The notes: a model not told the origin generated them from the letters alone. A DNA stretch of 64,000 nt from an uncultured Clostridia bacterium (GCA_947630445.1 CANRHQ010000002.1:4233-68232), one strand, 5' to 3'; positions 1 through 64,000 are shown, numbered from the stretch's first letter. Made by a program: numbers and translations.

Positions 1-249
1 ATATTCTGCAATTTTTCTTATTGGTATATACAATTCACTTCCATCTGCTGTTTCTTGAACTAAAAGTATTTTTTCTATTGAATTAGTTTTTTGTCCATCC
101 AAAGTTATATTCGTTATAGTACCTCTTATATATATAATTCCATAAATAATTCCTATTGATATAATTATTAGAACAACTATACTAATAATTATTATAAGTG
201 ATAATTGTGGTTTCTTTTTCTTATTATATTCCTCATTATATAATTCCAT
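1..249 (-). CDS. Partial CDS (first 83 codons, continues past window start): membrane-anchored hypothetical protein
   Basis: ATG at 249-247 with AGGAGG 7 nt upstream; frame stays open to the window edge. Lys-rich N-terminus followed by a hydrophobic helix (LSLIIIISIVVLIIISIGIIYGIIY). Absent from the ORF track because there is no in-window stop. Confidence 0.55.
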   Translation of the reverse strand, partial: MELYNEEYNKKKKPQLSLIIIISIVVLIIISIGIIYGIIYIRGTITNITLDGQKTNSIEKILLVQETADGSELYIPIRKIAEY

Positions 250-260
250 GGAATCTCCTC

Positions 261-2547
<2,287 letters not shown>

Positions 2548-2562
2548 TTTTCTCCTCTTTAT

Positions 2563-3585
2563 TTACATTATAAACATTGCATCTCCAAAACTAAAAAATC
2601 TATATTTTTGTTTAATTGCTTCTTTATAAGCCTGCATTATATAATCTTTTCCTGCCAATGCTGATACTAGCATTAATAATGTTGATTCTGGTAAATGAAA
2701 ATTCGTTATTAGTCCATCTATGCATTTAAATTTATATCCCGGATATATAAATATTTTTGTATCCCCTTCTGTCGCTTTTACTTGTCCATTTTCTTCTGAT
2801 ATTGTTTCTAATACTCTACATGAAGTAGTTCCTACTGCAATTACTCTTTTTCCTTGTGATTTTGTTTCATTTATTTTATTAGCATCTTCTTGTTTTATAT
2901 AAAAGTGTTCTGAATGCATTTCATGTTCTTCTATATTTTCTACTTTTACAGGTCTAAATGTTCCTATTCCTACATGTAAAGTTACATTTGCTATTTTTAC
3001 TCCTTTTTTCTCTATTTTATTTAATAGTTCTTCTGTAAAATGTAATCCTGCTGTTGGAGCTGCAGCAGATCCATTATATTGTGCATATACTGTTTGATAC
3101 CTATTATTTTCTTTTAATTCTTTATGTATATATGGTGGTAGAGGCATTAATCCAATTTGATCTAATATTTCATTAAATATTCCATCATATTTAAATTGTA
3201 CTTTCCTTGTTCCACCTGGCATTACATCTAATATTTCAGCTTCTAATCTACCTTCACCAAATATTACTTTTGTTCCTACATGTAATTTATTTCCTGGTCT
3301 TACTATACTTTCCCATATGTCTCCTTCAATTTGATTTAATAATAAAAATTCTACTTTTGCCCCTGTTTCTTTTTTTCCATATAACCTTGCTGGTAAAACC
3401 CTTGTATTATTTCTTACTAAACAATCTCCCTCATGTAAATATTCTAATATATCTTTAAAAATCTTGTTTTCTATTGTTTTTTCTTTTCTATTTAATATCA
3501 TTAGTTTTGATTCATCTCTTTTATTTATTGGTGTTTGTGCTATTAATTCTTTTGGTAATTCATAATTAAATTCTGTTACTTTCAA
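2563..3585 (-). CDS. queA: S-adenosylmethionine:tRNA ribosyltransferase-isomerase
   Basis: 340 aa; N-terminus [19 protein letters not shown] typical of QueA; TTG start at 3585 with AAAGGAGAGG upstream. Confidence 0.95.
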
Positions 3586-3620
3586 TTTGCTGATTCCTCT
3601 CCTTTTATAACTTCTTATAT

Positions 3621-3649
3621 ATTGTACTATTTTTTTGTATTTTTTTCAA
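3621..3649 (-). promoter_or_regulatory. Sigma-A type promoter upstream of queA
   Basis: Minus strand reads TTGAAA (3649-3644), a 17-nt spacer, then TACAAT (3626-3621). Confidence 0.55.
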
Positions 3650-3663
3650 TGTTTTTGTAAATT

Positions 3664-3703
3664 AAAAAAATAATATTTAATCCTTTTTTGAATTAAATAT
3701 TAT
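3664..3703 (-). terminator. Intrinsic terminator after the Trp-repeat gene
   Basis: 12-bp perfect stem (3670-3681 / 3692-3703) followed by a T-run on the minus strand (A-run 3664-3669 on plus). Confidence 0.5.
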
Positions 3704-3734
3704 CCTAATTTTTGATTGGTGTACCTTTTTAATT

Positions 3735-4157
3735 TTAAACTAATTTTTTTATTTTTGATGCATTAGCATCTCCAAGAGATTTTGATATTGAATCTTCATA
3801 AGACATTAAAATTTGTATAATATCATTTTTATCTTGTTTTCTGTTTTTTCTATATTCTTCCCAAAGTTTCTGATTTTCTTTCCAACGTTTTTCATTTTCT
3901 TCCCAACGCTTTCGGTTTTCTTCCCAAAGTTTCTGATTTTCTTTCCAACGTTTCTCATTTTCTTCCCAGCGTTTTTCGTTTTGTTCCCAACGTCTTAAAT
4001 TTTCTTCCCAGTGAGCTGTTTCTATTTCCCTACTCTTTTGTATTTCTTTTTTATTTTCTTTTATATCTTCTCTTAAATAATTTATTGCTTTTATATTTTC
4101 CAACTGAAATGTATTCAATGCTTGCAAAATTTGTATGAGTAATTCTTTTTCGCTCAT
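3735..4157 (-). CDS. Hypothetical coiled-coil protein with tryptophan-heptad repeats
   Basis: 140 aa; central HWEENLRRWEQNEKRWEENEKRWKENQKLWEENRKRWEENEKRWKENQKLWEEY with Trp every 7 residues; GGAGG RBS upstream. Confidence 0.7.
   Translation of the reverse strand: MSEKELLIQILQALNTFQLENIKAINYLREDIKENKKEIQKSREIETAHWEENLRRWEQNEKRWEENEKRWKENQKLWEENRKRWEENEKRWKENQKLWEEYRKNRKQDKNDIIQILMSYEDSISKSLGDANASKIKKLV
3857..3982 (-). repeat. Two tandem 63-bp coding repeats (21 aa each), built from 21-bp sub-repeats
   Basis: Units 3857-3919 and 3920-3982 are nearly identical (cttcccaaagtttctgattttctttccaacgttt...). They lie inside CDS 3735..4157. Confidence 0.9.
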
Positions 4158-4261
4158 ATGATGTTCCTCCTTTGAAATTTTTTTGATTTAAATATAAGAT
4201 TTAACTTTTATAAATATGAATTAATAATTTTGATAGTACACCAAAGATTATTGTGCAAAAA

Positions 4262-4296
4262 GAAAAAAATAGAAGCACAATAATTAAAATTATGCT
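4262..4296 (-). terminator. Intrinsic terminator downstream of ileS
   Basis: Minus strand AGCATAAT-tttaatt-ATTGTGCT (8 bp with one G-U) followed by TCTATTTTTTT. Confidence 0.5.
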
Positions 4297-4299
4297 CCT

Positions 4300-4328
4300 A
4301 TTATATTATTCAGTTTAGATATTGTCAA
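4300..4328 (-). promoter_or_regulatory. Consensus sigma-A promoter for the Trp-repeat gene
   Basis: Minus strand reads TTGACA (4328-4323), 17 nt, TATAAT (4305-4300), located just after the ileS stop. Confidence 0.55.
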
Positions 4329-4335
4329 GATATTT

Positions 4336-7300
4336 TTATCGACAAACTTCGACATCAATCATTAAATTTTCGCCATTTATGTTCACTTCAGTATATTCTT
4401 TTCTATCCAAATTGTAATAAACTTTTTCTGTTAATGTTTCCTTTTTTATTGTCTCTTCAAATCTCTTCATAGTATTTTCTAACATTTCATTTTCTGTTAC
4501 ATATAAATTTATTTTATCTAATACTTCAAATCCTTTATCTTTTCTCATGTTTTGTACTTTTGATAAAATTTCTCTCACATATCCTTCCTCTTTTAATTCA
4601 GGAGTTATAGTTGTATCTAATACTACTCCCATCTCTCCTTCACCAGCAAACGCATATCCTTCTTTTCCTTGCATTGTTACTAATAAATTTTCTGATGTTA
4701 ATGCAATTTGTGTATCATCTATGTCTATATATTCTATTCCTCCATTTTTTACTTTATTTGCTAAATCCATTTGATTTAGCTCTCCTAATTTTTCTTTTAT
4801 TTTAGGTATTAATTTTCCATATTCTTTACCTAATACTGGCAAATTAGGTTTTATTTCAAAATGAACATATTCTGACATATTTGCTTTTATAACTACATTT
4901 TTTACATTTAATTCTTCTTTTACTATATTTCCATAATATTCTGGTAATGCATCTGCTGATATTAACATCTTTGAAAGTGGCTGTCTGTTTTTTATGTTTG
5001 AACTATTTCTAGCACTTCTTCCTAATTTTACTATTGTATATGCTAAATCCATTTCTTGTTCTAATTTTTTATCTATTTCTTTTTCATTTACTTCTGGCCA
5101 ATAGCACAAGTGTATACTTTCTGGTGCTTGTTTTTGAATTCCTACAACTAGATTTTGATATATTTCTTCTGTCATAAATGGTACAAATGGTGCTGATATC
5201 TTACATAAATTTACTAATACTCTATATAATGTTGTATATGCCCCTATTTTATCATCTGTTAATTTTTCTCCCCAGAATCTCTCTCTATTTGTACGAACAT
5301 ACCAATTTGAAAGTTCATCAGTAAATTCTTCTATTTGTATTGCAGCTCCAGTTATATCATATTTTTCTAGTTTTTCATCTACTTCTTTTATTAATGTATT
5401 TAATTTTGATAGTATCCATTTATCCATTATGTTTTCTGACTTAAAGTTTGTATATTTTTCTGGATTAAATTGATCTATTTCTGCATATAGTACATAGAAT
5501 GAATATACATTCCACAATGTACTTAAAAATCCTCTTTGTGTTTCTTGGACATTATTTAGTCCTAATCTTGTTGGTAACCATGGACTACTACATGTGTAGA
5601 AATGCCATCTTGTTGCATCTGCACCAACTTCATCTAGTAATACCATTGGATCTACACCATTTCCTTTAGATTTAGACATTTTTTGTCCTTTTTCATCTAG
5701 TACATGCCCTAATACTATACAATTTTCATAAGATGATTTATCAAATAAACATGTTGAAATTGCAAGTAATGTATAGAACCATCCTCTTGTTTGGTCAACT
5801 GCTTCTGATATAAATTGTGCTGGGAAGTTCTTTTCAAATAGTTCTTTATTTTCAAATGGGTAATGCAATTGTGCAAATGGCATTGAACCAGAGTCAAACC
5901 AACAGTCTATTACTTCTTTTGCTCTTTTCATTTCTTTTCCACAGTGTGGACATTTTAAGTAAACTTCATCTATATATGGTTTATGTAATTCTATGTTATC
6001 TGGTACATTTATTCCTTTTTGTTTTAATTCTTCTATACTTCCTATGCATTCTTGGTGTCCACATTCACAACTCCATATTGGTAATGGTGTTCCCCAGTAT
6101 CTATCTCTTGATATTCCCCAATCTATAACATTCTCTAAGAATTTTCCGAATCTTCCTGTTCTTATTGTATCTGGATACCATTTTATTGTATTATTATTCT
6201 CTACAAGTCTATCTCTTAACTTTGTCATTGCAACAAACCAACTTTCTTTTGGGTAATATAAAAGTGGTGTATCGCATCTCCAACAATGTGGATATGAATG
6301 TAAATGTTTTTCTTTTGAAAATAATTTTCCATGCTCAGCTAACCATTTACATATATCTTCATTACAGTCTCTTACAAATTTTCCTGCCCATGGTTCTACT
6401 TCTTTTACAAATTTTCCTGATTTATCTACTAAATTTATAAATGTTATTCCATTTTGCTTTGATACTAAACTATCATCTTCTCCATATGCTGGTGCTATAT
6501 GTACTATTCCTGTTCCTTCATCTATTGTTACATAATCTCCATGTATTACTTCAAATGCTTTTCCTTCTACTTTTGCAAATGGCATTAATTGTTCATATTT
6601 TGTTCCTAATAATTCTTTTCCTTTAAATTCTTTTACTATTTCATATTGTTTATCTTTTAATACTGTTTCTACTACATCTTTTGCTAATATATAGTTTTCA
6701 TATTTTGGTTCTTCTTCTGTACCAATATTCGTTTTTGCCTCAACATATGTATATGATTTATTTAAACATAAAGCTAAATTTGATGGTAAAGTCCATGGTG
6801 TTGTTGTCCATGCTAATATATATGTATTTTCTTTTCCTACTACTTTAAATTTTGCAACACATGTTAAGTCTTTTACATCTTTATATCCTTGTGCTACTTC
6901 ATGTGATGATAGTGCTGTTCCACATCTTGGGCAATATGGCATTACTTTATGTCCTTCATATAATAATCCTTTTTCCCACATTTGTTTTAATGCCCACCAT
7001 ACTGATTCTATATATTCATTATGGTATGTTACATAAGGATGTTCCATGTCTACCCAAAATCCTACTTTTTCTGTCATTTCTTCCCACATTTTTACATATG
7101 TAAATACACTTTCTTTACATTCTTTTACGAATTTTTCTACTCCATATTCTTCTATTTGCTCTTTTCCTGATATTCCTAATTTCTTTTCAATTTCTAATTC
7201 AACTGGTAATCCATGTGTATCCCATCCTGCTTTTCTGTCTACATGATAACCTTTCATTACTTTATATCTTGGTATTATGTCTTTCATTACTCTTGTTTCT

Positions 7301-7476
7301 ATATGCCCTACATGTGGCTTTCCATTTGCTGTTGGTGGTCCATCATAAAATGTGAAATATCTTTGACCTTTATTCATTGCAAGATTCTTTTTGATTATGT
7401 CTTTCTTTTTCCACATCTCTGCTACTTCTTTTTCCATTCCTACAAATCCATTTTTTAATTCTACTTTTTTATACAT
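4336..7476 (-). CDS. ileS: Isoleucyl-tRNA synthetase (long, type-2-like form)
   Basis: 1046 aa; HIGH-type motif [11 protein letters not shown]; KMSKS motif; preceded by a T-box leader carrying AUC codons. Confidence 0.97.
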
Positions 7477-7490
7477 ATTTATACCTCCTT

Positions 7491-7739
7491 TTATAATAAA
7501 TTTTTACTTTCTATTTCTTGTAATTCAAATCTATATTTTTGTTTAACATTAGGATATTTATTATGATCAACTTCTGAGATAAACATATCATATGGTCTAA
7601 TATATAATTCATTATTTCCATATAATGCACGATACACAACATATTTTTCTTTTGTTTCTGAATGTATTGCAATATCTTCTACTAAATATAGATCTCCTTT
7701 AAAGTGCTTATACACCCCTTTTAATTTTAATTCTCTCAT
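7491..7739 (-). CDS. DUF1653-family small protein
   Basis: 82 aa; [32 protein letters not shown] pattern characteristic of DUF1653; first gene after the T-box leader. Confidence 0.75.
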
Positions 7740-7761
7740 ATTATCCTCCTTTAAATAAAAA

Positions 7762-7970
7762 TATAAAAAGTCCTAACACACAGTTATCCTGCATGTTAGG
7801 ACGAAATTACTATTCCGCGGTACCACCTATATTAGTATTTGATACTCTCTCTTTTTCTTTAACGCAGATTTACGACAATACTTACTGATTTTCAGTACTG
7901 TAACTAACTAGGTGATAACAAATAATTTTTACTTTCAAACTCACAGCTTTTGTTTGATTCTCTCTTAAGA
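7762..7970 (-). promoter_or_regulatory. T-box riboswitch leader (Ile-specific candidate) with terminator
   Basis: Minus strand carries AGAGAGA at the stem I base and the T-box sequence GGTGGTACCGCGG (7827-7815). Terminator stem 7802-7794 / 7778-7770 is followed by a T-run. AUC-A occurs at 7889-7887 and 7916-7914. Confidence 0.85.
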
Positions 7971-8014
7971 TATTATATTATTTGTGTTGTCCTCGTTTTT
8001 GTTTTTATATTTTG

Positions 8015-8290
8015 TTAAGCCTTTTTTGCAACTTCTACAACTGGATATACACTTACTTGCTTTTTGTCTCTACCTTTTCTTTCAAATTTTACATTTCCAT
8101 CTACTAATGCAAATAATGTATCATCACTACCTTTTCCTACATTAGTTCCTGGATGTACTTTGGTTCCTCTTTGTCTTACTAGAATATTTCCAGCTAATAC
8201 GAATTGACCATCAGCTCTTTTGACACCAAGTCTTTTAGATTCACTGTCTCTACCGTTCTTAATACTACCTTGACCTTTTTTATGTGCCAT
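8015..8290 (-). CDS. rpmA: Ribosomal protein L27, without N-terminal propeptide
   Basis: [24 protein letters not shown]... The ATG at 8290 has AAAGGAG 9 nt upstream. The track ORF start at 8299 is a GTG extension. Confidence 0.95.
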
Positions 8291-8349
8291 ACTTCTCACT
8301 CCTTTCGGTTTTCGTCTAGTTTATATTTTTTATTATTCCAATTTTTTAT

Positions 8350-8727
8350 TTATGCCTTTGTCTTTTCTGTTTTTACTGTTTTTTCAGCACTTTCAGCTTT
8401 TTCTGCTTTTTTTGCAGGTGTTTTTATTCCTGTAATTTCTACTTTAGTATATGGTTGTCTATGTCCTTGTTTTGTTCTTTCATTTTTCTTTGCTTTCATT
8501 TTGAAAACTATGATTTTTTTACCTTTACCATGTGAAACTACTTTTCCTTCAACTTTAATACCTTTTACATAAGGATTTCCTACTTGTATTTTATCATTAT
8601 CAGATACTAATACTACTTTATCGAATGATACTTTTTTACCTTCTTCTGCATCTAATTTTTCGAAAAATACTACATCTCCTTCTGCTACTTTGTATTGTTT
8701 TCCACAACTTTCAATTACTGCGTACAT
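8350..8727 (-). CDS. rplU: Ribosomal protein L21 with Lys/Ala-rich C-terminal tail
   Basis: [25 protein letters not shown] typical L21 N-terminus; directly upstream of rpmA. Confidence 0.95.
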
Positions 8728-8825
8728 TAAAAATGCACCTCCCTTATTTGTATACTCGCTAATCCTTAAATAAAGGTAGTTATTTATTCATAACTTTTAG
8801 TTACCTTGACTAAGCGGATTACAGT
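8728..8825 (-). promoter_or_regulatory. Structured 5' leader of rplU (possible L21-leader type element)
   Basis: About 100 nt lie between the promoter and the rplU ATG, with nested stems (AGTTAT/ATAACT inside GGT/ACC). Assignment to the known L21 leader family was not verified. Confidence 0.35.
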
Positions 8826-8830
8826 TATCT

Positions 8831-8859
8831 ATTGTAACATATTGGTAAAATTTTGTCAA
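8831..8859 (-). promoter_or_regulatory. Sigma-A promoter of rplU-rpmA
   Basis: Minus strand reads TTGACA (8859-8854), 17 nt, TACAAT (8836-8831). Confidence 0.65.
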
Positions 8860-8935
8860 CTAGTTTTTATCAATTTCAATAAAAGTTGTATCCATATATT
8901 TTTCTGCCTAATATATACTTTATTCATTTCTTACA

Positions 8936-8968
8936 AAAATACATTACTCTTTATAAGTAATGTATTTT
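8936..8968 (-). terminator. Intrinsic terminator after the FGE-domain gene
   Basis: 13-bp perfect stem (aaaatacattact / agtaatgtatttt) with a 7-nt loop and a T-run on the minus strand. Confidence 0.6.
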
Positions 8969-9048
8969 CATTTGATAAATTATTATTCTTTATACAACAC
9001 TTCTTTAGTTTTTCCATTAAATTTCAATTTTAAAATTATTAACAGGTA

Positions 9049-10440
9049 TTATTCATAATTTACATAAAGAACAACTCGAAACCCAATACTGAAATCGCAA
9101 CTAGTTAATACATCCCAGCCGTTTGCATGCACAACAGATTCGGTCGCACCATCACTAAAAGAACTACCTCCACGCGGAACAACAAACATGTTTTCACCCT
9201 TAATGGTATGACTTGTTGTCCATTCCCACATATTTCCCGCCATATCATATATGTTATAAACTTTAAAATCGTCACTTGCACCTGTAGCTAATTCTAATCT
9301 ATTATTTCCAGTACCTTTTGGAGCAGTATTATCAGGTATTAATCCTTTTTCATATTTCTTGGCATAATCCCAAGCTGAACCATTCCATTCGTGCCTTGCA
9401 TATAAACAGTTTATTTTTGTGTAATCTGTAGTTTTATTATTCCAATAATTTCCCCATTTTACTGAATTAGTTATAGTTTTTTCAGTATCACTACTTCCTA
9501 ATATTCCATTAAATTTATTACATATTACATTCCATGCTTGACTGTCTACTAAAAAGCTATCAACACTACTATCTGCATCATACATGTTTTCTGCTACCAT
9601 CTTTGAATTTGGTTGAGTAATAAGGTTCCATGCTTGCACTCCTTTTTTACTTACAGGTTTATAACTTTTTATTGAACTTGTTTCACTAGTGTTTCCTCTT
9701 CCTGAGCTAGTATATGTCGCTGCTTGGGTTGTATAGAAAGAAGTAGCTTCACTTGGAATTCCAGCTTCAAATCTTGCTATATAAAAGCCTCCATATGTTT
9801 TTATACTATTTTGTCCTTTTTCTATTTGATTTTCTGCTACCCAATTATCTGTTGGTAAATTATTTGAATAGGTTTTTTCAAGCATAGTTTTATCATCAGG
9901 TGTATATGTATCTCTCCAACCTAAACCATTTCCAGTTCCAGCCGTTGTTGCACTACCAGAAGTATTTCCATTGTCTTTATATTCATTATTAGATGACCAA
10001 TGATTATCCATTACATCATCTTTTGCACTTGTATATTCTGTTTCTGTACATGGTATCCATACAAATTCATTTCCATTTGTATCATCTATTATTACTAATC
10101 CTGTACTTATCGTTTGTTCATCTTTTTGACTTGATACTCTAAATCCTTTAGGAATAGTTGCATAATCTACACCATCTGTATAATTATTTTTTATTGTTTT
10201 TGTTGCTACTTCTCCTGGTTTTAATTTTATATATTCATCGTAAATTTCCTCTATACGATTATTGTCCTTGGAATAGTTCTCCTGTATCTGTTTTATTTGT
10301 TGATCTTGCGTCTGGATTTTATTTAAATTAGATATATACACTCCTACTAACACAAATGTAAAGAACAAACATGCTAATAGTACAAATAATGTTATTGCTC
10401 CATTTTCGTTTGATTTAACACCTTTATTTTTCTTCTGCAT
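9049..10440 (-). CDS. Membrane-anchored protein with C-terminal FGE-sulfatase (SUMF1-like) domain
   Basis: C-terminus reads YDMAGNMWEWTTS ... RGGSSFSDG ... IGFRVVLY, the hallmark motifs of the formylglycine-generating-enzyme/sulfatase-modifying fold. N-terminal hydrophobic segment NGAITLFVLLACLFFTFVLVGVYISN. The likely start is the ATG at 10440 (AAGGTGG RBS); the track start at 10449 is GTG. Confidence 0.8.
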   Translation of the reverse strand: MQKKNKGVKSNENGAITLFVLLACLFFTFVLVGVYISNLNKIQTQDQQIKQIQENYSKDNNRIEEIYDEYIKLKPGEVATKTIKNNYTDGVDYATIPKGFRVSSQKDEQTISTGLVIIDDTNGNEFVWIPCTETEYTSAKDDVMDNHWSSNNEYKDNGNTSGSATTAGTGNGLGWRDTYTPDDKTMLEKTYSNNLPTDNWVAENQIEKGQNSIKTYGGFYIARFEAGIPSEATSFYTTQAATYTSSGRGNTSETSSIKSYKPVSKKGVQAWNLITQPNSKMVAENMYDADSSVDSFLVDSQAWNVICNKFNGILGSSDTEKTITNSVKWGNYWNNKTTDYTKINCLYARHEWNGSAWDYAKKYEKGLIPDNTAPKGTGNNRLELATGASDDFKVYNIYDMAGNMWEWTTSHTIKGENMFVVPRGGSSFSDGATESVVHANGWDVLTSCDFSIGFRVVLYVNYE

Positions 10441-10492
10441 CTTATCCACCTTTCATATATTTAATTATATAATATTAATTAAAATATGTTTA

Positions 10493-11443
10493 TTATCTAT
10501 TTGTTATTTCTTCTAAATCAAGAAGTTCTTGCCATCTTAAATCAACTTCTTTTTGGAATTCTTCTATCATCCATTCATTTCCTGGTTTAAACATATGTTT
10601 AAATCTTTTTTGAGGGCGTAAAAATTCTTCTATTGGAAGTTTCTTTGCTGGTTTGAATGTTATTTTATATTTTCCATCTACTACTTCATATAATGGCCAA
10701 TAACATGTATCCACAGCTAATTTATTTATTTTCATTAAATCTTCTGTTGCATATCCCCATCCTCTTGGGCATGGAGCTAATACATTTAAAAATGCTGGAC
10801 CTTCTGTATATATAGCTTTTTCTGCTTTCTCATATAAATCTTTAAAATTTGTCATTGCAAGTGTTTGACCAACATATGGTATATGGTGTCCTACCATTAT
10901 TTTAGCTAAATCTTTTCTTGCTTGCATTTTTCCTGGTATTACTTTTCCAGCTGGTGATGTTGTTGTATCTGCGAATCTAGGTGTTGCAGATGAACGTTGG
11001 ATACCAGTATTCATATATGCTCCATTGTCATAACAAACATATACCATGTCATGACCTCTTTCCATTGCACCTGATAAACTTTGTAATCCTATATCATATG
11101 TTCCTCCATCACCACCAAATGCTATAAATTTAGTATGCTTATCATCTGGTAATTTTTCTTGTCTTTTTAATGATTTATATGCTGCTTCGGCACCTGCACA
11201 AGTTGCTCCTGCACATTCAAATGCTGTATGTATAAATGAATCTGTCCATGCTGTATATGGATAAATAAATGTTGATACTTCCATACATCCAGTTGCATTT
11301 GTAACTACTGCATGATCTTCAGGTTTTAATGCTCTCATAACCATTCTACCAACTACAGGGGCTCCACAACCTGCACACATCCTGTGTCCTTCAGTGAATC
11401 TTGATGGCTTATTTGCTACTACATCTTTTAAATCATATGCCAT
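10493..11443 (-). CDS. porB: 2-oxoacid (pyruvate/ketoisovalerate-type):ferredoxin oxidoreductase, beta (TPP-binding) subunit
   Basis: 316 aa; CAGCGAP and GGDGGTYDIG TPP motifs. Confidence 0.9.
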   Translation of the reverse strand: MAYDLKDVVANKPSRFTEGHRMCAGCGAPVVGRMVMRALKPEDHAVVTNATGCMEVSTFIYPYTAWTDSFIHTAFECAGATCAGAEAAYKSLKRQEKLPDDKHTKFIAFGGDGGTYDIGLQSLSGAMERGHDMVYVCYDNGAYMNTGIQRSSATPRFADTTTSPAGKVIPGKMQARKDLAKIMVGHHIPYVGQTLAMTNFKDLYEKAEKAIYTEGPAFLNVLAPCPRGWGYATEDLMKINKLAVDTCYWPLYEVVDGKYKITFKPAKKLPIEEFLRPQKRFKHMFKPGNEWMIEEFQKEVDLRWQELLDLEEITNR

Positions 11444-11444
11444 A

Positions 11445-12635
11445 TTAATTTTCCCCCTTTCTTAAACCTAAATATCTATATGGATTTTCAGTTTTTCCAT
11501 TTTTTACTATTTCTTGTAAATCTGAATATACTGATTCTATTTGTTTTTCTGTTGTATCTCTACCACCTATACCATATATATAATTTATCATTGGAACACT
11601 TTTATTATTTACATACATTGCTGATGTTACATCTTCAAACAATGCACCACCTGCTCCATTTAATGAATCTGCTTTATCTAATATTGCAACTGCTTTTAAA
11701 TTAGATAATGCTTCTGCAATTTCTTCTGCTGGAAATGGTCTAAACATTCTTAATTTTAATAATCCTGCTTTTACACCTTTTTCTCTTAATACATCTACTA
11801 CTGCTTTTGTTGTTCCAGCAGTAGAATTCATACAAACTATTGCAATTTCTGCATCATCCAACTTATATTTTTCAAAAAATTCATATTTTCTTCCTGTCCA
11901 TTTTTCAAATTCTTCTGCTACTTCTTTTATTACTTTTTTTGCATTTTTCATTGCTTCTGCTTGTTGTGCTTTATGTTCAAATAAATATGCTTGTAAATCT
12001 AATGGTCCAATTGCAATTGGCTCTTTATTATTTAATAAATAATGTTCTGGTTTATATTCTCCTACAAATTTTTTAACTTCTTCATCACTTTCTAATTGTA
12101 TATTTTCTATTGAATGTGAAGTTATAAATCCATCTTGACATATCATTACTGGTAATAATACATTTTTATTTTCTGCTATTCTATGTGCCATTAACATATT
12201 ATCATATGCTTCTTGATTATTTTCTGAAAACAACATTATCCAACCAGCATCTCTTACTCCCATTGCATCTGAATGATCATTATGTATATTTAATGGTCCT
12301 GATACAGCTCTATTTACTAATGCCATTACTATTGGTAATCTTAAACTTGATGCTATATATATCATTTCCCACATTAATGATAATCCATTTGCTGATGTAG
12401 CTGTCATAGCTCTTGAACCTGCTGCTGATGCTCCTATTGTTGCTGACATTGCACTATGTTCACTCTCTACTGCAACAAATTCTGTATCTACTTCTCCATT
12501 AGATACAAATGTTGAAAAATATTGTGGTATTTCTGTTGATGGTGTTATAGGAAATGCTGCAACTACATCTGGATTTATTTGTTTCATTGCAATGGCTGTT
12601 GCTTCATTTCCACTTAATCTTTCTCTTATACTCAT
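11445..12635 (-). CDS. porA: 2-oxoacid:ferredoxin oxidoreductase, alpha subunit
   Basis: 396 aa; MSIRERLSGNEATAIAMKQINPDVVAAFPITPSTEI typical of the alpha subunit; operon context. Confidence 0.9.
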   Translation of the reverse strand: MSIRERLSGNEATAIAMKQINPDVVAAFPITPSTEIPQYFSTFVSNGEVDTEFVAVESEHSAMSATIGASAAGSRAMTATSANGLSLMWEMIYIASSLRLPIVMALVNRAVSGPLNIHNDHSDAMGVRDAGWIMLFSENNQEAYDNMLMAHRIAENKNVLLPVMICQDGFITSHSIENIQLESDEEVKKFVGEYKPEHYLLNNKEPIAIGPLDLQAYLFEHKAQQAEAMKNAKKVIKEVAEEFEKWTGRKYEFFEKYKLDDAEIAIVCMNSTAGTTKAVVDVLREKGVKAGLLKLRMFRPFPAEEIAEALSNLKAVAILDKADSLNGAGGALFEDVTSAMYVNNKSVPMINYIYGIGGRDTTEKQIESVYSDLQEIVKNGKTENPYRYLGLRKGEN

Positions 12636-12636
12636 A

Positions 12637-12936
12637 TTATTCTACACCTTCTTCCTTCATTTCTATTGCTGCAAATGGACATACTTTTGAACATACTCCA
12701 CATCCTTTACAATAGTCATAATTGAAATCTTTTCTTTTTAAATCTTTTCCTACAGGTATTGAATTATCTGGGCAAACAGGAAAGCATAATCCACATTGTT
12801 TACATTTTTCTTCTATCCAAACAGGTTTCATACTTCTCCAATCTCCTGTTTTAAATTCTTTTGCATTTCCTGCATTATATATATTTCCACCTATTGTTAA
12901 CTTATTCATAGGTGTTTTTGCATTTATTTCTGTCAT
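12637..12936 (-). CDS. porD: 2-oxoacid:ferredoxin oxidoreductase, delta (2x[4Fe-4S] ferredoxin) subunit
   Basis: 99 aa; CKQCGLCFPVCP and CKGCGVCSKVCP cluster motifs. Confidence 0.9.
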   Translation of the reverse strand: MTEINAKTPMNKLTIGGNIYNAGNAKEFKTGDWRSMKPVWIEEKCKQCGLCFPVCPDNSIPVGKDLKRKDFNYDYCKGCGVCSKVCPFAAIEMKEEGVE

Positions 12937-13511
12937 ATCTTTTTTACCTCCTTCAATGCTAATTCTAATGCTTTCATATTTCCATCTATAACTTCTGGTT
13001 TTTTAGCAAATTTATGTTTAAAAGAATTTTGCATGTCTGCAAGTAGTTCTTCATCTGTCATTATTCCTGTTACTTTTACAATTGCTGCAAGCATTGGTGT
13101 ATTAGGGAAATATTTTCCTAATGCTTCTTCTGATACTTTTCTAGCATCTATTGTATATATTGCTCCTTCATATCCATTTAAAACTTTCTTTAAATATTCA
13201 GGTGATTTAGTAGTATTTATAACAATTGCTCCTGTTGTTTTTAATCCTGCAGTTACAGGTACTGATTCTAATAATGTATCATCTACTACTACTACATAAT
13301 CTGGTTCATATATATTGCTATGTATTGTGATTGGTTTATCACTTATTCTGTTATATGCTGTTATTGGTGCTCCCATTCTTTCTGGTCCATATTCTGGAAA
13401 ACCTTGAATGTATTTTCCTGTGTTAAATGCTGCATCTGCTAACAATAATGAAGCAGTTTTTGCACCTTGACCACCTCTACCATGCCATCTAATTTCAATT
13501 AAATTATTCAT
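12933..13511 (-). CDS. porG: 2-oxoacid:ferredoxin oxidoreductase, gamma subunit
   Basis: 192 aa; IRWHGRGGQGAKTAS motif; first gene of the gamma-delta-alpha-beta operon. Confidence 0.9.
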   Translation of the reverse strand: MNNLIEIRWHGRGGQGAKTASLLLADAAFNTGKYIQGFPEYGPERMGAPITAYNRISDKPITIHSNIYEPDYVVVVDDTLLESVPVTAGLKTTGAIVINTTKSPEYLKKVLNGYEGAIYTIDARKVSEEALGKYFPNTPMLAAIVKVTGIMTDEELLADMQNSFKHKFAKKPEVIDGNMKALELALKEVKKI

Positions 13512-13579
13512 GAAATTTAGCCTCCTTCTTTATATTTATGTTCTACATAAATTCATCTTGTATTTCCAAGATTGCTTTC

Positions 13580-13608
13580 AGTATATTCTTATTTTATTTT
13601 AATGTCAA
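13580..13608 (-). promoter_or_regulatory. Sigma-A promoter of the oxidoreductase operon
   Basis: Minus strand reads TTGACA (13608-13603), 17 nt, TATACT (13585-13580). Confidence 0.6.
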
Positions 13609-13667
13609 GTGTTTTTGAATCGGGTGTATAAAATTTTCACTTTTATCTAATCACATATTTTTTAAAT

Positions 13668-13694
13668 AAAAAAAAACGAGATTTTTGAATCCCG
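13668..13694 (-). terminator. Intrinsic terminator after the small Cys-rich ORF
   Basis: Minus strand CGGGATT-caaa-AATCTCG (7 bp with one G-U) followed by T9. Confidence 0.65.
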
Positions 13695-13707
13695 CTTTTT
13701 ATTTTAG

Positions 13708-13875
13708 TTAATCTTCTCCACATCCATTACAATGTGAACAATGTCCTCCACATTCTTCACTATCATCTTCTACAAATTCATAAATATCTTCTTGAATGTA
13801 TGCTACATTTTTTTCAAGTTCAGCAACTCTTTTTTCTAATTTTTCTATTTTTTCAATTAATTCTTTTTCTGTCAT
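13708..13875 (-). CDS. Small (55 aa) coiled-coil protein with Cys-rich C-terminus
   Basis: Not in the track (<60 aa). Sequence MTEKELIEKIEKLEKRVAELEKNVAYIQEDIYEFVEDDSEECGGHCSHCNGCGED. GGAAAGGAA lies 8 nt upstream of the ATG, and the ORF has its own terminator. Confidence 0.5.
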   Translation of the reverse strand: MTEKELIEKIEKLEKRVAELEKNVAYIQEDIYEFVEDDSEECGGHCSHCNGCGED

Positions 13876-13917
13876 AACAAAAATTCCTTTCCTTCTAATA
13901 AAGACAGATTATAATTT

Positions 13918-14484
13918 TTATACTCTTTCCATATATTCACATGTACGAGTATCAATTCTTAATACATCACCTATATTTACAAACATAGGAACTTGTAATT
14001 CTAATCCTGTTTCTAATGTTGCTGGTTTTCCTGATGTTGTAGTTGTATTTCCTGCAAATCCTGGTTCTGTATATGTAACTTCCAATTCAACAAAAATTGG
14101 TGGTTCTACTGCAAATACTTTTCCTTTGAATGATAATATTGTTACTTCCATGTTTTCTTTTAAATACTTTAAGCAATCTCCAATATCATCTTTATTTAAT
14201 GGCATTTGATCATAAGTTTCATTATCCATAAAGTAATACAATTCTCCATCATTATATAAATATTGCATAGCTTTTCTTTCAATTTCTGCTCCTGGAAATT
14301 TGTCTGATGGATTAAATGTTTTTTCTAAAACAGCACCTGTTATTACATTTTTTAATTTTGTTCTAACAAAAGCTGCTCCCTTTCCTGGTTTTACATGTTG
14401 AAATTCTACTACTCTATAAACTCCTCCATCCATTTCAAATGTTGTTCCATTTCTAAAGTCTCCTGCCATATATACTCCTGCCAT
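13918..14484 (-). CDS. efp: Elongation factor P
   Basis: [13 protein letters not shown] ... [16 protein letters not shown] motifs. Two possible ATGs (14484, 14469) sit in a duplicated ATGGCAGGAG, and each has an AGGAG upstream. Confidence 0.95.
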
Positions 14485-14563
14485 ACTAATTCTCCTTTCA
14501 ATTTCTTACATAAATTTAAACTCTTTTTCCATTTTACACCATATTTACATAAAAATCAAGTCT

Positions 14564-15625
14564 TTATTTAATAATAACATACTTCTTAGGTGATTTTGTT
14601 AATGCTTCACATCCACCTTTTGTTATTAATACAGTGTCTTCTATTCTAACTCCAAACTGACCTGTTATATAAATTCCTGGTTCATCTGTAACAATCATAT
14701 TCTCTTTTAAAATACTTTCTGAATTAACTCCTAATACTGGAGCTTCATGTATTTCTAATCCTACTCCATGTCCTAATGCATGTATTAAATCATAATTGTG
14801 TAATCTAAAATCATTATCTACCATTTTGCTTACTTGTTTAGTATTAGAATTTTCTCTCATATCTCTTAATACTTGTTCTTGATTTTTTAATACTAATTCA
14901 TATATAGGTTTTACATATGCTGGAACTTCTCCAACAAAAAATGTTCTTGTCATATCTGAACAATATCCATTAATTTTACAACCCATATCAATTGTTACTA
15001 TATCTACTTTTTGAATTTTTCTTTCTGTTGGTACTGCATGTGGTTTAGATGAATTTTCTCCAGATGCTACTATTGTATCAAATGCAATTCCTTCTGAATG
15101 TTTATAATAATAATAATCTATCTCTCTTGCTATTTGTTTTTCAGTCATTCCTGGTTTTATATAATTTAATATATATGTATAACAATCATCTGTAATTTTA
15201 CAAGCCTTTTGAATATTTTCTATTTCTTCTTGGTCTTTTACTAATCTCTGCTTTTCTATCATTTTTTCTGTTTCTACCAAGTTGTTTATTTTATATTTGT
15301 GCATATATTCTTTATATTTTGCATATGTAACATAATTTTCTTCAAACCCTACATTCTCGCAAAACATAAAAAAGTTTTCATAATCATCTAGTGTTAATCC
15401 CCTAGAATCATATACCACTATTTCATCAAATAATGTTAATGTATTGTGCACATCTTCTATATATCTACCATCTGTTATAAAAATATTTTCTTTTCTTGTT
15501 ACTAATAAAACTCCTTCTGCCTGAATATTTGTTAAATATCTTATATTTATAGGATTTGATACAATCATTCCTTGTAAATCCAAACTCAATAACTTATTTC
15601 TAAGCCACTGCATCTTTTGGTTCAT
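14564..15625 (-). CDS. Xaa-Pro aminopeptidase/dipeptidase (M24B)
   Basis: 353 aa; HALGHGVGLEIHEAP and EPGIY metal-ligand motifs; classic position upstream of efp. Confidence 0.9.
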   Translation of the reverse strand: MNQKMQWLRNKLLSLDLQGMIVSNPINIRYLTNIQAEGVLLVTRKENIFITDGRYIEDVHNTLTLFDEIVVYDSRGLTLDDYENFFMFCENVGFEENYVTYAKYKEYMHKYKINNLVETEKMIEKQRLVKDQEEIENIQKACKITDDCYTYILNYIKPGMTEKQIAREIDYYYYKHSEGIAFDTIVASGENSSKPHAVPTERKIQKVDIVTIDMGCKINGYCSDMTRTFFVGEVPAYVKPIYELVLKNQEQVLRDMRENSNTKQVSKMVDNDFRLHNYDLIHALGHGVGLEIHEAPVLGVNSESILKENMIVTDEPGIYITGQFGVRIEDTVLITKGGCEALTKSPKKYVIIK

Positions 15626-15648
15626 ATTATTCTCCTTTCAAAATTTCA

Positions 15649-16401
15649 TTATCCTTTATACATTCCTAATGTGAAAATTGTCATTAAGGCTGTTAGTAAT
15701 GTTTCAAATGGTATAAATATACTTATAAATGTTGCAATTACTATAAATGGTCCAAATGGGATATATTCATTTGATTTTTTTATTTTGCTTAATATTAACA
15801 CAATTCCTAAAATGGCTCCTATCAAAAATGACATCATTGCTATTATGACTATATTGGTAACTCCAAAATATAATCCTAATGCTCCCATTAATTTTACATC
15901 ACCAAGTCCCATTGCTTCTTTTCCATAAATTAGTCCACCTATTAAAGTTATAGCTAAAAATATTCCTCCTCCTGCTAACATTCCTAATAACATATCTATT
16001 GTTATTGCTACATTTGATGTTCCGAATAAGAATGCTATTATAAGTCCAATTTCAAACATCGTTAAATTTAGTCTATTAGGAATTATTTGTAATCTATAAT
16101 CTATAACAAATGCTGACAGTAACATTGGTGTTAATATTAAATATTTTATTAAGTTTAAGTTTCCTATAAAAGTACGTTGTACACCAAATTTATATACTAA
16201 TCCTATATAAATAGCAACTGTAATCATCATTAATATATAATTAGGTTTAAATCTCACTTTATATTCTTTAAATATTTCTTTTGTAAACACTTTCTTATAC
16301 TCTGGTAGTCTTTCATTAAGCCAATCTACAAATTGTCCTACAATTAATCCTACTATTGCTGCTAATAAATAAAAGCCTATATGTGTATCATTTATATACA
16401 T
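15649..16401 (-). CDS. Prepilin (type IV leader) peptidase, A24 family
   Basis: 250 aa, polytopic; GLGDVKLMGALG and IPFGPFI catalytic Asp motifs. No pilin genes in the window. Confidence 0.85.
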   Translation of the reverse strand: MYINDTHIGFYLLAAIVGLIVGQFVDWLNERLPEYKKVFTKEIFKEYKVRFKPNYILMMITVAIYIGLVYKFGVQRTFIGNLNLIKYLILTPMLLSAFVIDYRLQIIPNRLNLTMFEIGLIIAFLFGTSNVAITIDMLLGMLAGGGIFLAITLIGGLIYGKEAMGLGDVKLMGALGLYFGVTNIVIIAMMSFLIGAILGIVLILSKIKKSNEYIPFGPFIVIATFISIFIPFETLLTALMTIFTLGMYKG

Positions 16402-16906
16402 TTAATTTTTCCTTCCTTTGTTTTTTATATCTATTTTTTATTACATTTTCTATTGGTCTTTTTATCATAGTTATCCATATATCTTTTTCTGCAATTGGAT
16501 CTACTAGAATTGTAAACATTTTACATCTATTACCACCTATTACATCTGTAAATATTTGATCTCCAACTACTCCTATATTCTCTGGTTTTTCTTCTATTAT
16601 TCTCATTGCCTTTTTTAATCCAGTTTTTAATGGTTTTTTTGCAAAATAACTGTATTGTAATTTTAGTTTTTCAGCAACTGTTTTGACTTTATCTTTTTTA
16701 TTTGAGTTTGATAATATATATAATTTTATTCCATTTTCTTTTAAATCTTTTATCCATTCAATTGTTTCTTTTTTTAAATTTTTATCATAATCTATTAATG
16801 TATTATCAACATCCAATATTAATGCTTTTATTTCATTTTCAGCAAGAAAATCTTTTTTTATTTCTGTTACATCTCTAAAATATGCTTTTGGATATATTAA
16901 TGCCAT
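16388..16906 (-). CDS. yqeG: YqeG-family HAD-IIIA phosphatase
   Basis: 172 aa; LILDVDNTL, YILSNS and GDQIFTD motifs. Confidence 0.85.
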   Translation of the reverse strand: MALIYPKAYFRDVTEIKKDFLAENEIKALILDVDNTLIDYDKNLKKETIEWIKDLKENGIKLYILSNSNKKDKVKTVAEKLKLQYSYFAKKPLKTGLKKAMRIIEEKPENIGVVGDQIFTDVIGGNRCKMFTILVDPIAEKDIWITMIKRPIENVIKNRYKKQRKEKLNVYK

Positions 16907-16961
16907 GTAAACCTCCTAATTTATTAATATATTAACAATATGATTTAATTTTGTCAATAAT

Positions 16962-17504
16962 TTATCCTTCAAGTTGTGTATAAATTTTATAATCTCTCAT
17001 AATTTTTCTAACATAAGAATTAGTTTCTTTATAAGGAATGTTTTCAATGTCTGAACCATTTGATTGTATTATTCCACTTTTTAACCATTTGTCAACATTT
17101 CCAATTCCAGCATTATATGCAGCTAATGCAATTTCTATACAATTATACTTTTCAATTAATGTTGCAATATATTGTGTTCCTAATTTTATATTTGTATCAG
17201 GCTCTAATATACTGTCTTGTGTTAATTTTATTCCATCCTTATCTGATATTTCTTGTGCTGTATCATACATTAATTGCATTAAGCCTTGTGCATTCTTTTT
17301 GGATATAGCATTTGGATTAAAATTGCTTTCTACTTTTATTAATGCGTAAATTAAGTTTTCTTCTACTCCATACTCTTTTGAATATTTATTTACATATTCT
17401 TCATAGTCTTTTTGATATATGAATTTTAGCATTGGTTTATTTAAACATATAATTATTATGGTAATAATAATTATTGTAAGTATAAATTTTATCTTTGTGT
17501 TCAA
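16962..17504 (-). CDS. Lytic transglycosylase (SLT domain), membrane-anchored
   Basis: LIKVESNFNPNAISKKNAQGLMQLM and AYNAG motifs; N-terminal TM. Confidence 0.85.
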   Translation of the reverse strand: MNTKIKFILTIIIITIIIICLNKPMLKFIYQKDYEEYVNKYSKEYGVEENLIYALIKVESNFNPNAISKKNAQGLMQLMYDTAQEISDKDGIKLTQDSILEPDTNIKLGTQYIATLIEKYNCIEIALAAYNAGIGNVDKWLKSGIIQSNGSDIENIPYKETNSYVRKIMRDYKIYTQLEG

Positions 17505-17519
17505 GTTGTTATTCTCCTT

Positions 17520-20207
17520 TTATTTGCAGTCATACCAATTTGTTGCTTCAGAGACTTCAGCAATCAATGGTACATTTAATTTCATAGCATTTTCCATTGA
17601 ATTTTTTAAAATATCCTTTACAATATCAACTTCATCAAGTGTTGATTCTAGCATCATTTCATCATGTACTTGAAGAACAATTTTAGTTTTTAAACCTCTT
17701 TCCTTAAGTTCCTTTAAAACATTAATCATAGCAATTTTCATAATGTCTGCCGCTGTTCCTTGTATTGGTGTATTCATTGCTACTCTTTGTCCAAATTGTC
17801 TTACCATATAATTATTAGATTTCAATTCAGGTATATATCTTCTCCTTTTAAATAATGTTTCTACATATCCTACTTTTTTAGCACTTTCTACAATTTCATT
17901 CATAAAATTTTTTATTCCTATATATTGTTCTAAGTATTGATCTATATATTGTTTTGCTTTTTTTCTTGATATTCCTAATTGTTGTGCTAATCCAAAATCA
18001 CTTATACCATATACTATTCCAAAATTTACAGCTTTTGCATTGCTTCTTTGTTCTTTTGTTACTTCCTCTATTGGAGTATTAAATACTTTTGATGCAGCTT
18101 GTTTATGAATATCTTCTCCATTTATAAATGCTTGAACCATATGTTCATCATTAGATATATGTGCTAAAACTCTTAATTCTATTTGAGAATAGTCTGCATC
18201 AATATACAAACTTCCTTCTGCTGGTTTAAATACTTTTCTTAATTTTTTACCTAATTCAAATCTTGTAGGTATATTTTGAAGATTAGGTTCTGTTGAACTT
18301 ATTCTTCCAGTAGCAGTAATTGTTTGATGAAAGAATGAATGTATTCTTTTGGTTTTTGGATTTATAAATGGTTTCATTCCTTCAACATATGTTGAATTTA
18401 ATTTCATTAATTGTCTATATTCTAATAACTTTTCTATTACTGGATGTTCTTCTACTAATTTTTCTAAGACATCCACATCTGTTGAATATCCATTTTTTGT
18501 TTTCTTTATGATTGGTAATTTTAATTTTTCAAATAAAATTTCTCCCAATTGTTTTGTTGAATTTATATTAAATTCTTCTCCACATAATTCATAGACCTCT
18601 TGGGTTAATATTTCTAATCTTTCTTTTAATTGTTTTCCATATTCATCTAATTCTTTAATATCAACATACATACCATTCCATTGCATTTCTGCAAGGACTT
18701 CAACAGTTGGCATATCTATGTTTTTAAATAACTCAATCGCATCTATTTCTTTCAATTTTTCTAGAGTTATTTCTGCTAATCTATAAATTTCTTCAGCATA
18801 TAGACAATTTATTATTTTTTTACTATCACCCTGATTTTCTCTTTCCATATCAAACAATGATGTTTGTTCATTTTCTTCTTCTTTTATTCCAATACTTTGT
18901 AAATATTCTGAATTATCTACTTCTAAATAATCTCTAACTATAACATCCATTGTATATTTACTTGTTGGATTTAATATATATGCAGCAACTTTTGCATCAT
19001 ATACTATATTATTAATTGTTATTCCTATTTGTTTTAACAATATATAGTCTTCAGCTAAATCATAACCATATTTTTCAATATTTTTATCTTCAAATATTAG
19101 TTTTAATTGTTCTAAAAAATTCTGATGTTTTCTTATATAGTATAATTTATTTTCAGAATATATACTTATTCCTGTAATATCTTTTTTTATTATATCTTCT
19201 TCATTTTGATTTTCAGATGTTTCTAAAAAGTAATATAATTTCCCGTTTAATTCTGGAATTTTATTTGTCTCTATAATTTCTAATTCTTTCTTTTCTGTTT
19301 TTTTAATAGGTGATTCTGCATTTCTCAACCCAAATCTTTCGATATATCTATTAAAACGTAATTCTTCAAATATCTCTAATACTTTTGGTCTGTCCCATTC
19401 TTCTAGTTTTATATCTTCTAGCGTATCTTCAATTGGTACTTGTGTATTAATTTCTCCTAATTTTCTTGATAATTCTGCCATTTCTTTATTATTAACTATA
19501 TTTTCTTTTTGTTTTCCTTTTAAGTCATCTTCACCTAATTCTATTTTTTCATATAATTCTTGTACAGTATGATATTTTTGTATTAATGATATTGCTGTTT
19601 TAGGTCCTATTCCTGGAACTCCAGGTATATTATCTGATGTATCTCCTTGTAATGCTTTTACTTCTATTAATTGTTTTGGTTCTAATCCATACTCTTCTAG
19701 GATTTTTGCTCTATTATAGTTTTCAGTTTCAGTTTTTCCAGCTTTTGTTCTTGGGATTCTTATTGTTATATTATCACTTGCTAATTGAAAAGTATCTCTA
19801 TCTCCTGATAATATTGTTACTTCTAATCCATTTTTTTCTCCATATTTAGCAAGTGTTCCTAGAATATCATCTCCCTCATATCCTTGTTTTTCTATTATAT
19901 CTATATTCATTGCTTTTAATACTTCTTTTATAACTGGCATTTGTTCGGCAAGTTCATCTGGCATACCATGCCTATTAGCTTTATATCCTTCATATAATTC
20001 ATGTCTAGCTGTTGGACCTTTTAAGTCAAATGCAACTGCAATATATTGTGGTTCTATATCTTCTAATATTTTAAATAATATTGATAAAAAACCATATACT
20101 GCATTTGTATATTTACCATCTTTTGTTGTTAACATCTTACTTCCCATTATTCCATAAAATGCTCTGTTCATTATACTATTTCCATCAATTAAAACTAACT
20201 TTTTCAC
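17520..20207 (-). CDS. polA: DNA polymerase I
   Basis: 895 aa; 5' nuclease N-terminus; DYSQIELRVLAH and QVHDE polymerase motifs. Confidence 0.97.
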   Translation of the reverse strand: MKKLVLIDGNSIMNRAFYGIMGSKMLTTKDGKYTNAVYGFLSILFKILEDIEPQYIAVAFDLKGPTARHELYEGYKANRHGMPDELAEQMPVIKEVLKAMNIDIIEKQGYEGDDILGTLAKYGEKNGLEVTILSGDRDTFQLASDNITIRIPRTKAGKTETENYNRAKILEEYGLEPKQLIEVKALQGDTSDNIPGVPGIGPKTAISLIQKYHTVQELYEKIELGEDDLKGKQKENIVNNKEMAELSRKLGEINTQVPIEDTLEDIKLEEWDRPKVLEIFEELRFNRYIERFGLRNAESPIKKTEKKELEIIETNKIPELNGKLYYFLETSENQNEEDIIKKDITGISIYSENKLYYIRKHQNFLEQLKLIFEDKNIEKYGYDLAEDYILLKQIGITINNIVYDAKVAAYILNPTSKYTMDVIVRDYLEVDNSEYLQSIGIKEEENEQTSLFDMERENQGDSKKIINCLYAEEIYRLAEITLEKLKEIDAIELFKNIDMPTVEVLAEMQWNGMYVDIKELDEYGKQLKERLEILTQEVYELCGEEFNINSTKQLGEILFEKLKLPIIKKTKNGYSTDVDVLEKLVEEHPVIEKLLEYRQLMKLNSTYVEGMKPFINPKTKRIHSFFHQTITATGRISSTEPNLQNIPTRFELGKKLRKVFKPAEGSLYIDADYSQIELRVLAHISNDEHMVQAFINGEDIHKQAASKVFNTPIEEVTKEQRSNAKAVNFGIVYGISDFGLAQQLGISRKKAKQYIDQYLEQYIGIKNFMNEIVESAKKVGYVETLFKRRRYIPELKSNNYMVRQFGQRVAMNTPIQGTAADIMKIAMINVLKELKERGLKTKIVLQVHDEMMLESTLDEVDIVKDILKNSMENAMKLNVPLIAEVSEATNWYDCK

Positions 20208-21594
20208 TTTTTTTCCTCCATTTATTTGTTATAATCTGCCATGCTATAAATAAACATATAATTATCCCTACAAATTGAATATCATATATATAACTTTCTG
20301 CTCTATACATATAAATACTGTTTGCTATTTCCGATATTAATGACAAACCAATTATATTTTTTATAGTATTTGGTCTTTGCCACATTATAGTTGCAAATAA
20401 CCATATTAAATACCATTGTTGAAATGTTGTTAAAATTAATAAAAATAGTATTAACGTTATATTATATTTTCTTAACATTTCTATTAATCTTTTTCTTTGT
20501 TTAAATAAAAATTCTAGACAAATGCAAATAAACACATAAACAAATGATGTTATAAATACAATTCTTATTAAATTAACTTTTAAATCTAATGTTAGTAGAG
20601 CAGAATACATTGATTTTGAATATTTACTGTTTTGAGCCATCATTGCAAATAATACATTTATATCTTTTAGATATGGTATATATTCTATTAATAAAATTAG
20701 TAAAAATATTATTCCATATTGAATACATCTACAAAATCTTTTTAATATAGATTTTTCATATCTAAAATAATATAATATTATTATTGGCAATAAAAGTACC
20801 GAAAAATATTTTATTCCTGTTGCTATTGCTAAAAATAATATGCTTAATAATAGATTTTTCTTTTTACATAAGAAATATAGTGTTAGTAAAATAAAAAATA
20901 CTACTATTATATCATTATGTACATTTCCAATAAATTCTAATAATATAAATGGATTTAATCCATATATAATTACAAATTTTTTCATATTACTTATTTTATA
21001 TATTAAATAACAATTTAATATATGTATCATAAGATTTATAAGTTTAAATACTATTAGACATATATCAATATTCTTCATTGATATTGCTGTACATATTTTA
21101 AATATTAATTGTGATATTGGTCCATATACTACTGTTGTATTTGCCCAAAAATTATTTGCTCCCTGTTCTAATATTTCATCATCTATATTATCTTGGTTTT
21201 TAGTATAATATTCTTTCATCGTTACATAATATGGATTTTGCTTGTATTTCGAATCTAGCTCACCAACACCCATATAATAAAATACATCTGAACTTGTCCA
21301 TGGTAACATTATAAAAAATATTAGACTAACTATTATCACATATTTTAAAATTGATTTTATATCTTTAAAGATTTCCTTTTTTCTAATAATAAGTAAATAA
21401 ACTAATGATAATGCTATAAATAATATTAAATATATACTTGTTGATAATATTTTATTTACTTCTGTATTTATTGCAAAATTATAATATATAGTAAAACCCA
21501 TTATAGTCTTTTTTTGTATTATATATATTATTGATGGAATTATTAAAGTTATACTTATTAATATATAAACAAGTTTTATTATTTTATTTTTCAT
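20185..21594 (-). CDS. Polytopic membrane protein, possibly a GT-C type (DUF2029-like) glycosyltransferase
   Basis: 469 aa with more than 10 hydrophobic segments. The loop SSDVFYYMGVGELDSKYKQNPYY resembles the Asp-containing first loop of GT-C enzymes. Family not verified. Confidence 0.45.
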   Translation of the reverse strand: MKNKIIKLVYILISITLIIPSIIYIIQKKTIMGFTIYYNFAINTEVNKILSTSIYLILFIALSLVYLLIIRKKEIFKDIKSILKYVIIVSLIFFIMLPWTSSDVFYYMGVGELDSKYKQNPYYVTMKEYYTKNQDNIDDEILEQGANNFWANTTVVYGPISQLIFKICTAISMKNIDICLIVFKLINLMIHILNCYLIYKISNMKKFVIIYGLNPFILLEFIGNVHNDIIVVFFILLTLYFLCKKKNLLLSILFLAIATGIKYFSVLLLPIIILYYFRYEKSILKRFCRCIQYGIIFLLILLIEYIPYLKDINVLFAMMAQNSKYSKSMYSALLTLDLKVNLIRIVFITSFVYVFICICLEFLFKQRKRLIEMLRKYNITLILFLLILTTFQQWYLIWLFATIMWQRPNTIKNIIGLSLISEIANSIYMYRAESYIYDIQFVGIIICLFIAWQIITNKWRKKSEKVSFN

Positions 21595-21597
21595 TAT

Positions 21598-21984
21598 TTA
21601 TCCCCTTTGTATTTCTATTTTTGTATTCTCATCTACATTTTGTAATATTTTTTTCATAATATATTTATTTATAGCTATACAACCAGCTGTAAATTTATTT
21701 TTAATACAATGTAAAAATATAGCACTTCCTTTTTCAGGTATATTATATGGATTTGTTTTTAATTCTACTAAATACTCATATTGTATAGGAAAATCTATTA
21801 AGTGTTCTGCTGAAGTCCAATCCTTTTTATGTGTTGTTGATATATCTACTAATTGATTGTAATATTTTGATTTTGGATCATCTATCCAATACATATTGGG
21901 TGAAATTTGTTTGTATTCTAGTTTGGTATTTATCTGTTCTTTTGGATGTATTCCTAATGCAATTCCTACTTTAAATTCTCCCAT
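21598..21984 (-). CDS. L,D-transpeptidase catalytic domain protein (YkuD_2/YafK-like); 5' part disrupted
   Basis: Active-site pattern FLHCIKNKFTAGCIAI. The same frame continues upstream to 22131 (...EGDGKTPMGEF) but has no ATG/GTG/TTG there. An ATG at 22135 is one nucleotide out of frame. Confidence 0.75.
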   Translation of the reverse strand: MGEFKVGIALGIHPKEQINTKLEYKQISPNMYWIDDPKSKYYNQLVDISTTHKKDWTSAEHLIDFPIQYEYLVELKTNPYNIPEKGSAIFLHCIKNKFTAGCIAINKYIMKKILQNVDENTKIEIQRG

Positions 21985-22200
21985 AGGTGTTTTGCCATCT
22001 CCTTCTCTTTTGTTTTCTGTTACTCCATTTTTACCAATAAAAGCAATGGTTTTTATATTACATTTAGGAAATTCTAATATAGTGTTATTATTTTTTTCTA
22101 AAATTTTAACATATATTTTATTTTCTATGTGTCATTCTCCTTTCAATCCTTTTTTATAGTATAACTTTATATTTTCTTTTAAATCTTCTGCTAATATTTT

Positions 22201-22262
22201 CCTCCTTTATAATATGTCTTCTTCTGAATAATGGCACTTAAACCTACATTATTTTTACTTTT
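22201..22262 (-). repeat. Copy A of a ~35-60-bp junction repeat
   Basis: Minus strand aaaaagtaaaaataatgtaggtttaagtgccattattcagaagaagacatattataaaggagg. It aligns with copy B over about 60 nt and ends in an RBS. Confidence 0.5.
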
Positions 22263-22922
22263 TATTATATTCTTCTCCCACAAAAGTAAAATCTTTTCCT
22301 ATTTCTAATATAAAATCTTTCATATTTGAAATAATTGCTTTTTTTAAATCTTTTTCTGAATACTGATTTGGTAAGTCTAAAAATTCTAAACTATAAGTAT
22401 CTAATATTCTTGTATTTGGATAATCCTCTTCTCCTACTACTTTAACTAAACTTTCATTAGCTTTTCCATCTGATAACATATATCTATGAAAATAACCACT
22501 ATTAATTTGTCTATCCAATTCTCTTTTTGAGTAATTATTTTTTATGCACATTCTTATATAAAATTCTTTTTCTTCTATTGTTTTTGTCATACTTAAAATC
22601 ATTAAATTATTAGTCCAACTAATTTGTGTCACCAGTGGTGACACAATTGGATAATCCTTATATGTTTCATAAAACTGTTTCATCCTATAAATTCCACGTC
22701 TATTAAATCCTTTCATTGTTGGATATTCTCTTTTCATAAACTCTACTAACTTATCTATAATCTTTTCTCCCCAATTAGCATCATTTACTTTTTCACTTAT
22801 ATATTTTCCAAAATCCCAATATAAAGAAATTAATTCTTCATTTACTTTTTTATAAGCATTATTTCTTCTTGTTTCTATCATATTTATGATTTCTTTAAAA
22901 TAAGTTCTAAATCATTACTCAA
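22255..22922 (-). pseudogene. YhcG/DUF1016-family (PD-(D/E)XK nuclease) gene, frameshifted near codon 8 and truncated before the nuclease core
   Basis: VNEELISLYWDFGKYI ... GFNRRGIYRMKQFYETY ... ISWTNNLMIL ... EKEFYIRMC ... YSKRELDRQI match the conserved N-terminal half of the family. It ends at FTFVGEEYNKK* where family members continue with the D-EXK core. The TTG-initiated (M)SNDLEL at 22922 is out of frame with the main ORF through a 1-nt deletion relative to the copy at 24153. Confidence 0.7.
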
Positions 22923-22930
22923 TAATATTA

Positions 22931-22992
22931 TCCTCCTATTTAACTTTTTTCATCTAAATAAGGTACTTAAACCAACATTTTTTTATCTTTTT
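22931..22992 (-). repeat. Copy B of the junction repeat
   Basis: Minus strand aaaaagataaaaaaatgttggtttaagtaccttatttagatgaaaaaagttaaataggagg. Confidence 0.5.
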
Positions 22993-23012
22993 CTATTTGG
23001 TTTTTATATCTT

Positions 23013-23048
23013 TCTTCCTCTGAACAATATACTTAACCCCACAAAATT
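23013..23048 (-). repeat. Copy C (more diverged) of the junction repeat
   Basis: Minus strand tttgtggggttaagtatattgttcagaggaagaaag, directly after the RhuM stop. Confidence 0.4.
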
Positions 23049-24047
23049 TTATTGTAATTTTTTTATATCTTCTCCCATAATTTCAAGATAATCTTTTTCA
23101 GCTTGAGTTAAATGAGCTTTCATATATTTATCATATTCTTTATGTGCCTTTTTTAATGCTTTTTCATGTGAAATTGTTCCTGCTCCATTCAAAATATCTT
23201 TATGCGTCATCGTTAAAAATCCATCTAATTCCTTTGTCCAATCTTTCATTGTCATAGGATGCATATTTAAAGCATTAATTTCAGCAACATCTAAATAAGC
23301 TGATACCATTCTATTTAATAAATCTAGTTCTTTTTCTGTTAAATAATTTTTAGCAACTTCTGTTTCTGCCCTTGTAGGCATGTTCCCTTTAAAATTAGTT
23401 AAACCAATATTTTCTTTTTTGCTATCTACTCTATTAAATATTACTTCTGCTGCTGTGTTTCTGTGTACTGCATAATGCATTTTATTTTGAACGGTTTTGA
23501 AAAATTCTTTTGTTTTTTCATCTTTTGCATCATAATCGATACTTGTTGCATAAATATCTAAAATTTTTCTCCAAAACACTTTTTCAGATGAACGAATATC
23601 TCTAATTTTTTCTAATACTTCTTCAAAATATACTCCTCCACCATTATTTTTAAACCTATCAACATTTAAATTATATCCTTTTATTAAATATTCTCTTATT
23701 AATTTATTTGCCCATATTCTAAATTGAGTACCACGAATTGATTTTACACGATATCCAACTGATATAATTAAATCTAAATTATAGAATTTTGTTTTATAGT
23801 TTTTTCCATCTGAGGCAGTTGTCAAGTTTTCCTTGACAACTGAAGTTTCATCCAATTCTTGTTCTTCCAATATATTTTTTATATGCAAACTTATATTTTG
23901 TTTTGTTGTGTTAAAAAGTTTCGCCATTGCATTTTGAGTCAACCAAACATTTTCATCTTCAAGTCTTACTTCTATCTTAACTTGTCCATCATCAGAAGTA
24001 TAAATTAATATTTTATTATCATCTTGATTTTCTATTTCATTATCCAT
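23049..24047 (-). CDS. RhuM-family (virulence protein RhuM-like) protein
   Basis: 332 aa. VWLTQNAMAKLFNTTKQNISLHIKNI ... YNLDLIISVGYRVKSIRGTQFRIWANKLIREYLIKGY is the characteristic RhuM N-terminal/core pattern. Confidence 0.8.
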   Translation of the reverse strand: MDNEIENQDDNKILIYTSDDGQVKIEVRLEDENVWLTQNAMAKLFNTTKQNISLHIKNILEEQELDETSVVKENLTTASDGKNYKTKFYNLDLIISVGYRVKSIRGTQFRIWANKLIREYLIKGYNLNVDRFKNNGGGVYFEEVLEKIRDIRSSEKVFWRKILDIYATSIDYDAKDEKTKEFFKTVQNKMHYAVHRNTAAEVIFNRVDSKKENIGLTNFKGNMPTRAETEVAKNYLTEKELDLLNRMVSAYLDVAEINALNMHPMTMKDWTKELDGFLTMTHKDILNGAGTISHEKALKKAHKEYDKYMKAHLTQAEKDYLEIMGEDIKKLQ

Positions 24048-24075
24048 TAAATTCCTCCTTTCTTATTACTTTAGC

Positions 24076-24153
24076 TTAATTATAAGCATTGGTTCTTCTA
24101 GTTTCTATCATATTAACGATTTCATTAAAATTTAGTTCTGAATTATTACTCAT
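24076..24153 (-). pseudogene. 25-codon 5' fragment of a second DUF1016 gene
   Basis: MSNNSELNFNEIVNMIETRRTNAYN*. It is nucleotide-similar to 22922-22850 (…NMIETRRNNAYKK…), has its own AGGAG RBS, and stops where the RhuM RBS begins. Confidence 0.6.
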
Positions 24154-24197
24154 TCTTAATCATCTCCTAGTTTTTATAAAATTAGAATATAATATTA

Positions 24198-25598
24198 TTA
24201 AAACTTATCATCAACTATTTCTTTTATTTTTTCAATATTTACTTTAGCTTTGTATAAAACTAAACACATTACTATTTTTTCAACAATAACATACGCTATT
24301 ATATCTATATCTGAAAATAATACTTCGTCTTTCATATTTCCATGAGATATTTTATTTCTTGTATTTTTAAAATTATTTGCTATTTGTTCGTTTAATTCAT
24401 CATCTGAAGAATAATTTATACGATAATTTTCAATCAAATTCTTTTTAGTATTAGTTATACAATCTTTAAATAAATTTAATGTATATTTTATTTGTTCTTT
24501 TAAACTTCCTTCCATCTTCTCTATATCTGATTTAAACCAATGTAATATTTCTTTATTTTGAGTTATCTTTTCCTCCTTAATACTATTGTCTATAAAATCA
24601 ATAACTTTATTTTTTAACCTTTTATAATTTTCATCAGCATCGCTTTTATAATTTGGAAAATTTATATCAAACCATGACTCGAATGCAGAAGATATATTTG
24701 AATATTTGTTTATTGTAATTTTTAATTCTTCATTTTTATTTAAGCTATAATAATTTTTATATGCATCTTTCATATTTACAATTAAATATAAATCTTTGAT
24801 ATTTTCTTCTATTTGTTTATACTGTACACAATTTAATGAGTCTGGCAAATCTAATTTTTCTTCATCTTCAACGTAACAATAAAAGTCAAATGTATATTTA
24901 ATATTTCTAATTATTTCATCATCTTTTATCTTTCCGTTTGAAATTAATTTAATTTCACTAAATTTGATATATTTTCTATTATATAAAAATTTAAACAATC
25001 CACAAACTTTTCTATAATATTCAATTACATCCCCAATATTTTTCTTGTTTTTAAATTTAATCTCTAAATATGATTTTATCATTAAAGGAGTATTAGGGTG
25101 TTTATTGCCTCTTGATATGTTTTTATTAATTCCAAAATAAAACAGGTCTCCTTCAATTTCAATTTCATTATTATCCAATACATTAAAATTTATTTTTATG
25201 TCCTTATTATCGCTAAATTCTGTATTTATAATTTTTTGTGGGTCAAAAAATTTATCTATACATTGACCATAAAAAATCATTGAGTCAAAATTATCAATCT
25301 GTGGTAATGGGCTTATCGCATTTGAATTTCCTATTATATAAGCTGGAACGAAAGCCTTATAAATTCCTCCTGTTTGTTTTACCAATTTCAAATTTATAAA
25401 AGTAATTCTATAACCAGAACTTGTTATTCCTTCTAATACTAGATTATTATCAATAGTTCTCTCTTTCAAAGTTTGAAAAAAAGTGTCCCATATATTATCT
25501 AAAGAATCGTCTGGTATTAATGTTAAAATATTATTCATATAATAAAATCCGTATTTCTTTGACTCATATTCTATTTTTCCTTCAATTATATTTTCCAT
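24198..25598 (-). CDS. Orphan 466-aa protein with C-terminal HEPN-like Rx4H motif (ApeA-like architecture suspected)
   Basis: FKNTRNKISHGNMKDE (R-x4-H) lies about 50 residues from the C-terminus in a predicted helical region. Long N-terminal domain with no motif I recognise. Very AT-rich. No TM or signal peptide. Confidence 0.55.
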   Translation of the reverse strand: MENIIEGKIEYESKKYGFYYMNNILTLIPDDSLDNIWDTFFQTLKERTIDNNLVLEGITSSGYRITFINLKLVKQTGGIYKAFVPAYIIGNSNAISPLPQIDNFDSMIFYGQCIDKFFDPQKIINTEFSDNKDIKINFNVLDNNEIEIEGDLFYFGINKNISRGNKHPNTPLMIKSYLEIKFKNKKNIGDVIEYYRKVCGLFKFLYNRKYIKFSEIKLISNGKIKDDEIIRNIKYTFDFYCYVEDEEKLDLPDSLNCVQYKQIEENIKDLYLIVNMKDAYKNYYSLNKNEELKITINKYSNISSAFESWFDINFPNYKSDADENYKRLKNKVIDFIDNSIKEEKITQNKEILHWFKSDIEKMEGSLKEQIKYTLNLFKDCITNTKKNLIENYRINYSSDDELNEQIANNFKNTRNKISHGNMKDEVLFSDIDIIAYVIVEKIVMCLVLYKAKVNIEKIKEIVDDKF

Positions 25599-25599
25599 T

Positions 25600-25680
25600 C
25601 TATTTCTCCCAAATTAATACTTTTTGTTCTTCGAAAATATTTCTTATATGTAAACTTATATTTTGTTTAATTGTATTAAA
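25600..25680 (-). pseudogene. Fragment of a second RhuM-family gene (equivalent to about codons 45-65)
   Basis: Translates FNTIKQNISLHIRNIFEEQ..., against the intact copy's FNTTKQNISLHIKNILEEQ. About 80% nucleotide identity over roughly 57 nt. Ends in TAG one nucleotide before the HEPN-like gene ATG. Confidence 0.55.
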
Positions 25681-25690
25681 AGTTATGTCA

Positions 25691-26740
25691 TTAAGAATTT
25701 TCTTTCTTTTTTAAATTTTTAGAATAATAATAAATATCAGTACACTTTAAATCTTCATCCCATATTTCTTTATCATAATTATCTATAAAAAAATTCTTAA
25801 TTGTCTTTTCATACCTATCAAATCCCTGTTTTACATAGAATGGTATATTATTTTCTGTTGTTCCAACTAACATTTTTTTATATCTTTGTTTATAATTATC
25901 AGCTAGATATTTTATCATTTTTTTCGCATATCCTTTTCCTCTAAATTCTTCTTTTGTTACTATATTTTTTAATTCTACTGTATCATTATCTAATTTTGTT
26001 ACTACTGCTATGCACGCTACATCATCTTTATATCTTAAGACAAATACTTCTCCATCTATTAAATACTTCTCTATCATCTTTTCACTTGGATCTGCTTCAA
26101 GCAATAAACCTATATATTGATTTTTGTCATTTTTTTCTTTATTAATTATAATATTTCTTTTAACTGGTAAAAACTCAAATCCCTCTGGTAAATTTGGTTT
26201 TGTATTTGTGCGGGTTATAAATATTTGTTCTTCTGAAAAAACACAACCACAATATTTTTGCATATATAAACCTAATTCTCTAGCTTCTTTTTGTCCTTCT
26301 CTAAAACCTGGTCTAAAATCCCTATATAAAAATGTTAAATCATATTTTTTAGCAACTTCTTCTCCTAATTGTTTTAATACTTCATGTTGCTGATATGGGC
26401 TAATTAATAATGTTGTTGAAAAAGTATCATATCCATTTTCTTTTGCAAATTTAGCTGTTTGTTCTAATCTAATTTTATAACAATATTTTGAACATCTATT
26501 TTCTAAATCATTTATAACATTTTTGCAAAATTCTCTTAATCCATAATCTTCTTCAAATATAGCTTGTACCCCTATGCTTTCTGTATATTGTTTTAAAGCA
26601 TCTCTCCTTGCCTTATATTCCATATATGGATGTATGTTAGGATTATACCAATATACTGTTGGTTCAATATCTTCTCCTCTTAAAGATTTTATGCAATACA
26701 CACTACATGGTGCACAACATGTATGTAATAGTAATTTCAT
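25691..26740 (-). CDS. queH: Epoxyqueuosine reductase QueH (DUF208) fused to a C-terminal GNAT acetyltransferase domain
   Basis: MKLLLHTCCAPCSVYC N-terminus and conserved Cys pattern of QueH in residues 1-190. Residues ~200-349 carry the GNAT motif A (EEFRGKGYAKKMIKYL). Confidence 0.85.
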   Translation of the reverse strand: MKLLLHTCCAPCSVYCIKSLRGEDIEPTVYWYNPNIHPYMEYKARRDALKQYTESIGVQAIFEEDYGLREFCKNVINDLENRCSKYCYKIRLEQTAKFAKENGYDTFSTTLLISPYQQHEVLKQLGEEVAKKYDLTFLYRDFRPGFREGQKEARELGLYMQKYCGCVFSEEQIFITRTNTKPNLPEGFEFLPVKRNIIINKEKNDKNQYIGLLLEADPSEKMIEKYLIDGEVFVLRYKDDVACIAVVTKLDNDTVELKNIVTKEEFRGKGYAKKMIKYLADNYKQRYKKMLVGTTENNIPFYVKQGFDRYEKTIKNFFIDNYDKEIWDEDLKCTDIYYYSKNLKKKENS

Positions 26741-26762
26741 TATAACACTCCATTCTTATAAA

Positions 26763-27767
26763 TTATCCTAAATATGGATACCCCAAATGTTCATATGCAC
26801 CTGGTAGTACCACTCTTCCTCTAGGCGTTCTTGAAATAAATCCTATCTGTATTAAATATGGTTCATATACATCTTCTATTGTGTCTACTTCTTCTCCTAA
26901 TGATGTTGCCAATGTATCAATTCCTACAGGTCTTCCTTGGTATTGATTTATCATTAAATCTAACATTTTTCTATCTGTTTCATCTAATCCTAATTCATCT
27001 ATTTCTAATTGATTTAACGCATGTTTTGTTATTTTTAATGTTATTTCTCCATTTCCTAAAACAGAAGCATAATCTCTTACTCTTTTTAACAATCTATTTG
27101 CAATTCTTGGAGTTCCTCTTGCTCTCCTTGCTATTTCAACTGCTGAATCATCATCTATATTTAAGTTTAATATTTTAGCTGATCTTTTAACAATTGTTGA
27201 CAATTCTTCAGAATTATAAAGTTCTAGTTTATGTATAATACCAAATCTATCTCTTAAAGGTGTTGTTAATGAACCAGCTTTAGTTGTTGCACCTATTAAT
27301 GTAAATTTAGGCAAATCTATTCTTATTGATTTAGCACTTGGACCTTTTCCTATTACAATATCTAATGTATAATCTTCTAATGCTGGATATAATATTTCTT
27401 CAACATTTTTGCTTAGCCTATGAATTTCATCTATAAATAAAATGTCATATTGTGATAAGTTCGTTAATATAGCTGCTAAATCCCCTGGCTTTTCAATTGC
27501 TGGTCCTGATGTTATTTTTATATTTGCATTCATTTCATTTGCAATTATATTCGCTATAGTTGTTTTTCCTAATCCAGGAGGTCCATAAAATAAACAATGA
27601 TCTAATGCTTCTTTTCTTTTTTTGGCTGCCTCTATATATATTTTCATATTATCTTTTACTTTTGTTTGACCAATATATTCATCTAATGTTTGTGGTCTTA
27701 ATGAGTTTTCTAATTTTTCTTCTTGTATATCTTCTAATTCTGGTCTTATATTAAAATTCTCTTCCAT
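26763..27767 (-). CDS. ruvB: Holliday junction branch-migration helicase RuvB
   Basis: 334 aa; GPPGLGKTT Walker A; FIDEIHRL; typical RuvB length. Confidence 0.97.
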
Positions 27768-27795
27768 TTTTATGCTCCTTTTAATTTATATTCGG

Positions 27796-27824
27796 ATTAT
27801 ATCAGATATACTCGATGTTTTCAA
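27796..27824 (-). promoter_or_regulatory. Sigma-A promoter of ruvB (extended -10)
   Basis: Minus strand reads TTGAAA (27824-27819), 17 nt, TG-a-TATAAT (27801-27796). Confidence 0.6.
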
Positions 27825-27830
27825 TATAAA

Positions 27831-27852
27831 AGAGTAGAATTTCTTCTACTCT
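27831..27852 (-). terminator. Intrinsic terminator after the M23 peptidase gene
   Basis: 9-bp stem agagtagaa/ttctactct with a 4-nt loop and a T-run on the minus strand. Confidence 0.6.
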
Positions 27853-27860
27853 TTACATAA

Positions 27861-28661
27861 TTATTTCAAATATATTGATGGGTCTAAATATTCTCCATCT
27901 TTTAATAATTCAAAATGTAAGTGGCTTTCCATACTACTTTCAAAAGAGGCTGTGTTTCCAACAGTTCCAATAGTTTGTCCTTGTTCTACTTCCTCTCCTT
28001 CAACTACAAACTCAGCTGTTAATAAATTTGAATATACTGTTTGGTAACCATCATCATGTTCTATTACCACTGTTAACCCATATCTTGGATCATTAACTAT
28101 TGATTTTATAATTCCACTTTCAGCTGATTTTATAACACTCGTTTTATCTGCTTTTATGTCAATAGCTGTATGTGTAATCCATTCTTTCAATGTTTCTGAA
28201 TATATTAGATTATCTTTTGCAAATTCACAAATAATCTCACCTTCTGCTGGTTTTATAAATGTTACTTCTTTTTTTGTTTCAGTTACTGCTGGTGTTTCTG
28301 TATTTTCTTCAGTTGAAATATTTTGTTCAACTGGTGCATTTGTTTGCGTATTTGTATTTATAATTGTATCTGGTTCATCTGTTTCAATGCTTGTAGGATT
28401 TTCTTCTTCTATAATATTACTATTTTCTTGCTCTTCAATTGTTTTTCCTATATCTGTACTTGCATTTTCTGTATTTTCATTTTCAGTTGTCTCATTTTTT
28501 TCTAAAATGTCTCTTGTGTTTTCTCCAATTTCTACTTTTTCTGATGTATTTGTCATCATATACATTATTATTCCTAATGAAACTGCTAAAATTAAAAATA
28601 TAGCCATTCCCATATATATTAATACATTCTCATTTTCAAAAAATTTCTTTCCTCTTTTCAT
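27861..28661 (-). CDS. Membrane-anchored M23/LytM-domain peptidase (SpoIIQ-like position next to spoIID)
   Basis: N-terminal TM, acidic linker, then HTAIDIKA (HxxxD) and SHLHFEL (HxH) Zn-ligand motifs. Confidence 0.8.
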   Translation of the reverse strand: MKRGKKFFENENVLIYMGMAIFLILAVSLGIIMYMMTNTSEKVEIGENTRDILEKNETTENENTENASTDIGKTIEEQENSNIIEEENPTSIETDEPDTIINTNTQTNAPVEQNISTEENTETPAVTETKKEVTFIKPAEGEIICEFAKDNLIYSETLKEWITHTAIDIKADKTSVIKSAESGIIKSIVNDPRYGLTVVIEHDDGYQTVYSNLLTAEFVVEGEEVEQGQTIGTVGNTASFESSMESHLHFELLKDGEYLDPSIYLK

Positions 28662-28721
28662 AAATTCCTCCTTGATTACTTTACTAATACAAGTATTTAC
28701 TTTTTTTCAAAGATTATTCAT

Positions 28722-29747
28722 TTAAAGAGAATTTACTTCAATTATTTCTACATCTGTATAAAAATGTTTTATAATTTCTTCAAAATTTGAACCAGTTTTT
28801 GCAAGTGCATCTGCTCCAGTTTGACTCATTCCTACCCCATGACCATAACCAATTACAGAAAATGTAATACTATCATTATTTATAGTAAAAGTAAAATTTG
28901 TTGATTTTAATCCTAAAAGTGTTCTTGCCTCCGTTCCTGCAATTGTTACATTACCAAATTTAATTGTTTTTATCCTACCACTTGTAGTATATTCTAGTAT
29001 TTGTATACAATTTTCTTGTGTATAATCTATTATACATTCATTATATTTTTCTTTAATTTTACTTAATAATTCTTCTTTTGTATATGTAACTTCTGAGGCA
29101 TATTGTGTGTACCCTTCCTCACCAGCAGTTTCTACTGACTTTAAATATGGATAATCTATTTTTCCCCATATGTTTAAAGAACTTTCTGTTATCCCTCCAC
29201 TATTTGCATGAAAAAACGCATTTATTGGTGAACCATTATATGTTATTATTTTTCCACTTGTTGAATTAACTGCATTTACAATTTTATTCCAATTACTTTC
29301 AGCTTCTTCTGCATTCCATTTTGAAAATCTCTCATCTTTACTTATCCATGCTTGACAACAAGCATAATTATCACATATATCTGCATTCTCATGTTTTGTC
29401 GGATTATTTATTGCTTGATAAATTGTATATGTCCTTGCAACTACAGCTTGTGCTTTTAATGCCTCTTCTTCATAACTAGCTGGCATCTCACCAGAAACTA
29501 CTCCATATAAATATTCATCAATATTCAATTCTTCTATTTGACCTGTTTCTTTATGCAATAGTTTTATCGTTTTATATTTTTCATAATTATATTCAGCTGG
29601 TTGTATTTGTTCTTGATTATTATTGTCTGTTATACTTTGCTCATTTATTGATGTCTCTTGAATATTTTTTTTCGATGTAGTACAAATAGCAGGAATTATA
29701 AAAATCAAAATAATAAAACTTAATGAATAAATTAGAATTTTTCTCAT
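28722..29747 (-). CDS. spoIID: Stage II sporulation protein D (SpoIID/LytB amidase-enhancer domain)
   Basis: EALKAQAVVARTY and FHANSGGITES motifs; signal/TM N-terminus. Confidence 0.9.
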   Translation of the reverse strand: MRKILIYSLSFIILIFIIPAICTTSKKNIQETSINEQSITDNNNQEQIQPAEYNYEKYKTIKLLHKETGQIEELNIDEYLYGVVSGEMPASYEEEALKAQAVVARTYTIYQAINNPTKHENADICDNYACCQAWISKDERFSKWNAEEAESNWNKIVNAVNSTSGKIITYNGSPINAFFHANSGGITESSLNIWGKIDYPYLKSVETAGEEGYTQYASEVTYTKEELLSKIKEKYNECIIDYTQENCIQILEYTTSGRIKTIKFGNVTIAGTEARTLLGLKSTNFTFTINNDSITFSVIGYGHGVGMSQTGADALAKTGSNFEEIIKHFYTDVEIIEVNSL

Positions 29748-29758
29748 ATATAACTCCT

Positions 29759-30487
29759 TTATACTATTAGTTTTCTTCTCATATTATCTAATATTCTTCG
29801 TTCAATTCTTGAAACTTGAACTTGTGTTATTCCTAAAATCTTAGATACTTGCATTTGTGTTTTTTGTTTATAATATCTAAGCATTATTATTTCTTTTTCT
29901 TTATCTTCTAATTCATTTATTAAGTTTTTTATTACTATTTTATTTGTTATTTCAGTTTGTTCATCTCTTCCTGTAGATATTTGTTCTAATATACTAATGG
30001 TCTTATCTGTTTTTGAATCTCTATAATGTGCTTCTTCTATTGAATCTACTGGTTTTGTAGAATCTAGTGCCATTGTAATTTCTTCTTTTGGTACTTTTAG
30101 TTTTCTTGAAATTTCTTCTAACCCTATTTCTTTTCCATATTTATTCATATATTCTTTTTGTAATTCTTTTATTTTGACATTTAATTCTTTTATACTTCTA
30201 CTTATCTTTATTGGTCCATCATCTCTTATATACCTTTTTATTTCTCCTAAAATATATGGCACAGCATATGTTGAAAGTCTTACTTCGAAACTCGTATCAA
30301 ATCTTTGTATTGCTTTTATAAATCCTATACTTCCAATTTGGTATAAATCTTCTATTTCATATCCTCTGCCATTAAATCTTCGAACAATACTCCAAATTAA
30401 TCCATTATTTTCTTCAACTAATTTTGTCATATCTTCTTTACTTCCATTTTGAGCTCTTTCAATAATTTTTAGAACATTGTCATACAC
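29759..30487 (-). CDS. sigF: Sporulation sigma factor F
   Basis: 242 aa; sigma-70 regions 2-4; DDGPIKISRSIKE pattern; third gene of the spoIIA-type operon. Confidence 0.9.
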   Translation of the reverse strand: MYDNVLKIIERAQNGSKEDMTKLVEENNGLIWSIVRRFNGRGYEIEDLYQIGSIGFIKAIQRFDTSFEVRLSTYAVPYILGEIKRYIRDDGPIKISRSIKELNVKIKELQKEYMNKYGKEIGLEEISRKLKVPKEEITMALDSTKPVDSIEEAHYRDSKTDKTISILEQISTGRDEQTEITNKIVIKNLINELEDKEKEIIMLRYYKQKTQMQVSKILGITQVQVSRIERRILDNMRRKLIV

Positions 30488-30963
30488 TATTCCTCTCTCC
30501 TTATAGCAACTGCTAATTCTTTATCCTCACAATTACTTTTAATTTTTTTCTTCATAGAAACTTTTGTACCTATTCCTAATGAGGATTCAACATCTACATC
30601 ATCCATAAAACTTTCCATAATGGTAAATCCCATTCCTGCTCTTTCTAAATTAGACTTTGTCGTAAATAATGGTTGTTTTGCAATTTCTACATTTTCCATT
30701 CCCTTACCTTCATCTATAATTTCTATAAATATTTCATTATCTTTTATTTTACATGTTAGTTTGACTATTCCTAGTTTTTCTTCATATCCATGTATTATTG
30801 AATTTGTTACAGCCTCTGATACTGCGGTTTTTATATCTGCAATTTCTTCTAATGTTGGATCTAATTGTGCTATAAATGATGCTACGGCAATTCTTGCAAA
30901 TGCTTCATTATTTGATTTACTTAAAAATTCTATTTTCATTTCATTGTCATATGCTTTATTCAT
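30487..30963 (-). CDS. spoIIAB: Anti-sigma F factor (serine kinase) SpoIIAB
   Basis: 158 aa; GHKL ATPase N-box [11 protein letters not shown]; operon position. Confidence 0.9.
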
Positions 30964-31291
30964 ATTGAACCTCCTTTTTTTCCATTTTTGCTTCTGGCAT
31001 TATTTTTAGTATTCCACTCATTTCAAATATTTTTCTAATTGATGTGTTTATATTTGATACTTTAACATTTCCTCCTAACATATTTGCTAGTTTATACCTT
31101 CCTATAAGCAATCCTATTCCTGCACTATCCATAAAAGAAACTTTACTAAAATCAAATATAATTTCTTTTGGCATGTATTTTTCAATTTCATTATCTAATT
31201 TCCTCCTTATCTTTTGTGCACAACATTCATCAATATCTTCATTTATCTTAAAAATTAATAGCTTGTCCTCTTTTTTATATATACTTTCCAT
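30956..31291 (-). CDS. spoIIAA: Anti-anti-sigma factor SpoIIAA (STAS)
   Basis: STAS domain with [10 protein letters not shown] phospho-Ser loop. The ATG at 31291 has AAAGGAG 6 nt upstream; the track start at 31306 is probably too long. Confidence 0.9.
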
Positions 31292-31382
31292 TATATCTCC
31301 TTTCATGACTAATCTTTAATAAATGATATGCGTATTATATATCTATTTACATATTTTTCCAAGAGTGAATTTTTAGAAGTTT

Positions 31383-31408
31383 TGTCGAATTGAGAAAAGT
31401 TTTCGACA
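31383..31408. promoter_or_regulatory. Inverted pair of Spo0A-box-like heptamers upstream of spoIIAA
   Basis: TGTCGAA at 31383-31389 and its complement TTCGACA at 31402-31408, within the perfect 9-bp inverted repeat TTTGTCGAA-N12-TTCGACAAA. About 92-117 nt upstream of the spoIIAA ATG. Confidence 0.55.
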
Positions 31409-31442
31409 AATTAATTTTTAGATATATTTAAGTAAAAAAACA

Positions 31443-31476
31443 ACAAAAAAAGTAATGTTTTTAGCATTACTTTTTA
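31443..31476 (-). terminator. Intrinsic (bidirectional-looking) terminator after the 398-aa gene
   Basis: Stem aagtaatg/cattactt (31450-31457 / 31465-31472), flanked by an A-run and a T-run. Confidence 0.55.
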
Positions 31477-32670
31477 ATTATTATTAAAACTATAAAATAA
31501 TGGATTAATACCACTTTGTATTCCAATTTCTTGCATTTGTTCTCTATTTACTTGTTCAAGTCTATCTCTAATAGTTTTAATTAATGTTTGTACAGTTTGC
31601 TCATTTTGATTATCTAGTATTAGTGCAGTTTCATCATTAATTTCAACAATATCAATATTATCCATAAATTCTATATCATTATTAATTTTGTAATTGTATT
31701 GTAAGAACTTATCATTATTTTCTTTTTCTATTTTTAATAAATATTCTTCATTAGGCAAATTATCTAAATCATTAATTTTGCTTTCAAGACTTAATTTTGT
31801 TGTTTCTTGAGTTTGTTCATCAAATAAGTTAAGTTCAATTAAATAGCTTAATTTATTATTTCCTACTTGTTTTGTTATACGTAAATTATTCATTCCTATT
31901 TGAACTATTATCTGTTTTAAAATATCATTTTGTTGTACTATTGTTAATTTTATTTGATCCATTTCTGTAATTTCTTGCCCTAATATTTTTTCTATCTGAT
32001 TTATTTCTTCTGTTTTTAATAATACAGTGTAATTTATTCCTTCCATTGTTTGCAATTCTGTAAATCTTTCATTTGGTAAATTCTCAAATATTTGTGTACT
32101 TTCATTATCTAATTCTGTAAGTTTATCTTTTGAAAAATTCTCAAAAGTCAAATCGTTGAAAGTATTAATTCCAGCTTGTTGCAAAATATCAACTATTTTA
32201 TCATTTTTGGTTGCAATGTATCTGCTACCAACATATTTAGTTTGTAAGCCTATCATCTCTCCATTTCGTATATAGTTAATAGGAAATATTACATTATTTC
32301 CATAATCAATTTCTATATTTTGTTCTACTTTATCATTTTTCAAGTCATTTTTCCCATTAAAATTTATTGATATATCATTTGCATATTCTACTATTTCATT
32401 TAATTGTTCTTCTGTTTCATTTGATGAATATTGTGCATTTATAGTTACCTTTCCTTTATTTATAAAAACTTTTTCTTGCTTATAATCATCAAATTTTATT
32501 AACTTTGAATCAATAAAACCATTATTTTGATCTTCTAATTGAGAAAAATATTTTAAAAACAATTCTTTATTCTGTTCTAATAAATTCTTAGAATAATATG
32601 AATATCCAACTCCTAATCCTATTGCTAATAATATTATTAAGGATATTATAATTAATATTATTTTTTTCAT
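31474..32670 (-). CDS. Membrane-anchored hypothetical protein
   Basis: 398 aa; N-terminal TM MKKIILIIISLIILLAIGLGVGY, then an Asn/Glu/Ile-rich ectodomain. No motif recognised. Occupies the slot downstream of mutS. Confidence 0.65.
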   Translation of the reverse strand: MKKIILIIISLIILLAIGLGVGYSYYSKNLLEQNKELFLKYFSQLEDQNNGFIDSKLIKFDDYKQEKVFINKGKVTINAQYSSNETEEQLNEIVEYANDISINFNGKNDLKNDKVEQNIEIDYGNNVIFPINYIRNGEMIGLQTKYVGSRYIATKNDKIVDILQQAGINTFNDLTFENFSKDKLTELDNESTQIFENLPNERFTELQTMEGINYTVLLKTEEINQIEKILGQEITEMDQIKLTIVQQNDILKQIIVQIGMNNLRITKQVGNNKLSYLIELNLFDEQTQETTKLSLESKINDLDNLPNEEYLLKIEKENNDKFLQYNYKINNDIEFMDNIDIVEINDETALILDNQNEQTVQTLIKTIRDRLEQVNREQMQEIGIQSGINPLFYSFNNN

Positions 32671-32694
32671 AAGAATTTTCCTCCTATTGTATAT

Positions 32695-35304
32695 TTATTT
32701 CATTTTTTCCTTTATTTTCACTAATGTATTTAAAGCATCTATTGGTGTAAGCTCATTTAGATTTATTTTATCTATTTCATGGGCAATTTCTGCAAGTTTA
32801 TAGTTAAACATATCAAATTGACCTTCTACAACTTTTTTGTTTTCTTTTTCTGGCTTTTTATTACTTAACATACTTTTTCTTTCTAGTGTTCTCAAAATTT
32901 CATTTGCCCTCTGTGTTACATTTTTAGGTACACCAGCTAAACGTGCAACATGTATTCCATAACTTTCATCTGTTCCACCATCAACTATCTTTCTTAAAAA
33001 TATAATATCTTCTCCCTTTTCTTTAACTGCTATAGAATAATTTTTTACTCCTTCAATTTTATCAGCTAATTCAATAAGTTCATGATAATGTGTTGCAAAT
33101 AAAGTTTTAGCACCACATTTTTCCTTGTCAGCAATATATTCTGCAACTGCCCATGCAATTGAAAGTCCATCATAAGTTGATGTTCCCCTACCTATTTCAT
33201 CTAATATAACTAAACTGTTTTCTGTTGCTTCTTTTAAAATTGTTGCAACTTCCATCATTTCTACCATAAATGTACTTTGTCCCATACTTAAATCATCTGA
33301 TGCACCAACTCTAGTAAAAATTTTATCAACAACACCTATTTGTGCTTCTGTTGCTGGAACGAAACTTCCAATTTGCGCCATTAATGCTATAAGTGCAACT
33401 TGCCTCATATATGTAGATTTTCCTGCCATATTAGGTCCTGTAATAATAGCTAATCTATTTTCATTTTTATCTAAATATGTATCATTTGGTATAAAACTTC
33501 CATTTCCCAACATTTTTTCAATTACAGGATGTCTTCCTTCTTTTATATTAATAATACCATCATTTTTTACAGCAGGCATACAATAATTCATATCTTCGGC
33601 AACTTGTGCAAATGAAACAAGTACATCAAGTGTAGAAATTACCATTGATGTTCTTTGAAGTCTTTTTATATTTGTTGCAATTTGTTCTCTTATTTTAACA
33701 AATTCATTATATTCAAGATTTATAACTTTGTCTTCTGCTCCTAATATTTGATTTTCTAAATTCTTTAATTCTTCTGTTATATACCTTTCTCCATTTGTTA
33801 GTGTTTGCTTTCTCACGAACCTATCAGGAACTTGCTTTATAAAAGATTTTGAAACTTCTATATAATATCCAAATACTTTATTATACCCTATTTTTAATGT
33901 TTTTATTCCTGTCTTTTCTTTTTCTTCTGCTTCTAATTTTATTATCCAGTTCTTTCCTTGTGTAGTAGCTGTTTTCAACTTGTCTATTTCTTCATCATAT
34001 CCTAATTTTATAATTCCACCTTCTTTTATTGTCATTGGTGGATCTTCAATAATTGATTTATCAATTAATTCATATATATCTTTTAATTCATCAAGTTCAT
34101 TATATAATTCTTTTAATTTTAATGAATTACATTGTGATAACACTTTTTTTACCTCTGGCAATTTTTCTAAAGAATTCTTCAAAGTTATCATATCTCTCGC
34201 ATTTGCATTTCCATATGCCATTTTTCCTGCTAATCGCTCTATATCATATACCTTTTTTAATGTTTCAGTAATATCACCTCTAAGTATCATATTGTCTTTT
34301 AATTCTTTTACAGAAAAAAGTCTCTCTTGAATTTCTGCTACATCTAATAATGGATCATTTAGCCATCTTCTTAACAATCTTCCTCCCATTGAAGTTGAAG
34401 TTTTATCTAATACCCATAATAATGTTCCTTTTTTGCTTTTATCTCTCATCTTTTCAGTAATTTCTAAATTTCTTCTTGCATTTACATCTAATGACATATA
34501 TCTTGATAGATTATAAATTGATATTGTATTTATATGTTCAAGACTTGTCATTTGGGTTTCATTTAAATATTCTAGCATTGCATTTATTGATTTTACAGCT
34601 AAAACTCTATCTTTTAAATTTGACACTTCTTTTTTATTTTCTATTATGTTATAGTCTAATTGAAGATTTCCTACTTCATCTGTAAAATACTTGTCATTGA
34701 ATTTACTTATATATAATGAAAATCTTTCTCTTATTTTATCTATTTCTTCTTTGCAATCAAACATCATTGAATTAACTATTATTTCTGATGGTGAAAATCT
34801 TGCAATTTCATCTAATAGTATTGAGAAATTATTTTCCTCTTTAATTTCTGCACTATAAAATTCACCTGTTGATATATCGCAAACACTTATTCCAAAGTAT
34901 ATACCACTTTTACAGATACTCATTATATAATTATTTTTCTTTTCTTCTAAAAGGTTTGATTCTACTATTGTTCCAGGTGTTAATATTCTAATTACTCCTC
35001 TTTCTACAATTCCTTTTGCAGTTTTAGGATCTTCTAATTGTTCACATATTGCAACTTTATAACCTTTTTCTATTAGTTTTGCTGCATATATTTCAGCTGC
35101 GTGATGTGGAACTCCTGCCATAGGGGCTCTTTCTGCCTGTCCACAGTCTTTTCCTGTTAATGTTATTTCTAATTCTCTTGATGCTGTTATTGCATCATCA
35201 AAAAACATTTCATAGAAGTCTCCTAATCTATAAAATAATATACAGTCTTTATATTTTTCTTTTGTTTCAAGATATTTTTGCATCATAGGTGAATATTCTG
35301 CCAT
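32695..35304 (-). CDS. mutS: DNA mismatch repair protein MutS
   Basis: 869 aa; GPNMAGKST Walker A; DEIGRGTSTYDG; typical MutS N-terminus MAEYSPMMQKYLETKEKY. Confidence 0.97.
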   Translation of the reverse strand: MAEYSPMMQKYLETKEKYKDCILFYRLGDFYEMFFDDAITASRELEITLTGKDCGQAERAPMAGVPHHAAEIYAAKLIEKGYKVAICEQLEDPKTAKGIVERGVIRILTPGTIVESNLLEEKKNNYIMSICKSGIYFGISVCDISTGEFYSAEIKEENNFSILLDEIARFSPSEIIVNSMMFDCKEEIDKIRERFSLYISKFNDKYFTDEVGNLQLDYNIIENKKEVSNLKDRVLAVKSINAMLEYLNETQMTSLEHINTISIYNLSRYMSLDVNARRNLEITEKMRDKSKKGTLLWVLDKTSTSMGGRLLRRWLNDPLLDVAEIQERLFSVKELKDNMILRGDITETLKKVYDIERLAGKMAYGNANARDMITLKNSLEKLPEVKKVLSQCNSLKLKELYNELDELKDIYELIDKSIIEDPPMTIKEGGIIKLGYDEEIDKLKTATTQGKNWIIKLEAEEKEKTGIKTLKIGYNKVFGYYIEVSKSFIKQVPDRFVRKQTLTNGERYITEELKNLENQILGAEDKVINLEYNEFVKIREQIATNIKRLQRTSMVISTLDVLVSFAQVAEDMNYCMPAVKNDGIINIKEGRHPVIEKMLGNGSFIPNDTYLDKNENRLAIITGPNMAGKSTYMRQVALIALMAQIGSFVPATEAQIGVVDKIFTRVGASDDLSMGQSTFMVEMMEVATILKEATENSLVILDEIGRGTSTYDGLSIAWAVAEYIADKEKCGAKTLFATHYHELIELADKIEGVKNYSIAVKEKGEDIIFLRKIVDGGTDESYGIHVARLAGVPKNVTQRANEILRTLERKSMLSNKKPEKENKKVVEGQFDMFNYKLAEIAHEIDKINLNELTPIDALNTLVKIKEKMK

Positions 35305-35309
35305 TTTGT

Positions 35310-35906
35310 TTACCTTCCTTCTCCTTTTTGTTCTGTATTTTTTATTTGTAAATCAATGCGTTCAATTTGTTCTTTATAATGCTTAACAAGTTGCTTTTCT
35401 TTTCCTTCTTTAGCAACATTTAAAGATTCTATAAATTGCTTTCTTCTATTTTCTAAATTTTCTTCTTTTGTTACTACTTTTTGTGGTACATATTCTGCTT
35501 CTAATTCGCTTAAAATATCATATGGCAAACTCTTTCCGTTTTTCAAACTAACATATGTTTTATATATACTTGCTAATCTTGAATCTTCACTTTCTATATT
35601 TTTAAACTTTCTCTGTAATGTTCTAAAAACAATATTATATTTTAGTGCTAAATCTCTTTGTGAAATTCCTGTAAGTATAGACTCTATCATTAATTGTCTA
35701 AAATCTATTCCTTGCACATCTCTTGGTTTATATGGATATAATTTAATAAATTTTTTATATAGCTCATTATCAGTTTTTTCTAATTTTGAAACTTTTCTGT
35801 ATAATGTATTTAAACCTACATTTTTATTTTTACATGCTATTGCAATATTATTTACTCTTTGTTTTGTTAATTCTTCTATAAAATTTTTCCATTCAACATC
35901 ATTCAT
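35310..35906 (-). CDS. Hypothetical protein with two HTH-like segments
   Basis: 198 aa. VGLNTLYRKVSKLEK and ISQRDLALKYNIVFRTLQRKF resemble helix-turn-helix units. Start overlaps the miaB stop by 8 nt. Confidence 0.6.
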   Translation of the reverse strand: MNDVEWKNFIEELTKQRVNNIAIACKNKNVGLNTLYRKVSKLEKTDNELYKKFIKLYPYKPRDVQGIDFRQLMIESILTGISQRDLALKYNIVFRTLQRKFKNIESEDSRLASIYKTYVSLKNGKSLPYDILSELEAEYVPQKVVTKEENLENRRKQFIESLNVAKEGKEKQLVKHYKEQIERIDLQIKNTEQKGEGR

Positions 35907-37317
35907 TTATAATTTCCCCTTTTAAATACCACATATGTTCTGATATTATCTTTAAATCTATTATTTTATTTGTTAGTTCTGGCATTCCTTTGAATATTAC
36001 CACTTTATTACTATCTGTTCTTCCTGTTAATAATTCTGGATTATTTTTACTTGGTCCTTCAACTAATACCTTTTGTACTGTTCCTACATATTTCTGATTA
36101 TTTTGTTCAATTTGACTTTCTACTAATTGTTTTAATTTATCAAACCTTTTATGTTTTATTTCTTCTGGAATTTGATTTGACATTTTATCTCCTGGTGTTC
36201 CAACTCTCCTAGAATATATAAACATATATACTTGTTCAAAACATACTTTTCTAACTACATCTAATGTATCTTCAAAATCTTCTTCTGTTTCTCCTGCAAA
36301 CCCCACTATTATATCTGTTGATAATGTTAAGTTTGGTATTTTAGATTTCATTTTTTCTACTAAATTTAAGTATTGTTCTTTTGTGTACTTTCTATTCATT
36401 AGTTTTAATGTATTTGTACTTCCTGATTGCAATGGTAAGTGTACTAACTTACATACTTTATCACAACTTGCTATTGCATCTATTACATCATCTGTAAAAT
36501 CTTTTGGATGTGGAGATATAAAGCGTATCCTCTCTATTCCTTCTATTTTATTTATTTTTTGTAGCAATGTAGCAAAAGAATTAATTCCTTCATATTCTAT
36601 TTGTTTTTCTTTCCATTCTTCACTTTTTAAATATGAATTAACATTTTGTCCAAGTAATGTAATTTCTTTATAGCCTTCTTTTGCTAATTGTTCTATTTCT
36701 TGTAATATATCTTTAGGGTGTCTACTTCTTTCTCTTCCTCGTACATATGGAACTATACAATAACTACAAAAATTATTACATCCATACATTATTGTTACAG
36801 ATGCTTTTATATTACTTGTTCTTTTTATTGGTAAACCTTCATATACTTTTCCATCTATATCAATTACATCTTGCAATTTATTTTGTTTTTCTAATATTTT
36901 ATATAAGTCTTCTGGGAATTTATGTAATGTATGTGTTCCAAATATAATATCTGTATATGGATAACTTTCATGAATTTTATCTGTTATATGTTTTTCTTGC
37001 ATCATACATCCACCAATTGCTATTATTGTGCCTCTTTTTTCTTTTATTCTCTTTAATTCACCTAATTTTCCAAACAATTTGTCTTCTGCATTTTCTCTTA
37101 CACAACACGTGTTGAACAATACCAAGTCCGCTTCTTGGTATTGTTCAGTTGGTCTATATCCCATTTTTTCAATCATTCCACATAGTTTTTCAGAATCATT
37201 TTCATTTAATTGACATCCCATTGTTAAAATATAGTATTTTAAGTTCTTGTCTTTATTTATCTGTGTTACTTTTTCTATATATTGTTCTTGTATTTTTATT
37301 TCATCTATTTCTTGCAT
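35899..37317 (-). CDS. miaB: tRNA-i6A37 methylthiotransferase MiaB
   Basis: 472 aa; UPF0004 N-domain Cys residues; radical-SAM CNNFCSYC; TRAM C-terminus. Confidence 0.95.
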   Translation of the reverse strand: MQEIDEIKIQEQYIEKVTQINKDKNLKYYILTMGCQLNENDSEKLCGMIEKMGYRPTEQYQEADLVLFNTCCVRENAEDKLFGKLGELKRIKEKRGTIIAIGGCMMQEKHITDKIHESYPYTDIIFGTHTLHKFPEDLYKILEKQNKLQDVIDIDGKVYEGLPIKRTSNIKASVTIMYGCNNFCSYCIVPYVRGRERSRHPKDILQEIEQLAKEGYKEITLLGQNVNSYLKSEEWKEKQIEYEGINSFATLLQKINKIEGIERIRFISPHPKDFTDDVIDAIASCDKVCKLVHLPLQSGSTNTLKLMNRKYTKEQYLNLVEKMKSKIPNLTLSTDIIVGFAGETEEDFEDTLDVVRKVCFEQVYMFIYSRRVGTPGDKMSNQIPEEIKHKRFDKLKQLVESQIEQNNQKYVGTVQKVLVEGPSKNNPELLTGRTDSNKVVIFKGMPELTNKIIDLKIISEHMWYLKGEIINE

Positions 37318-37378
37318 TACTATTACCTTTCTGTTGATTTATTTTCTATTGCATTATATCACAAAAGCACTAAAAAAA

Positions 37379-40300
37379 CTATACTTCAATTTCTTTTTCT
37401 AAATATGTTGAATATATATACATTTTATCAACATTTTTGTTTAAAGCCTTCTCTAATGCTTTTTTATACAATTCTAGTTGTGTTTTATATCTATTTATTA
37501 ATATTTGCTCATCTTTGTTTTCAACATAGTCTGTTTTATAATCTACTAATATTAAATTATCATTTTTATCTATATAATATAAGTCTATAACCCCTTGTAC
37601 CAAAATATCTTCTTCTAAATCTTCATTATAAACATCTTTTGCAGGTATATTAATATAAAAAGTTTTTTCTCTTTCTACTTGCTTTGCTTGAACAATTTCT
37701 TTCCATATATTTGATTTTGTAAATTGATATATTTTATATATATTAATTGCTTCTGCTTGTTTTAATGTAATAATATTTTTGTTGCTTAATTCTTGTATAA
37801 GTTCTTTTATATCATCTATATTATAAATCTCTTTTGATATATTTAATTTTTGCATACATAAATGTACTAATGTTCCTTTTTCTGCATTTGTTATTTCACT
37901 TTCTTGCATTGTTTGAATAAATTTTGGTTTAGGAATTTCAATTTCTATGTCATCTTTAACTTCAGTTTTTAATTGTTTTATTTCTGTTACTGAGGTTTTT
38001 GTAGGTATTACTGTAGCATTTTTATATTTATATTCATATTCCAAAATATTAAAAATTTTTTCCTTTTCTTTCTGATTTATTTTTACATCAGATAATTTTT
38101 CTAATATAATTTTTGTAGAATTTTCTTGATTTTGTTCACTTTCTTTGCACATTTTTAATATTTGATCCTTATTATAAACATTTGTAGTAACTAATTGCTC
38201 CATTTTTTGTTTATTATATAAATAAACTAATTTTATCCATTCTAAATATGATTTATATTTTTTTAATAAGATATAGTTGAGTTCATTATATTTTTCAACC
38301 ATATTTTCTAATTTTTGTTGTTTATCTAATATACTATATCCTGTTATTATAAGTTTTTCTTTTGCTCTAGTTAAAGCTACATATAAAACTCTCATTTCCT
38401 CTGATAATGTTTCTATTTTTATTTGTTCTTTTATAGCTTGTTTTGATAATGTATCATATTCTATCTGCATATCATAATCTATATATTTTACTCCTATTCC
38501 TAATTCAGGATGTAATAATATTTTATTGTTTAAATCTTGCATATTAAATTGCTTTCCTGTTCCTGATAAAAATACAACTGGAAATTCTAGACCTTTACTT
38601 TTATGTATGCTCATTATTCTAATTACATCATCATTTTCACCAATAATTTTGGCTGAATCCATATCTTTACTACTATTTTTTATTTTTTCTATATAATTTA
38701 TAAAATTAAATAATCCTTTAAAACTTATTGTTTCACATTGTTTTGCTCTTTCAAATAACATTTTTAAGTTTGCTTGCCTTAATTCTCCATTTGACATTAA
38801 TCCAACATAATTATAATAACCTGTATCATTATAAATTTTCCAAATAAGTTCATCTAAACTTAAGTATTCCTGTTCTTTTCTCCACATTTCTAAATTATCT
38901 AAGAAATTATTAATTTTATCTTTTAATTTTGTATCAACATCTTTTTTTGATTTCAACATTGTATTGTAAAAATTTTCATACTTATCACTTAATCTTATTT
39001 GTACTAATTCATTATCTGTAAAATTTCCTATTGGAGATCTCATTACTGCTATTAATGGTATCTCTTGTAATGGATTATCTATAATTCTTAACAAACTCAT
39101 TATTGTCTGTATTTCCATACTCTCTAAATATTCAGATGAAGAATCACTAAAAACTGGCATTCCTAATTTTAAAATTTCTTTTTCAAATATAGGAGCAGGC
39201 TCTTTTGTTGACCTTAATAAAATTACTATATCTTTATAAGTTATATTTCTTTTTCCATTTTTATCATATACTTGGAATTTAGAATTTATTAATTCTTTTA
39301 TTCTATTTGCTACAAATTTTGCTTCTAACTCAATATCTTCTACTCTTTCATTTTGTTCTGATTCTTCTTCATCATTTTCATCTTTATCTTCTTCAGATTC
39401 TTCTACATCCTCTTGTTGAATATTTAAAATGTCTATTTCTGTTCTTAATTCTTGATTATTTTCCTCATATTTCGCACCTAAATTTAAGTATTCTTCTTTT
39501 GTATAATTTAGTTCTCCTAGTTTTTCACTCATTATATTTTCAAATATTATATTTGCAAAATCTAAAACTTGTTTTCTACTCCTAAAATTTTTAAATAATT
39601 GTATTTTTAGATTTTCATTTTCTTTTTTATCTTGTTTCAATTTATATTTTTTATATTTATCTAAAAATAAATCTGGTCTTGCTTGTCTAAATTTATATAT
39701 ACTTTGTTTTACATCTCCAACCATAAAAATATTATTATTTTTTGATATTGCTGTTAATATATATTCTTGAACTAAATTACTGTCTTGGTATTCATCTATA
39801 GCTATTTCTTGAAATTTTTCTTTGTATTTTTTTGCTATTTCTGATGGTTCTCCATCATCATTTAATAATATTTTTAATGCGAAATGTTCTATATCATTAA
39901 AATCTAATATATTTCTTTCTTTTTTTCTTTTTACAAACTTTTCTCCAAATTCTAAAATTATTTGTTCTAGCTTTTTTAGAATGCTATACATTTTATTTAT
40001 ATCTTCATTCGCTTCTTTTGAATTAAATATTAAAGTTTTTTCTTTTATCTTTTTTATTGAATCTTTTACTTCATCTCTTGTTATTTTAACTAGTTCTTTA
40101 GTTTCTGAAGTTATCTTTTTATCTACTGCCCATGTTTTAAATTTTATATTTGATAATATTTCAAAAGATTTATCCCAGCTGTCTAAATTTAATTTTAATG
40201 TTTCAAGTTGTTCTATGTCATCACTTATTATTTGTTCATATTTTAGTAATTCTATTTCTTGTGATATTTTTCTTCTTTCATTTTGTAATTTTATTATAGA

Positions 40301-40984
40301 ATCTTCTAAAACATCATTTACTTGTTTTAATAATAATTTACCCCATATACTTTTAGAAAAATCTTCTTCTAAATTGTCTGCTAAATTAAACATTTCTATT
40401 TTTTCATTTAACCATTTTTTAGGAAAAGGATTACTTTGTATATATGTATATATTTTTAATATTAATTCTTTTAATGGTGTATCATCTTTATAACTTGTAT
40501 ATGTATTTATTAATTTGATGAAATCTTCATTTTCTGTTTCATATTTTTCTTCAAATAGTTCTTCTAAAACATCCTGTTTTAAAATTTCTATTTCTGTTGC
40601 ATCTCCTATTCTAAAATTTTGAGAAATGTCCAATTCAAAAAAATTATTTCTTACAACATCTAAACAAAATGAGTCTATTGTACAAATACTTGATTTATTT
40701 AATAATGTTACTTGTCTTTGTAACTTTTCATTTTCAGGGTCTTCATCAATTTTTTCATATATTGCTTTTAAGATTCTTTCTCTCATTTCTGAAGCAGCCG
40801 CATTTGTAAATGTTACTACTAGCAATTTGTCTATATCTACATTTTCATTTACTATTTTATTTATTATTCTCTCAACTAATACTGCAGTTTTTCCACTTCC
40901 TGCTGCTGCAGCTACTAATATATTATTACCTTTTTCATATATCGCTTGTTTTTGCTCTTTTGTCCATTCTACTTCGTTTGACAT
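37379..40984 (-). CDS. addA: ATP-dependent helicase/nuclease AddA-type (UvrD-like helicase plus C-terminal PD-(D/E)XK nuclease)
   Basis: 1201 aa; AAAGSGKT Walker A; IAIDEYQDSN; C-terminal GVIDLYY...LVDYKTD nuclease motif. No addB adjacent. Confidence 0.9.
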   Translation of the reverse strand: MSNEVEWTKEQKQAIYEKGNNILVAAAAGSGKTAVLVERIINKIVNENVDIDKLLVVTFTNAAASEMRERILKAIYEKIDEDPENEKLQRQVTLLNKSSICTIDSFCLDVVRNNFFELDISQNFRIGDATEIEILKQDVLEELFEEKYETENEDFIKLINTYTSYKDDTPLKELILKIYTYIQSNPFPKKWLNEKIEMFNLADNLEEDFSKSIWGKLLLKQVNDVLEDSIIKLQNERRKISQEIELLKYEQIISDDIEQLETLKLNLDSWDKSFEILSNIKFKTWAVDKKITSETKELVKITRDEVKDSIKKIKEKTLIFNSKEANEDINKMYSILKKLEQIILEFGEKFVKRKKERNILDFNDIEHFALKILLNDDGEPSEIAKKYKEKFQEIAIDEYQDSNLVQEYILTAISKNNNIFMVGDVKQSIYKFRQARPDLFLDKYKKYKLKQDKKENENLKIQLFKNFRSRKQVLDFANIIFENIMSEKLGELNYTKEEYLNLGAKYEENNQELRTEIDILNIQQEDVEESEEDKDENDEEESEQNERVEDIELEAKFVANRIKELINSKFQVYDKNGKRNITYKDIVILLRSTKEPAPIFEKEILKLGMPVFSDSSSEYLESMEIQTIMSLLRIIDNPLQEIPLIAVMRSPIGNFTDNELVQIRLSDKYENFYNTMLKSKKDVDTKLKDKINNFLDNLEMWRKEQEYLSLDELIWKIYNDTGYYNYVGLMSNGELRQANLKMLFERAKQCETISFKGLFNFINYIEKIKNSSKDMDSAKIIGENDDVIRIMSIHKSKGLEFPVVFLSGTGKQFNMQDLNNKILLHPELGIGVKYIDYDMQIEYDTLSKQAIKEQIKIETLSEEMRVLYVALTRAKEKLIITGYSILDKQQKLENMVEKYNELNYILLKKYKSYLEWIKLVYLYNKQKMEQLVTTNVYNKDQILKMCKESEQNQENSTKIILEKLSDVKINQKEKEKIFNILEYEYKYKNATVIPTKTSVTEIKQLKTEVKDDIEIEIPKPKFIQTMQESEITNAEKGTLVHLCMQKLNISKEIYNIDDIKELIQELSNKNIITLKQAEAINIYKIYQFTKSNIWKEIVQAKQVEREKTFYINIPAKDVYNEDLEEDILVQGVIDLYYIDKNDNLILVDYKTDYVENKDEQILINRYKTQLELYKKALEKALNKNVDKMYIYSTYLEKEIEV

Positions 40985-41064
40985 TTTTTTCTCCTTTTAT
41001 AATTTTTTTTAGTTTATCATATTATAAAGGTTTTTACAAGATTTATATAAATATGTATAAAACA

Positions 41065-41092
41065 AAAAAGAGTAACATTCATTACTCTTTTT
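41065..41092 (-). terminator. Intrinsic terminator overlapping the pnp stop codon
   Basis: Stem agagtaa/ttactct (41069-41075 / 41082-41088) extended by A/T pairs; T-run on the minus strand. Confidence 0.55.
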
Positions 41093-43229
41093 CATTTTCA
41101 GTTTCTGTATTTTCTTCTTCTGATTTTGTATCAACTAAGTCTTTCATTGTTAAATTTATTCTACCTTGTTCATCAATTTCAATAACTTTAACAGGTACTT
41201 TATCTCCAACTTTTACAAAATCTTCTACATTTTTTACTCTTTCTTTTGAAATTTTAGATATGTGAACAAGTCCTTCTTTTCCTCCACCAATATCTACAAA
41301 TGCTCCAAAATTTGTTGTTCTTGTAACAGTTCCATAATAGATTCCACCTACTTCGAATTCTCTTACAATATCTTCTATCATATCTAATGCTTGTTCAGAT
41401 TTTTCTTGGTCAACTGAGTAAATAAATACTTGTCCATCATCTTCTATGTCTATTTTTACACCTGTTGCCTCAATTATTTTATTAATAGTTTCTCCACCTT
41501 TTCCGATTACATCTTTAATTTTGTCTACTTTTATTTGTGTTGTTACAATATGTGGTGCATATTGTGAAATTTCTTCTCTTGGTTCAGAGATTTGTGGTTT
41601 CATTATTTCATCTAAAATATATTGTCTTGCTTTTCTTGTTCTAGCAAAAGCCTCTTCTATAATTTTATATGATAATCCATCTACTTTAATATCTACTTGG
41701 ATTGCTGTTATTCCTTTTTCTGTTCCTCCTACTTTAAAATCCATATCTCCGAAAAAGTCTTCTAGTCCTTGTATATCTGTTAACATTACATAATCATCTG
41801 GATTTTCTGGATTTGTAACTAATCCTGTTGATATTCCTGCTACTGGTCTTTTTATTGGTACACCTGCATCCATTAATGCCAAAGTGCTTCCACATATACT
41901 TGCTTGAGATGTTGAACCATTTGATGATAATACTTCTGATACTACTCTTATTGCATATGGAAATTCTTCTTTTGATGGTATAACTGGTACTAATGCTTTT
42001 TCTGCTAATGCTCCATGACCTATTTCTCTTCTTCCTGGTCCTCTTGATGCTCTTGCTTCTCCAACACTATATGCAGGGAAGTTATATTGGTGCATATATC
42101 TTTTAGCTGTTTCTGTATCAATTCCATCTAATTCTTGTTCTTCACTTGTCATTCCAAGTGTTACTACTGACATAACTTGTGTTTGTCCTCTTGTAAATAA
42201 TGCACTTCCATGTGTTCTTGGTAATAATCCTACTTCACATGATAGTGGTCTTATTTCATCTATTGCTCTTCCATCAACTCTTTTATGCTCATAGAATATC
42301 ATATCTCTTACACATTTTTTCTCTAATTTATATATTGCTTCTCCTATTTCTTGAGCTCTTTCTGTTGCTGCTTCTTCTCCTAATTTTTCTGTAACTGCTG
42401 TTGTTATTTCTTCTGATAATACTGCAACATTATTGTCTCTTGTATCTTTGTCAACTTCTTGTACTGCTTGTTTCATTTTTTCTGTAAATTTCTCTGCTAT
42501 AAATTCATATAATTCATGATCTACTTCAAATGATTTATATTCAAATTTTGGTTTTCCTATTTCTTTTTGTATATCTGATATAAATTTACAGATTTTCTTT
42601 ATTTCTTCATGCCCTTTTTTTATTGCTTCTAACATTGTTTCATCTGATACTTCATTTGCTCCAGCTTCTATCATTGCAACTTTTTCTGCTGTTCCTGCTA
42701 CTGTTAATGTTAAATCACTTACTTTTCTTTGTTCTTCTGTTGGGTTTATTATTATTTCTCCATTTACTAATCCAACATTTACAGCTGCAGTTGGTCCTCC
42801 AAATGGTATATCTGATATTGATAATGCTGCTGATGCTCCAATCATTGCTGCAACTTCTGGTGAATTGTCTTGTTCTACACACAATACTGTAGCTACTACT
42901 ACTACATCATTTCTAAAATCTTTTGGGAATAATGGTCTTAGTGGTCTATCTATTGCCCTTGATACTAATATTGCTTTATCACTTGGTTTTCCTTCTCTTT
43001 TTTGGAATGAACCTGGTATTTTTCCTACAGCATATAATTTTTCTTCATAATCTACTGATAATGGAAAAAAGTCTATTCCTTCTTTTGGTTCTTTTGATGC
43101 TGTTACATTTACCATTACAACAGTATCTCCATATTTTACTAATACATTTCCATTAGCTAATCCTGCTAATTTTCCTGTTTCTATTACAAGCCTTCTGCCT
43201 GCTAATTCTGTTTCATAACTTTTAAACAT
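41082..43229 (-). CDS. pnp: Polyribonucleotide nucleotidyltransferase (PNPase)
   Basis: 715 aa; two RNase PH domains, KH and S1 (GGIYYGTVTRTTNFGAFVDIG) domains. Confidence 0.97.
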   Translation of the reverse strand: MFKSYETELAGRRLVIETGKLAGLANGNVLVKYGDTVVMVNVTASKEPKEGIDFFPLSVDYEEKLYAVGKIPGSFQKREGKPSDKAILVSRAIDRPLRPLFPKDFRNDVVVVATVLCVEQDNSPEVAAMIGASAALSISDIPFGGPTAAVNVGLVNGEIIINPTEEQRKVSDLTLTVAGTAEKVAMIEAGANEVSDETMLEAIKKGHEEIKKICKFISDIQKEIGKPKFEYKSFEVDHELYEFIAEKFTEKMKQAVQEVDKDTRDNNVAVLSEEITTAVTEKLGEEAATERAQEIGEAIYKLEKKCVRDMIFYEHKRVDGRAIDEIRPLSCEVGLLPRTHGSALFTRGQTQVMSVVTLGMTSEEQELDGIDTETAKRYMHQYNFPAYSVGEARASRGPGRREIGHGALAEKALVPVIPSKEEFPYAIRVVSEVLSSNGSTSQASICGSTLALMDAGVPIKRPVAGISTGLVTNPENPDDYVMLTDIQGLEDFFGDMDFKVGGTEKGITAIQVDIKVDGLSYKIIEEAFARTRKARQYILDEIMKPQISEPREEISQYAPHIVTTQIKVDKIKDVIGKGGETINKIIEATGVKIDIEDDGQVFIYSVDQEKSEQALDMIEDIVREFEVGGIYYGTVTRTTNFGAFVDIGGGKEGLVHISKISKERVKNVEDFVKVGDKVPVKVIEIDEQGRINLTMKDLVDTKSEEENTETENEKE

Positions 43230-43342
43230 AATATTTTCTCCTTCTACACCTTTTTTGTAAACCTAGATAGATTGTAACCTCTATAATATTTTAAATACTT
43301 AAAACATTATACAAGCTACTTTTCTATTCTGGTTTACTTAGT

Positions 43343-43375
43343 AAAAAGGAGCGTTAGCTTTGTTGCAAACGCCCC
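43343..43375 (-). terminator. Intrinsic terminator after rpsO
   Basis: Minus strand GGGGCGTT-12 nt-AACGCTCC (one G-U) followed by TTTTT. Confidence 0.6.
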
Positions 43376-43389
43376 TTACAACTTATCAA

Positions 43390-43653
43390 CTATTTTCTTA
43401 GTCCTAATTTTTCAACTAATGCTTTGTATGTTTCTTCATCTTTTTTTGCTAAGTAGTTTAATAAATTTCTTCTTTTTCCTACCATCTTAAGAAGTCCCCT
43501 TCTTGAATGGTTGTCTTTTTTATGAATTTTTAGATGCTCTGTTAGTTCATTAATTCTTTCTGTTAAAAGAGCTATTTGTACTTCTGATGAACCTGTGTCT
43601 TTTTCATCTCTTCTATACTGATTAATGATCTCTTGTTTTCTTTCTGTTGTCAT
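43390..43653 (-). CDS. rpsO: Ribosomal protein S15
   Basis: [34 protein letters not shown]... (87 aa). The ATG at 43653 has GGAGG 7 nt upstream; the track start is a GTG extension. Confidence 0.95.
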
Positions 43654-43746
43654 AATTACACCTCCCACTTTTTTTCTCCTTATACCGAGCGTCCATAATA
43701 GGTGTCTTTTATCTGGCTAAGTTTAAGGAACAAATTTTACACAATT

Positions 43747-43775
43747 ATTGTACTACACTTTGTTGTAAAAATCAA
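43747..43775 (-). promoter_or_regulatory. Sigma-A promoter of rpsO, followed by a ~90-nt leader
   Basis: Minus strand reads TTGATT (43775-43770), 17 nt, TACAAT (43752-43747). Confidence 0.6.
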
Positions 43776-43801
43776 GTCTTTAAGTTAAATTTTTCATTAT
43801 G

Positions 43802-45241
43802 TTAAACTATATCTCTATTATTAAAGCTATCATACATTGTTACTAACATTAATATTGCACATACTCCAAGTACTGCAAGTGAAAACCATAATGAAGTATC
43901 TGTAGCAAATGATTCTCCCATAATTTGCATTGGATTTTCTATATTTGGGAATATTTTTTCTACTATATTCAAATTGTTAAATGGAACAAATCTTATCCAA
44001 TCTTTTTTTATATAATTATTTATTATTGTCATAACTATTCCATTTCCCATGTATGTTGCTATTCCGAAACTTACAGCTGCAGCTGTATTCCTTGTTATTG
44101 TTGAAAGCATTAATGCAAATAACACAAATAGTACTATTGGTATTAATTTTGCAAAATATGTTTCAATTGTATATAAAACATTTCCAATTTTTTCTACATT
44201 TCCATCTTTTACATATAAATATTCTATACCATTATTATTAAAGAATATATTTGCTGTTACTATTGTTAATATTGATATAATTAAAGTTATTACAACTAGA
44301 TAATATAGAATAGATAATATCTTGGCAGTTAATATTTTCCACCTTTTGTTTGGAGTTAATGCCCAAAATTTAATTGTACCAGTTGAAATTTCGTTAGATA
44401 TTGCTCCTCCTGCAAGCATGATTGCAAATATGGCTATTACTGCTATTGTAAACATTTGAGCTAATGTTTCAAAAAACATTCTATAATTTTCTTCTGCATA
44501 ATCGACTGGAGGAATATCATTTTGTAATCTATATACATTTATTTTTATAGTATCTTCTAATTCTTGTCTTCTTTCTGAAGATAATAGTTTCTGTTGTGCT
44601 GAATTATAATCAATTCCTGCTCTTAATGAACGCTTACATAGCTGAATTTGAGAAATTAAAGCATTTCTCCAGTATCCTTCATTTTTATTTTTTCCGATAT
44701 TATTTTGAGCTTTTAAATCTAATATAAAAATATTATCCTCATATTCTTCTTTTGTTATTTCTTCATTTTCAAGTTTTTGTTTTTCTTCTTGTTTCTTTAT
44801 ATCCATATATTTACTATAATCATCTTGCTCTATTATAGAAATTAAATTTGCTATTTGTGCCTCATCTTCTTTTAGAATTTTTAATTCAGATATTCTACTT
44901 AGTATTTCTCCTTTCCAGTAACTTTCATCATATCTACTAGCATCATATTTTAATTCTAATTCACACATTTCTATTTGAATTTTATTTATTTCCTTTTCTG
45001 ATTCTGATATTTGAGGATCTTCTAATGTTTCTTTTAAGTTTTTCATTTCCAATTCTGTAGATTCTTTAAAATTATCTGTTGTAAAAGTTGAATCATATCT
45101 GCTATTAATATATTCTACTACTTTTGCTAGTCCTAATGCCCCAAAAAGTGCTAATATTGCTATAATTATTACTAATTTAGTTGAAAACTTTTTCCATGTT
45201 TTCGTATTTTCATTCATAAACAATATAAATATTTTACTCAT
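43802..45241 (-). CDS. ABC-2 type transporter permease with a large charged/coiled extracytoplasmic insert
   Basis: One N-terminal TM, a ~230-aa Glu/Lys-rich region, then five hydrophobic segments with ISNEISTGTIKFWALTP (ABC-2 signature-like). The ATG at 45241 has GGAGG 5 nt upstream and overlaps the ATPase stop. Confidence 0.75.
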   Translation of the reverse strand: MSKIFILFMNENTKTWKKFSTKLVIIIAILALFGALGLAKVVEYINSRYDSTFTTDNFKESTELEMKNLKETLEDPQISESEKEINKIQIEMCELELKYDASRYDESYWKGEILSRISELKILKEDEAQIANLISIIEQDDYSKYMDIKKQEEKQKLENEEITKEEYEDNIFILDLKAQNNIGKNKNEGYWRNALISQIQLCKRSLRAGIDYNSAQQKLLSSERRQELEDTIKINVYRLQNDIPPVDYAEENYRMFFETLAQMFTIAVIAIFAIMLAGGAISNEISTGTIKFWALTPNKRWKILTAKILSILYYLVVITLIISILTIVTANIFFNNNGIEYLYVKDGNVEKIGNVLYTIETYFAKLIPIVLFVLFALMLSTITRNTAAAVSFGIATYMGNGIVMTIINNYIKKDWIRFVPFNNLNIVEKIFPNIENPMQIMGESFATDTSLWFSLAVLGVCAILMLVTMYDSFNNRDIV

Positions 45242-46148
45242 TTTTGCCTCCTTCTGTTGCATCAAAGAATATTTCTTCTATTGTATGTTCTTTTGGTATT
45301 ACTGATTTTATTTCAACATCATTTATTGCTAATTCTTTTACAACTACAGGTACTTTTTCTACTTCTATTGTTACCACAATATTTTTATTCTCTTCTATTT
45401 TTGATTCTATATTAAATTTTTCCTTTAATATTTTTATAGCTTTTTCTACATTTTTTACTGCTATTTCTAACTTTTCTATTGTACTTTCTGTTTTAGTAAT
45501 TTCCTCGATTTTTACTACATTTCCATTGTCAATTACTGCAACTTTATCACACATAAGTTGCATTTCTGTTAATATATGTGATGATACAAATACTGCAACT
45601 CCTTCTTTATGTGCAATCTCTTTTAATATATCTCTTAATTTTTTTATTCCAGCTGGATCTAAACCATTTGTTGGTTCATCTAAAATTAGAACTTTAGGTT
45701 TATGAAGAAGTGTTAATGCTAAGCCCAATCTTTGTTTCATTCCTAATGAATATTTTCCAACTTTTTCTTTTGCTCTATCTTTTAATTCTACTAAATCTAG
45801 CACTTCATTTATTCTTTGCATACCAACATTTCTTATTTTTGCATGTAATTTTAGATTATCTAAACCTGACATATATCTATACATGTCTGGATTCTCAACT
45901 ATTGCTCCTATACATTCCATTGCTTTTTCAAATTGTTTTTTGTTATCATACCCATTAACTTTTATTTCTCCTGAATCATTGTCTATTAATCTTAATATCA
46001 TCTTTATAGTTGTCGTTTTTCCTGATCCATTTGGTCCAAGAAATCCATAAATTTCTCCCTCTTTTACTTCAAGGCTTAAATTATTTATTACTTTCTTCTT
46101 TCCAAATGATTTACTAATATTTTTTAATTCTAATACTGTATTAGCCAT
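45234..46148 (-). CDS. ABC transporter ATP-binding protein
   Basis: GPNGSGKTT Walker A, YSLGMKQRL signature, LILDEPTNGLD Walker B. Confidence 0.92.
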   Translation of the reverse strand: MANTVLELKNISKSFGKKKVINNLSLEVKEGEIYGFLGPNGSGKTTTIKMILRLIDNDSGEIKVNGYDNKKQFEKAMECIGAIVENPDMYRYMSGLDNLKLHAKIRNVGMQRINEVLDLVELKDRAKEKVGKYSLGMKQRLGLALTLLHKPKVLILDEPTNGLDPAGIKKLRDILKEIAHKEGVAVFVSSHILTEMQLMCDKVAVIDNGNVVKIEEITKTESTIEKLEIAVKNVEKAIKILKEKFNIESKIEENKNIVVTIEVEKVPVVVKELAINDVEIKSVIPKEHTIEEIFFDATEGGKNE

Positions 46149-46160
46149 CTTTACCTCCTT

Positions 46161-46772
46161 CTAATACATAATTCCTGTATCTACATAATTATTTAAATTA
46201 TAACTACTATATTGCATGCTTGCATAGACAACTTTCCACTCATCATTAATTTTCTGTAGTGTTATTTCATCTCCTGTAGAATTAAACTCATTTTGATTTA
46301 CTTTTTCTTCTTGGTTAACATTTAAATATTTTGATTCAATTACTACTTTAGAATTAAATTTGACAGTTACTTCATTTCCATCAAATTCATAACTTGAAAT
46401 TTTAGTTATTTTTCTATTATACCCTGTTCTAATTTCTGTAGTAATATATCCATTTTTTAATTGTTCCTTTAAGTTTTCACTTTGTATTTTTATTGCATCT
46501 TCATTATTTATCATAATATCTCTTAATTTTGGTTCCATTTGTTTAGCATATTTTTCTAATTGAGCTTCACTTGTATTTTCTGTTAATGTTTGCATTTCTA
46601 CTGGTAATACCAAAAATTCATCTGTAAACTTAATAAATTCTTCACATTTTTCTTGAATATTGTCTTTCTCATCCGCTCTTTGCTTTTCAAGCCTTACTAA
46701 ATAAATTGTAAGTGCTATCAACACTATTAATGTTAATATTAATCCTTTATTTACCTTTTTTAAAATTTTCAT
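46161..46772 (-). CDS. Membrane-anchored hypothetical protein (first gene of the ABC cluster)
   Basis: 203 aa; N-terminal TM LILTLIVLIALTIYLV; no motif recognised. Confidence 0.65.
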   Translation of the reverse strand: MKILKKVNKGLILTLIVLIALTIYLVRLEKQRADEKDNIQEKCEEFIKFTDEFLVLPVEMQTLTENTSEAQLEKYAKQMEPKLRDIMINNEDAIKIQSENLKEQLKNGYITTEIRTGYNRKITKISSYEFDGNEVTVKFNSKVVIESKYLNVNQEEKVNQNEFNSTGDEITLQKINDEWKVVYASMQYSSYNLNNYVDTGIMY

Positions 46773-46810
46773 TTTTTGTTATCGAGATATACTCGATTTC
46801 CCCCTTTCTT

Positions 46811-47338
46811 TTATTCATTTAACAATGATAATATTTCTTCATCCTTTTTTAATTCTGGACCTAGAAATTCATAGCATTTTTTACTTACTTTCATTGCAGT
46901 TAAACCAATTTCTTTGTCTTCCCTTAATCTATTACTTGCATATTTTATTATTATTGGTTTATTTTTAACTGCTTCCATTACTACTTCTTTATCATCTCTC
47001 ATTTCTTGTGTAGAAAAATATAGTATTTGTCCTGATTTTTTTAAACCTGCTATTAATAATTCTTTATCTCCTAGTAAATCTTCTTTAGCATAACAATATG
47101 TCCATCCTACTTTAGAAACTGAATCATATACTACTTGTCTATCACCTTTTAATCTATCACTTGCAAATTCTAATGCTTCTGGATTATTATGTATCGCCTC
47201 TAACACAACTTCTTTATCATCTCTAAGTTCGTTTGATGCAAACTCTAGTAATGCTCCTTCTTTTTTTACACTTTCTATTACATATTGTTTATTATTGGCA
47301 TTTTGTTTCATTTGAGTTATTTCTATTCGTTCTGGCAT
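46811..47338 (-). CDS. DUF4116 repeat protein
   Basis: Repeats of the xLEFASxxLRxDKEVVLEAI pattern (LLEFASNELRDDKEVVLEAI, ALEFASDRLKGDRQVV, YFSTQEMRDDKEVVMEAV, KYASNRLREDKEIGLTAM). Confidence 0.75.
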   Translation of the reverse strand: MPERIEITQMKQNANNKQYVIESVKKEGALLEFASNELRDDKEVVLEAIHNNPEALEFASDRLKGDRQVVYDSVSKVGWTYCYAKEDLLGDKELLIAGLKKSGQILYFSTQEMRDDKEVVMEAVKNKPIIIKYASNRLREDKEIGLTAMKVSKKCYEFLGPELKKDEEILSLLNE

Positions 47339-47341
47339 TTT

Positions 47342-48376
47342 TTAATTCTCCTTATTTTTATATATAACTTGACCATTTTTTATTGTATATAATATTTTTA
47401 TATTTTTTATATCATCTAAAATAACTTCTAAAGGATTCTTATTTATTATAACAAAATCAGCATTTTTTCCTTCTTTAATAGTTCCTTTATAGTCTTCTTC
47501 AAAGTACTGATATGCTGCTTTTATAGTAAAAATCTTTATTACATCTAATATATTTTGTTTTTCATTTGTTTCTATTCCATTCTCTAATTGTCCTGTTAAT
47601 ATCATCCACATAATATTAAATATATTTTTATCAAATAATGGAGTTTTATAGAAATTTGATAACATGTCTATTTTTTCCATTCTATCTAATTGGTCTTTTT
47701 TTATGGTAGTTGTATTTAACATTATTGGTCTATAATTTTCAAATGCACCTATTCTCTCATAAGCTCTTATTAATTGTTCTAATGCAGCTTCTCCATCACA
47801 TTTTGCCATTAATTGCATTTCTTCATCCACTGCATTTTGAGCAAAATTTTCTACTTGATATGTTTTATATAGATCATCTATATATATTTTATATCCACCT
47901 ATTTTATAATTATTAATATATTTTCTAACTATTCTCCTGTTTCTTTCTATTATACTTCTTGATGTCTTCATATCCATATAACTTATTACATCTAAATTTA
48001 ACATTTCATTTTTTGCCATATCTTCTAGTATTTTATATTCTTTTTCTGTTGTAAAACTATCTTGCACTGTTGTAATACCATAACTTGCATATATTCCTTC
48101 TGCTTTTTTTATTGCTTTTATCATTTGTTCTTCTGTATCTATTGATGTATTTTCTAATGCTGTTGCAAGTTCTGTTAAATTACTATAAATATCTATAAAT
48201 GCTGGCATTAAGCATGAACCTTCTAAATTTATTTGTTCTACTTCTTCTTGTTGTATAGTTTCAAATATTTCTTTTTCAGTACCTGTTTTTATTATTTTTC
48301 CATCTTCTACTAATATCGCTTCTGCATCCTGAGTTTCTAATGTTATTATTTTACCATTATAATATACTTGCTTCAT
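47342..48376 (-). CDS. Amidohydrolase-superfamily-like protein with a degenerate metal site
   Basis: N-terminus ...AILVEDGKIIKTG... and C-terminus GTIKEGKNADFVIINKNPL...IKNGQVIY are typical of the family. However, the HxH position reads PAFIDIYSNL, and the protein is short (344 aa). Confidence 0.65.
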   Translation of the reverse strand: MKQVYYNGKIITLETQDAEAILVEDGKIIKTGTEKEIFETIQQEEVEQINLEGSCLMPAFIDIYSNLTELATALENTSIDTEEQMIKAIKKAEGIYASYGITTVQDSFTTEKEYKILEDMAKNEMLNLDVISYMDMKTSRSIIERNRRIVRKYINNYKIGGYKIYIDDLYKTYQVENFAQNAVDEEMQLMAKCDGEAALEQLIRAYERIGAFENYRPIMLNTTTIKKDQLDRMEKIDMLSNFYKTPLFDKNIFNIMWMILTGQLENGIETNEKQNILDVIKIFTIKAAYQYFEEDYKGTIKEGKNADFVIINKNPLEVILDDIKNIKILYTIKNGQVIYKNKEN

Positions 48377-48396
48377 AATACCTCCTAAAAATTCAA

Positions 48397-48421
48397 AATG
48401 ACCATAATTTATATGGTCATT
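48397..48421 (-). terminator. Intrinsic terminator after recN
   Basis: 10-bp perfect stem aatgaccata/tatggtcatt with a 5-nt loop; TTTTGAATTTTT follows on the minus strand. Confidence 0.55.
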
Positions 48422-48465
48422 ATATCACTATAATTTTTATTTTACTATAGTTTTTTTCTTAATAT

Positions 48466-50097
48466 TTATGAAGCCTTTTTACTTCTTAGTTCATTTGCAT
48501 ATTGTAATGTAACCTCATTTACTTCTCCAGAAGATATTCTTGCGATTTCACATATAACTTCTTGTTCATTTAATAATTTTATTTGAGTGTTTGTTCTATT
48601 ATTTTCTATTTTTTTGCTTATATAATAATTATAATCTGCTGTTGCTGCAATTGCTGGTAAATGTGATATACATAAAACTTGATGTTGTTTTGATATGTTA
48701 TTTAATTTTTCTGCTACTGCTTTGGCAGCTTTTCCACTAATTCCAGTGTCTATTTCATCAAATATTAATACTGGCATTTTATCTGCTTCTGCTAACACTT
48801 TTTTTATTGCTAACATTATTCTTGACATTTCTCCTCCTGATGCTATTTTAGCAAGTTCTTTTTCACTTTCTCCAACATTTGTCTTTATATATATTTCTAC
48901 TATATCTTTTCCATTATTATAAATTTCGTTTATTTTATATTCTACTTTTATATTTATTTTTGCATTAGGCATTTCTAACTCTACTAATTCTTTATTAATT
49001 TTTTTACTTAACTGTTCTCCATATTCTTTTCTAATTTGACTCATTTTTTCTGCTTTTTGATTTATTTCTTTTTCTAATTCTCTTAACTCATTTTTTAATT
49101 TATTATTGTTTTCATCTATATTTTCTATTTTGGTTATTTCTGATTTTACTTCTTCTGCATATTTTAAAATTTCCTCTATATTGTTTCCATATTTCCTTTT
49201 TAAATCATATATTGTATCTAGTCTTTTTTCTACTTCTTCTCTTTCTTGTTCATCAAATTCTATGTCTTCCATATATCCACTTATATCTCTTGATATTTCT
49301 TGTATATCATAATATGAGTTTTTTAATAATTTTGCCGTTTCTGCATATTTACAATCTATTTCTTCTATTCTTTCTAATGCTCTTATTGCTGTTCCTATTA
49401 CATCTACTGTGTTTTCTCCTATTGCATTTTCTGCTTCTGATAAATTCTTTGCTATTTTTTCTGCATTTAAAATTTTCTTTCTTTTTTCTTCTAATAGTTC
49501 TTCTTCATTTGTATTTAATTTTGCCTCATTTATTTCATTTAGTTGATATTTTAATAAATCTAATTTTCTTTGTTTTTCTTTTTCATCTCCATAGTTGTTT
49601 CGTAGTTCTCTTTTTATTTCATTGTATTTATCATATTTTTTTCTATATTCTTTTTTTATTTCTAAAATTTCATTTCCTATAAAATTGTCCAAATATTCTA
49701 TATGTGTTTTATTGTCTAGTAATTGCTGATTGTCATTTTGTCCATGAATTTCTATGTATTTATTCATAAATTCTTTTAGTTCTGTTACAGTTACTAATCT
49801 ACCATTTATTTTACACATATTTCTTCCATTGCTATATATTTCTCTTGCTACAATTATATTTCCATCTATTGCATTTTCATCATTTGGGTTATACATACAT
49901 ATTTCTATATATGAATGGTTTTCTCCTTTTCTTATCATTTCTTTTGAGAATCTTCCTCCACATATTATTCCCAATGAATCTATTATTAATGTTTTTCCAG
50001 CTCCTGTTTCTCCTGTTAGTACATTCATACCATTATTTAGATTTATTTCTATATCATCTATTATTCCTATGTTTTTTATATGTAAATTTGTTATCAT
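48466..50097 (-). CDS. recN: DNA repair protein RecN
   Basis: 543 aa; GETGAGKT Walker A, long coiled coil, SGGEMSR signature, LIFDEIDTGISG. Confidence 0.95.
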   Translation of the reverse strand: MITNLHIKNIGIIDDIEINLNNGMNVLTGETGAGKTLIIDSLGIICGGRFSKEMIRKGENHSYIEICMYNPNDENAIDGNIIVAREIYSNGRNMCKINGRLVTVTELKEFMNKYIEIHGQNDNQQLLDNKTHIEYLDNFIGNEILEIKKEYRKKYDKYNEIKRELRNNYGDEKEKQRKLDLLKYQLNEINEAKLNTNEEELLEEKRKKILNAEKIAKNLSEAENAIGENTVDVIGTAIRALERIEEIDCKYAETAKLLKNSYYDIQEISRDISGYMEDIEFDEQEREEVEKRLDTIYDLKRKYGNNIEEILKYAEEVKSEITKIENIDENNNKLKNELRELEKEINQKAEKMSQIRKEYGEQLSKKINKELVELEMPNAKINIKVEYKINEIYNNGKDIVEIYIKTNVGESEKELAKIASGGEMSRIMLAIKKVLAEADKMPVLIFDEIDTGISGKAAKAVAEKLNNISKQHQVLCISHLPAIAATADYNYYISKKIENNRTNTQIKLLNEQEVICEIARISSGEVNEVTLQYANELRSKKAS

Positions 50098-50132
50098 ATT
50101 TCCTCCTTACAAACAAAAAAATGTTCGTTTTT

Positions 50133-50161
50133 ATTATATTGACTTTTTATTTTTTTGTCAA
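50133..50161 (-). promoter_or_regulatory. Consensus sigma-A promoter of recN
   Basis: Minus strand reads TTGACA (50161-50156), 17 nt, TATAAT (50138-50133). Confidence 0.65.
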
Positions 50162-50186
50162 TACTTTTTCGAACATTTTTTTGATT

Positions 50187-53009
50187 TTATTCTAAATATT
50201 TTTTTAAAAATTTTCCTGTATAACTTCTTTCATTTTTACATATTTGCTCTGGTGTTCCTACAGCGATTACTTCTCCTCCTAAGTCTCCTCCTTCTGGCCC
50301 TAAATCTATAATATAATCTGAAGTTTTTATTAAGTCTAAATTATGTTCTATTACTATTATAGTATTTCCTGTATCTACTAATCTTTGTAAAATATCTACA
50401 AGTCTATGAACATCTGCTATATGAAGTCCTGTTGTAGGCTCATCTAATATATATAGTGTTTTTCCTGTTGCTTTTCTTGAAAGTTCTGTTGCTAATTTTA
50501 CTCTTTGTGCTTCTCCTCCTGAAAGTGTTGTAGATGGTTGTCCTAATTTTATATATCCAAGTCCTACATCATACAATGTTTGAATTTTTTGTTTTATTTT
50601 TGGAATGTTTTCAAAAAATTCTAGGGCTTCTTCTACTGTCATGTCTAAAACATCTGCTATATTTTTTCCTTTATATTTTACTTCCAATGTTTCTCTATTA
50701 TATCTTTTTCCTTTACAAACATCACATGGTACATATACATCAGGTAGAAAATGCATTTCTATTCTATGTACTCCATCTCCTGAACAACTTTCACATCTAC
50801 CTCCTGGTACATTAAAACTAAATCTACCTTTTTCATATCCCCTTATTTTGGCTTCATTTGTTCCTGCAAATATATCTCTTATTAAATCAAAAGTTCCTGT
50901 ATATGTTGCTGGATTTGAACGTGGTGTTCTTCCTATTGGTGATTGATCTATATTTATTATTTTATCAATATTTTCTATACCCTTTATTTGTTTACATTTT
51001 CCTGGTTTTTCTGATGCACCATTTAATTGCTGTGCAATATTTTTGTATAATACTTCATTTATTAATGTACTTTTTCCTGAACCTGATACACCTGTTATAC
51101 ATGTAAATACACCTAATGGGAATTTTACACTTATATTTTTTAAATTGTTTTCAGTTGCTCCTATAACTTCTATACTTTTTTTATTTCCTTTTCTTCTTGT
51201 TTTTGGTACATGTATTTTCTTTCTTCCACTCAAATAATCTCCAGTAATTGAATTTTCTACATTTTTTATTTCTTCTGCTGTTCCTTGAGCCATAATTTGT
51301 CCACCATGTACTCCTGCTCCTGGTCCTATATCTATTATTTGATCAGCTGCATACATAGTATCTTCATCATGCTCTACTACCAATAATGTATTTCCTAAAT
51401 CTCTTAATTTTTTTAATGTTGCTATTAATTTGTCATTATCTCTTTGATGTAATCCTATACTTGGTTCATCTAATATATATAATACACCTGTAAGTCCAGA
51501 ACCAATTTGAGTTGCAAGTCTTATTCTTTGAGCCTCTCCTCCTGATAAAGTTCCTGCACTTCTTGATAATGTTAAATATTCTAATCCTACATCTATTAAA
51601 AATTGTAATCTTGCATCTATTTCTTTTAAAATCATATCTGCAATCATTTTTTGCGTTTGTGTTAATTCTAAATTTCTTAAAAATTCTTGCAAATGTTTTA
51701 TTGATAAATCTGTCATTTCATTTATGTTTTTATCACCTATTTTTATACTTAAAATTTCCTTTTTTAATCTTGCTCCATTACACTCATCACAATGCATATT
51801 ACTCATATACATTTCATAAAAATCTCTCATTCCTTGTGATTTTGTTTCATTATATCTTCTTTCTAATGTTGGTAATACTCCCTCAAATGGTGCTCTAAAT
51901 TTTCTTGTTCCTGCATAAGATGTATATTCAAAATCTATTTCTTCTTCTCCTGTTCCATATAATATTTTGTTTAAGAAATCTTTAGGTAAATCTTTTATTT
52001 TTTTCTTGATATCTACTCCATAATATCTACCTATACTTTCAAAATACATCTTTGCCATTGTTTCGCCTTTTTTCATAGTACTTGAACCAAATGCTTTAAC
52101 TCCATCATATAATGTTTTATTTTTATCTGGAATTATTAAATCTTCATCCATTTTCATTAAATATCCTATTCCTGAACATTTTGGACAAGCTCCATATGGA
52201 TTATTAAATGAAAACATTCTTGGTGTTAGTTCTGGGAAACTAAAGCCACAATCTGGACAAGCATAATTACAACTATATAATATAGGTTTTTTTCCTATTA
52301 TATCTATTAAAACTAAATTGTCAGCATTTTTTAATGCTATTTCTATTGATTCTGTTAATCTTGCTACAATATCTTCTTTTATTACTAATCTATCTACTAC
52401 TATTTCTATTTCATGTTTTTTATTTTTATCTAATTTTATTTCATCTGATAGTTCATATATTTCTCCATCTACTCGTACTCTTGCAAATCCATCTTTTTGT
52501 AAATCTTCAAATAATTTTGTGTATTCTCCTTTTCGACTTCTAACTACTGGTGCTAATATTTGTATTTTAGTTCCTTGATCTAATTTCATTACATTGTCTA
52601 CTATTTGATCTATTGATTGCTTTTCTATTTTTTTTCCACAATTTGGGCAATATGGTATTCCTACTCTTGCATATAATAATCTTATATAATCATATATTTC
52701 TGTAACTGTTCCAACTGTTGAACGTGGGTTTTTTGAGGTGGTTTTTTGATCTATTGAAATTGCTGGAGATAATCCTTCTATTGATTCTACATCTGGTTTT
52801 TCCATTAATCCTAAAAATTGTCTTGCATATGATGATAAACTTTCTACATATCTCCTTTGTCCTTCTGCATATAAAGTGTCAAATGCTAATGATGATTTAC
52901 CTGAACCTGATAATCCTGTTATTACAACCAATTTATCTCTTGGTATTTCTACATTTATATTTTTTAAATTATGTTCTTTTGCACCTTTTACTATTATTTT
53001 GTCGCTCAT
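50187..53009 (-). CDS. uvrA: Excinuclease ABC subunit A
   Basis: 940 aa; two ABC ATPase modules ([18 protein letters not shown]); Zn-finger Cys pairs. Confidence 0.97.
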
Positions 53010-53036
53010 TTATATTCCCCCTTGCTCAATGAATTT

Positions 53037-53065
53037 ATTATATAATATTTTTTTGTAAAAAGCAA
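53037..53065 (-). promoter_or_regulatory. Sigma-A promoter of uvrA
   Basis: Minus strand reads TTGCTT (53065-53060), 17 nt, TATAAT (53042-53037). Confidence 0.55.
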
Positions 53066-53091
53066 TATTTTGTTTGGTTTATTTTAGAATA

Positions 53092-53118
53092 TAAAAACGG
53101 CCAACTGAAGTTGACCGT
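53092..53118 (-). terminator. Intrinsic terminator after the GC-rich orphan gene
   Basis: Minus strand ACGGTCAAC-ttca-GTTGGCCGT (9 bp with one G-U) followed by TTTTT. Confidence 0.6.
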
Positions 53119-53145
53119 CTATTGCCACAGTTGTGGTGTTTTGGT

Positions 53146-53358
53146 TCATGGCTCGGGTTCAAGCATTGCCATAGGATGGTGTGCCTTTCTTTCATGCACT
53201 CCTGGTCCTGATGTTTTCAACCGGATGATGTCATAACCATCTTCGTGAGAAATCAGTACCTTTTCCGGCACTTTTTCTGCTGCCATTTCAGCAGATATTC
53301 TGATCTCATCTATAAGCTCAGAATCTTTTCTTTCCCGTTCTCCATAAGATTGTGCCAT
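53146..53358 (-). CDS. Orphan 70-aa protein in a GC-rich patch
   Basis: MAQSYGERERKDSELIDEIRISAEMAAEKVPEKVLISHEDGYDIIRLKTSGPGVHERKAHHPMAMLEPEP. GGAGG lies 7 nt upstream of the ATG at 53358, and the stop is TGA. G+C is 40-48% per 60-nt line, against 17% in the adjacent line. Confidence 0.55.
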   Translation of the reverse strand: MAQSYGERERKDSELIDEIRISAEMAAEKVPEKVLISHEDGYDIIRLKTSGPGVHERKAHHPMAMLEPEP

Positions 53359-53407
53359 AGTAGCTCCTCCTTTAAAAAGCCATTTGAACTTTAACTTTGA
53401 CTTTAAT

Positions 53408-53436
53408 ATTTTATCATTTTTTATGTTAATTGTCAA
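53408..53436 (-). promoter_or_regulatory. Consensus sigma-A promoter (extended -10) for the GC-rich orphan gene
   Basis: Minus strand reads TTGACA (53436-53431), 17 nt ending in TG-a, then TAAAAT (53413-53408). Confidence 0.6.
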
Positions 53437-53479
53437 TATTTTTAGCTTCTATCACTTTTTATTTTGTACTTACATATTA

Positions 53480-53508
53480 AAGGTGTGATGCTAAACACAT
53501 CACACCTT
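53480..53508 (-). terminator. Hairpin terminator after the surface-protein operon
   Basis: 11-bp perfect stem aaggtgtgatg/catcacacctt with a 7-nt loop, 5 nt after the stop at 53513. The T-run is weak. Confidence 0.5.
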
Positions 53509-53512
53509 AATT

Positions 53513-54469
53513 TTAATTTTCACCTTTTGTTGAATTTGTATGCTCACTCCACCATGTTATACCACTTTCTATAAAGTTCTTTAATTGAGTTCTTGTCTCT
53601 TCGCTCTCTTCTTTATTTAGTATCATTTCATAAGGAGATTTTACATTTGTACTATCTATATTTGATATTGTAATATCTATCTTATTATCTGTACTTTTTG
53701 ATTCTGAGCCTTTTATACTAAATTCGCTTAAAGTTTTTATATTAGTTATATATCCTTCTTTTGATAATTTTACTTGTAATTCAAATGTATTGGTATCTGA
53801 TGAATTTTCAGAACCTGTTGTTTTAATATTATCAAAATCAACATAATTTGTATTTAGCCATTCATTAAGTTTTTCTTTATTTATAGTTACTGTATAAGTA
53901 TCTGTATCTGTTTCTTCTACTTTTGTTATAGCTTCAATAGATTTATTAAAAATTGAGTCTTTTAATAATTCAATTTCAAAAACTCCATATCCTATTTTTG
54001 AAAATGTATTATTATATTTCCAATCTCCTAAACTAGGGCGATTATTGTCATCCATTGGAGTATTTTTTTCAACATTTACTTTTGTTGTTGTTCCTGCTGA
54101 TGTTGAATATACTTCTGATTTATTGAATGTATAAGATTCTTGTGTTCCATCTTTAATTGTTACAAGTCTTCTACCTGTTGTTTTATCATATTGTGTTACA
54201 TCTTTTGTTTCTACTCCTTTTATTTTGTTGTTTCTCATTAATGTTAGGCTAGTAGCATTTTGTGTTTTTTCTGCTGCTTTATTAAGAATTTCTGCAAGCG
54301 TATCTACACCACTATAATCTATTGTATATTCTTTTATTTCAGCTTCATCTAAATTATCTCCATCTGGATCTAATTCTAGTTTATATACTTTTCCATTACC
54401 AGATGTTATTTTAGAAGATTTTATTGCTTCTAATTGTAAATTCATTGTGTTTGTATTACTTACTGTCAT
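53513..54469 (-). CDS. C-terminal segment of the giant surface protein (separated from 54577..59508 by a frameshift)
   Basis: The frame stays open upstream of the ATG into the preceding ORF (…DGRFYLPVTLTSNDFQDRVSTVKVTDPNG…). It contains LELDPDGDNLDEAEIKEYTIDYSGV, the second half of the repeat module seen four times upstream. Confidence 0.7.
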   Translation of the reverse strand: MTVSNTNTMNLQLEAIKSSKITSGNGKVYKLELDPDGDNLDEAEIKEYTIDYSGVDTLAEILNKAAEKTQNATSLTLMRNNKIKGVETKDVTQYDKTTGRRLVTIKDGTQESYTFNKSEVYSTSAGTTTKVNVEKNTPMDDNNRPSLGDWKYNNTFSKIGYGVFEIELLKDSIFNKSIEAITKVEETDTDTYTVTINKEKLNEWLNTNYVDFDNIKTTGSENSSDTNTFELQVKLSKEGYITNIKTLSEFSIKGSESKSTDNKIDITISNIDSTNVKSPYEMILNKEESEETRTQLKNFIESGITWWSEHTNSTKGEN

Positions 54470-54576
54470 AATTCCATTTTCACTACTTGAACTATAAATA
54501 TAGTTTTGTACATTTCCATTTGGATCTGTAACTTTTACTGTTGATACTCTATCTTGAAAATCATTTGATGTTAATG

Positions 54577-57500
54577 TTACTGGTAAGTAAAATCTTCCAT
54601 CTGTCTTTGTTTTACTATTCCTGAATAAGTATTTCCTTTTTTCTCTAATCCATTGATAATTGCTTGTTCTGGAAGTTTAACACCCTCCATTTCCATTGAA
54701 AGAATTATACTAACTCCTTCGCCTCCATCCAATGTCTCACTTGTTGCTTTGCTATCTTTATCAATGTATTTTATCTTTATTTTGTCTTTATCTTTTGAGC
54801 AATGAAGTTTAATATTTTTAAAATTCTTATGGCTTGCATCATATTTAACAGCAATTTCTATATTTTTAGAAGTTTCTAAGGATATATCTGCTTGGTTACC
54901 ACCTGATGCTTCTTCTGAAATTTCTATAGCATAATTATCACTATCAAAAGTATTTGCTGCTATTCTAATAGTTTCATCATCGCCATTGATTTGAGCAGTT
55001 GTATCAAATTTCTTAATTGTTATAGCACTCTTTTTATTATCATCATCTTGACTTAATTTTTTAAATGTATTTCCATAAATATCTGTAACTCCTGCTAATG
55101 CAGAATTAACATTCAAGAAAGTATTGTTAATATTATTTGCATCGAATGTGTTCCATCTAACATCAACAATAGCTGTTTCTCCAGAATATTTAATAGCATC
55201 ATTTACTTTTTGACTTCCAGTATTCTTTAAGCTACATTGCCATAATGTGAATTTTGAAGCATTACCAGATATATCAATCAATGCTTGTGCGTCTTGTTGT
55301 GAATCAACTTCAAGATTTAATCTATGCAAAAATACATCATCTGCTGTAACTTTAATGTTTTTTACTTTTAAGGTTACCTTTGTTGATGGTCCAACAATTG
55401 AAAGTTTTCTAGAAATAGTTAAATCTTGGTCGCTTAAATCAATAGTACCATTAGTTGTTATAAATATTTTATCAACACCACTATCAGCTAATGCTGCAAT
55501 AAGTTGATCTTTATCACTAACTTTTTTCGCACCTTCCTGACTTTTTACTCCATAAGCTACATAATAACGCTCATCTGATTTAGCTGTTATTCCGTCAGGA
55601 CCAATTACATCTTTTGGAAGAGGTTCTCCAGTAGAATCCATGTGAATTGTATTGTCTCTGCTACTTGTAAATCCTATCAATGTATATGTTTCCCCATCAT
55701 AATTAAATTCCTTGAATACTTTAAATGGATCTTCACCATAAGGTTTTTGAACCTTCTCTCCATAGTAATTATATCTGTAAAAAGTAGCCATCATTCTAGC
55801 TTCATGATTATGGAAAGTAGTTGTGTATATTTTTGAGTTTTCTGTTTTATTATAGTAATTATAATAGTTGTATGCTCCATCGACTTCCTTTATATCACCT
55901 GTACTGCTTTTTGAATCTTTTTGTTCTTCATATTTTGTAATCTTTTCTTTTTCTATTCTTTCTGCCGTTTTTGAATCTTTATCTGTTAAGTTTACTGTTG
56001 CATTATCTTTACTTGCTTTTACAGCAGGTAATTCATATGTTTCTTTATCAAAAGTTAATTCTGAAATTGTTAATGTTGAATTATCTCCCACTTCAATAGC
56101 AGATTCAAGACCTTCAGGAACTACATCTCCATCAATTACTATTTCTAATCCTGTTGAATTTAATAAACCACTTTCAACAAATATATCTTTTTTAGTATTT
56201 GTATTACCTTTTAATTTAATGTTATTAATAGTTACCTTTGCATTCTTTTTTACAGTAAATATTGAGGTTGATTCTGTTTCTGCATTTGCTCCCATAGAAA
56301 TTGTGTGTTTGCTTTCTCCACCATTTATTGTAACACTTCTAGTAATATCTACATTTTTTGTAACTTCAAAATCTCCTGCAATATCAATACGAGAAACTTT
56401 TTCATTTTTTAATGCTGCATTTAATTCTTCTTCACTCTTAACTGTTGTAAAATCAGTTGCAAAATCAAAAGTATATTTAGTTTCTGCTCCGTCTGTTAAT
56501 TTTACTGAATCATCAAGAGTTCCAATTGTTAATGTAAATTCTTGATCATCAACTGCCATTTTATTTAATGTCATATCTTGTGCTTTTTGAGCACCACCTA
56601 ATATATCTTCAAATAAGGCTTTTGCTCCTGCTTGGATTTTTCCTTTTAATGCTGTTCCTTCTTCATCTAAACTAACAGTCTGAATAACATTATTTTCTCC
56701 ATCTTTTGTAAATTCTACTTGTTTATTTCCAGCTGAAAGTGTAATACCTGTTACTTCTCCTCTTTGAAGAATGTATGCAATTGCACCTGGAATTGAAGTA
56801 TTATCCATTTCACTTAATTTAGTAGTAGTATCTTTTATATTAAATGTAATAGTATTTCCTTCTTTTGAAACTTCAAATACATCTTTATAATCAACTACTT
56901 TTGCTAATTCTTGAACTACATCAGTTATAAATTTATCAACATCAATTGTCCAATGAGCTTTTAATGTAATATTTTCATTTTTACCTGTAGTGTATGTACT
57001 AAAGTCAAATTTTGTTTCTGGAGCATCAGATTTATACCAATAATCAAATTTATGATATGTATATGTTCCTAATTCTGGTGCTAATTTTTCATCAATTTTT
57101 TCATTTTGATAAATTTTTTCTTCTTTTGTTTTGATTTCTCCTGTTGTTTCATCAAAATATTCAAAAATTACTTTATTTTCAGTTTCGAACACTAAGTCTT
57201 TATATTTTATTTCATACTCAAATGGAATAAAGTCTGCTCCTGTGCGATTCTCTTCATTATATACTCCATCAAAGTCAATTGAATATTTAATTACCTTTTC
57301 ATCTTCTTGAGCATTTTCATTTAATCTAAATAATACTAATGCCCAACCTTGTTCATGTTCTTCTTCAGATGGTGTATATATTTTTTTATTACCATCTTCA
57401 GTATTTAATATAAGTACCCATTTATTTTCATAATCTGGATATTCATCTTTAGGAAATTCAATTTTGATAGGTACAAAATATCCCGTATCATCTTGGAAAG

Positions 57501-59508
57501 TTCCATCTTTTAATTTTTGTTGTTTAATTACTCCTTCAATTTCTCCATTATTTGATATTACAGTTCCTTTTATTGTATCAAAATCAAATTCATAGCTTTT
57601 TAATTCCTTATCTTCTTCTGAATCTTCAACTAAATCCTTGCTAGATAAAATGTTAAATTTAACATTTTCTGAAGAAGATTTCTTTTGGAATTTTAATTCA
57701 CTATAATCAAATGTTACTTCCCATGGTGCATATTCATCTCCTTCACCATCTAAGTCAATTAAAATTTTAAATTCTTTTGTTTCATTAGTTGATTGTAAAT
57801 ATTTTAAAATATAAATTTCTTTTGAGGTTTCAAAGTCTTGGTCTAATTTCTCAACACCAAATTCACTTTCTTCTTCACCATTATAGAAGAATTTTATATC
57901 AATTTTCTCTTTATTAATTGAATTTGTATCAGCTTTAACTAAATTTAAAAGTAATCCTAAATAGTAATTGTCTTTATTAGATTCAAGAGGATCTTTTTGT
58001 GCTGTCCATTCAGAATCTTCAAATATTGGAAGTAAACCAGTTACTTTATAACAATTAGGTGTTTCTTCTTTAAATTCTGTATAATATCCTTCTTTTTTAA
58101 ACCATTTATCATCATCAAATGGAGTTGTATCTCCATTTTTTAATCCTTTAATTGTAACTATTGATGATTTTTCAAATGTAACTCCAGAATAATCTACTTC
58201 ATATACTGTTGGTAAATATTCATCTCCGTCGTCTCCATCCCAGTCTATTGTAATTGTAAATTTCTTGTCATCATTATTTGATGCTTTATCATTTAACTTA
58301 AATAAATTAGTAAATGTTCCATTTGCATCAAAATTAGATACTCCAAATGTATTAGTTGTTTGACCAGCTATTGTAATTTTTGCTCCTTCTGGTATTTCTT
58401 GTAATGTTTCTGGTTTTTGAATATTAAATGCAAAATAATATCCAGTTTCCCCTTCTTCTGCAAAAATACCTGGTTCTGTACATTGTTCTGCAATTGTACC
58501 TGTTAGAGTTAATTTCTTTCCATCAGTTTTTAAATCATATTCATTTTCTTTTACTTGATAACCATATTTTAATAAAGCGTCTATATCATCTTGAGGAATT
58601 TGTTTAGAAAATGTTGCCTTTGAATCATCTTGGAATTCAACTTGACTCCAATCTATTGTTTGAACTACTGGAGCATATTCTTTACCTCCACCATCTAAGT
58701 CTACTGTTATTGTGATTATTTTATTATTTGATGTTGGATCTAAAGCCCATAAAACTGCCAATCCTTCTTTTCCAACTTCTTTTTCATCAAAGTCTGATAA
58801 TGTTGCTTTTGTTGTATTATTTCCTTTTATTTCTACTGTTGTTGCATCTGTTGCATTTGGAACTTCTATAACAAATGCAAAATAATATCCTGTTTTATCA
58901 GCTCCTGTAAATCCACCTACTTCATTTGAATTTCTTTTTATAAGTCCTGTTAATTTTCCTTCATTTAAACTTAAATTTACACTATTTTCAGCATTTCCAC
59001 CTGTAAATTTAAATTTTTCTCCTTCTAATGCTGTTTTATAATTACCTTCATTTGTTTTTTCTAAATCTACATTAATTTTTGTGTCTTCTGGTATAAAATT
59101 ATAATCTATATAACGTATGTCTAACTTATCATCTTCTTTTAATTCTGTTGAACCTATAAAATTTTCATCTATTAACCATTTTCCTGTAGGTTCATAATTA
59201 ACTATTTCTCTATTAATACGATAAATAGTCATTTCTCCTAAAGCTGTATCTTTGTTTTCGCCATCAAATTCATTATTCATTTGTATGCTTCTTGCTGCTA
59301 ACATTACATCTTGAGTTGATAAATCCCAGTCTTGTGCAAATATATAATTACCTATTACATAAATATAATCTGGTTCATAACCAACTGTTTCATCTACTAT
59401 TTTTCCCAATTCATCTAAAGTAACTGTTTTTGCAAATGCAGGAGTAACTAATAGAAAAAACAATGTAATAAAAGTAAATATAGCTATTCTACTAAACTTT
59501 TTTATCAT
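54577..59508 (-). CDS. Giant secreted/surface protein: signal peptide, four novel tandem modules, Listeria-Bacteroides (Flg_new) repeat, beta-helix-like regions
   Basis: Signal peptide MIKKFSRIAIFTFITLFFLLVTPAFA, from the ATG at 59508 with GGAGGG 7 nt upstream. YTYHKFDYWYKSDAPETKFDFSTYTTGKNENITLKAHWT repeat. Segments such as VDITRSVTINGGESKHTISM…VTINNIKLKG are typical of right-handed beta-helix proteins. Confidence 0.85.
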   Translation of the reverse strand: MIKKFSRIAIFTFITLFFLLVTPAFAKTVTLDELGKIVDETVGYEPDYIYVIGNYIFAQDWDLSTQDVMLAARSIQMNNEFDGENKDTALGEMTIYRINREIVNYEPTGKWLIDENFIGSTELKEDDKLDIRYIDYNFIPEDTKINVDLEKTNEGNYKTALEGEKFKFTGGNAENSVNLSLNEGKLTGLIKRNSNEVGGFTGADKTGYYFAFVIEVPNATDATTVEIKGNNTTKATLSDFDEKEVGKEGLAVLWALDPTSNNKIITITVDLDGGGKEYAPVVQTIDWSQVEFQDDSKATFSKQIPQDDIDALLKYGYQVKENEYDLKTDGKKLTLTGTIAEQCTEPGIFAEEGETGYYFAFNIQKPETLQEIPEGAKITIAGQTTNTFGVSNFDANGTFTNLFKLNDKASNNDDKKFTITIDWDGDDGDEYLPTVYEVDYSGVTFEKSSIVTIKGLKNGDTTPFDDDKWFKKEGYYTEFKEETPNCYKVTGLLPIFEDSEWTAQKDPLESNKDNYYLGLLLNLVKADTNSINKEKIDIKFFYNGEEESEFGVEKLDQDFETSKEIYILKYLQSTNETKEFKILIDLDGEGDEYAPWEVTFDYSELKFQKKSSSENVKFNILSSKDLVEDSEEDKELKSYEFDFDTIKGTVISNNGEIEGVIKQQKLKDGTFQDDTGYFVPIKIEFPKDEYPDYENKWVLILNTEDGNKKIYTPSEEEHEQGWALVLFRLNENAQEDEKVIKYSIDFDGVYNEENRTGADFIPFEYEIKYKDLVFETENKVIFEYFDETTGEIKTKEEKIYQNEKIDEKLAPELGTYTYHKFDYWYKSDAPETKFDFSTYTTGKNENITLKAHWTIDVDKFITDVVQELAKVVDYKDVFEVSKEGNTITFNIKDTTTKLSEMDNTSIPGAIAYILQRGEVTGITLSAGNKQVEFTKDGENNVIQTVSLDEEGTALKGKIQAGAKALFEDILGGAQKAQDMTLNKMAVDDQEFTLTIGTLDDSVKLTDGAETKYTFDFATDFTTVKSEEELNAALKNEKVSRIDIAGDFEVTKNVDITRSVTINGGESKHTISMGANAETESTSIFTVKKNAKVTINNIKLKGNTNTKKDIFVESGLLNSTGLEIVIDGDVVPEGLESAIEVGDNSTLTISELTFDKETYELPAVKASKDNATVNLTDKDSKTAERIEKEKITKYEEQKDSKSSTGDIKEVDGAYNYYNYYNKTENSKIYTTTFHNHEARMMATFYRYNYYGEKVQKPYGEDPFKVFKEFNYDGETYTLIGFTSSRDNTIHMDSTGEPLPKDVIGPDGITAKSDERYYVAYGVKSQEGAKKVSDKDQLIAALADSGVDKIFITTNGTIDLSDQDLTISRKLSIVGPSTKVTLKVKNIKVTADDVFLHRLNLEVDSQQDAQALIDISGNASKFTLWQCSLKNTGSQKVNDAIKYSGETAIVDVRWNTFDANNINNTFLNVNSALAGVTDIYGNTFKKLSQDDDNKKSAITIKKFDTTAQINGDDETIRIAANTFDSDNYAIEISEEASGGNQADISLETSKNIEIAVKYDASHKNFKNIKLHCSKDKDKIKIKYIDKDSKATSETLDGGEGVSIILSMEMEGVKLPEQAIINGLEKKGNTYSGIVKQRQMEDFTYQ

Positions 59509-59527
59509 CCTTTTCCCTCCTTTTATT

Positions 59528-61207
59528 TTAATCAATATATATAACTTGTGCTGTTACAATTGTTCCATTTTTTAATACTATTTCTGCCGTTTTTATTGAA
59601 ACATCTATATCATCAGATGATACTGTAGGTGCACTACCTGTAAAACGATATGGATGAGTTCCATAATTTACTACTTTAAAATCATTAAAGTTTTTTCCAT
59701 CTCTTGTTATTTTTACAGCATATTTAAATGTTGTTGTTTCTTTTTTCATAGCTGTTAATGTTATTACATAATCTGATTTTACTGTTACAGTATATGTTGC
59801 AGATTTTCCGTTTGATGTAGTTGCTGTAATTATTACAGTTCCATCACATACACCTGTAACATTTCCACTTGCATCTACTGTTGCTACCGCATCATTACCA
59901 CTACTCCATGTTACTGTCTTGTTGTTTGCATAAGATGGTTCTACTGTAGCAGTTAATGTAATAGTACCATCAACTTTAACTGTAGTTGGTCCAGAAATTT
60001 TTATTCCAGTTGGATCTGTTGATTTATATCTTACAGTAACAGTAACACTTGCTGATTTATTTCCATCTACAGTTGTTACAGTGATAGTTACTGTTCCTTC
60101 ACTTATACCTGTAACATTTCCATTTGCATCTACTCTTGCTATACCATTATTACTACTACTCCATACAACATTTTTATTTGTTGCATTAGTTGGATTTATA
60201 TTTGCAGTTAATTGTATTACATCTCCTACATACATTTCTCTTGAACTGCTTCCATTAATACTTACACTTGTTACATACACTGTTGATGATCCTGATGGTG
60301 TTGGTGGTGTAGGTGGTGTTGGTGTTGGATTATTTGGTGTAACTTGACTAGAATTATTACCATTATCATTATTGTTTTCACTTGCTTTTATAGTAACTGT
60401 ATATGTTGCTTCATGTCCACCATCTACTGTTGTTGCAGTAATAGTTACTTTTCCTGCTTTTAATCCTGTTACTTTACCATTTTGATCCACTTTTGCTACA
60501 TTCTTATTACTACTACTCCATGTTACACCTTTATTTGTTGCATTATCTGGTGTTACTACTGCTGTTAAATTAATACTATTTCCAATAGTTACTTCTTGTG
60601 GACCACTTATAGAAACTCCTTCTACTTGGACTATTTGATTAGTTACTGTTATAGTACAAGTAGCTACAAAATTTCCATCTTCTGTTGTTACAGTAATAGT
60701 TACTGTTCCTTCTTTAATAGCTTTTACATTACCATTTTCATCTACTACTGCAATACTCTCATCACTAGAAGTCCATATTAATTTAGTAGCCTTTGCGTTT
60801 TCTGGTAATAATGTTGCTACTAAAACTGCACTTCCTCCTGGTGCTAGAGTTACTTCTGTAGCATTTAATGCTACTCCTTCAATTTCCGCATTTCCTAATA
60901 CTGCCCATTCTGCCTTCAATACCATATTATGCTTAACTGGCGTATTAAAATCATATAATTCATCATTATAATACCATCCTGCAAATGTATAACCATCTTT
61001 TGTTGGTGGTTCTGGTTCTTCTATCTTTTTATTCTTCTTTACGACTACAGCTGCAACTTCACTTCCGCCATTGCTATCAAATGTAACATCATATTTTTTA
61101 TTCATAAATAATAATAAAAATATTATAATTAGAAGAAGTAATAATAATATTGCAGAGATAATTATTATTTGTTTTCTATTTTTTTCATCTGAAAGTTCTT
61201 TTTCCAT
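59528..61207 (-). CDS. Membrane-anchored surface protein: Flg_new repeat, four Big_2 Ig-like domains, Pro/Thr linker
   Basis: TM IIIISAILLLLLLIIIFLLLF. DGYTFAGWYYNDELYDFNTPVKHNMVLKAEW. Four units of the type V..V.L....V.L..G......A.V.P.NA.NK.V.WSSS....A.VD.NG.V.....G...ITA. Confidence 0.85.
   Translation of the reverse strand: MEKELSDEKNRKQIIIISAILLLLLLIIIFLLLFMNKKYDVTFDSNGGSEVAAVVVKKNKKIEEPEPPTKDGYTFAGWYYNDELYDFNTPVKHNMVLKAEWAVLGNAEIEGVALNATEVTLAPGGSAVLVATLLPENAKATKLIWTSSDESIAVVDENGNVKAIKEGTVTITVTTEDGNFVATCTITVTNQIVQVEGVSISGPQEVTIGNSINLTAVVTPDNATNKGVTWSSSNKNVAKVDQNGKVTGLKAGKVTITATTVDGGHEATYTVTIKASENNNDNGNNSSQVTPNNPTPTPPTPPTPSGSSTVYVTSVSINGSSSREMYVGDVIQLTANINPTNATNKNVVWSSSNNGIARVDANGNVTGISEGTVTITVTTVDGNKSASVTVTVRYKSTDPTGIKISGPTTVKVDGTITLTATVEPSYANNKTVTWSSGNDAVATVDASGNVTGVCDGTVIITATTSNGKSATYTVTVKSDYVITLTAMKKETTTFKYAVKITRDGKNFNDFKVVNYGTHPYRFTGSAPTVSSDDIDVSIKTAEIVLKNGTIVTAQVIYID
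60297..60328 (-). repeat. Low-complexity Pro/Thr linker coding repeat
   Basis: The plus strand ggtgttggtggtgtaggtggtgttggtgttgg encodes PTPTPPTPPTP on the minus strand. Confidence 0.8.
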
Positions 61208-61329
61208 AAACTTTTCTCATTTCTCCTTTCTTTTTTATTATATTATGCTAATTAATATTGTATTAACAATATCACCTCCTATAAGGTTTGAGTTTTAAAC
61301 AGGACTAAAACTATACCTTTTAATTCAAA

Positions 61330-61360
61330 AAGGATATATAATTATTAGTTATATATCCTT
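61330..61360 (-). terminator. Terminator-like hairpin inside the leader of the surface-protein operon
   Basis: 11-bp perfect stem aaggatatata/tatatatcctt with a 9-nt loop, followed on the minus strand by TTTTTGAATT. About 120 nt upstream of the Big_2 gene ATG. Confidence 0.5.
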
Positions 61361-61382
61361 GTATTTAATTTTATATGTATTT

Positions 61383-61463
61383 TTAATACAAGAAATAACC
61401 TGATATATAAATATTAATATTATTTTTCTGCCTTATATTTTTCGATTTGGAGGTATTTTTCAT
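61383..61463 (-). CDS. Possible 26-codon leader/mini-ORF
   Basis: MKNTSKSKNIRQKNNINIYISGYFLY*. GAAGGGAAG lies 5 nt upstream, and the ORF ends 22 nt before the hairpin. Weak evidence; it could be non-coding. Confidence 0.25.
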   Translation of the reverse strand: MKNTSKSKNIRQKNNINIYISGYFLY

Positions 61464-61516
61464 ATAATCTTCCCTTCATAATAATTGTATATAGTCATTT
61501 CTCATACTTAATATAT

Positions 61517-61545
61517 ATTGTATCATCTTTTGTTTGCAAAATCAA
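61517..61545 (-). promoter_or_regulatory. Sigma-A promoter (extended -10) heading the surface-operon leader
   Basis: Minus strand reads TTGATT (61545-61540), 17 nt ending in TG-a, then TACAAT (61522-61517). Confidence 0.55.
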
Positions 61546-61699
61546 CAATATTAATCATTATTTTTTACAATTTTCGATGAATTTACAAATTTTTTTAGCC
61601 CATAATTATTTTATCTTTAAAATTGGCATTTGTCAACAACTATTATTAATTTTTTTAATAAAATTAATAAAAAAATGGAATAATTTTTAAGGGGTATAT

Positions 61700-61981
61700 A
61701 TGGAATTATCTGATGCTTTAAAAATGCGAATTCTTAATTTAATATCTGAACGCAATATCAATGTTTCAAAACTTAGTACATTAGCTGGAATATCTCGTTC
61801 AACTTTGTCTAAATTTCTGTCTGGCAAAAGAAAATATATTAGAATTCAAATTATAGAATATATCTGCGAAGCATTAGATATAAAACTTACAGATTTCTTC
61901 AATGACAGTATATTTGATGATATTTATGTAGATGATAATTCTGAAAGAGATTCTCAAAAACGTAAAAATACAGCTAAATAA
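61700..61981 (+). CDS. XRE-family helix-turn-helix transcriptional regulator
   Basis: 93 aa; NVSKLSTLAGISRSTLSKFLSGKR HTH; AAGGGG RBS. It is the only supportable plus-strand gene in the window. Confidence 0.85.
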   Translation: MELSDALKMRILNLISERNINVSKLSTLAGISRSTLSKFLSGKRKYIRIQIIEYICEALDIKLTDFFNDSIFDDIYVDDNSERDSQKRKNTAK

Positions 61982-61997
61982 AAATGTTAGCTGTATT
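61967..61997. terminator. Bidirectional terminator between the convergent XRE gene and uvrB
   Basis: 11-bp perfect stem aatacagctaa/ttagctgtatt, flanked by an A-run and a T-run. The XRE stop codon lies in the loop. Confidence 0.65.
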
Positions 61998-61998
61998 T

Positions 61999-63955
61999 TT
62001 ATATTATTTTTTCTAATTCTTTAATTTTATCTCTTAATTCTGCTGCCTTTTCAAACTCCATCCTACTAGCATATTCTAGCATTTCATCAGTTAATCTATT
62101 TATTGTTTCTTTAATATCTTCTTCTTTTTCTAGTTTATATTCTACACCAATATTTTCTGTTTGAATTGCCTTTATTGAATCTCTTACAGATTTCTTTATT
62201 GTCTGTGGAATTATATTATGTTCTTTATTATATGCTTCTTGTATGCTTCTTCTCCTATTAGTTTCTTTTATAGCCTTTTCCATTGACTCTGTCAATTCAT
62301 CAGCATACATTATAACTGTTCCTTCAGTATTTCTTGCTGCCCTTCCTATAGTTTGTATTAATGAACGTTCTGAGCGTAAAAATCCTTCTTTATCAGCATC
62401 TAATATAGCTACTAAAGAAACCTCTGGTATGTCAAGCCCTTCCCTTAAAAGATTTATTCCTACTAATACATCAAATTCTCCTAATCTTAAATTTCTTATT
62501 ATTTCCATTCTTTCTAATGCTTTTATATCTGAATGCATATAATTTACCCTTATATCTAAACTTTTTAAATATTCTGTTAAATCTTCTGCCATTTTCTTTG
62601 TTAATGTAGTTACTAAAATTCTCTCGTTCTTTTCTACTCTGATTCTTATTTGTTCTAATAAATCATCAATTTGATTTGTTACTGGTCTAACTTCTATTTT
62701 AGGATCTAATAATCCTGTTGGTCTTATTATTTGTTCAACAACATTATCTCCTGAATGTTCTTTTTCATATTCAGCAGGTGTAGCACTTACGAATATAACT
62801 TGATTTATTCTCTCTTCAAATTCATTGAACATTAATGGTCTATTGTCAAATGCAGAAGGTAATCTAAAACCATATTTAACTAATGATTCTTTTCTTGCTC
62901 TATCACCATTATACATTGCCCTTACTTGTGGTATTGTTGCATGTGATTCGTCTATTAATAATAAAAAATCTTCTGGAAAATAATCAAATAATGTGTATGG
63001 AGGACTTCCTGGTTCTCTACCGCTCATATGCCTAGAATAGTTTTCAATTCCTTGACAAAATCCTGTTTCTTTCATCATTTCTAAGTCAAAATTAGTTCTT
63101 TCTTCTATACGTTGTGCTTCTATAAGTTTATTTTGCTTTTTAAAATACTCTACTCTTTCTTCCATTTCTTGTTCTATTGTTATCATTGCTCTTTCCATTT
63201 TTTCACTAGATGTTACATAATGTGAATTTGGGAAAATCATTACATGTTGTCTTGTTCCTATTGATTTACCTGTTAATGGATTTATTTCACTTATTTTTTC
63301 TATCTCATCTCCCCAAAATTCTACTCTTATCGCAGATTCTCCTTTATCTGATGGATATATTTCTGCTATGTCTCCTTTAGCTCTAAATGTTCCTCTTTTA
63401 AAGTCTATTTCATTTCTTGTATATTGCATTTTTACTAATTTTTTCAAAACGCTGTCTCTTGATATTTGCATTCCTGGTCTTAATGATACTATCATATTTT
63501 CATAATCAATAGGATCTCCCAAACCATATATACATGATACTGATGCTACTACTATTACATCTCTAGTTTCAAATAATGATGCTGTAGCCGAATGTCTTAA
63601 TTTATCTATTTCATCATTTATTGATGCATCTTTTTCAATATATGTATCTGATTGTGCTATATAGCTTTCTGGTTGATAATAATCATAATAAGATACAAAA
63701 TATTCTACATTGTTTTCTGGAAAAAATTCTTTAAATTCACTATATAATTGCCCTGCTAATGTTTTATTATGTGCTAAAACTAATGTTGGTCTCTGTACTT
63801 TTTCAATTATATTTGCCATTGTGAATGTTTTTCCGAGAACCTGTAACCCCAAGTAAAGTCTGGAATTTCTTTCCCTCTTTTATTCCATTACTTAAATATT
63901 CTATTGCTTGTGGCTGGTCGCCAGTTGGCTTATAATCTGAATGTAATTTAAACAT
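61999..63955 (-). pseudogene. uvrB: Excinuclease ABC subunit B with a 1-nt insertion in the Walker A codons
   Basis: The ATG at 63955 gives [40 protein letters not shown], and the frame is then lost. The rest ([27 protein letters not shown]…YYDYYQPE…) is in the +1 frame. The extra base is at 63835 (ggt tct C gga aaa aca). The track ORF begins at an internal TTG. Confidence 0.9.
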
Positions 63956-64000
63956 ATTATTCCCTTTCTTTATCTTTTTCATCTACAGAAATTAAAAACA

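Follow-up and report, generated by a model that had tools for sequence, protein, structure and literature searches.

Organization of the locus

The window (the whole 64,000-nt stretch of DNA analysed) comes from a gut Clostridia lineage that is uncultured and very low in GC. All genes of the slot lie on the minus strand and follow the transcription order queH-GNAT, a RhuM fragment, an ORF of 466 codons, a DUF1016 stub, RhuM and a DUF1016 remnant. The upstream anchor is a queH-GNAT fusion gene (25691–26740, minus strand; Pfam QueH, 206 bits, plus GNAT), which anchors 80 related loci differing in their downstream content. At the other end lies a YkuD (L,D-transpeptidase) gene (21598–22135, minus strand), the ATG of which proved on translation to be 1 nt out of frame; with the frame repaired, it scored 39.6 bits against YkuD in a profile search. 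Both flanks had been taken for core genes in the initial annotation. This view holds for queH and fails for the frameshifted L,D-transpeptidase gene, which was found at none of the related loci compared, and the YkuD flank is a variable region rather than core. The flanks assigned by Pfam comprise polA, a membrane protein, YkuD, queH and ruvB; beyond them, ORFs resembling an M23 peptidase and SpoIID were recognised by eye.

The five gene pieces listed in the initial annotation (a 466-aa orphan with a C-terminal Rx4H motif, an intact RhuM gene, a broken DUF1016 gene and short fragments of both latter families) were all recovered at their coordinates. Profile searches returned HEPN, RhuM and DUF1016 alike, in keeping with the proposal that the islet is non-core, decaying DNA of the defence type. 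As also claimed, no ORFs for a methylase, specificity subunit, restriction subunit, integrase or transposase were present within 22136–25690. No hsdM, hsdS or hsdR ORFs were found in 19000–29000, hence the region does not represent a type I R-M locus with embedded accessory genes. No terminator was predicted between the HEPN gene and RhuM, so co-transcription of the islet genes from queH is possible.

The intact ORF at 24198–25598 (minus strand) encodes a 466-aa protein which, on the basis of Pfam, the AF2 model and dN/dS, is classed as an ApeA_NTD1 + HEPN_Apea protein of a short, beta-rich class and a predicted infection-triggered HEPN RNase. The HEPN_Apea profile matched residues 301–453 (profile positions 2–132 of 136) with 26.8 bits against the Pfam cut-off of 24.4, a margin of 2.4 bits. 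One search yielded 37 homologues at E ≤ 1e-3 and another a family of approximately 476 representative clusters at 50% identity, so that the term orphan no longer applies. The Rx4H motif was located to RNKISH at codons 414–419 (24342–24359, minus strand) and identified as the HEPN catalytic motif by its conservation in 89 family members. Across these members, down to 17% identity, only M1, G7, R414 and H419 are invariant, and N415 is conserved in at least 90%. The ApeA_NTD1 profile gave no match to the window protein at E ≤ 1; among its close homologues at 62–67% identity, 13 of 19 were matched (best 1.7e-7). In the set of 89 diverse members HEPN_Apea was detected in 24 and ApeA_NTD1 in 16, and the other recurrent Pfam matches were to other HEPN families only. 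On these profile matches, the protein is assigned to the Pfam ApeA family (ApeA_NTD1 + HEPN_Apea), the ApeA_NTD1 part at the level of its homologues.

The AF2 model (pLDDT 91.6) is beta-rich over residues 1–241 and helical over residues 260–466. Fold searches with the protein found nothing, and its N-terminal domain showed no detectable resemblance to a PDB fold; the HEPN fold is assigned from the sequence profile only.

RhuM, DUF1016 remnants and a repeated element

RhuM occupies 23049–24047 (minus strand) and encodes a 332-aa protein, which is also a PADLOC candidate (PDC-S05). Near full-length matches to Virulence_RhuM (Pfam, 345 bits, profile 1–248 of 252) and to PDC-S05 (PADLOC, 483 bits, protein residues 8–325, profile positions 3–320 of 330) agree with its earlier description as intact. 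An internal RhuM fragment (approximately aa 45–65) lies between queH and the HEPN gene at 25621–25686, minus strand (repeat D2). Over 61 nt it is 87% identical to 23856–23916 inside the intact RhuM, and it aligned to RhuM aa 45–65 by tblastn with E 1.6e-4. The same scar occurs in four related loci (L001, L003, L011 and L015).

The DUF1016/YhcG gene at 22255–22922 (minus strand), with a TTG start, was compared by DNA alignment with the intact 336-aa gene of L001. It has suffered two lesions: codon 7 is followed by a 1-nt deletion, and approximately 327 nt have been lost in frame between GAAGAATATA and GAAGAAAATA, two stretches of microhomology. The frameshift reported in the initial annotation was thus confirmed, while simple truncation was not, the natural stop codon being retained. 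The larger deletion takes away the PD-(D/E)XK core: DUF1016_N still scored 143 bits, and YhcG_C is reduced to positions 4–51 of 157 (Pfam) as compared with positions 4–156 in L001. Judged from its sequence, DUF1016 in this genome is dead.

A second DUF1016 piece, a 5' stub of 25 codons plus stop (peptide MSNNSELNFNEIVNMIETRRTNAYN), is situated between the HEPN gene and RhuM at 24076–24153, minus strand (repeats D3/D4). It spans approximately 97 nt that are 73–86% identical to 22845–22941. The window is collinear with the ApeA-like–DUF1016 arrangement of L001 up to position 24070, and the stub is what remains of a DUF1016 gene once located behind the HEPN gene. Sequence at 22263–22132 (repeats D8/D19) may derive from a third DUF1016 leader and start, now very degenerate.

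An element of approximately 30 nt recurs on the minus strand at the cassette ends. Copy 1 (23019–23043), found by alignment and a window pattern scan at 3 mismatches, abuts the RhuM stop codon. Copy 2 (22953–22979; repeat D8) precedes the TTG start of the DUF1016 remnant and its RBS. Copy 3 (22222–22250; repeats D6, D8 and D19) immediately adjoins the DUF1016 stop codon; behind it come an RBS and what may be a degenerate DUF1016 start, running to 22132. An exact scan gave 11 matches, copy 1 not being among them; in 1.06 Mb of related DNA every exact match immediately followed the stop codon of a RhuM or a DUF1016 gene. An integron-type cassette array was considered and rejected, as no inverted partner of the shared 3' element was found within the window (attC cores were checked by eye) and the islet has no integrase.

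The debris described above (both stubs, the inactivated DUF1016 and the YkuD gene with its frameshift) could suggest that the whole locus is a relic in which the HEPN and RhuM ORFs stay intact by chance with no remaining function, and a broken HEPN gene in the same slot of L018 demonstrates that it can decay there. This explanation is nevertheless unlikely. The 1.4-kb HEPN ORF remains open in 20% GC DNA and its product keeps every residue invariant in its family. With dN/dS of 0.16–0.22, the HEPN gene is under purifying selection, and the value for RhuM is 0.06 (versus L013). Moreover, dS versus L001 amounts to 0.91 for ruvB, 0.40 for queH and 0.16 for the HEPN gene, and this low value indicates that the HEPN allele was recently acquired or exchanged.

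Variation of the slot in relatives

Comparison of relatives bore out the suspected variability of the islet. The slot may be empty, as in L081 where queH is followed by polA within 227 nt, may contain only RhuM or only DUF1016, or may carry several cassettes, with an ApeA-like gene accompanied by DUF1016 and/or RhuM. Recombination junctions were observed at short repeats.

The initial annotation had put forward the HEPN gene and RhuM, probably co-transcribed, as its best candidate for a conflict module, with their cooperation as a conjecture; as one two-gene unit they would attack at the RNA and protein levels. The two genes are indeed adjacent and co-oriented in the window, L013, L017 and L018, with 47-nt spacing in the last three, which are the relatives in which RhuM follows the HEPN gene, and the missing terminator prediction would fit a common transcript. 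HEPN-with-RhuM neighbourhoods in R-M loci have also been proposed in the literature as a possible multilevel defence. However, each gene occurs without the other: RhuM is lacking beside the HEPN gene in L001/L011, L004-7 and L014, RhuM stands alone after queH in approximately 17 of 80 queH-anchored loci, and L018 keeps RhuM intact next to the broken HEPN gene. Their histories are discordant as well, with identities to L013 of 93% for RhuM and 66.5% for the HEPN gene. The DUF1016 stub between the two genes indicates that their junction in the window is secondary, derived from an ApeA-like–DUF1016 arrangement. Such cooperation is therefore improbable, and RhuM is better regarded as an independent neighbour of the HEPN gene and a candidate toxin or defence gene.

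A partnership with DUF1016 was weighed in the same way. At most of the relatives' loci an intact DUF1016 follows the HEPN gene (L001/L011, L004-7, L008, L010, L014 and L016); a 335–336-aa version directly downstream was seen in at least six distinct genomes, in three kinds of upstream context, and the window retains the stub of this arrangement. Given that DNA breakdown products (deoxydinucleotides) switch on Ec2ApeA, the DUF1016 nuclease might be the true partner, for example by supplying DNA fragments that trigger the RNase, in which case the pair would be broken here and the HEPN gene a leftover. We regard this, too, as having little probability. In the window, L013 and L017 the HEPN gene is intact and constrained without DUF1016, and DUF1016 can follow queH by itself, as an intact gene in L100 and in pieces in L089 and L092. 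It has its own promoter-like TTGACA-17-TAAAAT in L004, L008, L010 and L014, and it moves independently, being 86–91% identical across hosts in which RuvB is 73–81% identical.

Neither RhuM nor DUF1016 neighbours the distant HEPN family members examined. Between relatives, the neighbours of the HEPN gene vary among DUF1016, RhuM, DUF6602, Trypsin_2 and Ymh/Fic-like genes; the HEPN gene has no conserved partner and would act as a single gene. The lasting adjacency to DUF1016 or RhuM seen within the lineage keeps a functional link conceivable.

The position of the HEPN gene directly downstream of queH in many relatives, together with the cleavage of tRNA anticodon loops by ApeA proteins, could point to a housekeeping role in tRNA/RNA processing tied to queH (queuosine tRNA modification) instead of defence. 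This is very unlikely. The HEPN gene was found in none of the 80 sampled queH-anchored relatives, it lies away from queH in L008, and elsewhere family members reside in recombinase- or integrase-bearing elements and, in one case, inside a type III R-M / Ymh-HEPN / Fic-like island. Since RhuM and DUF1016 occupy the same slot, the linkage to queH reflects the site and not the function.

Interpretation of the hotspot

Altogether, the region downstream of ruvB–queH is probably an ordinary decaying defence hotspot with single-gene cassettes turning over, in which the HEPN RNase works alone. The ApeA-type HEPN RNase, RhuM and DUF1016/YhcG would be unrelated cassettes that are gained, swapped and eroded there, and turnover would proceed by homologous and microhomology-mediated recombination. 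The islet has no recombinase gene. This genome has two intact cassettes, the HEPN gene and RhuM, and by analogy with ApeA the 466-aa protein is likely the sole functional infection-triggered RNase of the locus.

From HEPN biology, we infer that the HEPN_Apea domain would dimerise to form a composite R414/N415/H419 RNase site, presumably kept silent as long as the beta-rich ApeA_NTD1 region has not sensed an infection cue. The activated RNase might then, as in characterised ApeA, cut tRNA anticodon loops or phage RNA, so that translation or phage replication would stop. Expression of the protein, its RNase activity, its trigger and an anti-phage phenotype are presumed in this scheme.

A more far-reaching possibility is that in this lineage the short ApeA_NTD1–HEPN proteins, with their beta-rich N-terminal sensor, pair with whichever cassette adjoins them, DUF1016 or RhuM, as an interchangeable two-component system, with a sensor lacking a solved structural relative and with cassettes exchanged via the ~30-nt element. 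They would then constitute a functional class of anti-phage RNases. We give this reading slightly less credence than the fixed partnerships with RhuM or DUF1016 discussed above.

Comparison with known systems

The closest relatives in domain terms belong to the Pfam ApeA/BMEI1217 family, with ApeA_NTD1 (PF18862) and HEPN_Apea (PF18739), described by Anantharaman et al. 2013 (PMC3710099). The window protein shares with them, on its AF2 model, a mostly beta N-terminal region of ~250–300 aa, a C-terminal HEPN domain with RNxxxH and a typical length of ~450–480 aa; other members likewise occur in defence-island or R-M-type neighbourhoods. In contrast, the window family sits at the edge of the Pfam models, and its gene lies in a queH–polA hotspot with RhuM and DUF1016, not in an R-M operon.

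The ApeA anti-phage system (Gao et al. 2020) has been characterised for Ec1/Ec2/Ec3/Ec4/Pa1ApeA (bioRxiv 10.64898/2026.01.26.701840 and 10.64898/2026.03.20.713152). These are single proteins that act in a HEPN-dependent manner by cleaving the tRNA anticodon or phage RNA; they are ~600 aa long and mainly alpha-helical, their N-terminal and Mid domains form a ligand pocket, and they assemble into doughnut-shaped oligomers (decamers or dodecamers). Cloning of a 467-aa 'minimal' ApeA homologue was attempted, unsuccessfully. The window protein resembles them as a single protein with a C-terminal Apea-type HEPN domain, its RNKISH being nearly identical to RNKITH of Ec1ApeA, and by this likeness it is expected to act as an infection-activated RNase. 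It differs in its length of 466 aa and its beta-rich N-terminal half. When the family profile was aligned with the N-terminal 400 aa of six characterised ApeA proteins, no similarity emerged (0.03% probability in hhalign), and ApeA_NTD1 matched none of the six. For the window protein, PADLOC-DB 2.0.0 gave no match to a family at E ≤ 0.1; for 19 homologues the only matches were weak and spurious. As the N-terminal region is unlike that of the characterised ApeA, the sensing step is not transferable from those proteins.

The PrrC/RloC anticodon nucleases and HEPN-MNT pairs offer a further parallel in the use of a HEPN RNase effector for abortive defence or as a toxin. Unlike PrrC/RloC, the window protein has neither an ABC-ATPase fusion nor a masking R-M partner. 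A HEPN-MNT toxin–antitoxin pair was rejected, as no MNT or small antitoxin ORF was present next to the gene: on either side of it, the spacers contain nothing but the RhuM fragment and the DUF1016 stub.

Finally, the RhuM and DUF1016 families are enriched beside hsdS/hsdM and in defence islands. A full-length RhuM (PF13310; PDC-S05) and a recognisable DUF1016/YhcG (PF17761 + PF06250; PDC-S02) are both present here. Whereas such genes are known as type I R-M accessories, the present locus has no R-M system, its DUF1016 has lost the nuclease core, and in this lineage members of the two families replace one another as cassettes in a slot near queH.

Gene Organization between queH and polA

In the ORF scan, every gene between 17.5 and 29.7 kb of the window was located on the minus strand. 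Transcription proceeds from ruvB (27767-26763) through a queH-GNAT fusion (26740-25691; QueH, 206 bits), the ORF of the 466-aa protein, here called the HEPN gene (25598-24198), an intact RhuM gene of 332 aa (24047-23049; 345 bits with Pfam, 483 bits with PADLOC PDC-S05), a damaged DUF1016 gene (22922-22255), and a YkuD (L,D-transpeptidase) gene (22135-21598) to a membrane protein gene and then polA. The 92-nt spacer between queH and the HEPN gene consists mostly of an internal RhuM fragment, which the repeat search delimited as 61 nt with 87% identity to 23856-23916 and tblastn aligned with RhuM residues 45-65. The 150-nt spacer between the HEPN gene and RhuM contains a 25-codon 5' stub of DUF1016 (24153-24076). 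All five pieces of the initial annotation (the HEPN-like gene, RhuM, DUF1016, and two fragments) were thus found in place, and the scan revealed no restriction-modification, integrase, or transposase ORF in the islet (22136-25690), as had been claimed.

The promoter scan was uninformative (54 promoter-like sites vs. 52.5 expected), and no terminators were predicted in the same scan. Since no terminator was predicted and the spacers are just 92 nt and 150 nt long, co-transcription of ruvB-queH with the downstream islet genes seems plausible. No Rfam match at E ≤ 1 was obtained for 21000-27000.

QueH occurs as a 349-aa QueH-GNAT fusion in the window and some relatives, and many others have a stand-alone QueH of 171 aa; the loci L064-L099 from related metagenomes were also compared in this respect. 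Additional GNAT-domain fragments are located 3' of RhuM in three related loci (L045, L048, and L049). The varying QueH length and the GNAT fragments trailing RhuM suggest that the GNAT part may be split or duplicated by cassette insertion.

The DUF1016 remnant was aligned at the DNA level with the intact 336-aa gene of L001, the closest relative. It begins with TTG, lacks 1 nt after codon 7 (AACTT-ATTTT), and carries a clean in-frame deletion of approximately 327 nt, bounded by the microhomologies GAAGAATATA and GAAGAAAATA, which takes out the PD-(D/E)XK core (YhcG_C profile positions 52-157). The natural C-terminus and the stop codon are retained. Of the earlier description of this gene as frameshifted and truncated, the frameshift stands, and the supposed truncation is an internal deletion. 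The gene is dead.

The ATG of the YkuD gene lies 1 base out of frame within an A-run (~22121-22124), and the repaired translation scored 39.6 bits against the YkuD profile, so that the gene is either a pseudogene or the carrier of an assembly error. An assembly error may account for either 1-nt lesion, in DUF1016 or in YkuD, as both fall in homopolymer/AT stretches, but not for the 327-nt deletion. The YkuD gene had no counterpart in any related locus compared and therefore belongs to the variable, accessory region rather than forming the left border of the islet, as was initially assumed.

The 466-aa Protein Belongs to the ApeA_NTD1-HEPN Family

The 466-aa protein matched the Pfam HEPN_Apea family over residues 301-453 (26.8 bits vs. 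the cut-off of 24.4). A word-indexed search returned 37 homologues, many of them with precomputed PF18862 (ApeA_NTD1) matches, and a second such search with a diverse profile added no longer or annotated relatives. With the exhaustive profile search at E ≤ 1e-3, the family grew to 476 clusters (50% identity), usually of 445-485 aa. ApeA_NTD1 was matched in 13 of the 19 close homologues and 16 of the 89 diverse members, HEPN_Apea in 24 of the 89, and the sole further recurrent matches were to other HEPN families. Hence, the label of an orphan could not be upheld: the ApeA_NTD1-HEPN family is already known, having been computationally defined in 2013.

In the 89-sequence alignment, which reaches down to 17% identity, only M1, G7, R414, and H419 were invariant, and N415, F306, and E307 were conserved in at least 90% of sequences. 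The invariance of R414/H419 and the conservation of N415 identify the RNxxxH motif (RNKISH, residues 414-419) as the core of the family. The AlphaFold model built with this alignment (pLDDT 91.6, pTM 0.89) is beta-rich over residues 1-241, as is typical of the family, and helical over residues 260-466. The predicted division fits the description of ApeA-NTD1 as a domain of ~300 aa with "mostly beta strands", joined to the Apea HEPN (Anantharaman et al. 2013, PMC3710099).

The dN/dS values of 0.16-0.22 against five relatives demonstrate that the HEPN gene has experienced purifying selection. Identity is slightly lower in the N-terminal half (57-64%) than in the HEPN half (64-75%). Searches of PDB by sequence, with the single protein and the 89-sequence profile, gave nothing below E 0.1. 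Whole-protein Foldseek comparisons with PDB (models of pLDDT 72 and 92) and with the viral structures of BFVD (pLDDT 92 model) gave no match at E ≤ 0.001, the top hits having TM-scores of ~0.1. No relatives were detected in the phage and plasmid collections by tblastn or in the viral-contig scan.

Variable Neighbours of the HEPN Gene in Related Loci

The loci found through the HEPN protein belong to MAGs of uncultured Clostridia sampled from rabbit and human guts. The order queH–HEPN–intact DUF1016 was found in L001/L011, L004-7, and L014. In two loci, genes for a sigma factor and an anti-sigma-like protein (zf-HC2) precede HEPN–DUF1016, with RhuM following in L010 and RhuM copies lying upstream in L008. 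L016 has RhuM–HEPN–DUF1016, and L013, L017, and L018 have HEPN–RhuM with a 47-nt spacer. The HEPN gene of L018 (8001-9192) is a pseudogene with a frameshift and residues 336-414 missing, and the RhuM gene beside it is intact and 92% identical to that of the window.

A near-consensus sigma-70-type promoter (TTGACA-17 nt-TAAAAT, ~9420-9450) sits in the 152-nt HEPN/DUF1016 spacer of L004, L008, L010, and L014, which suggests that DUF1016 is transcribed independently there. The gene 3' of RhuM in L013 (~3490-3720) and L018 (~10260-10500) resembled, when read by eye, a ParB/sulfiredoxin-like N-terminus (…ITPLIVRKKD.YYEII.GHRR…), a defence-island-type family in the same slot.

Among more distant family members, one adjoins Trypsin_2 and an integrase. 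Two others lie in classic defence contexts: in L020 (6001-8459) an ApeA-like gene is followed after 15 nt by a DUF6602 protein within a serine-recombinase element, and L103 (1-8449) encodes, in this order, a type III R-M system (N6_N4_Mtase, ResIII), a Ymh-type HEPN, an ApeA_NTD1 protein, and a HATPase_c_4/Fic-like protein.

The HEPN gene was present in none of the 80 metagenome loci anchored on queH. RhuM, full or fragmentary, occurred in approximately 17 of them, and an intact DUF1016 in one (L100). DUF1016 fragments were found 3' of queH in L089 and L092, and DUF1016 sequence adjoins RhuM remnants in L064/L065. L081 represents an empty site with polA 227 nt beyond queH. The two surveys therefore demonstrate that HEPN, RhuM, and DUF1016 each occupy the slot with or without the others, and the proposed variability of the queH junction was borne out by the empty, RhuM, DUF1016, and HEPN combinations.

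Separate Histories and Recombination Scars

DUF1016 was 86-91% identical where host RuvB was only 73-81% identical. Two allele classes were distinguished both for RhuM (80-93% and 43-48%) and for the HEPN gene (93-96% and 63-67%). Between the window (24198-27767) and L001, dS fell from 0.91 in ruvB through 0.40 in queH to 0.16 in the HEPN gene. A single rabbit sample (Lapin-012) yielded L011, L012, and L015, each in a MAG bin of its own. These loci have HEPN alleles of 93-96% identity beside ruvB genes of 78-81% identity (amino acids). The drop in dS and the similar HEPN alleles beside more diverged ruvB indicate either recent exchange of the HEPN allele between species or cross-bin assembly effects.

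Collinearity between the window and L001 extends from ruvB until 82 nt inside DUF1016 (position 24070). The RhuM cassette common to the window, L013, L017, and L018 starts at 24078, and beyond it the DUF1016 sequence resumes from the first codon at 22921. The collinearity and the DUF1016 restart imply that the window's gene order arose when a segment with RhuM recombined into an ancestral HEPN-DUF1016 arrangement, and that it does not go back to an original HEPN-RhuM unit. The partnership of HEPN and RhuM put forward in the initial annotation is contradicted by the variable neighbours, the HEPN-less RhuM genes, and the differing histories, and what remains of that interpretation is a decaying, variable islet of defence-type DNA. 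As for RhuM, it is a candidate toxin or defence gene in its own right, and protein modification was put forward as its mechanism in 2013. The literature search turned up no experimental work on the function of either RhuM or DUF1016.

An element of ~30 nt (TTTGTGGKYTTAAGTA..T.TT.CAGA) adjoins the stop codons of the DUF1016 and RhuM cassettes, which are unrelated genes. The window has three minus-strand copies, two between RhuM and the damaged DUF1016 (23019-23043 and 22953-22979) and one between DUF1016 and YkuD (22222-22250). Further copies were located in relatives (L001:12448, L004:10565, L008:10564, L010:10574 and 11827, L014:10564, L025:9852, and L098:~2329). Its 13-nt core was matched exactly 11 times in 1.06 Mb of related DNA, each time directly after a RhuM/DUF1016 stop. 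The element had no match in Rfam and none in viral contigs. One further match, at 35796-35822, falls within coding sequence and was taken to be fortuitous. The reading as an integron attC site was rejected, as there are neither inverted cores nor an integrase. The element may be a cassette boundary, a leader peptide, or an RNA element.

Other relatives carry an alternative post-stop hairpin, GGTTATATATTATAACCGC, common to RhuM and DUF1016 stops (L008:~1195, L016:~10470, L045:~3195, L048:~7510, L049:~5705, and L050:~6228). DUF1016 is recurrently broken at AATAATGCTTATAA: the 5' stubs terminate there in the window (24076), L008 (10751-10802), L010 (11994-12065), and L014 (10731-10802), and the remainders start there in L064 (~8270) and L065 (~8269), fused to a RhuM stop codon sharing the microhomology AAATAATG. 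The post-stop elements, the AATAATGCTTATAA breakpoint, and the microhomology-bounded DUF1016 deletion point to homologous and microhomology-mediated cassette exchange rather than to a dedicated recombinase.

Comparison with Characterised ApeA Proteins

ApeA is a single-gene defence system of ~600 aa (Gao 2020), recently characterised in two preprints (bioRxiv 10.64898/2026.01.26.701840 and 10.64898/2026.03.20.713152). According to these 2026 preprints, the "predominantly alpha-helical" proteins with N-terminal, Mid, and HEPN domains assemble as decameric or dodecameric doughnuts, and their protection depends on HEPN; tRNA anticodon loops are cut, Ec1ApeA also cleaves RNA-phage genomes, and the activator of Ec2ApeA is a 5'-phospho-deoxydinucleotide. 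A distant 467-aa "minimal" homologue failed to clone, presumably being toxic (Hör-lab preprint).

Our comparison covered the first 400 residues of six characterised ApeA proteins. Within this part none of the six matched ApeA_NTD1, and the profile-profile comparison with the window family gave a probability of 0.03%. No PADLOC model matched the window protein or its homologues. The dissimilar sensor halves and the lack of a PADLOC match place the window protein, as judged from its sequence, outside the characterised clade.

The analysis establishes that the protein has a HEPN_Apea domain whose catalytic motif is invariant, that its N-terminal domain is beta-rich, and that it is under purifying selection, amid varying neighbours and a dead DUF1016. 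The 466-aa protein would dimerise via HEPN and possibly be held off until its N-terminal half senses infection; once activated, it might cleave tRNA or phage RNA, presumably acting alone.

Taken alone, the finding adds little: a divergent, PADLOC-invisible ApeA_NTD1-HEPN member is placed in uncultured gut Clostridia, and a small defence hotspot between queH and polA, clearly scarred by recombination, is documented. The sole part with some forward value is the short beta-rich class (~476 clusters at 50% identity), on which no experimental work was found in the literature searched. With its compact 466 aa and its purifying selection, the window protein would be a sensible choice for probing what this second sensor recognises. 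The main value of the finding is as a pointer: the effector is that of the now well-studied ApeA system (RNKITH in Ec1ApeA, RNKISH in the window protein), whereas the sensor half is not shared, the N-terminal half of the short class being unrelated to that of characterised ApeA.
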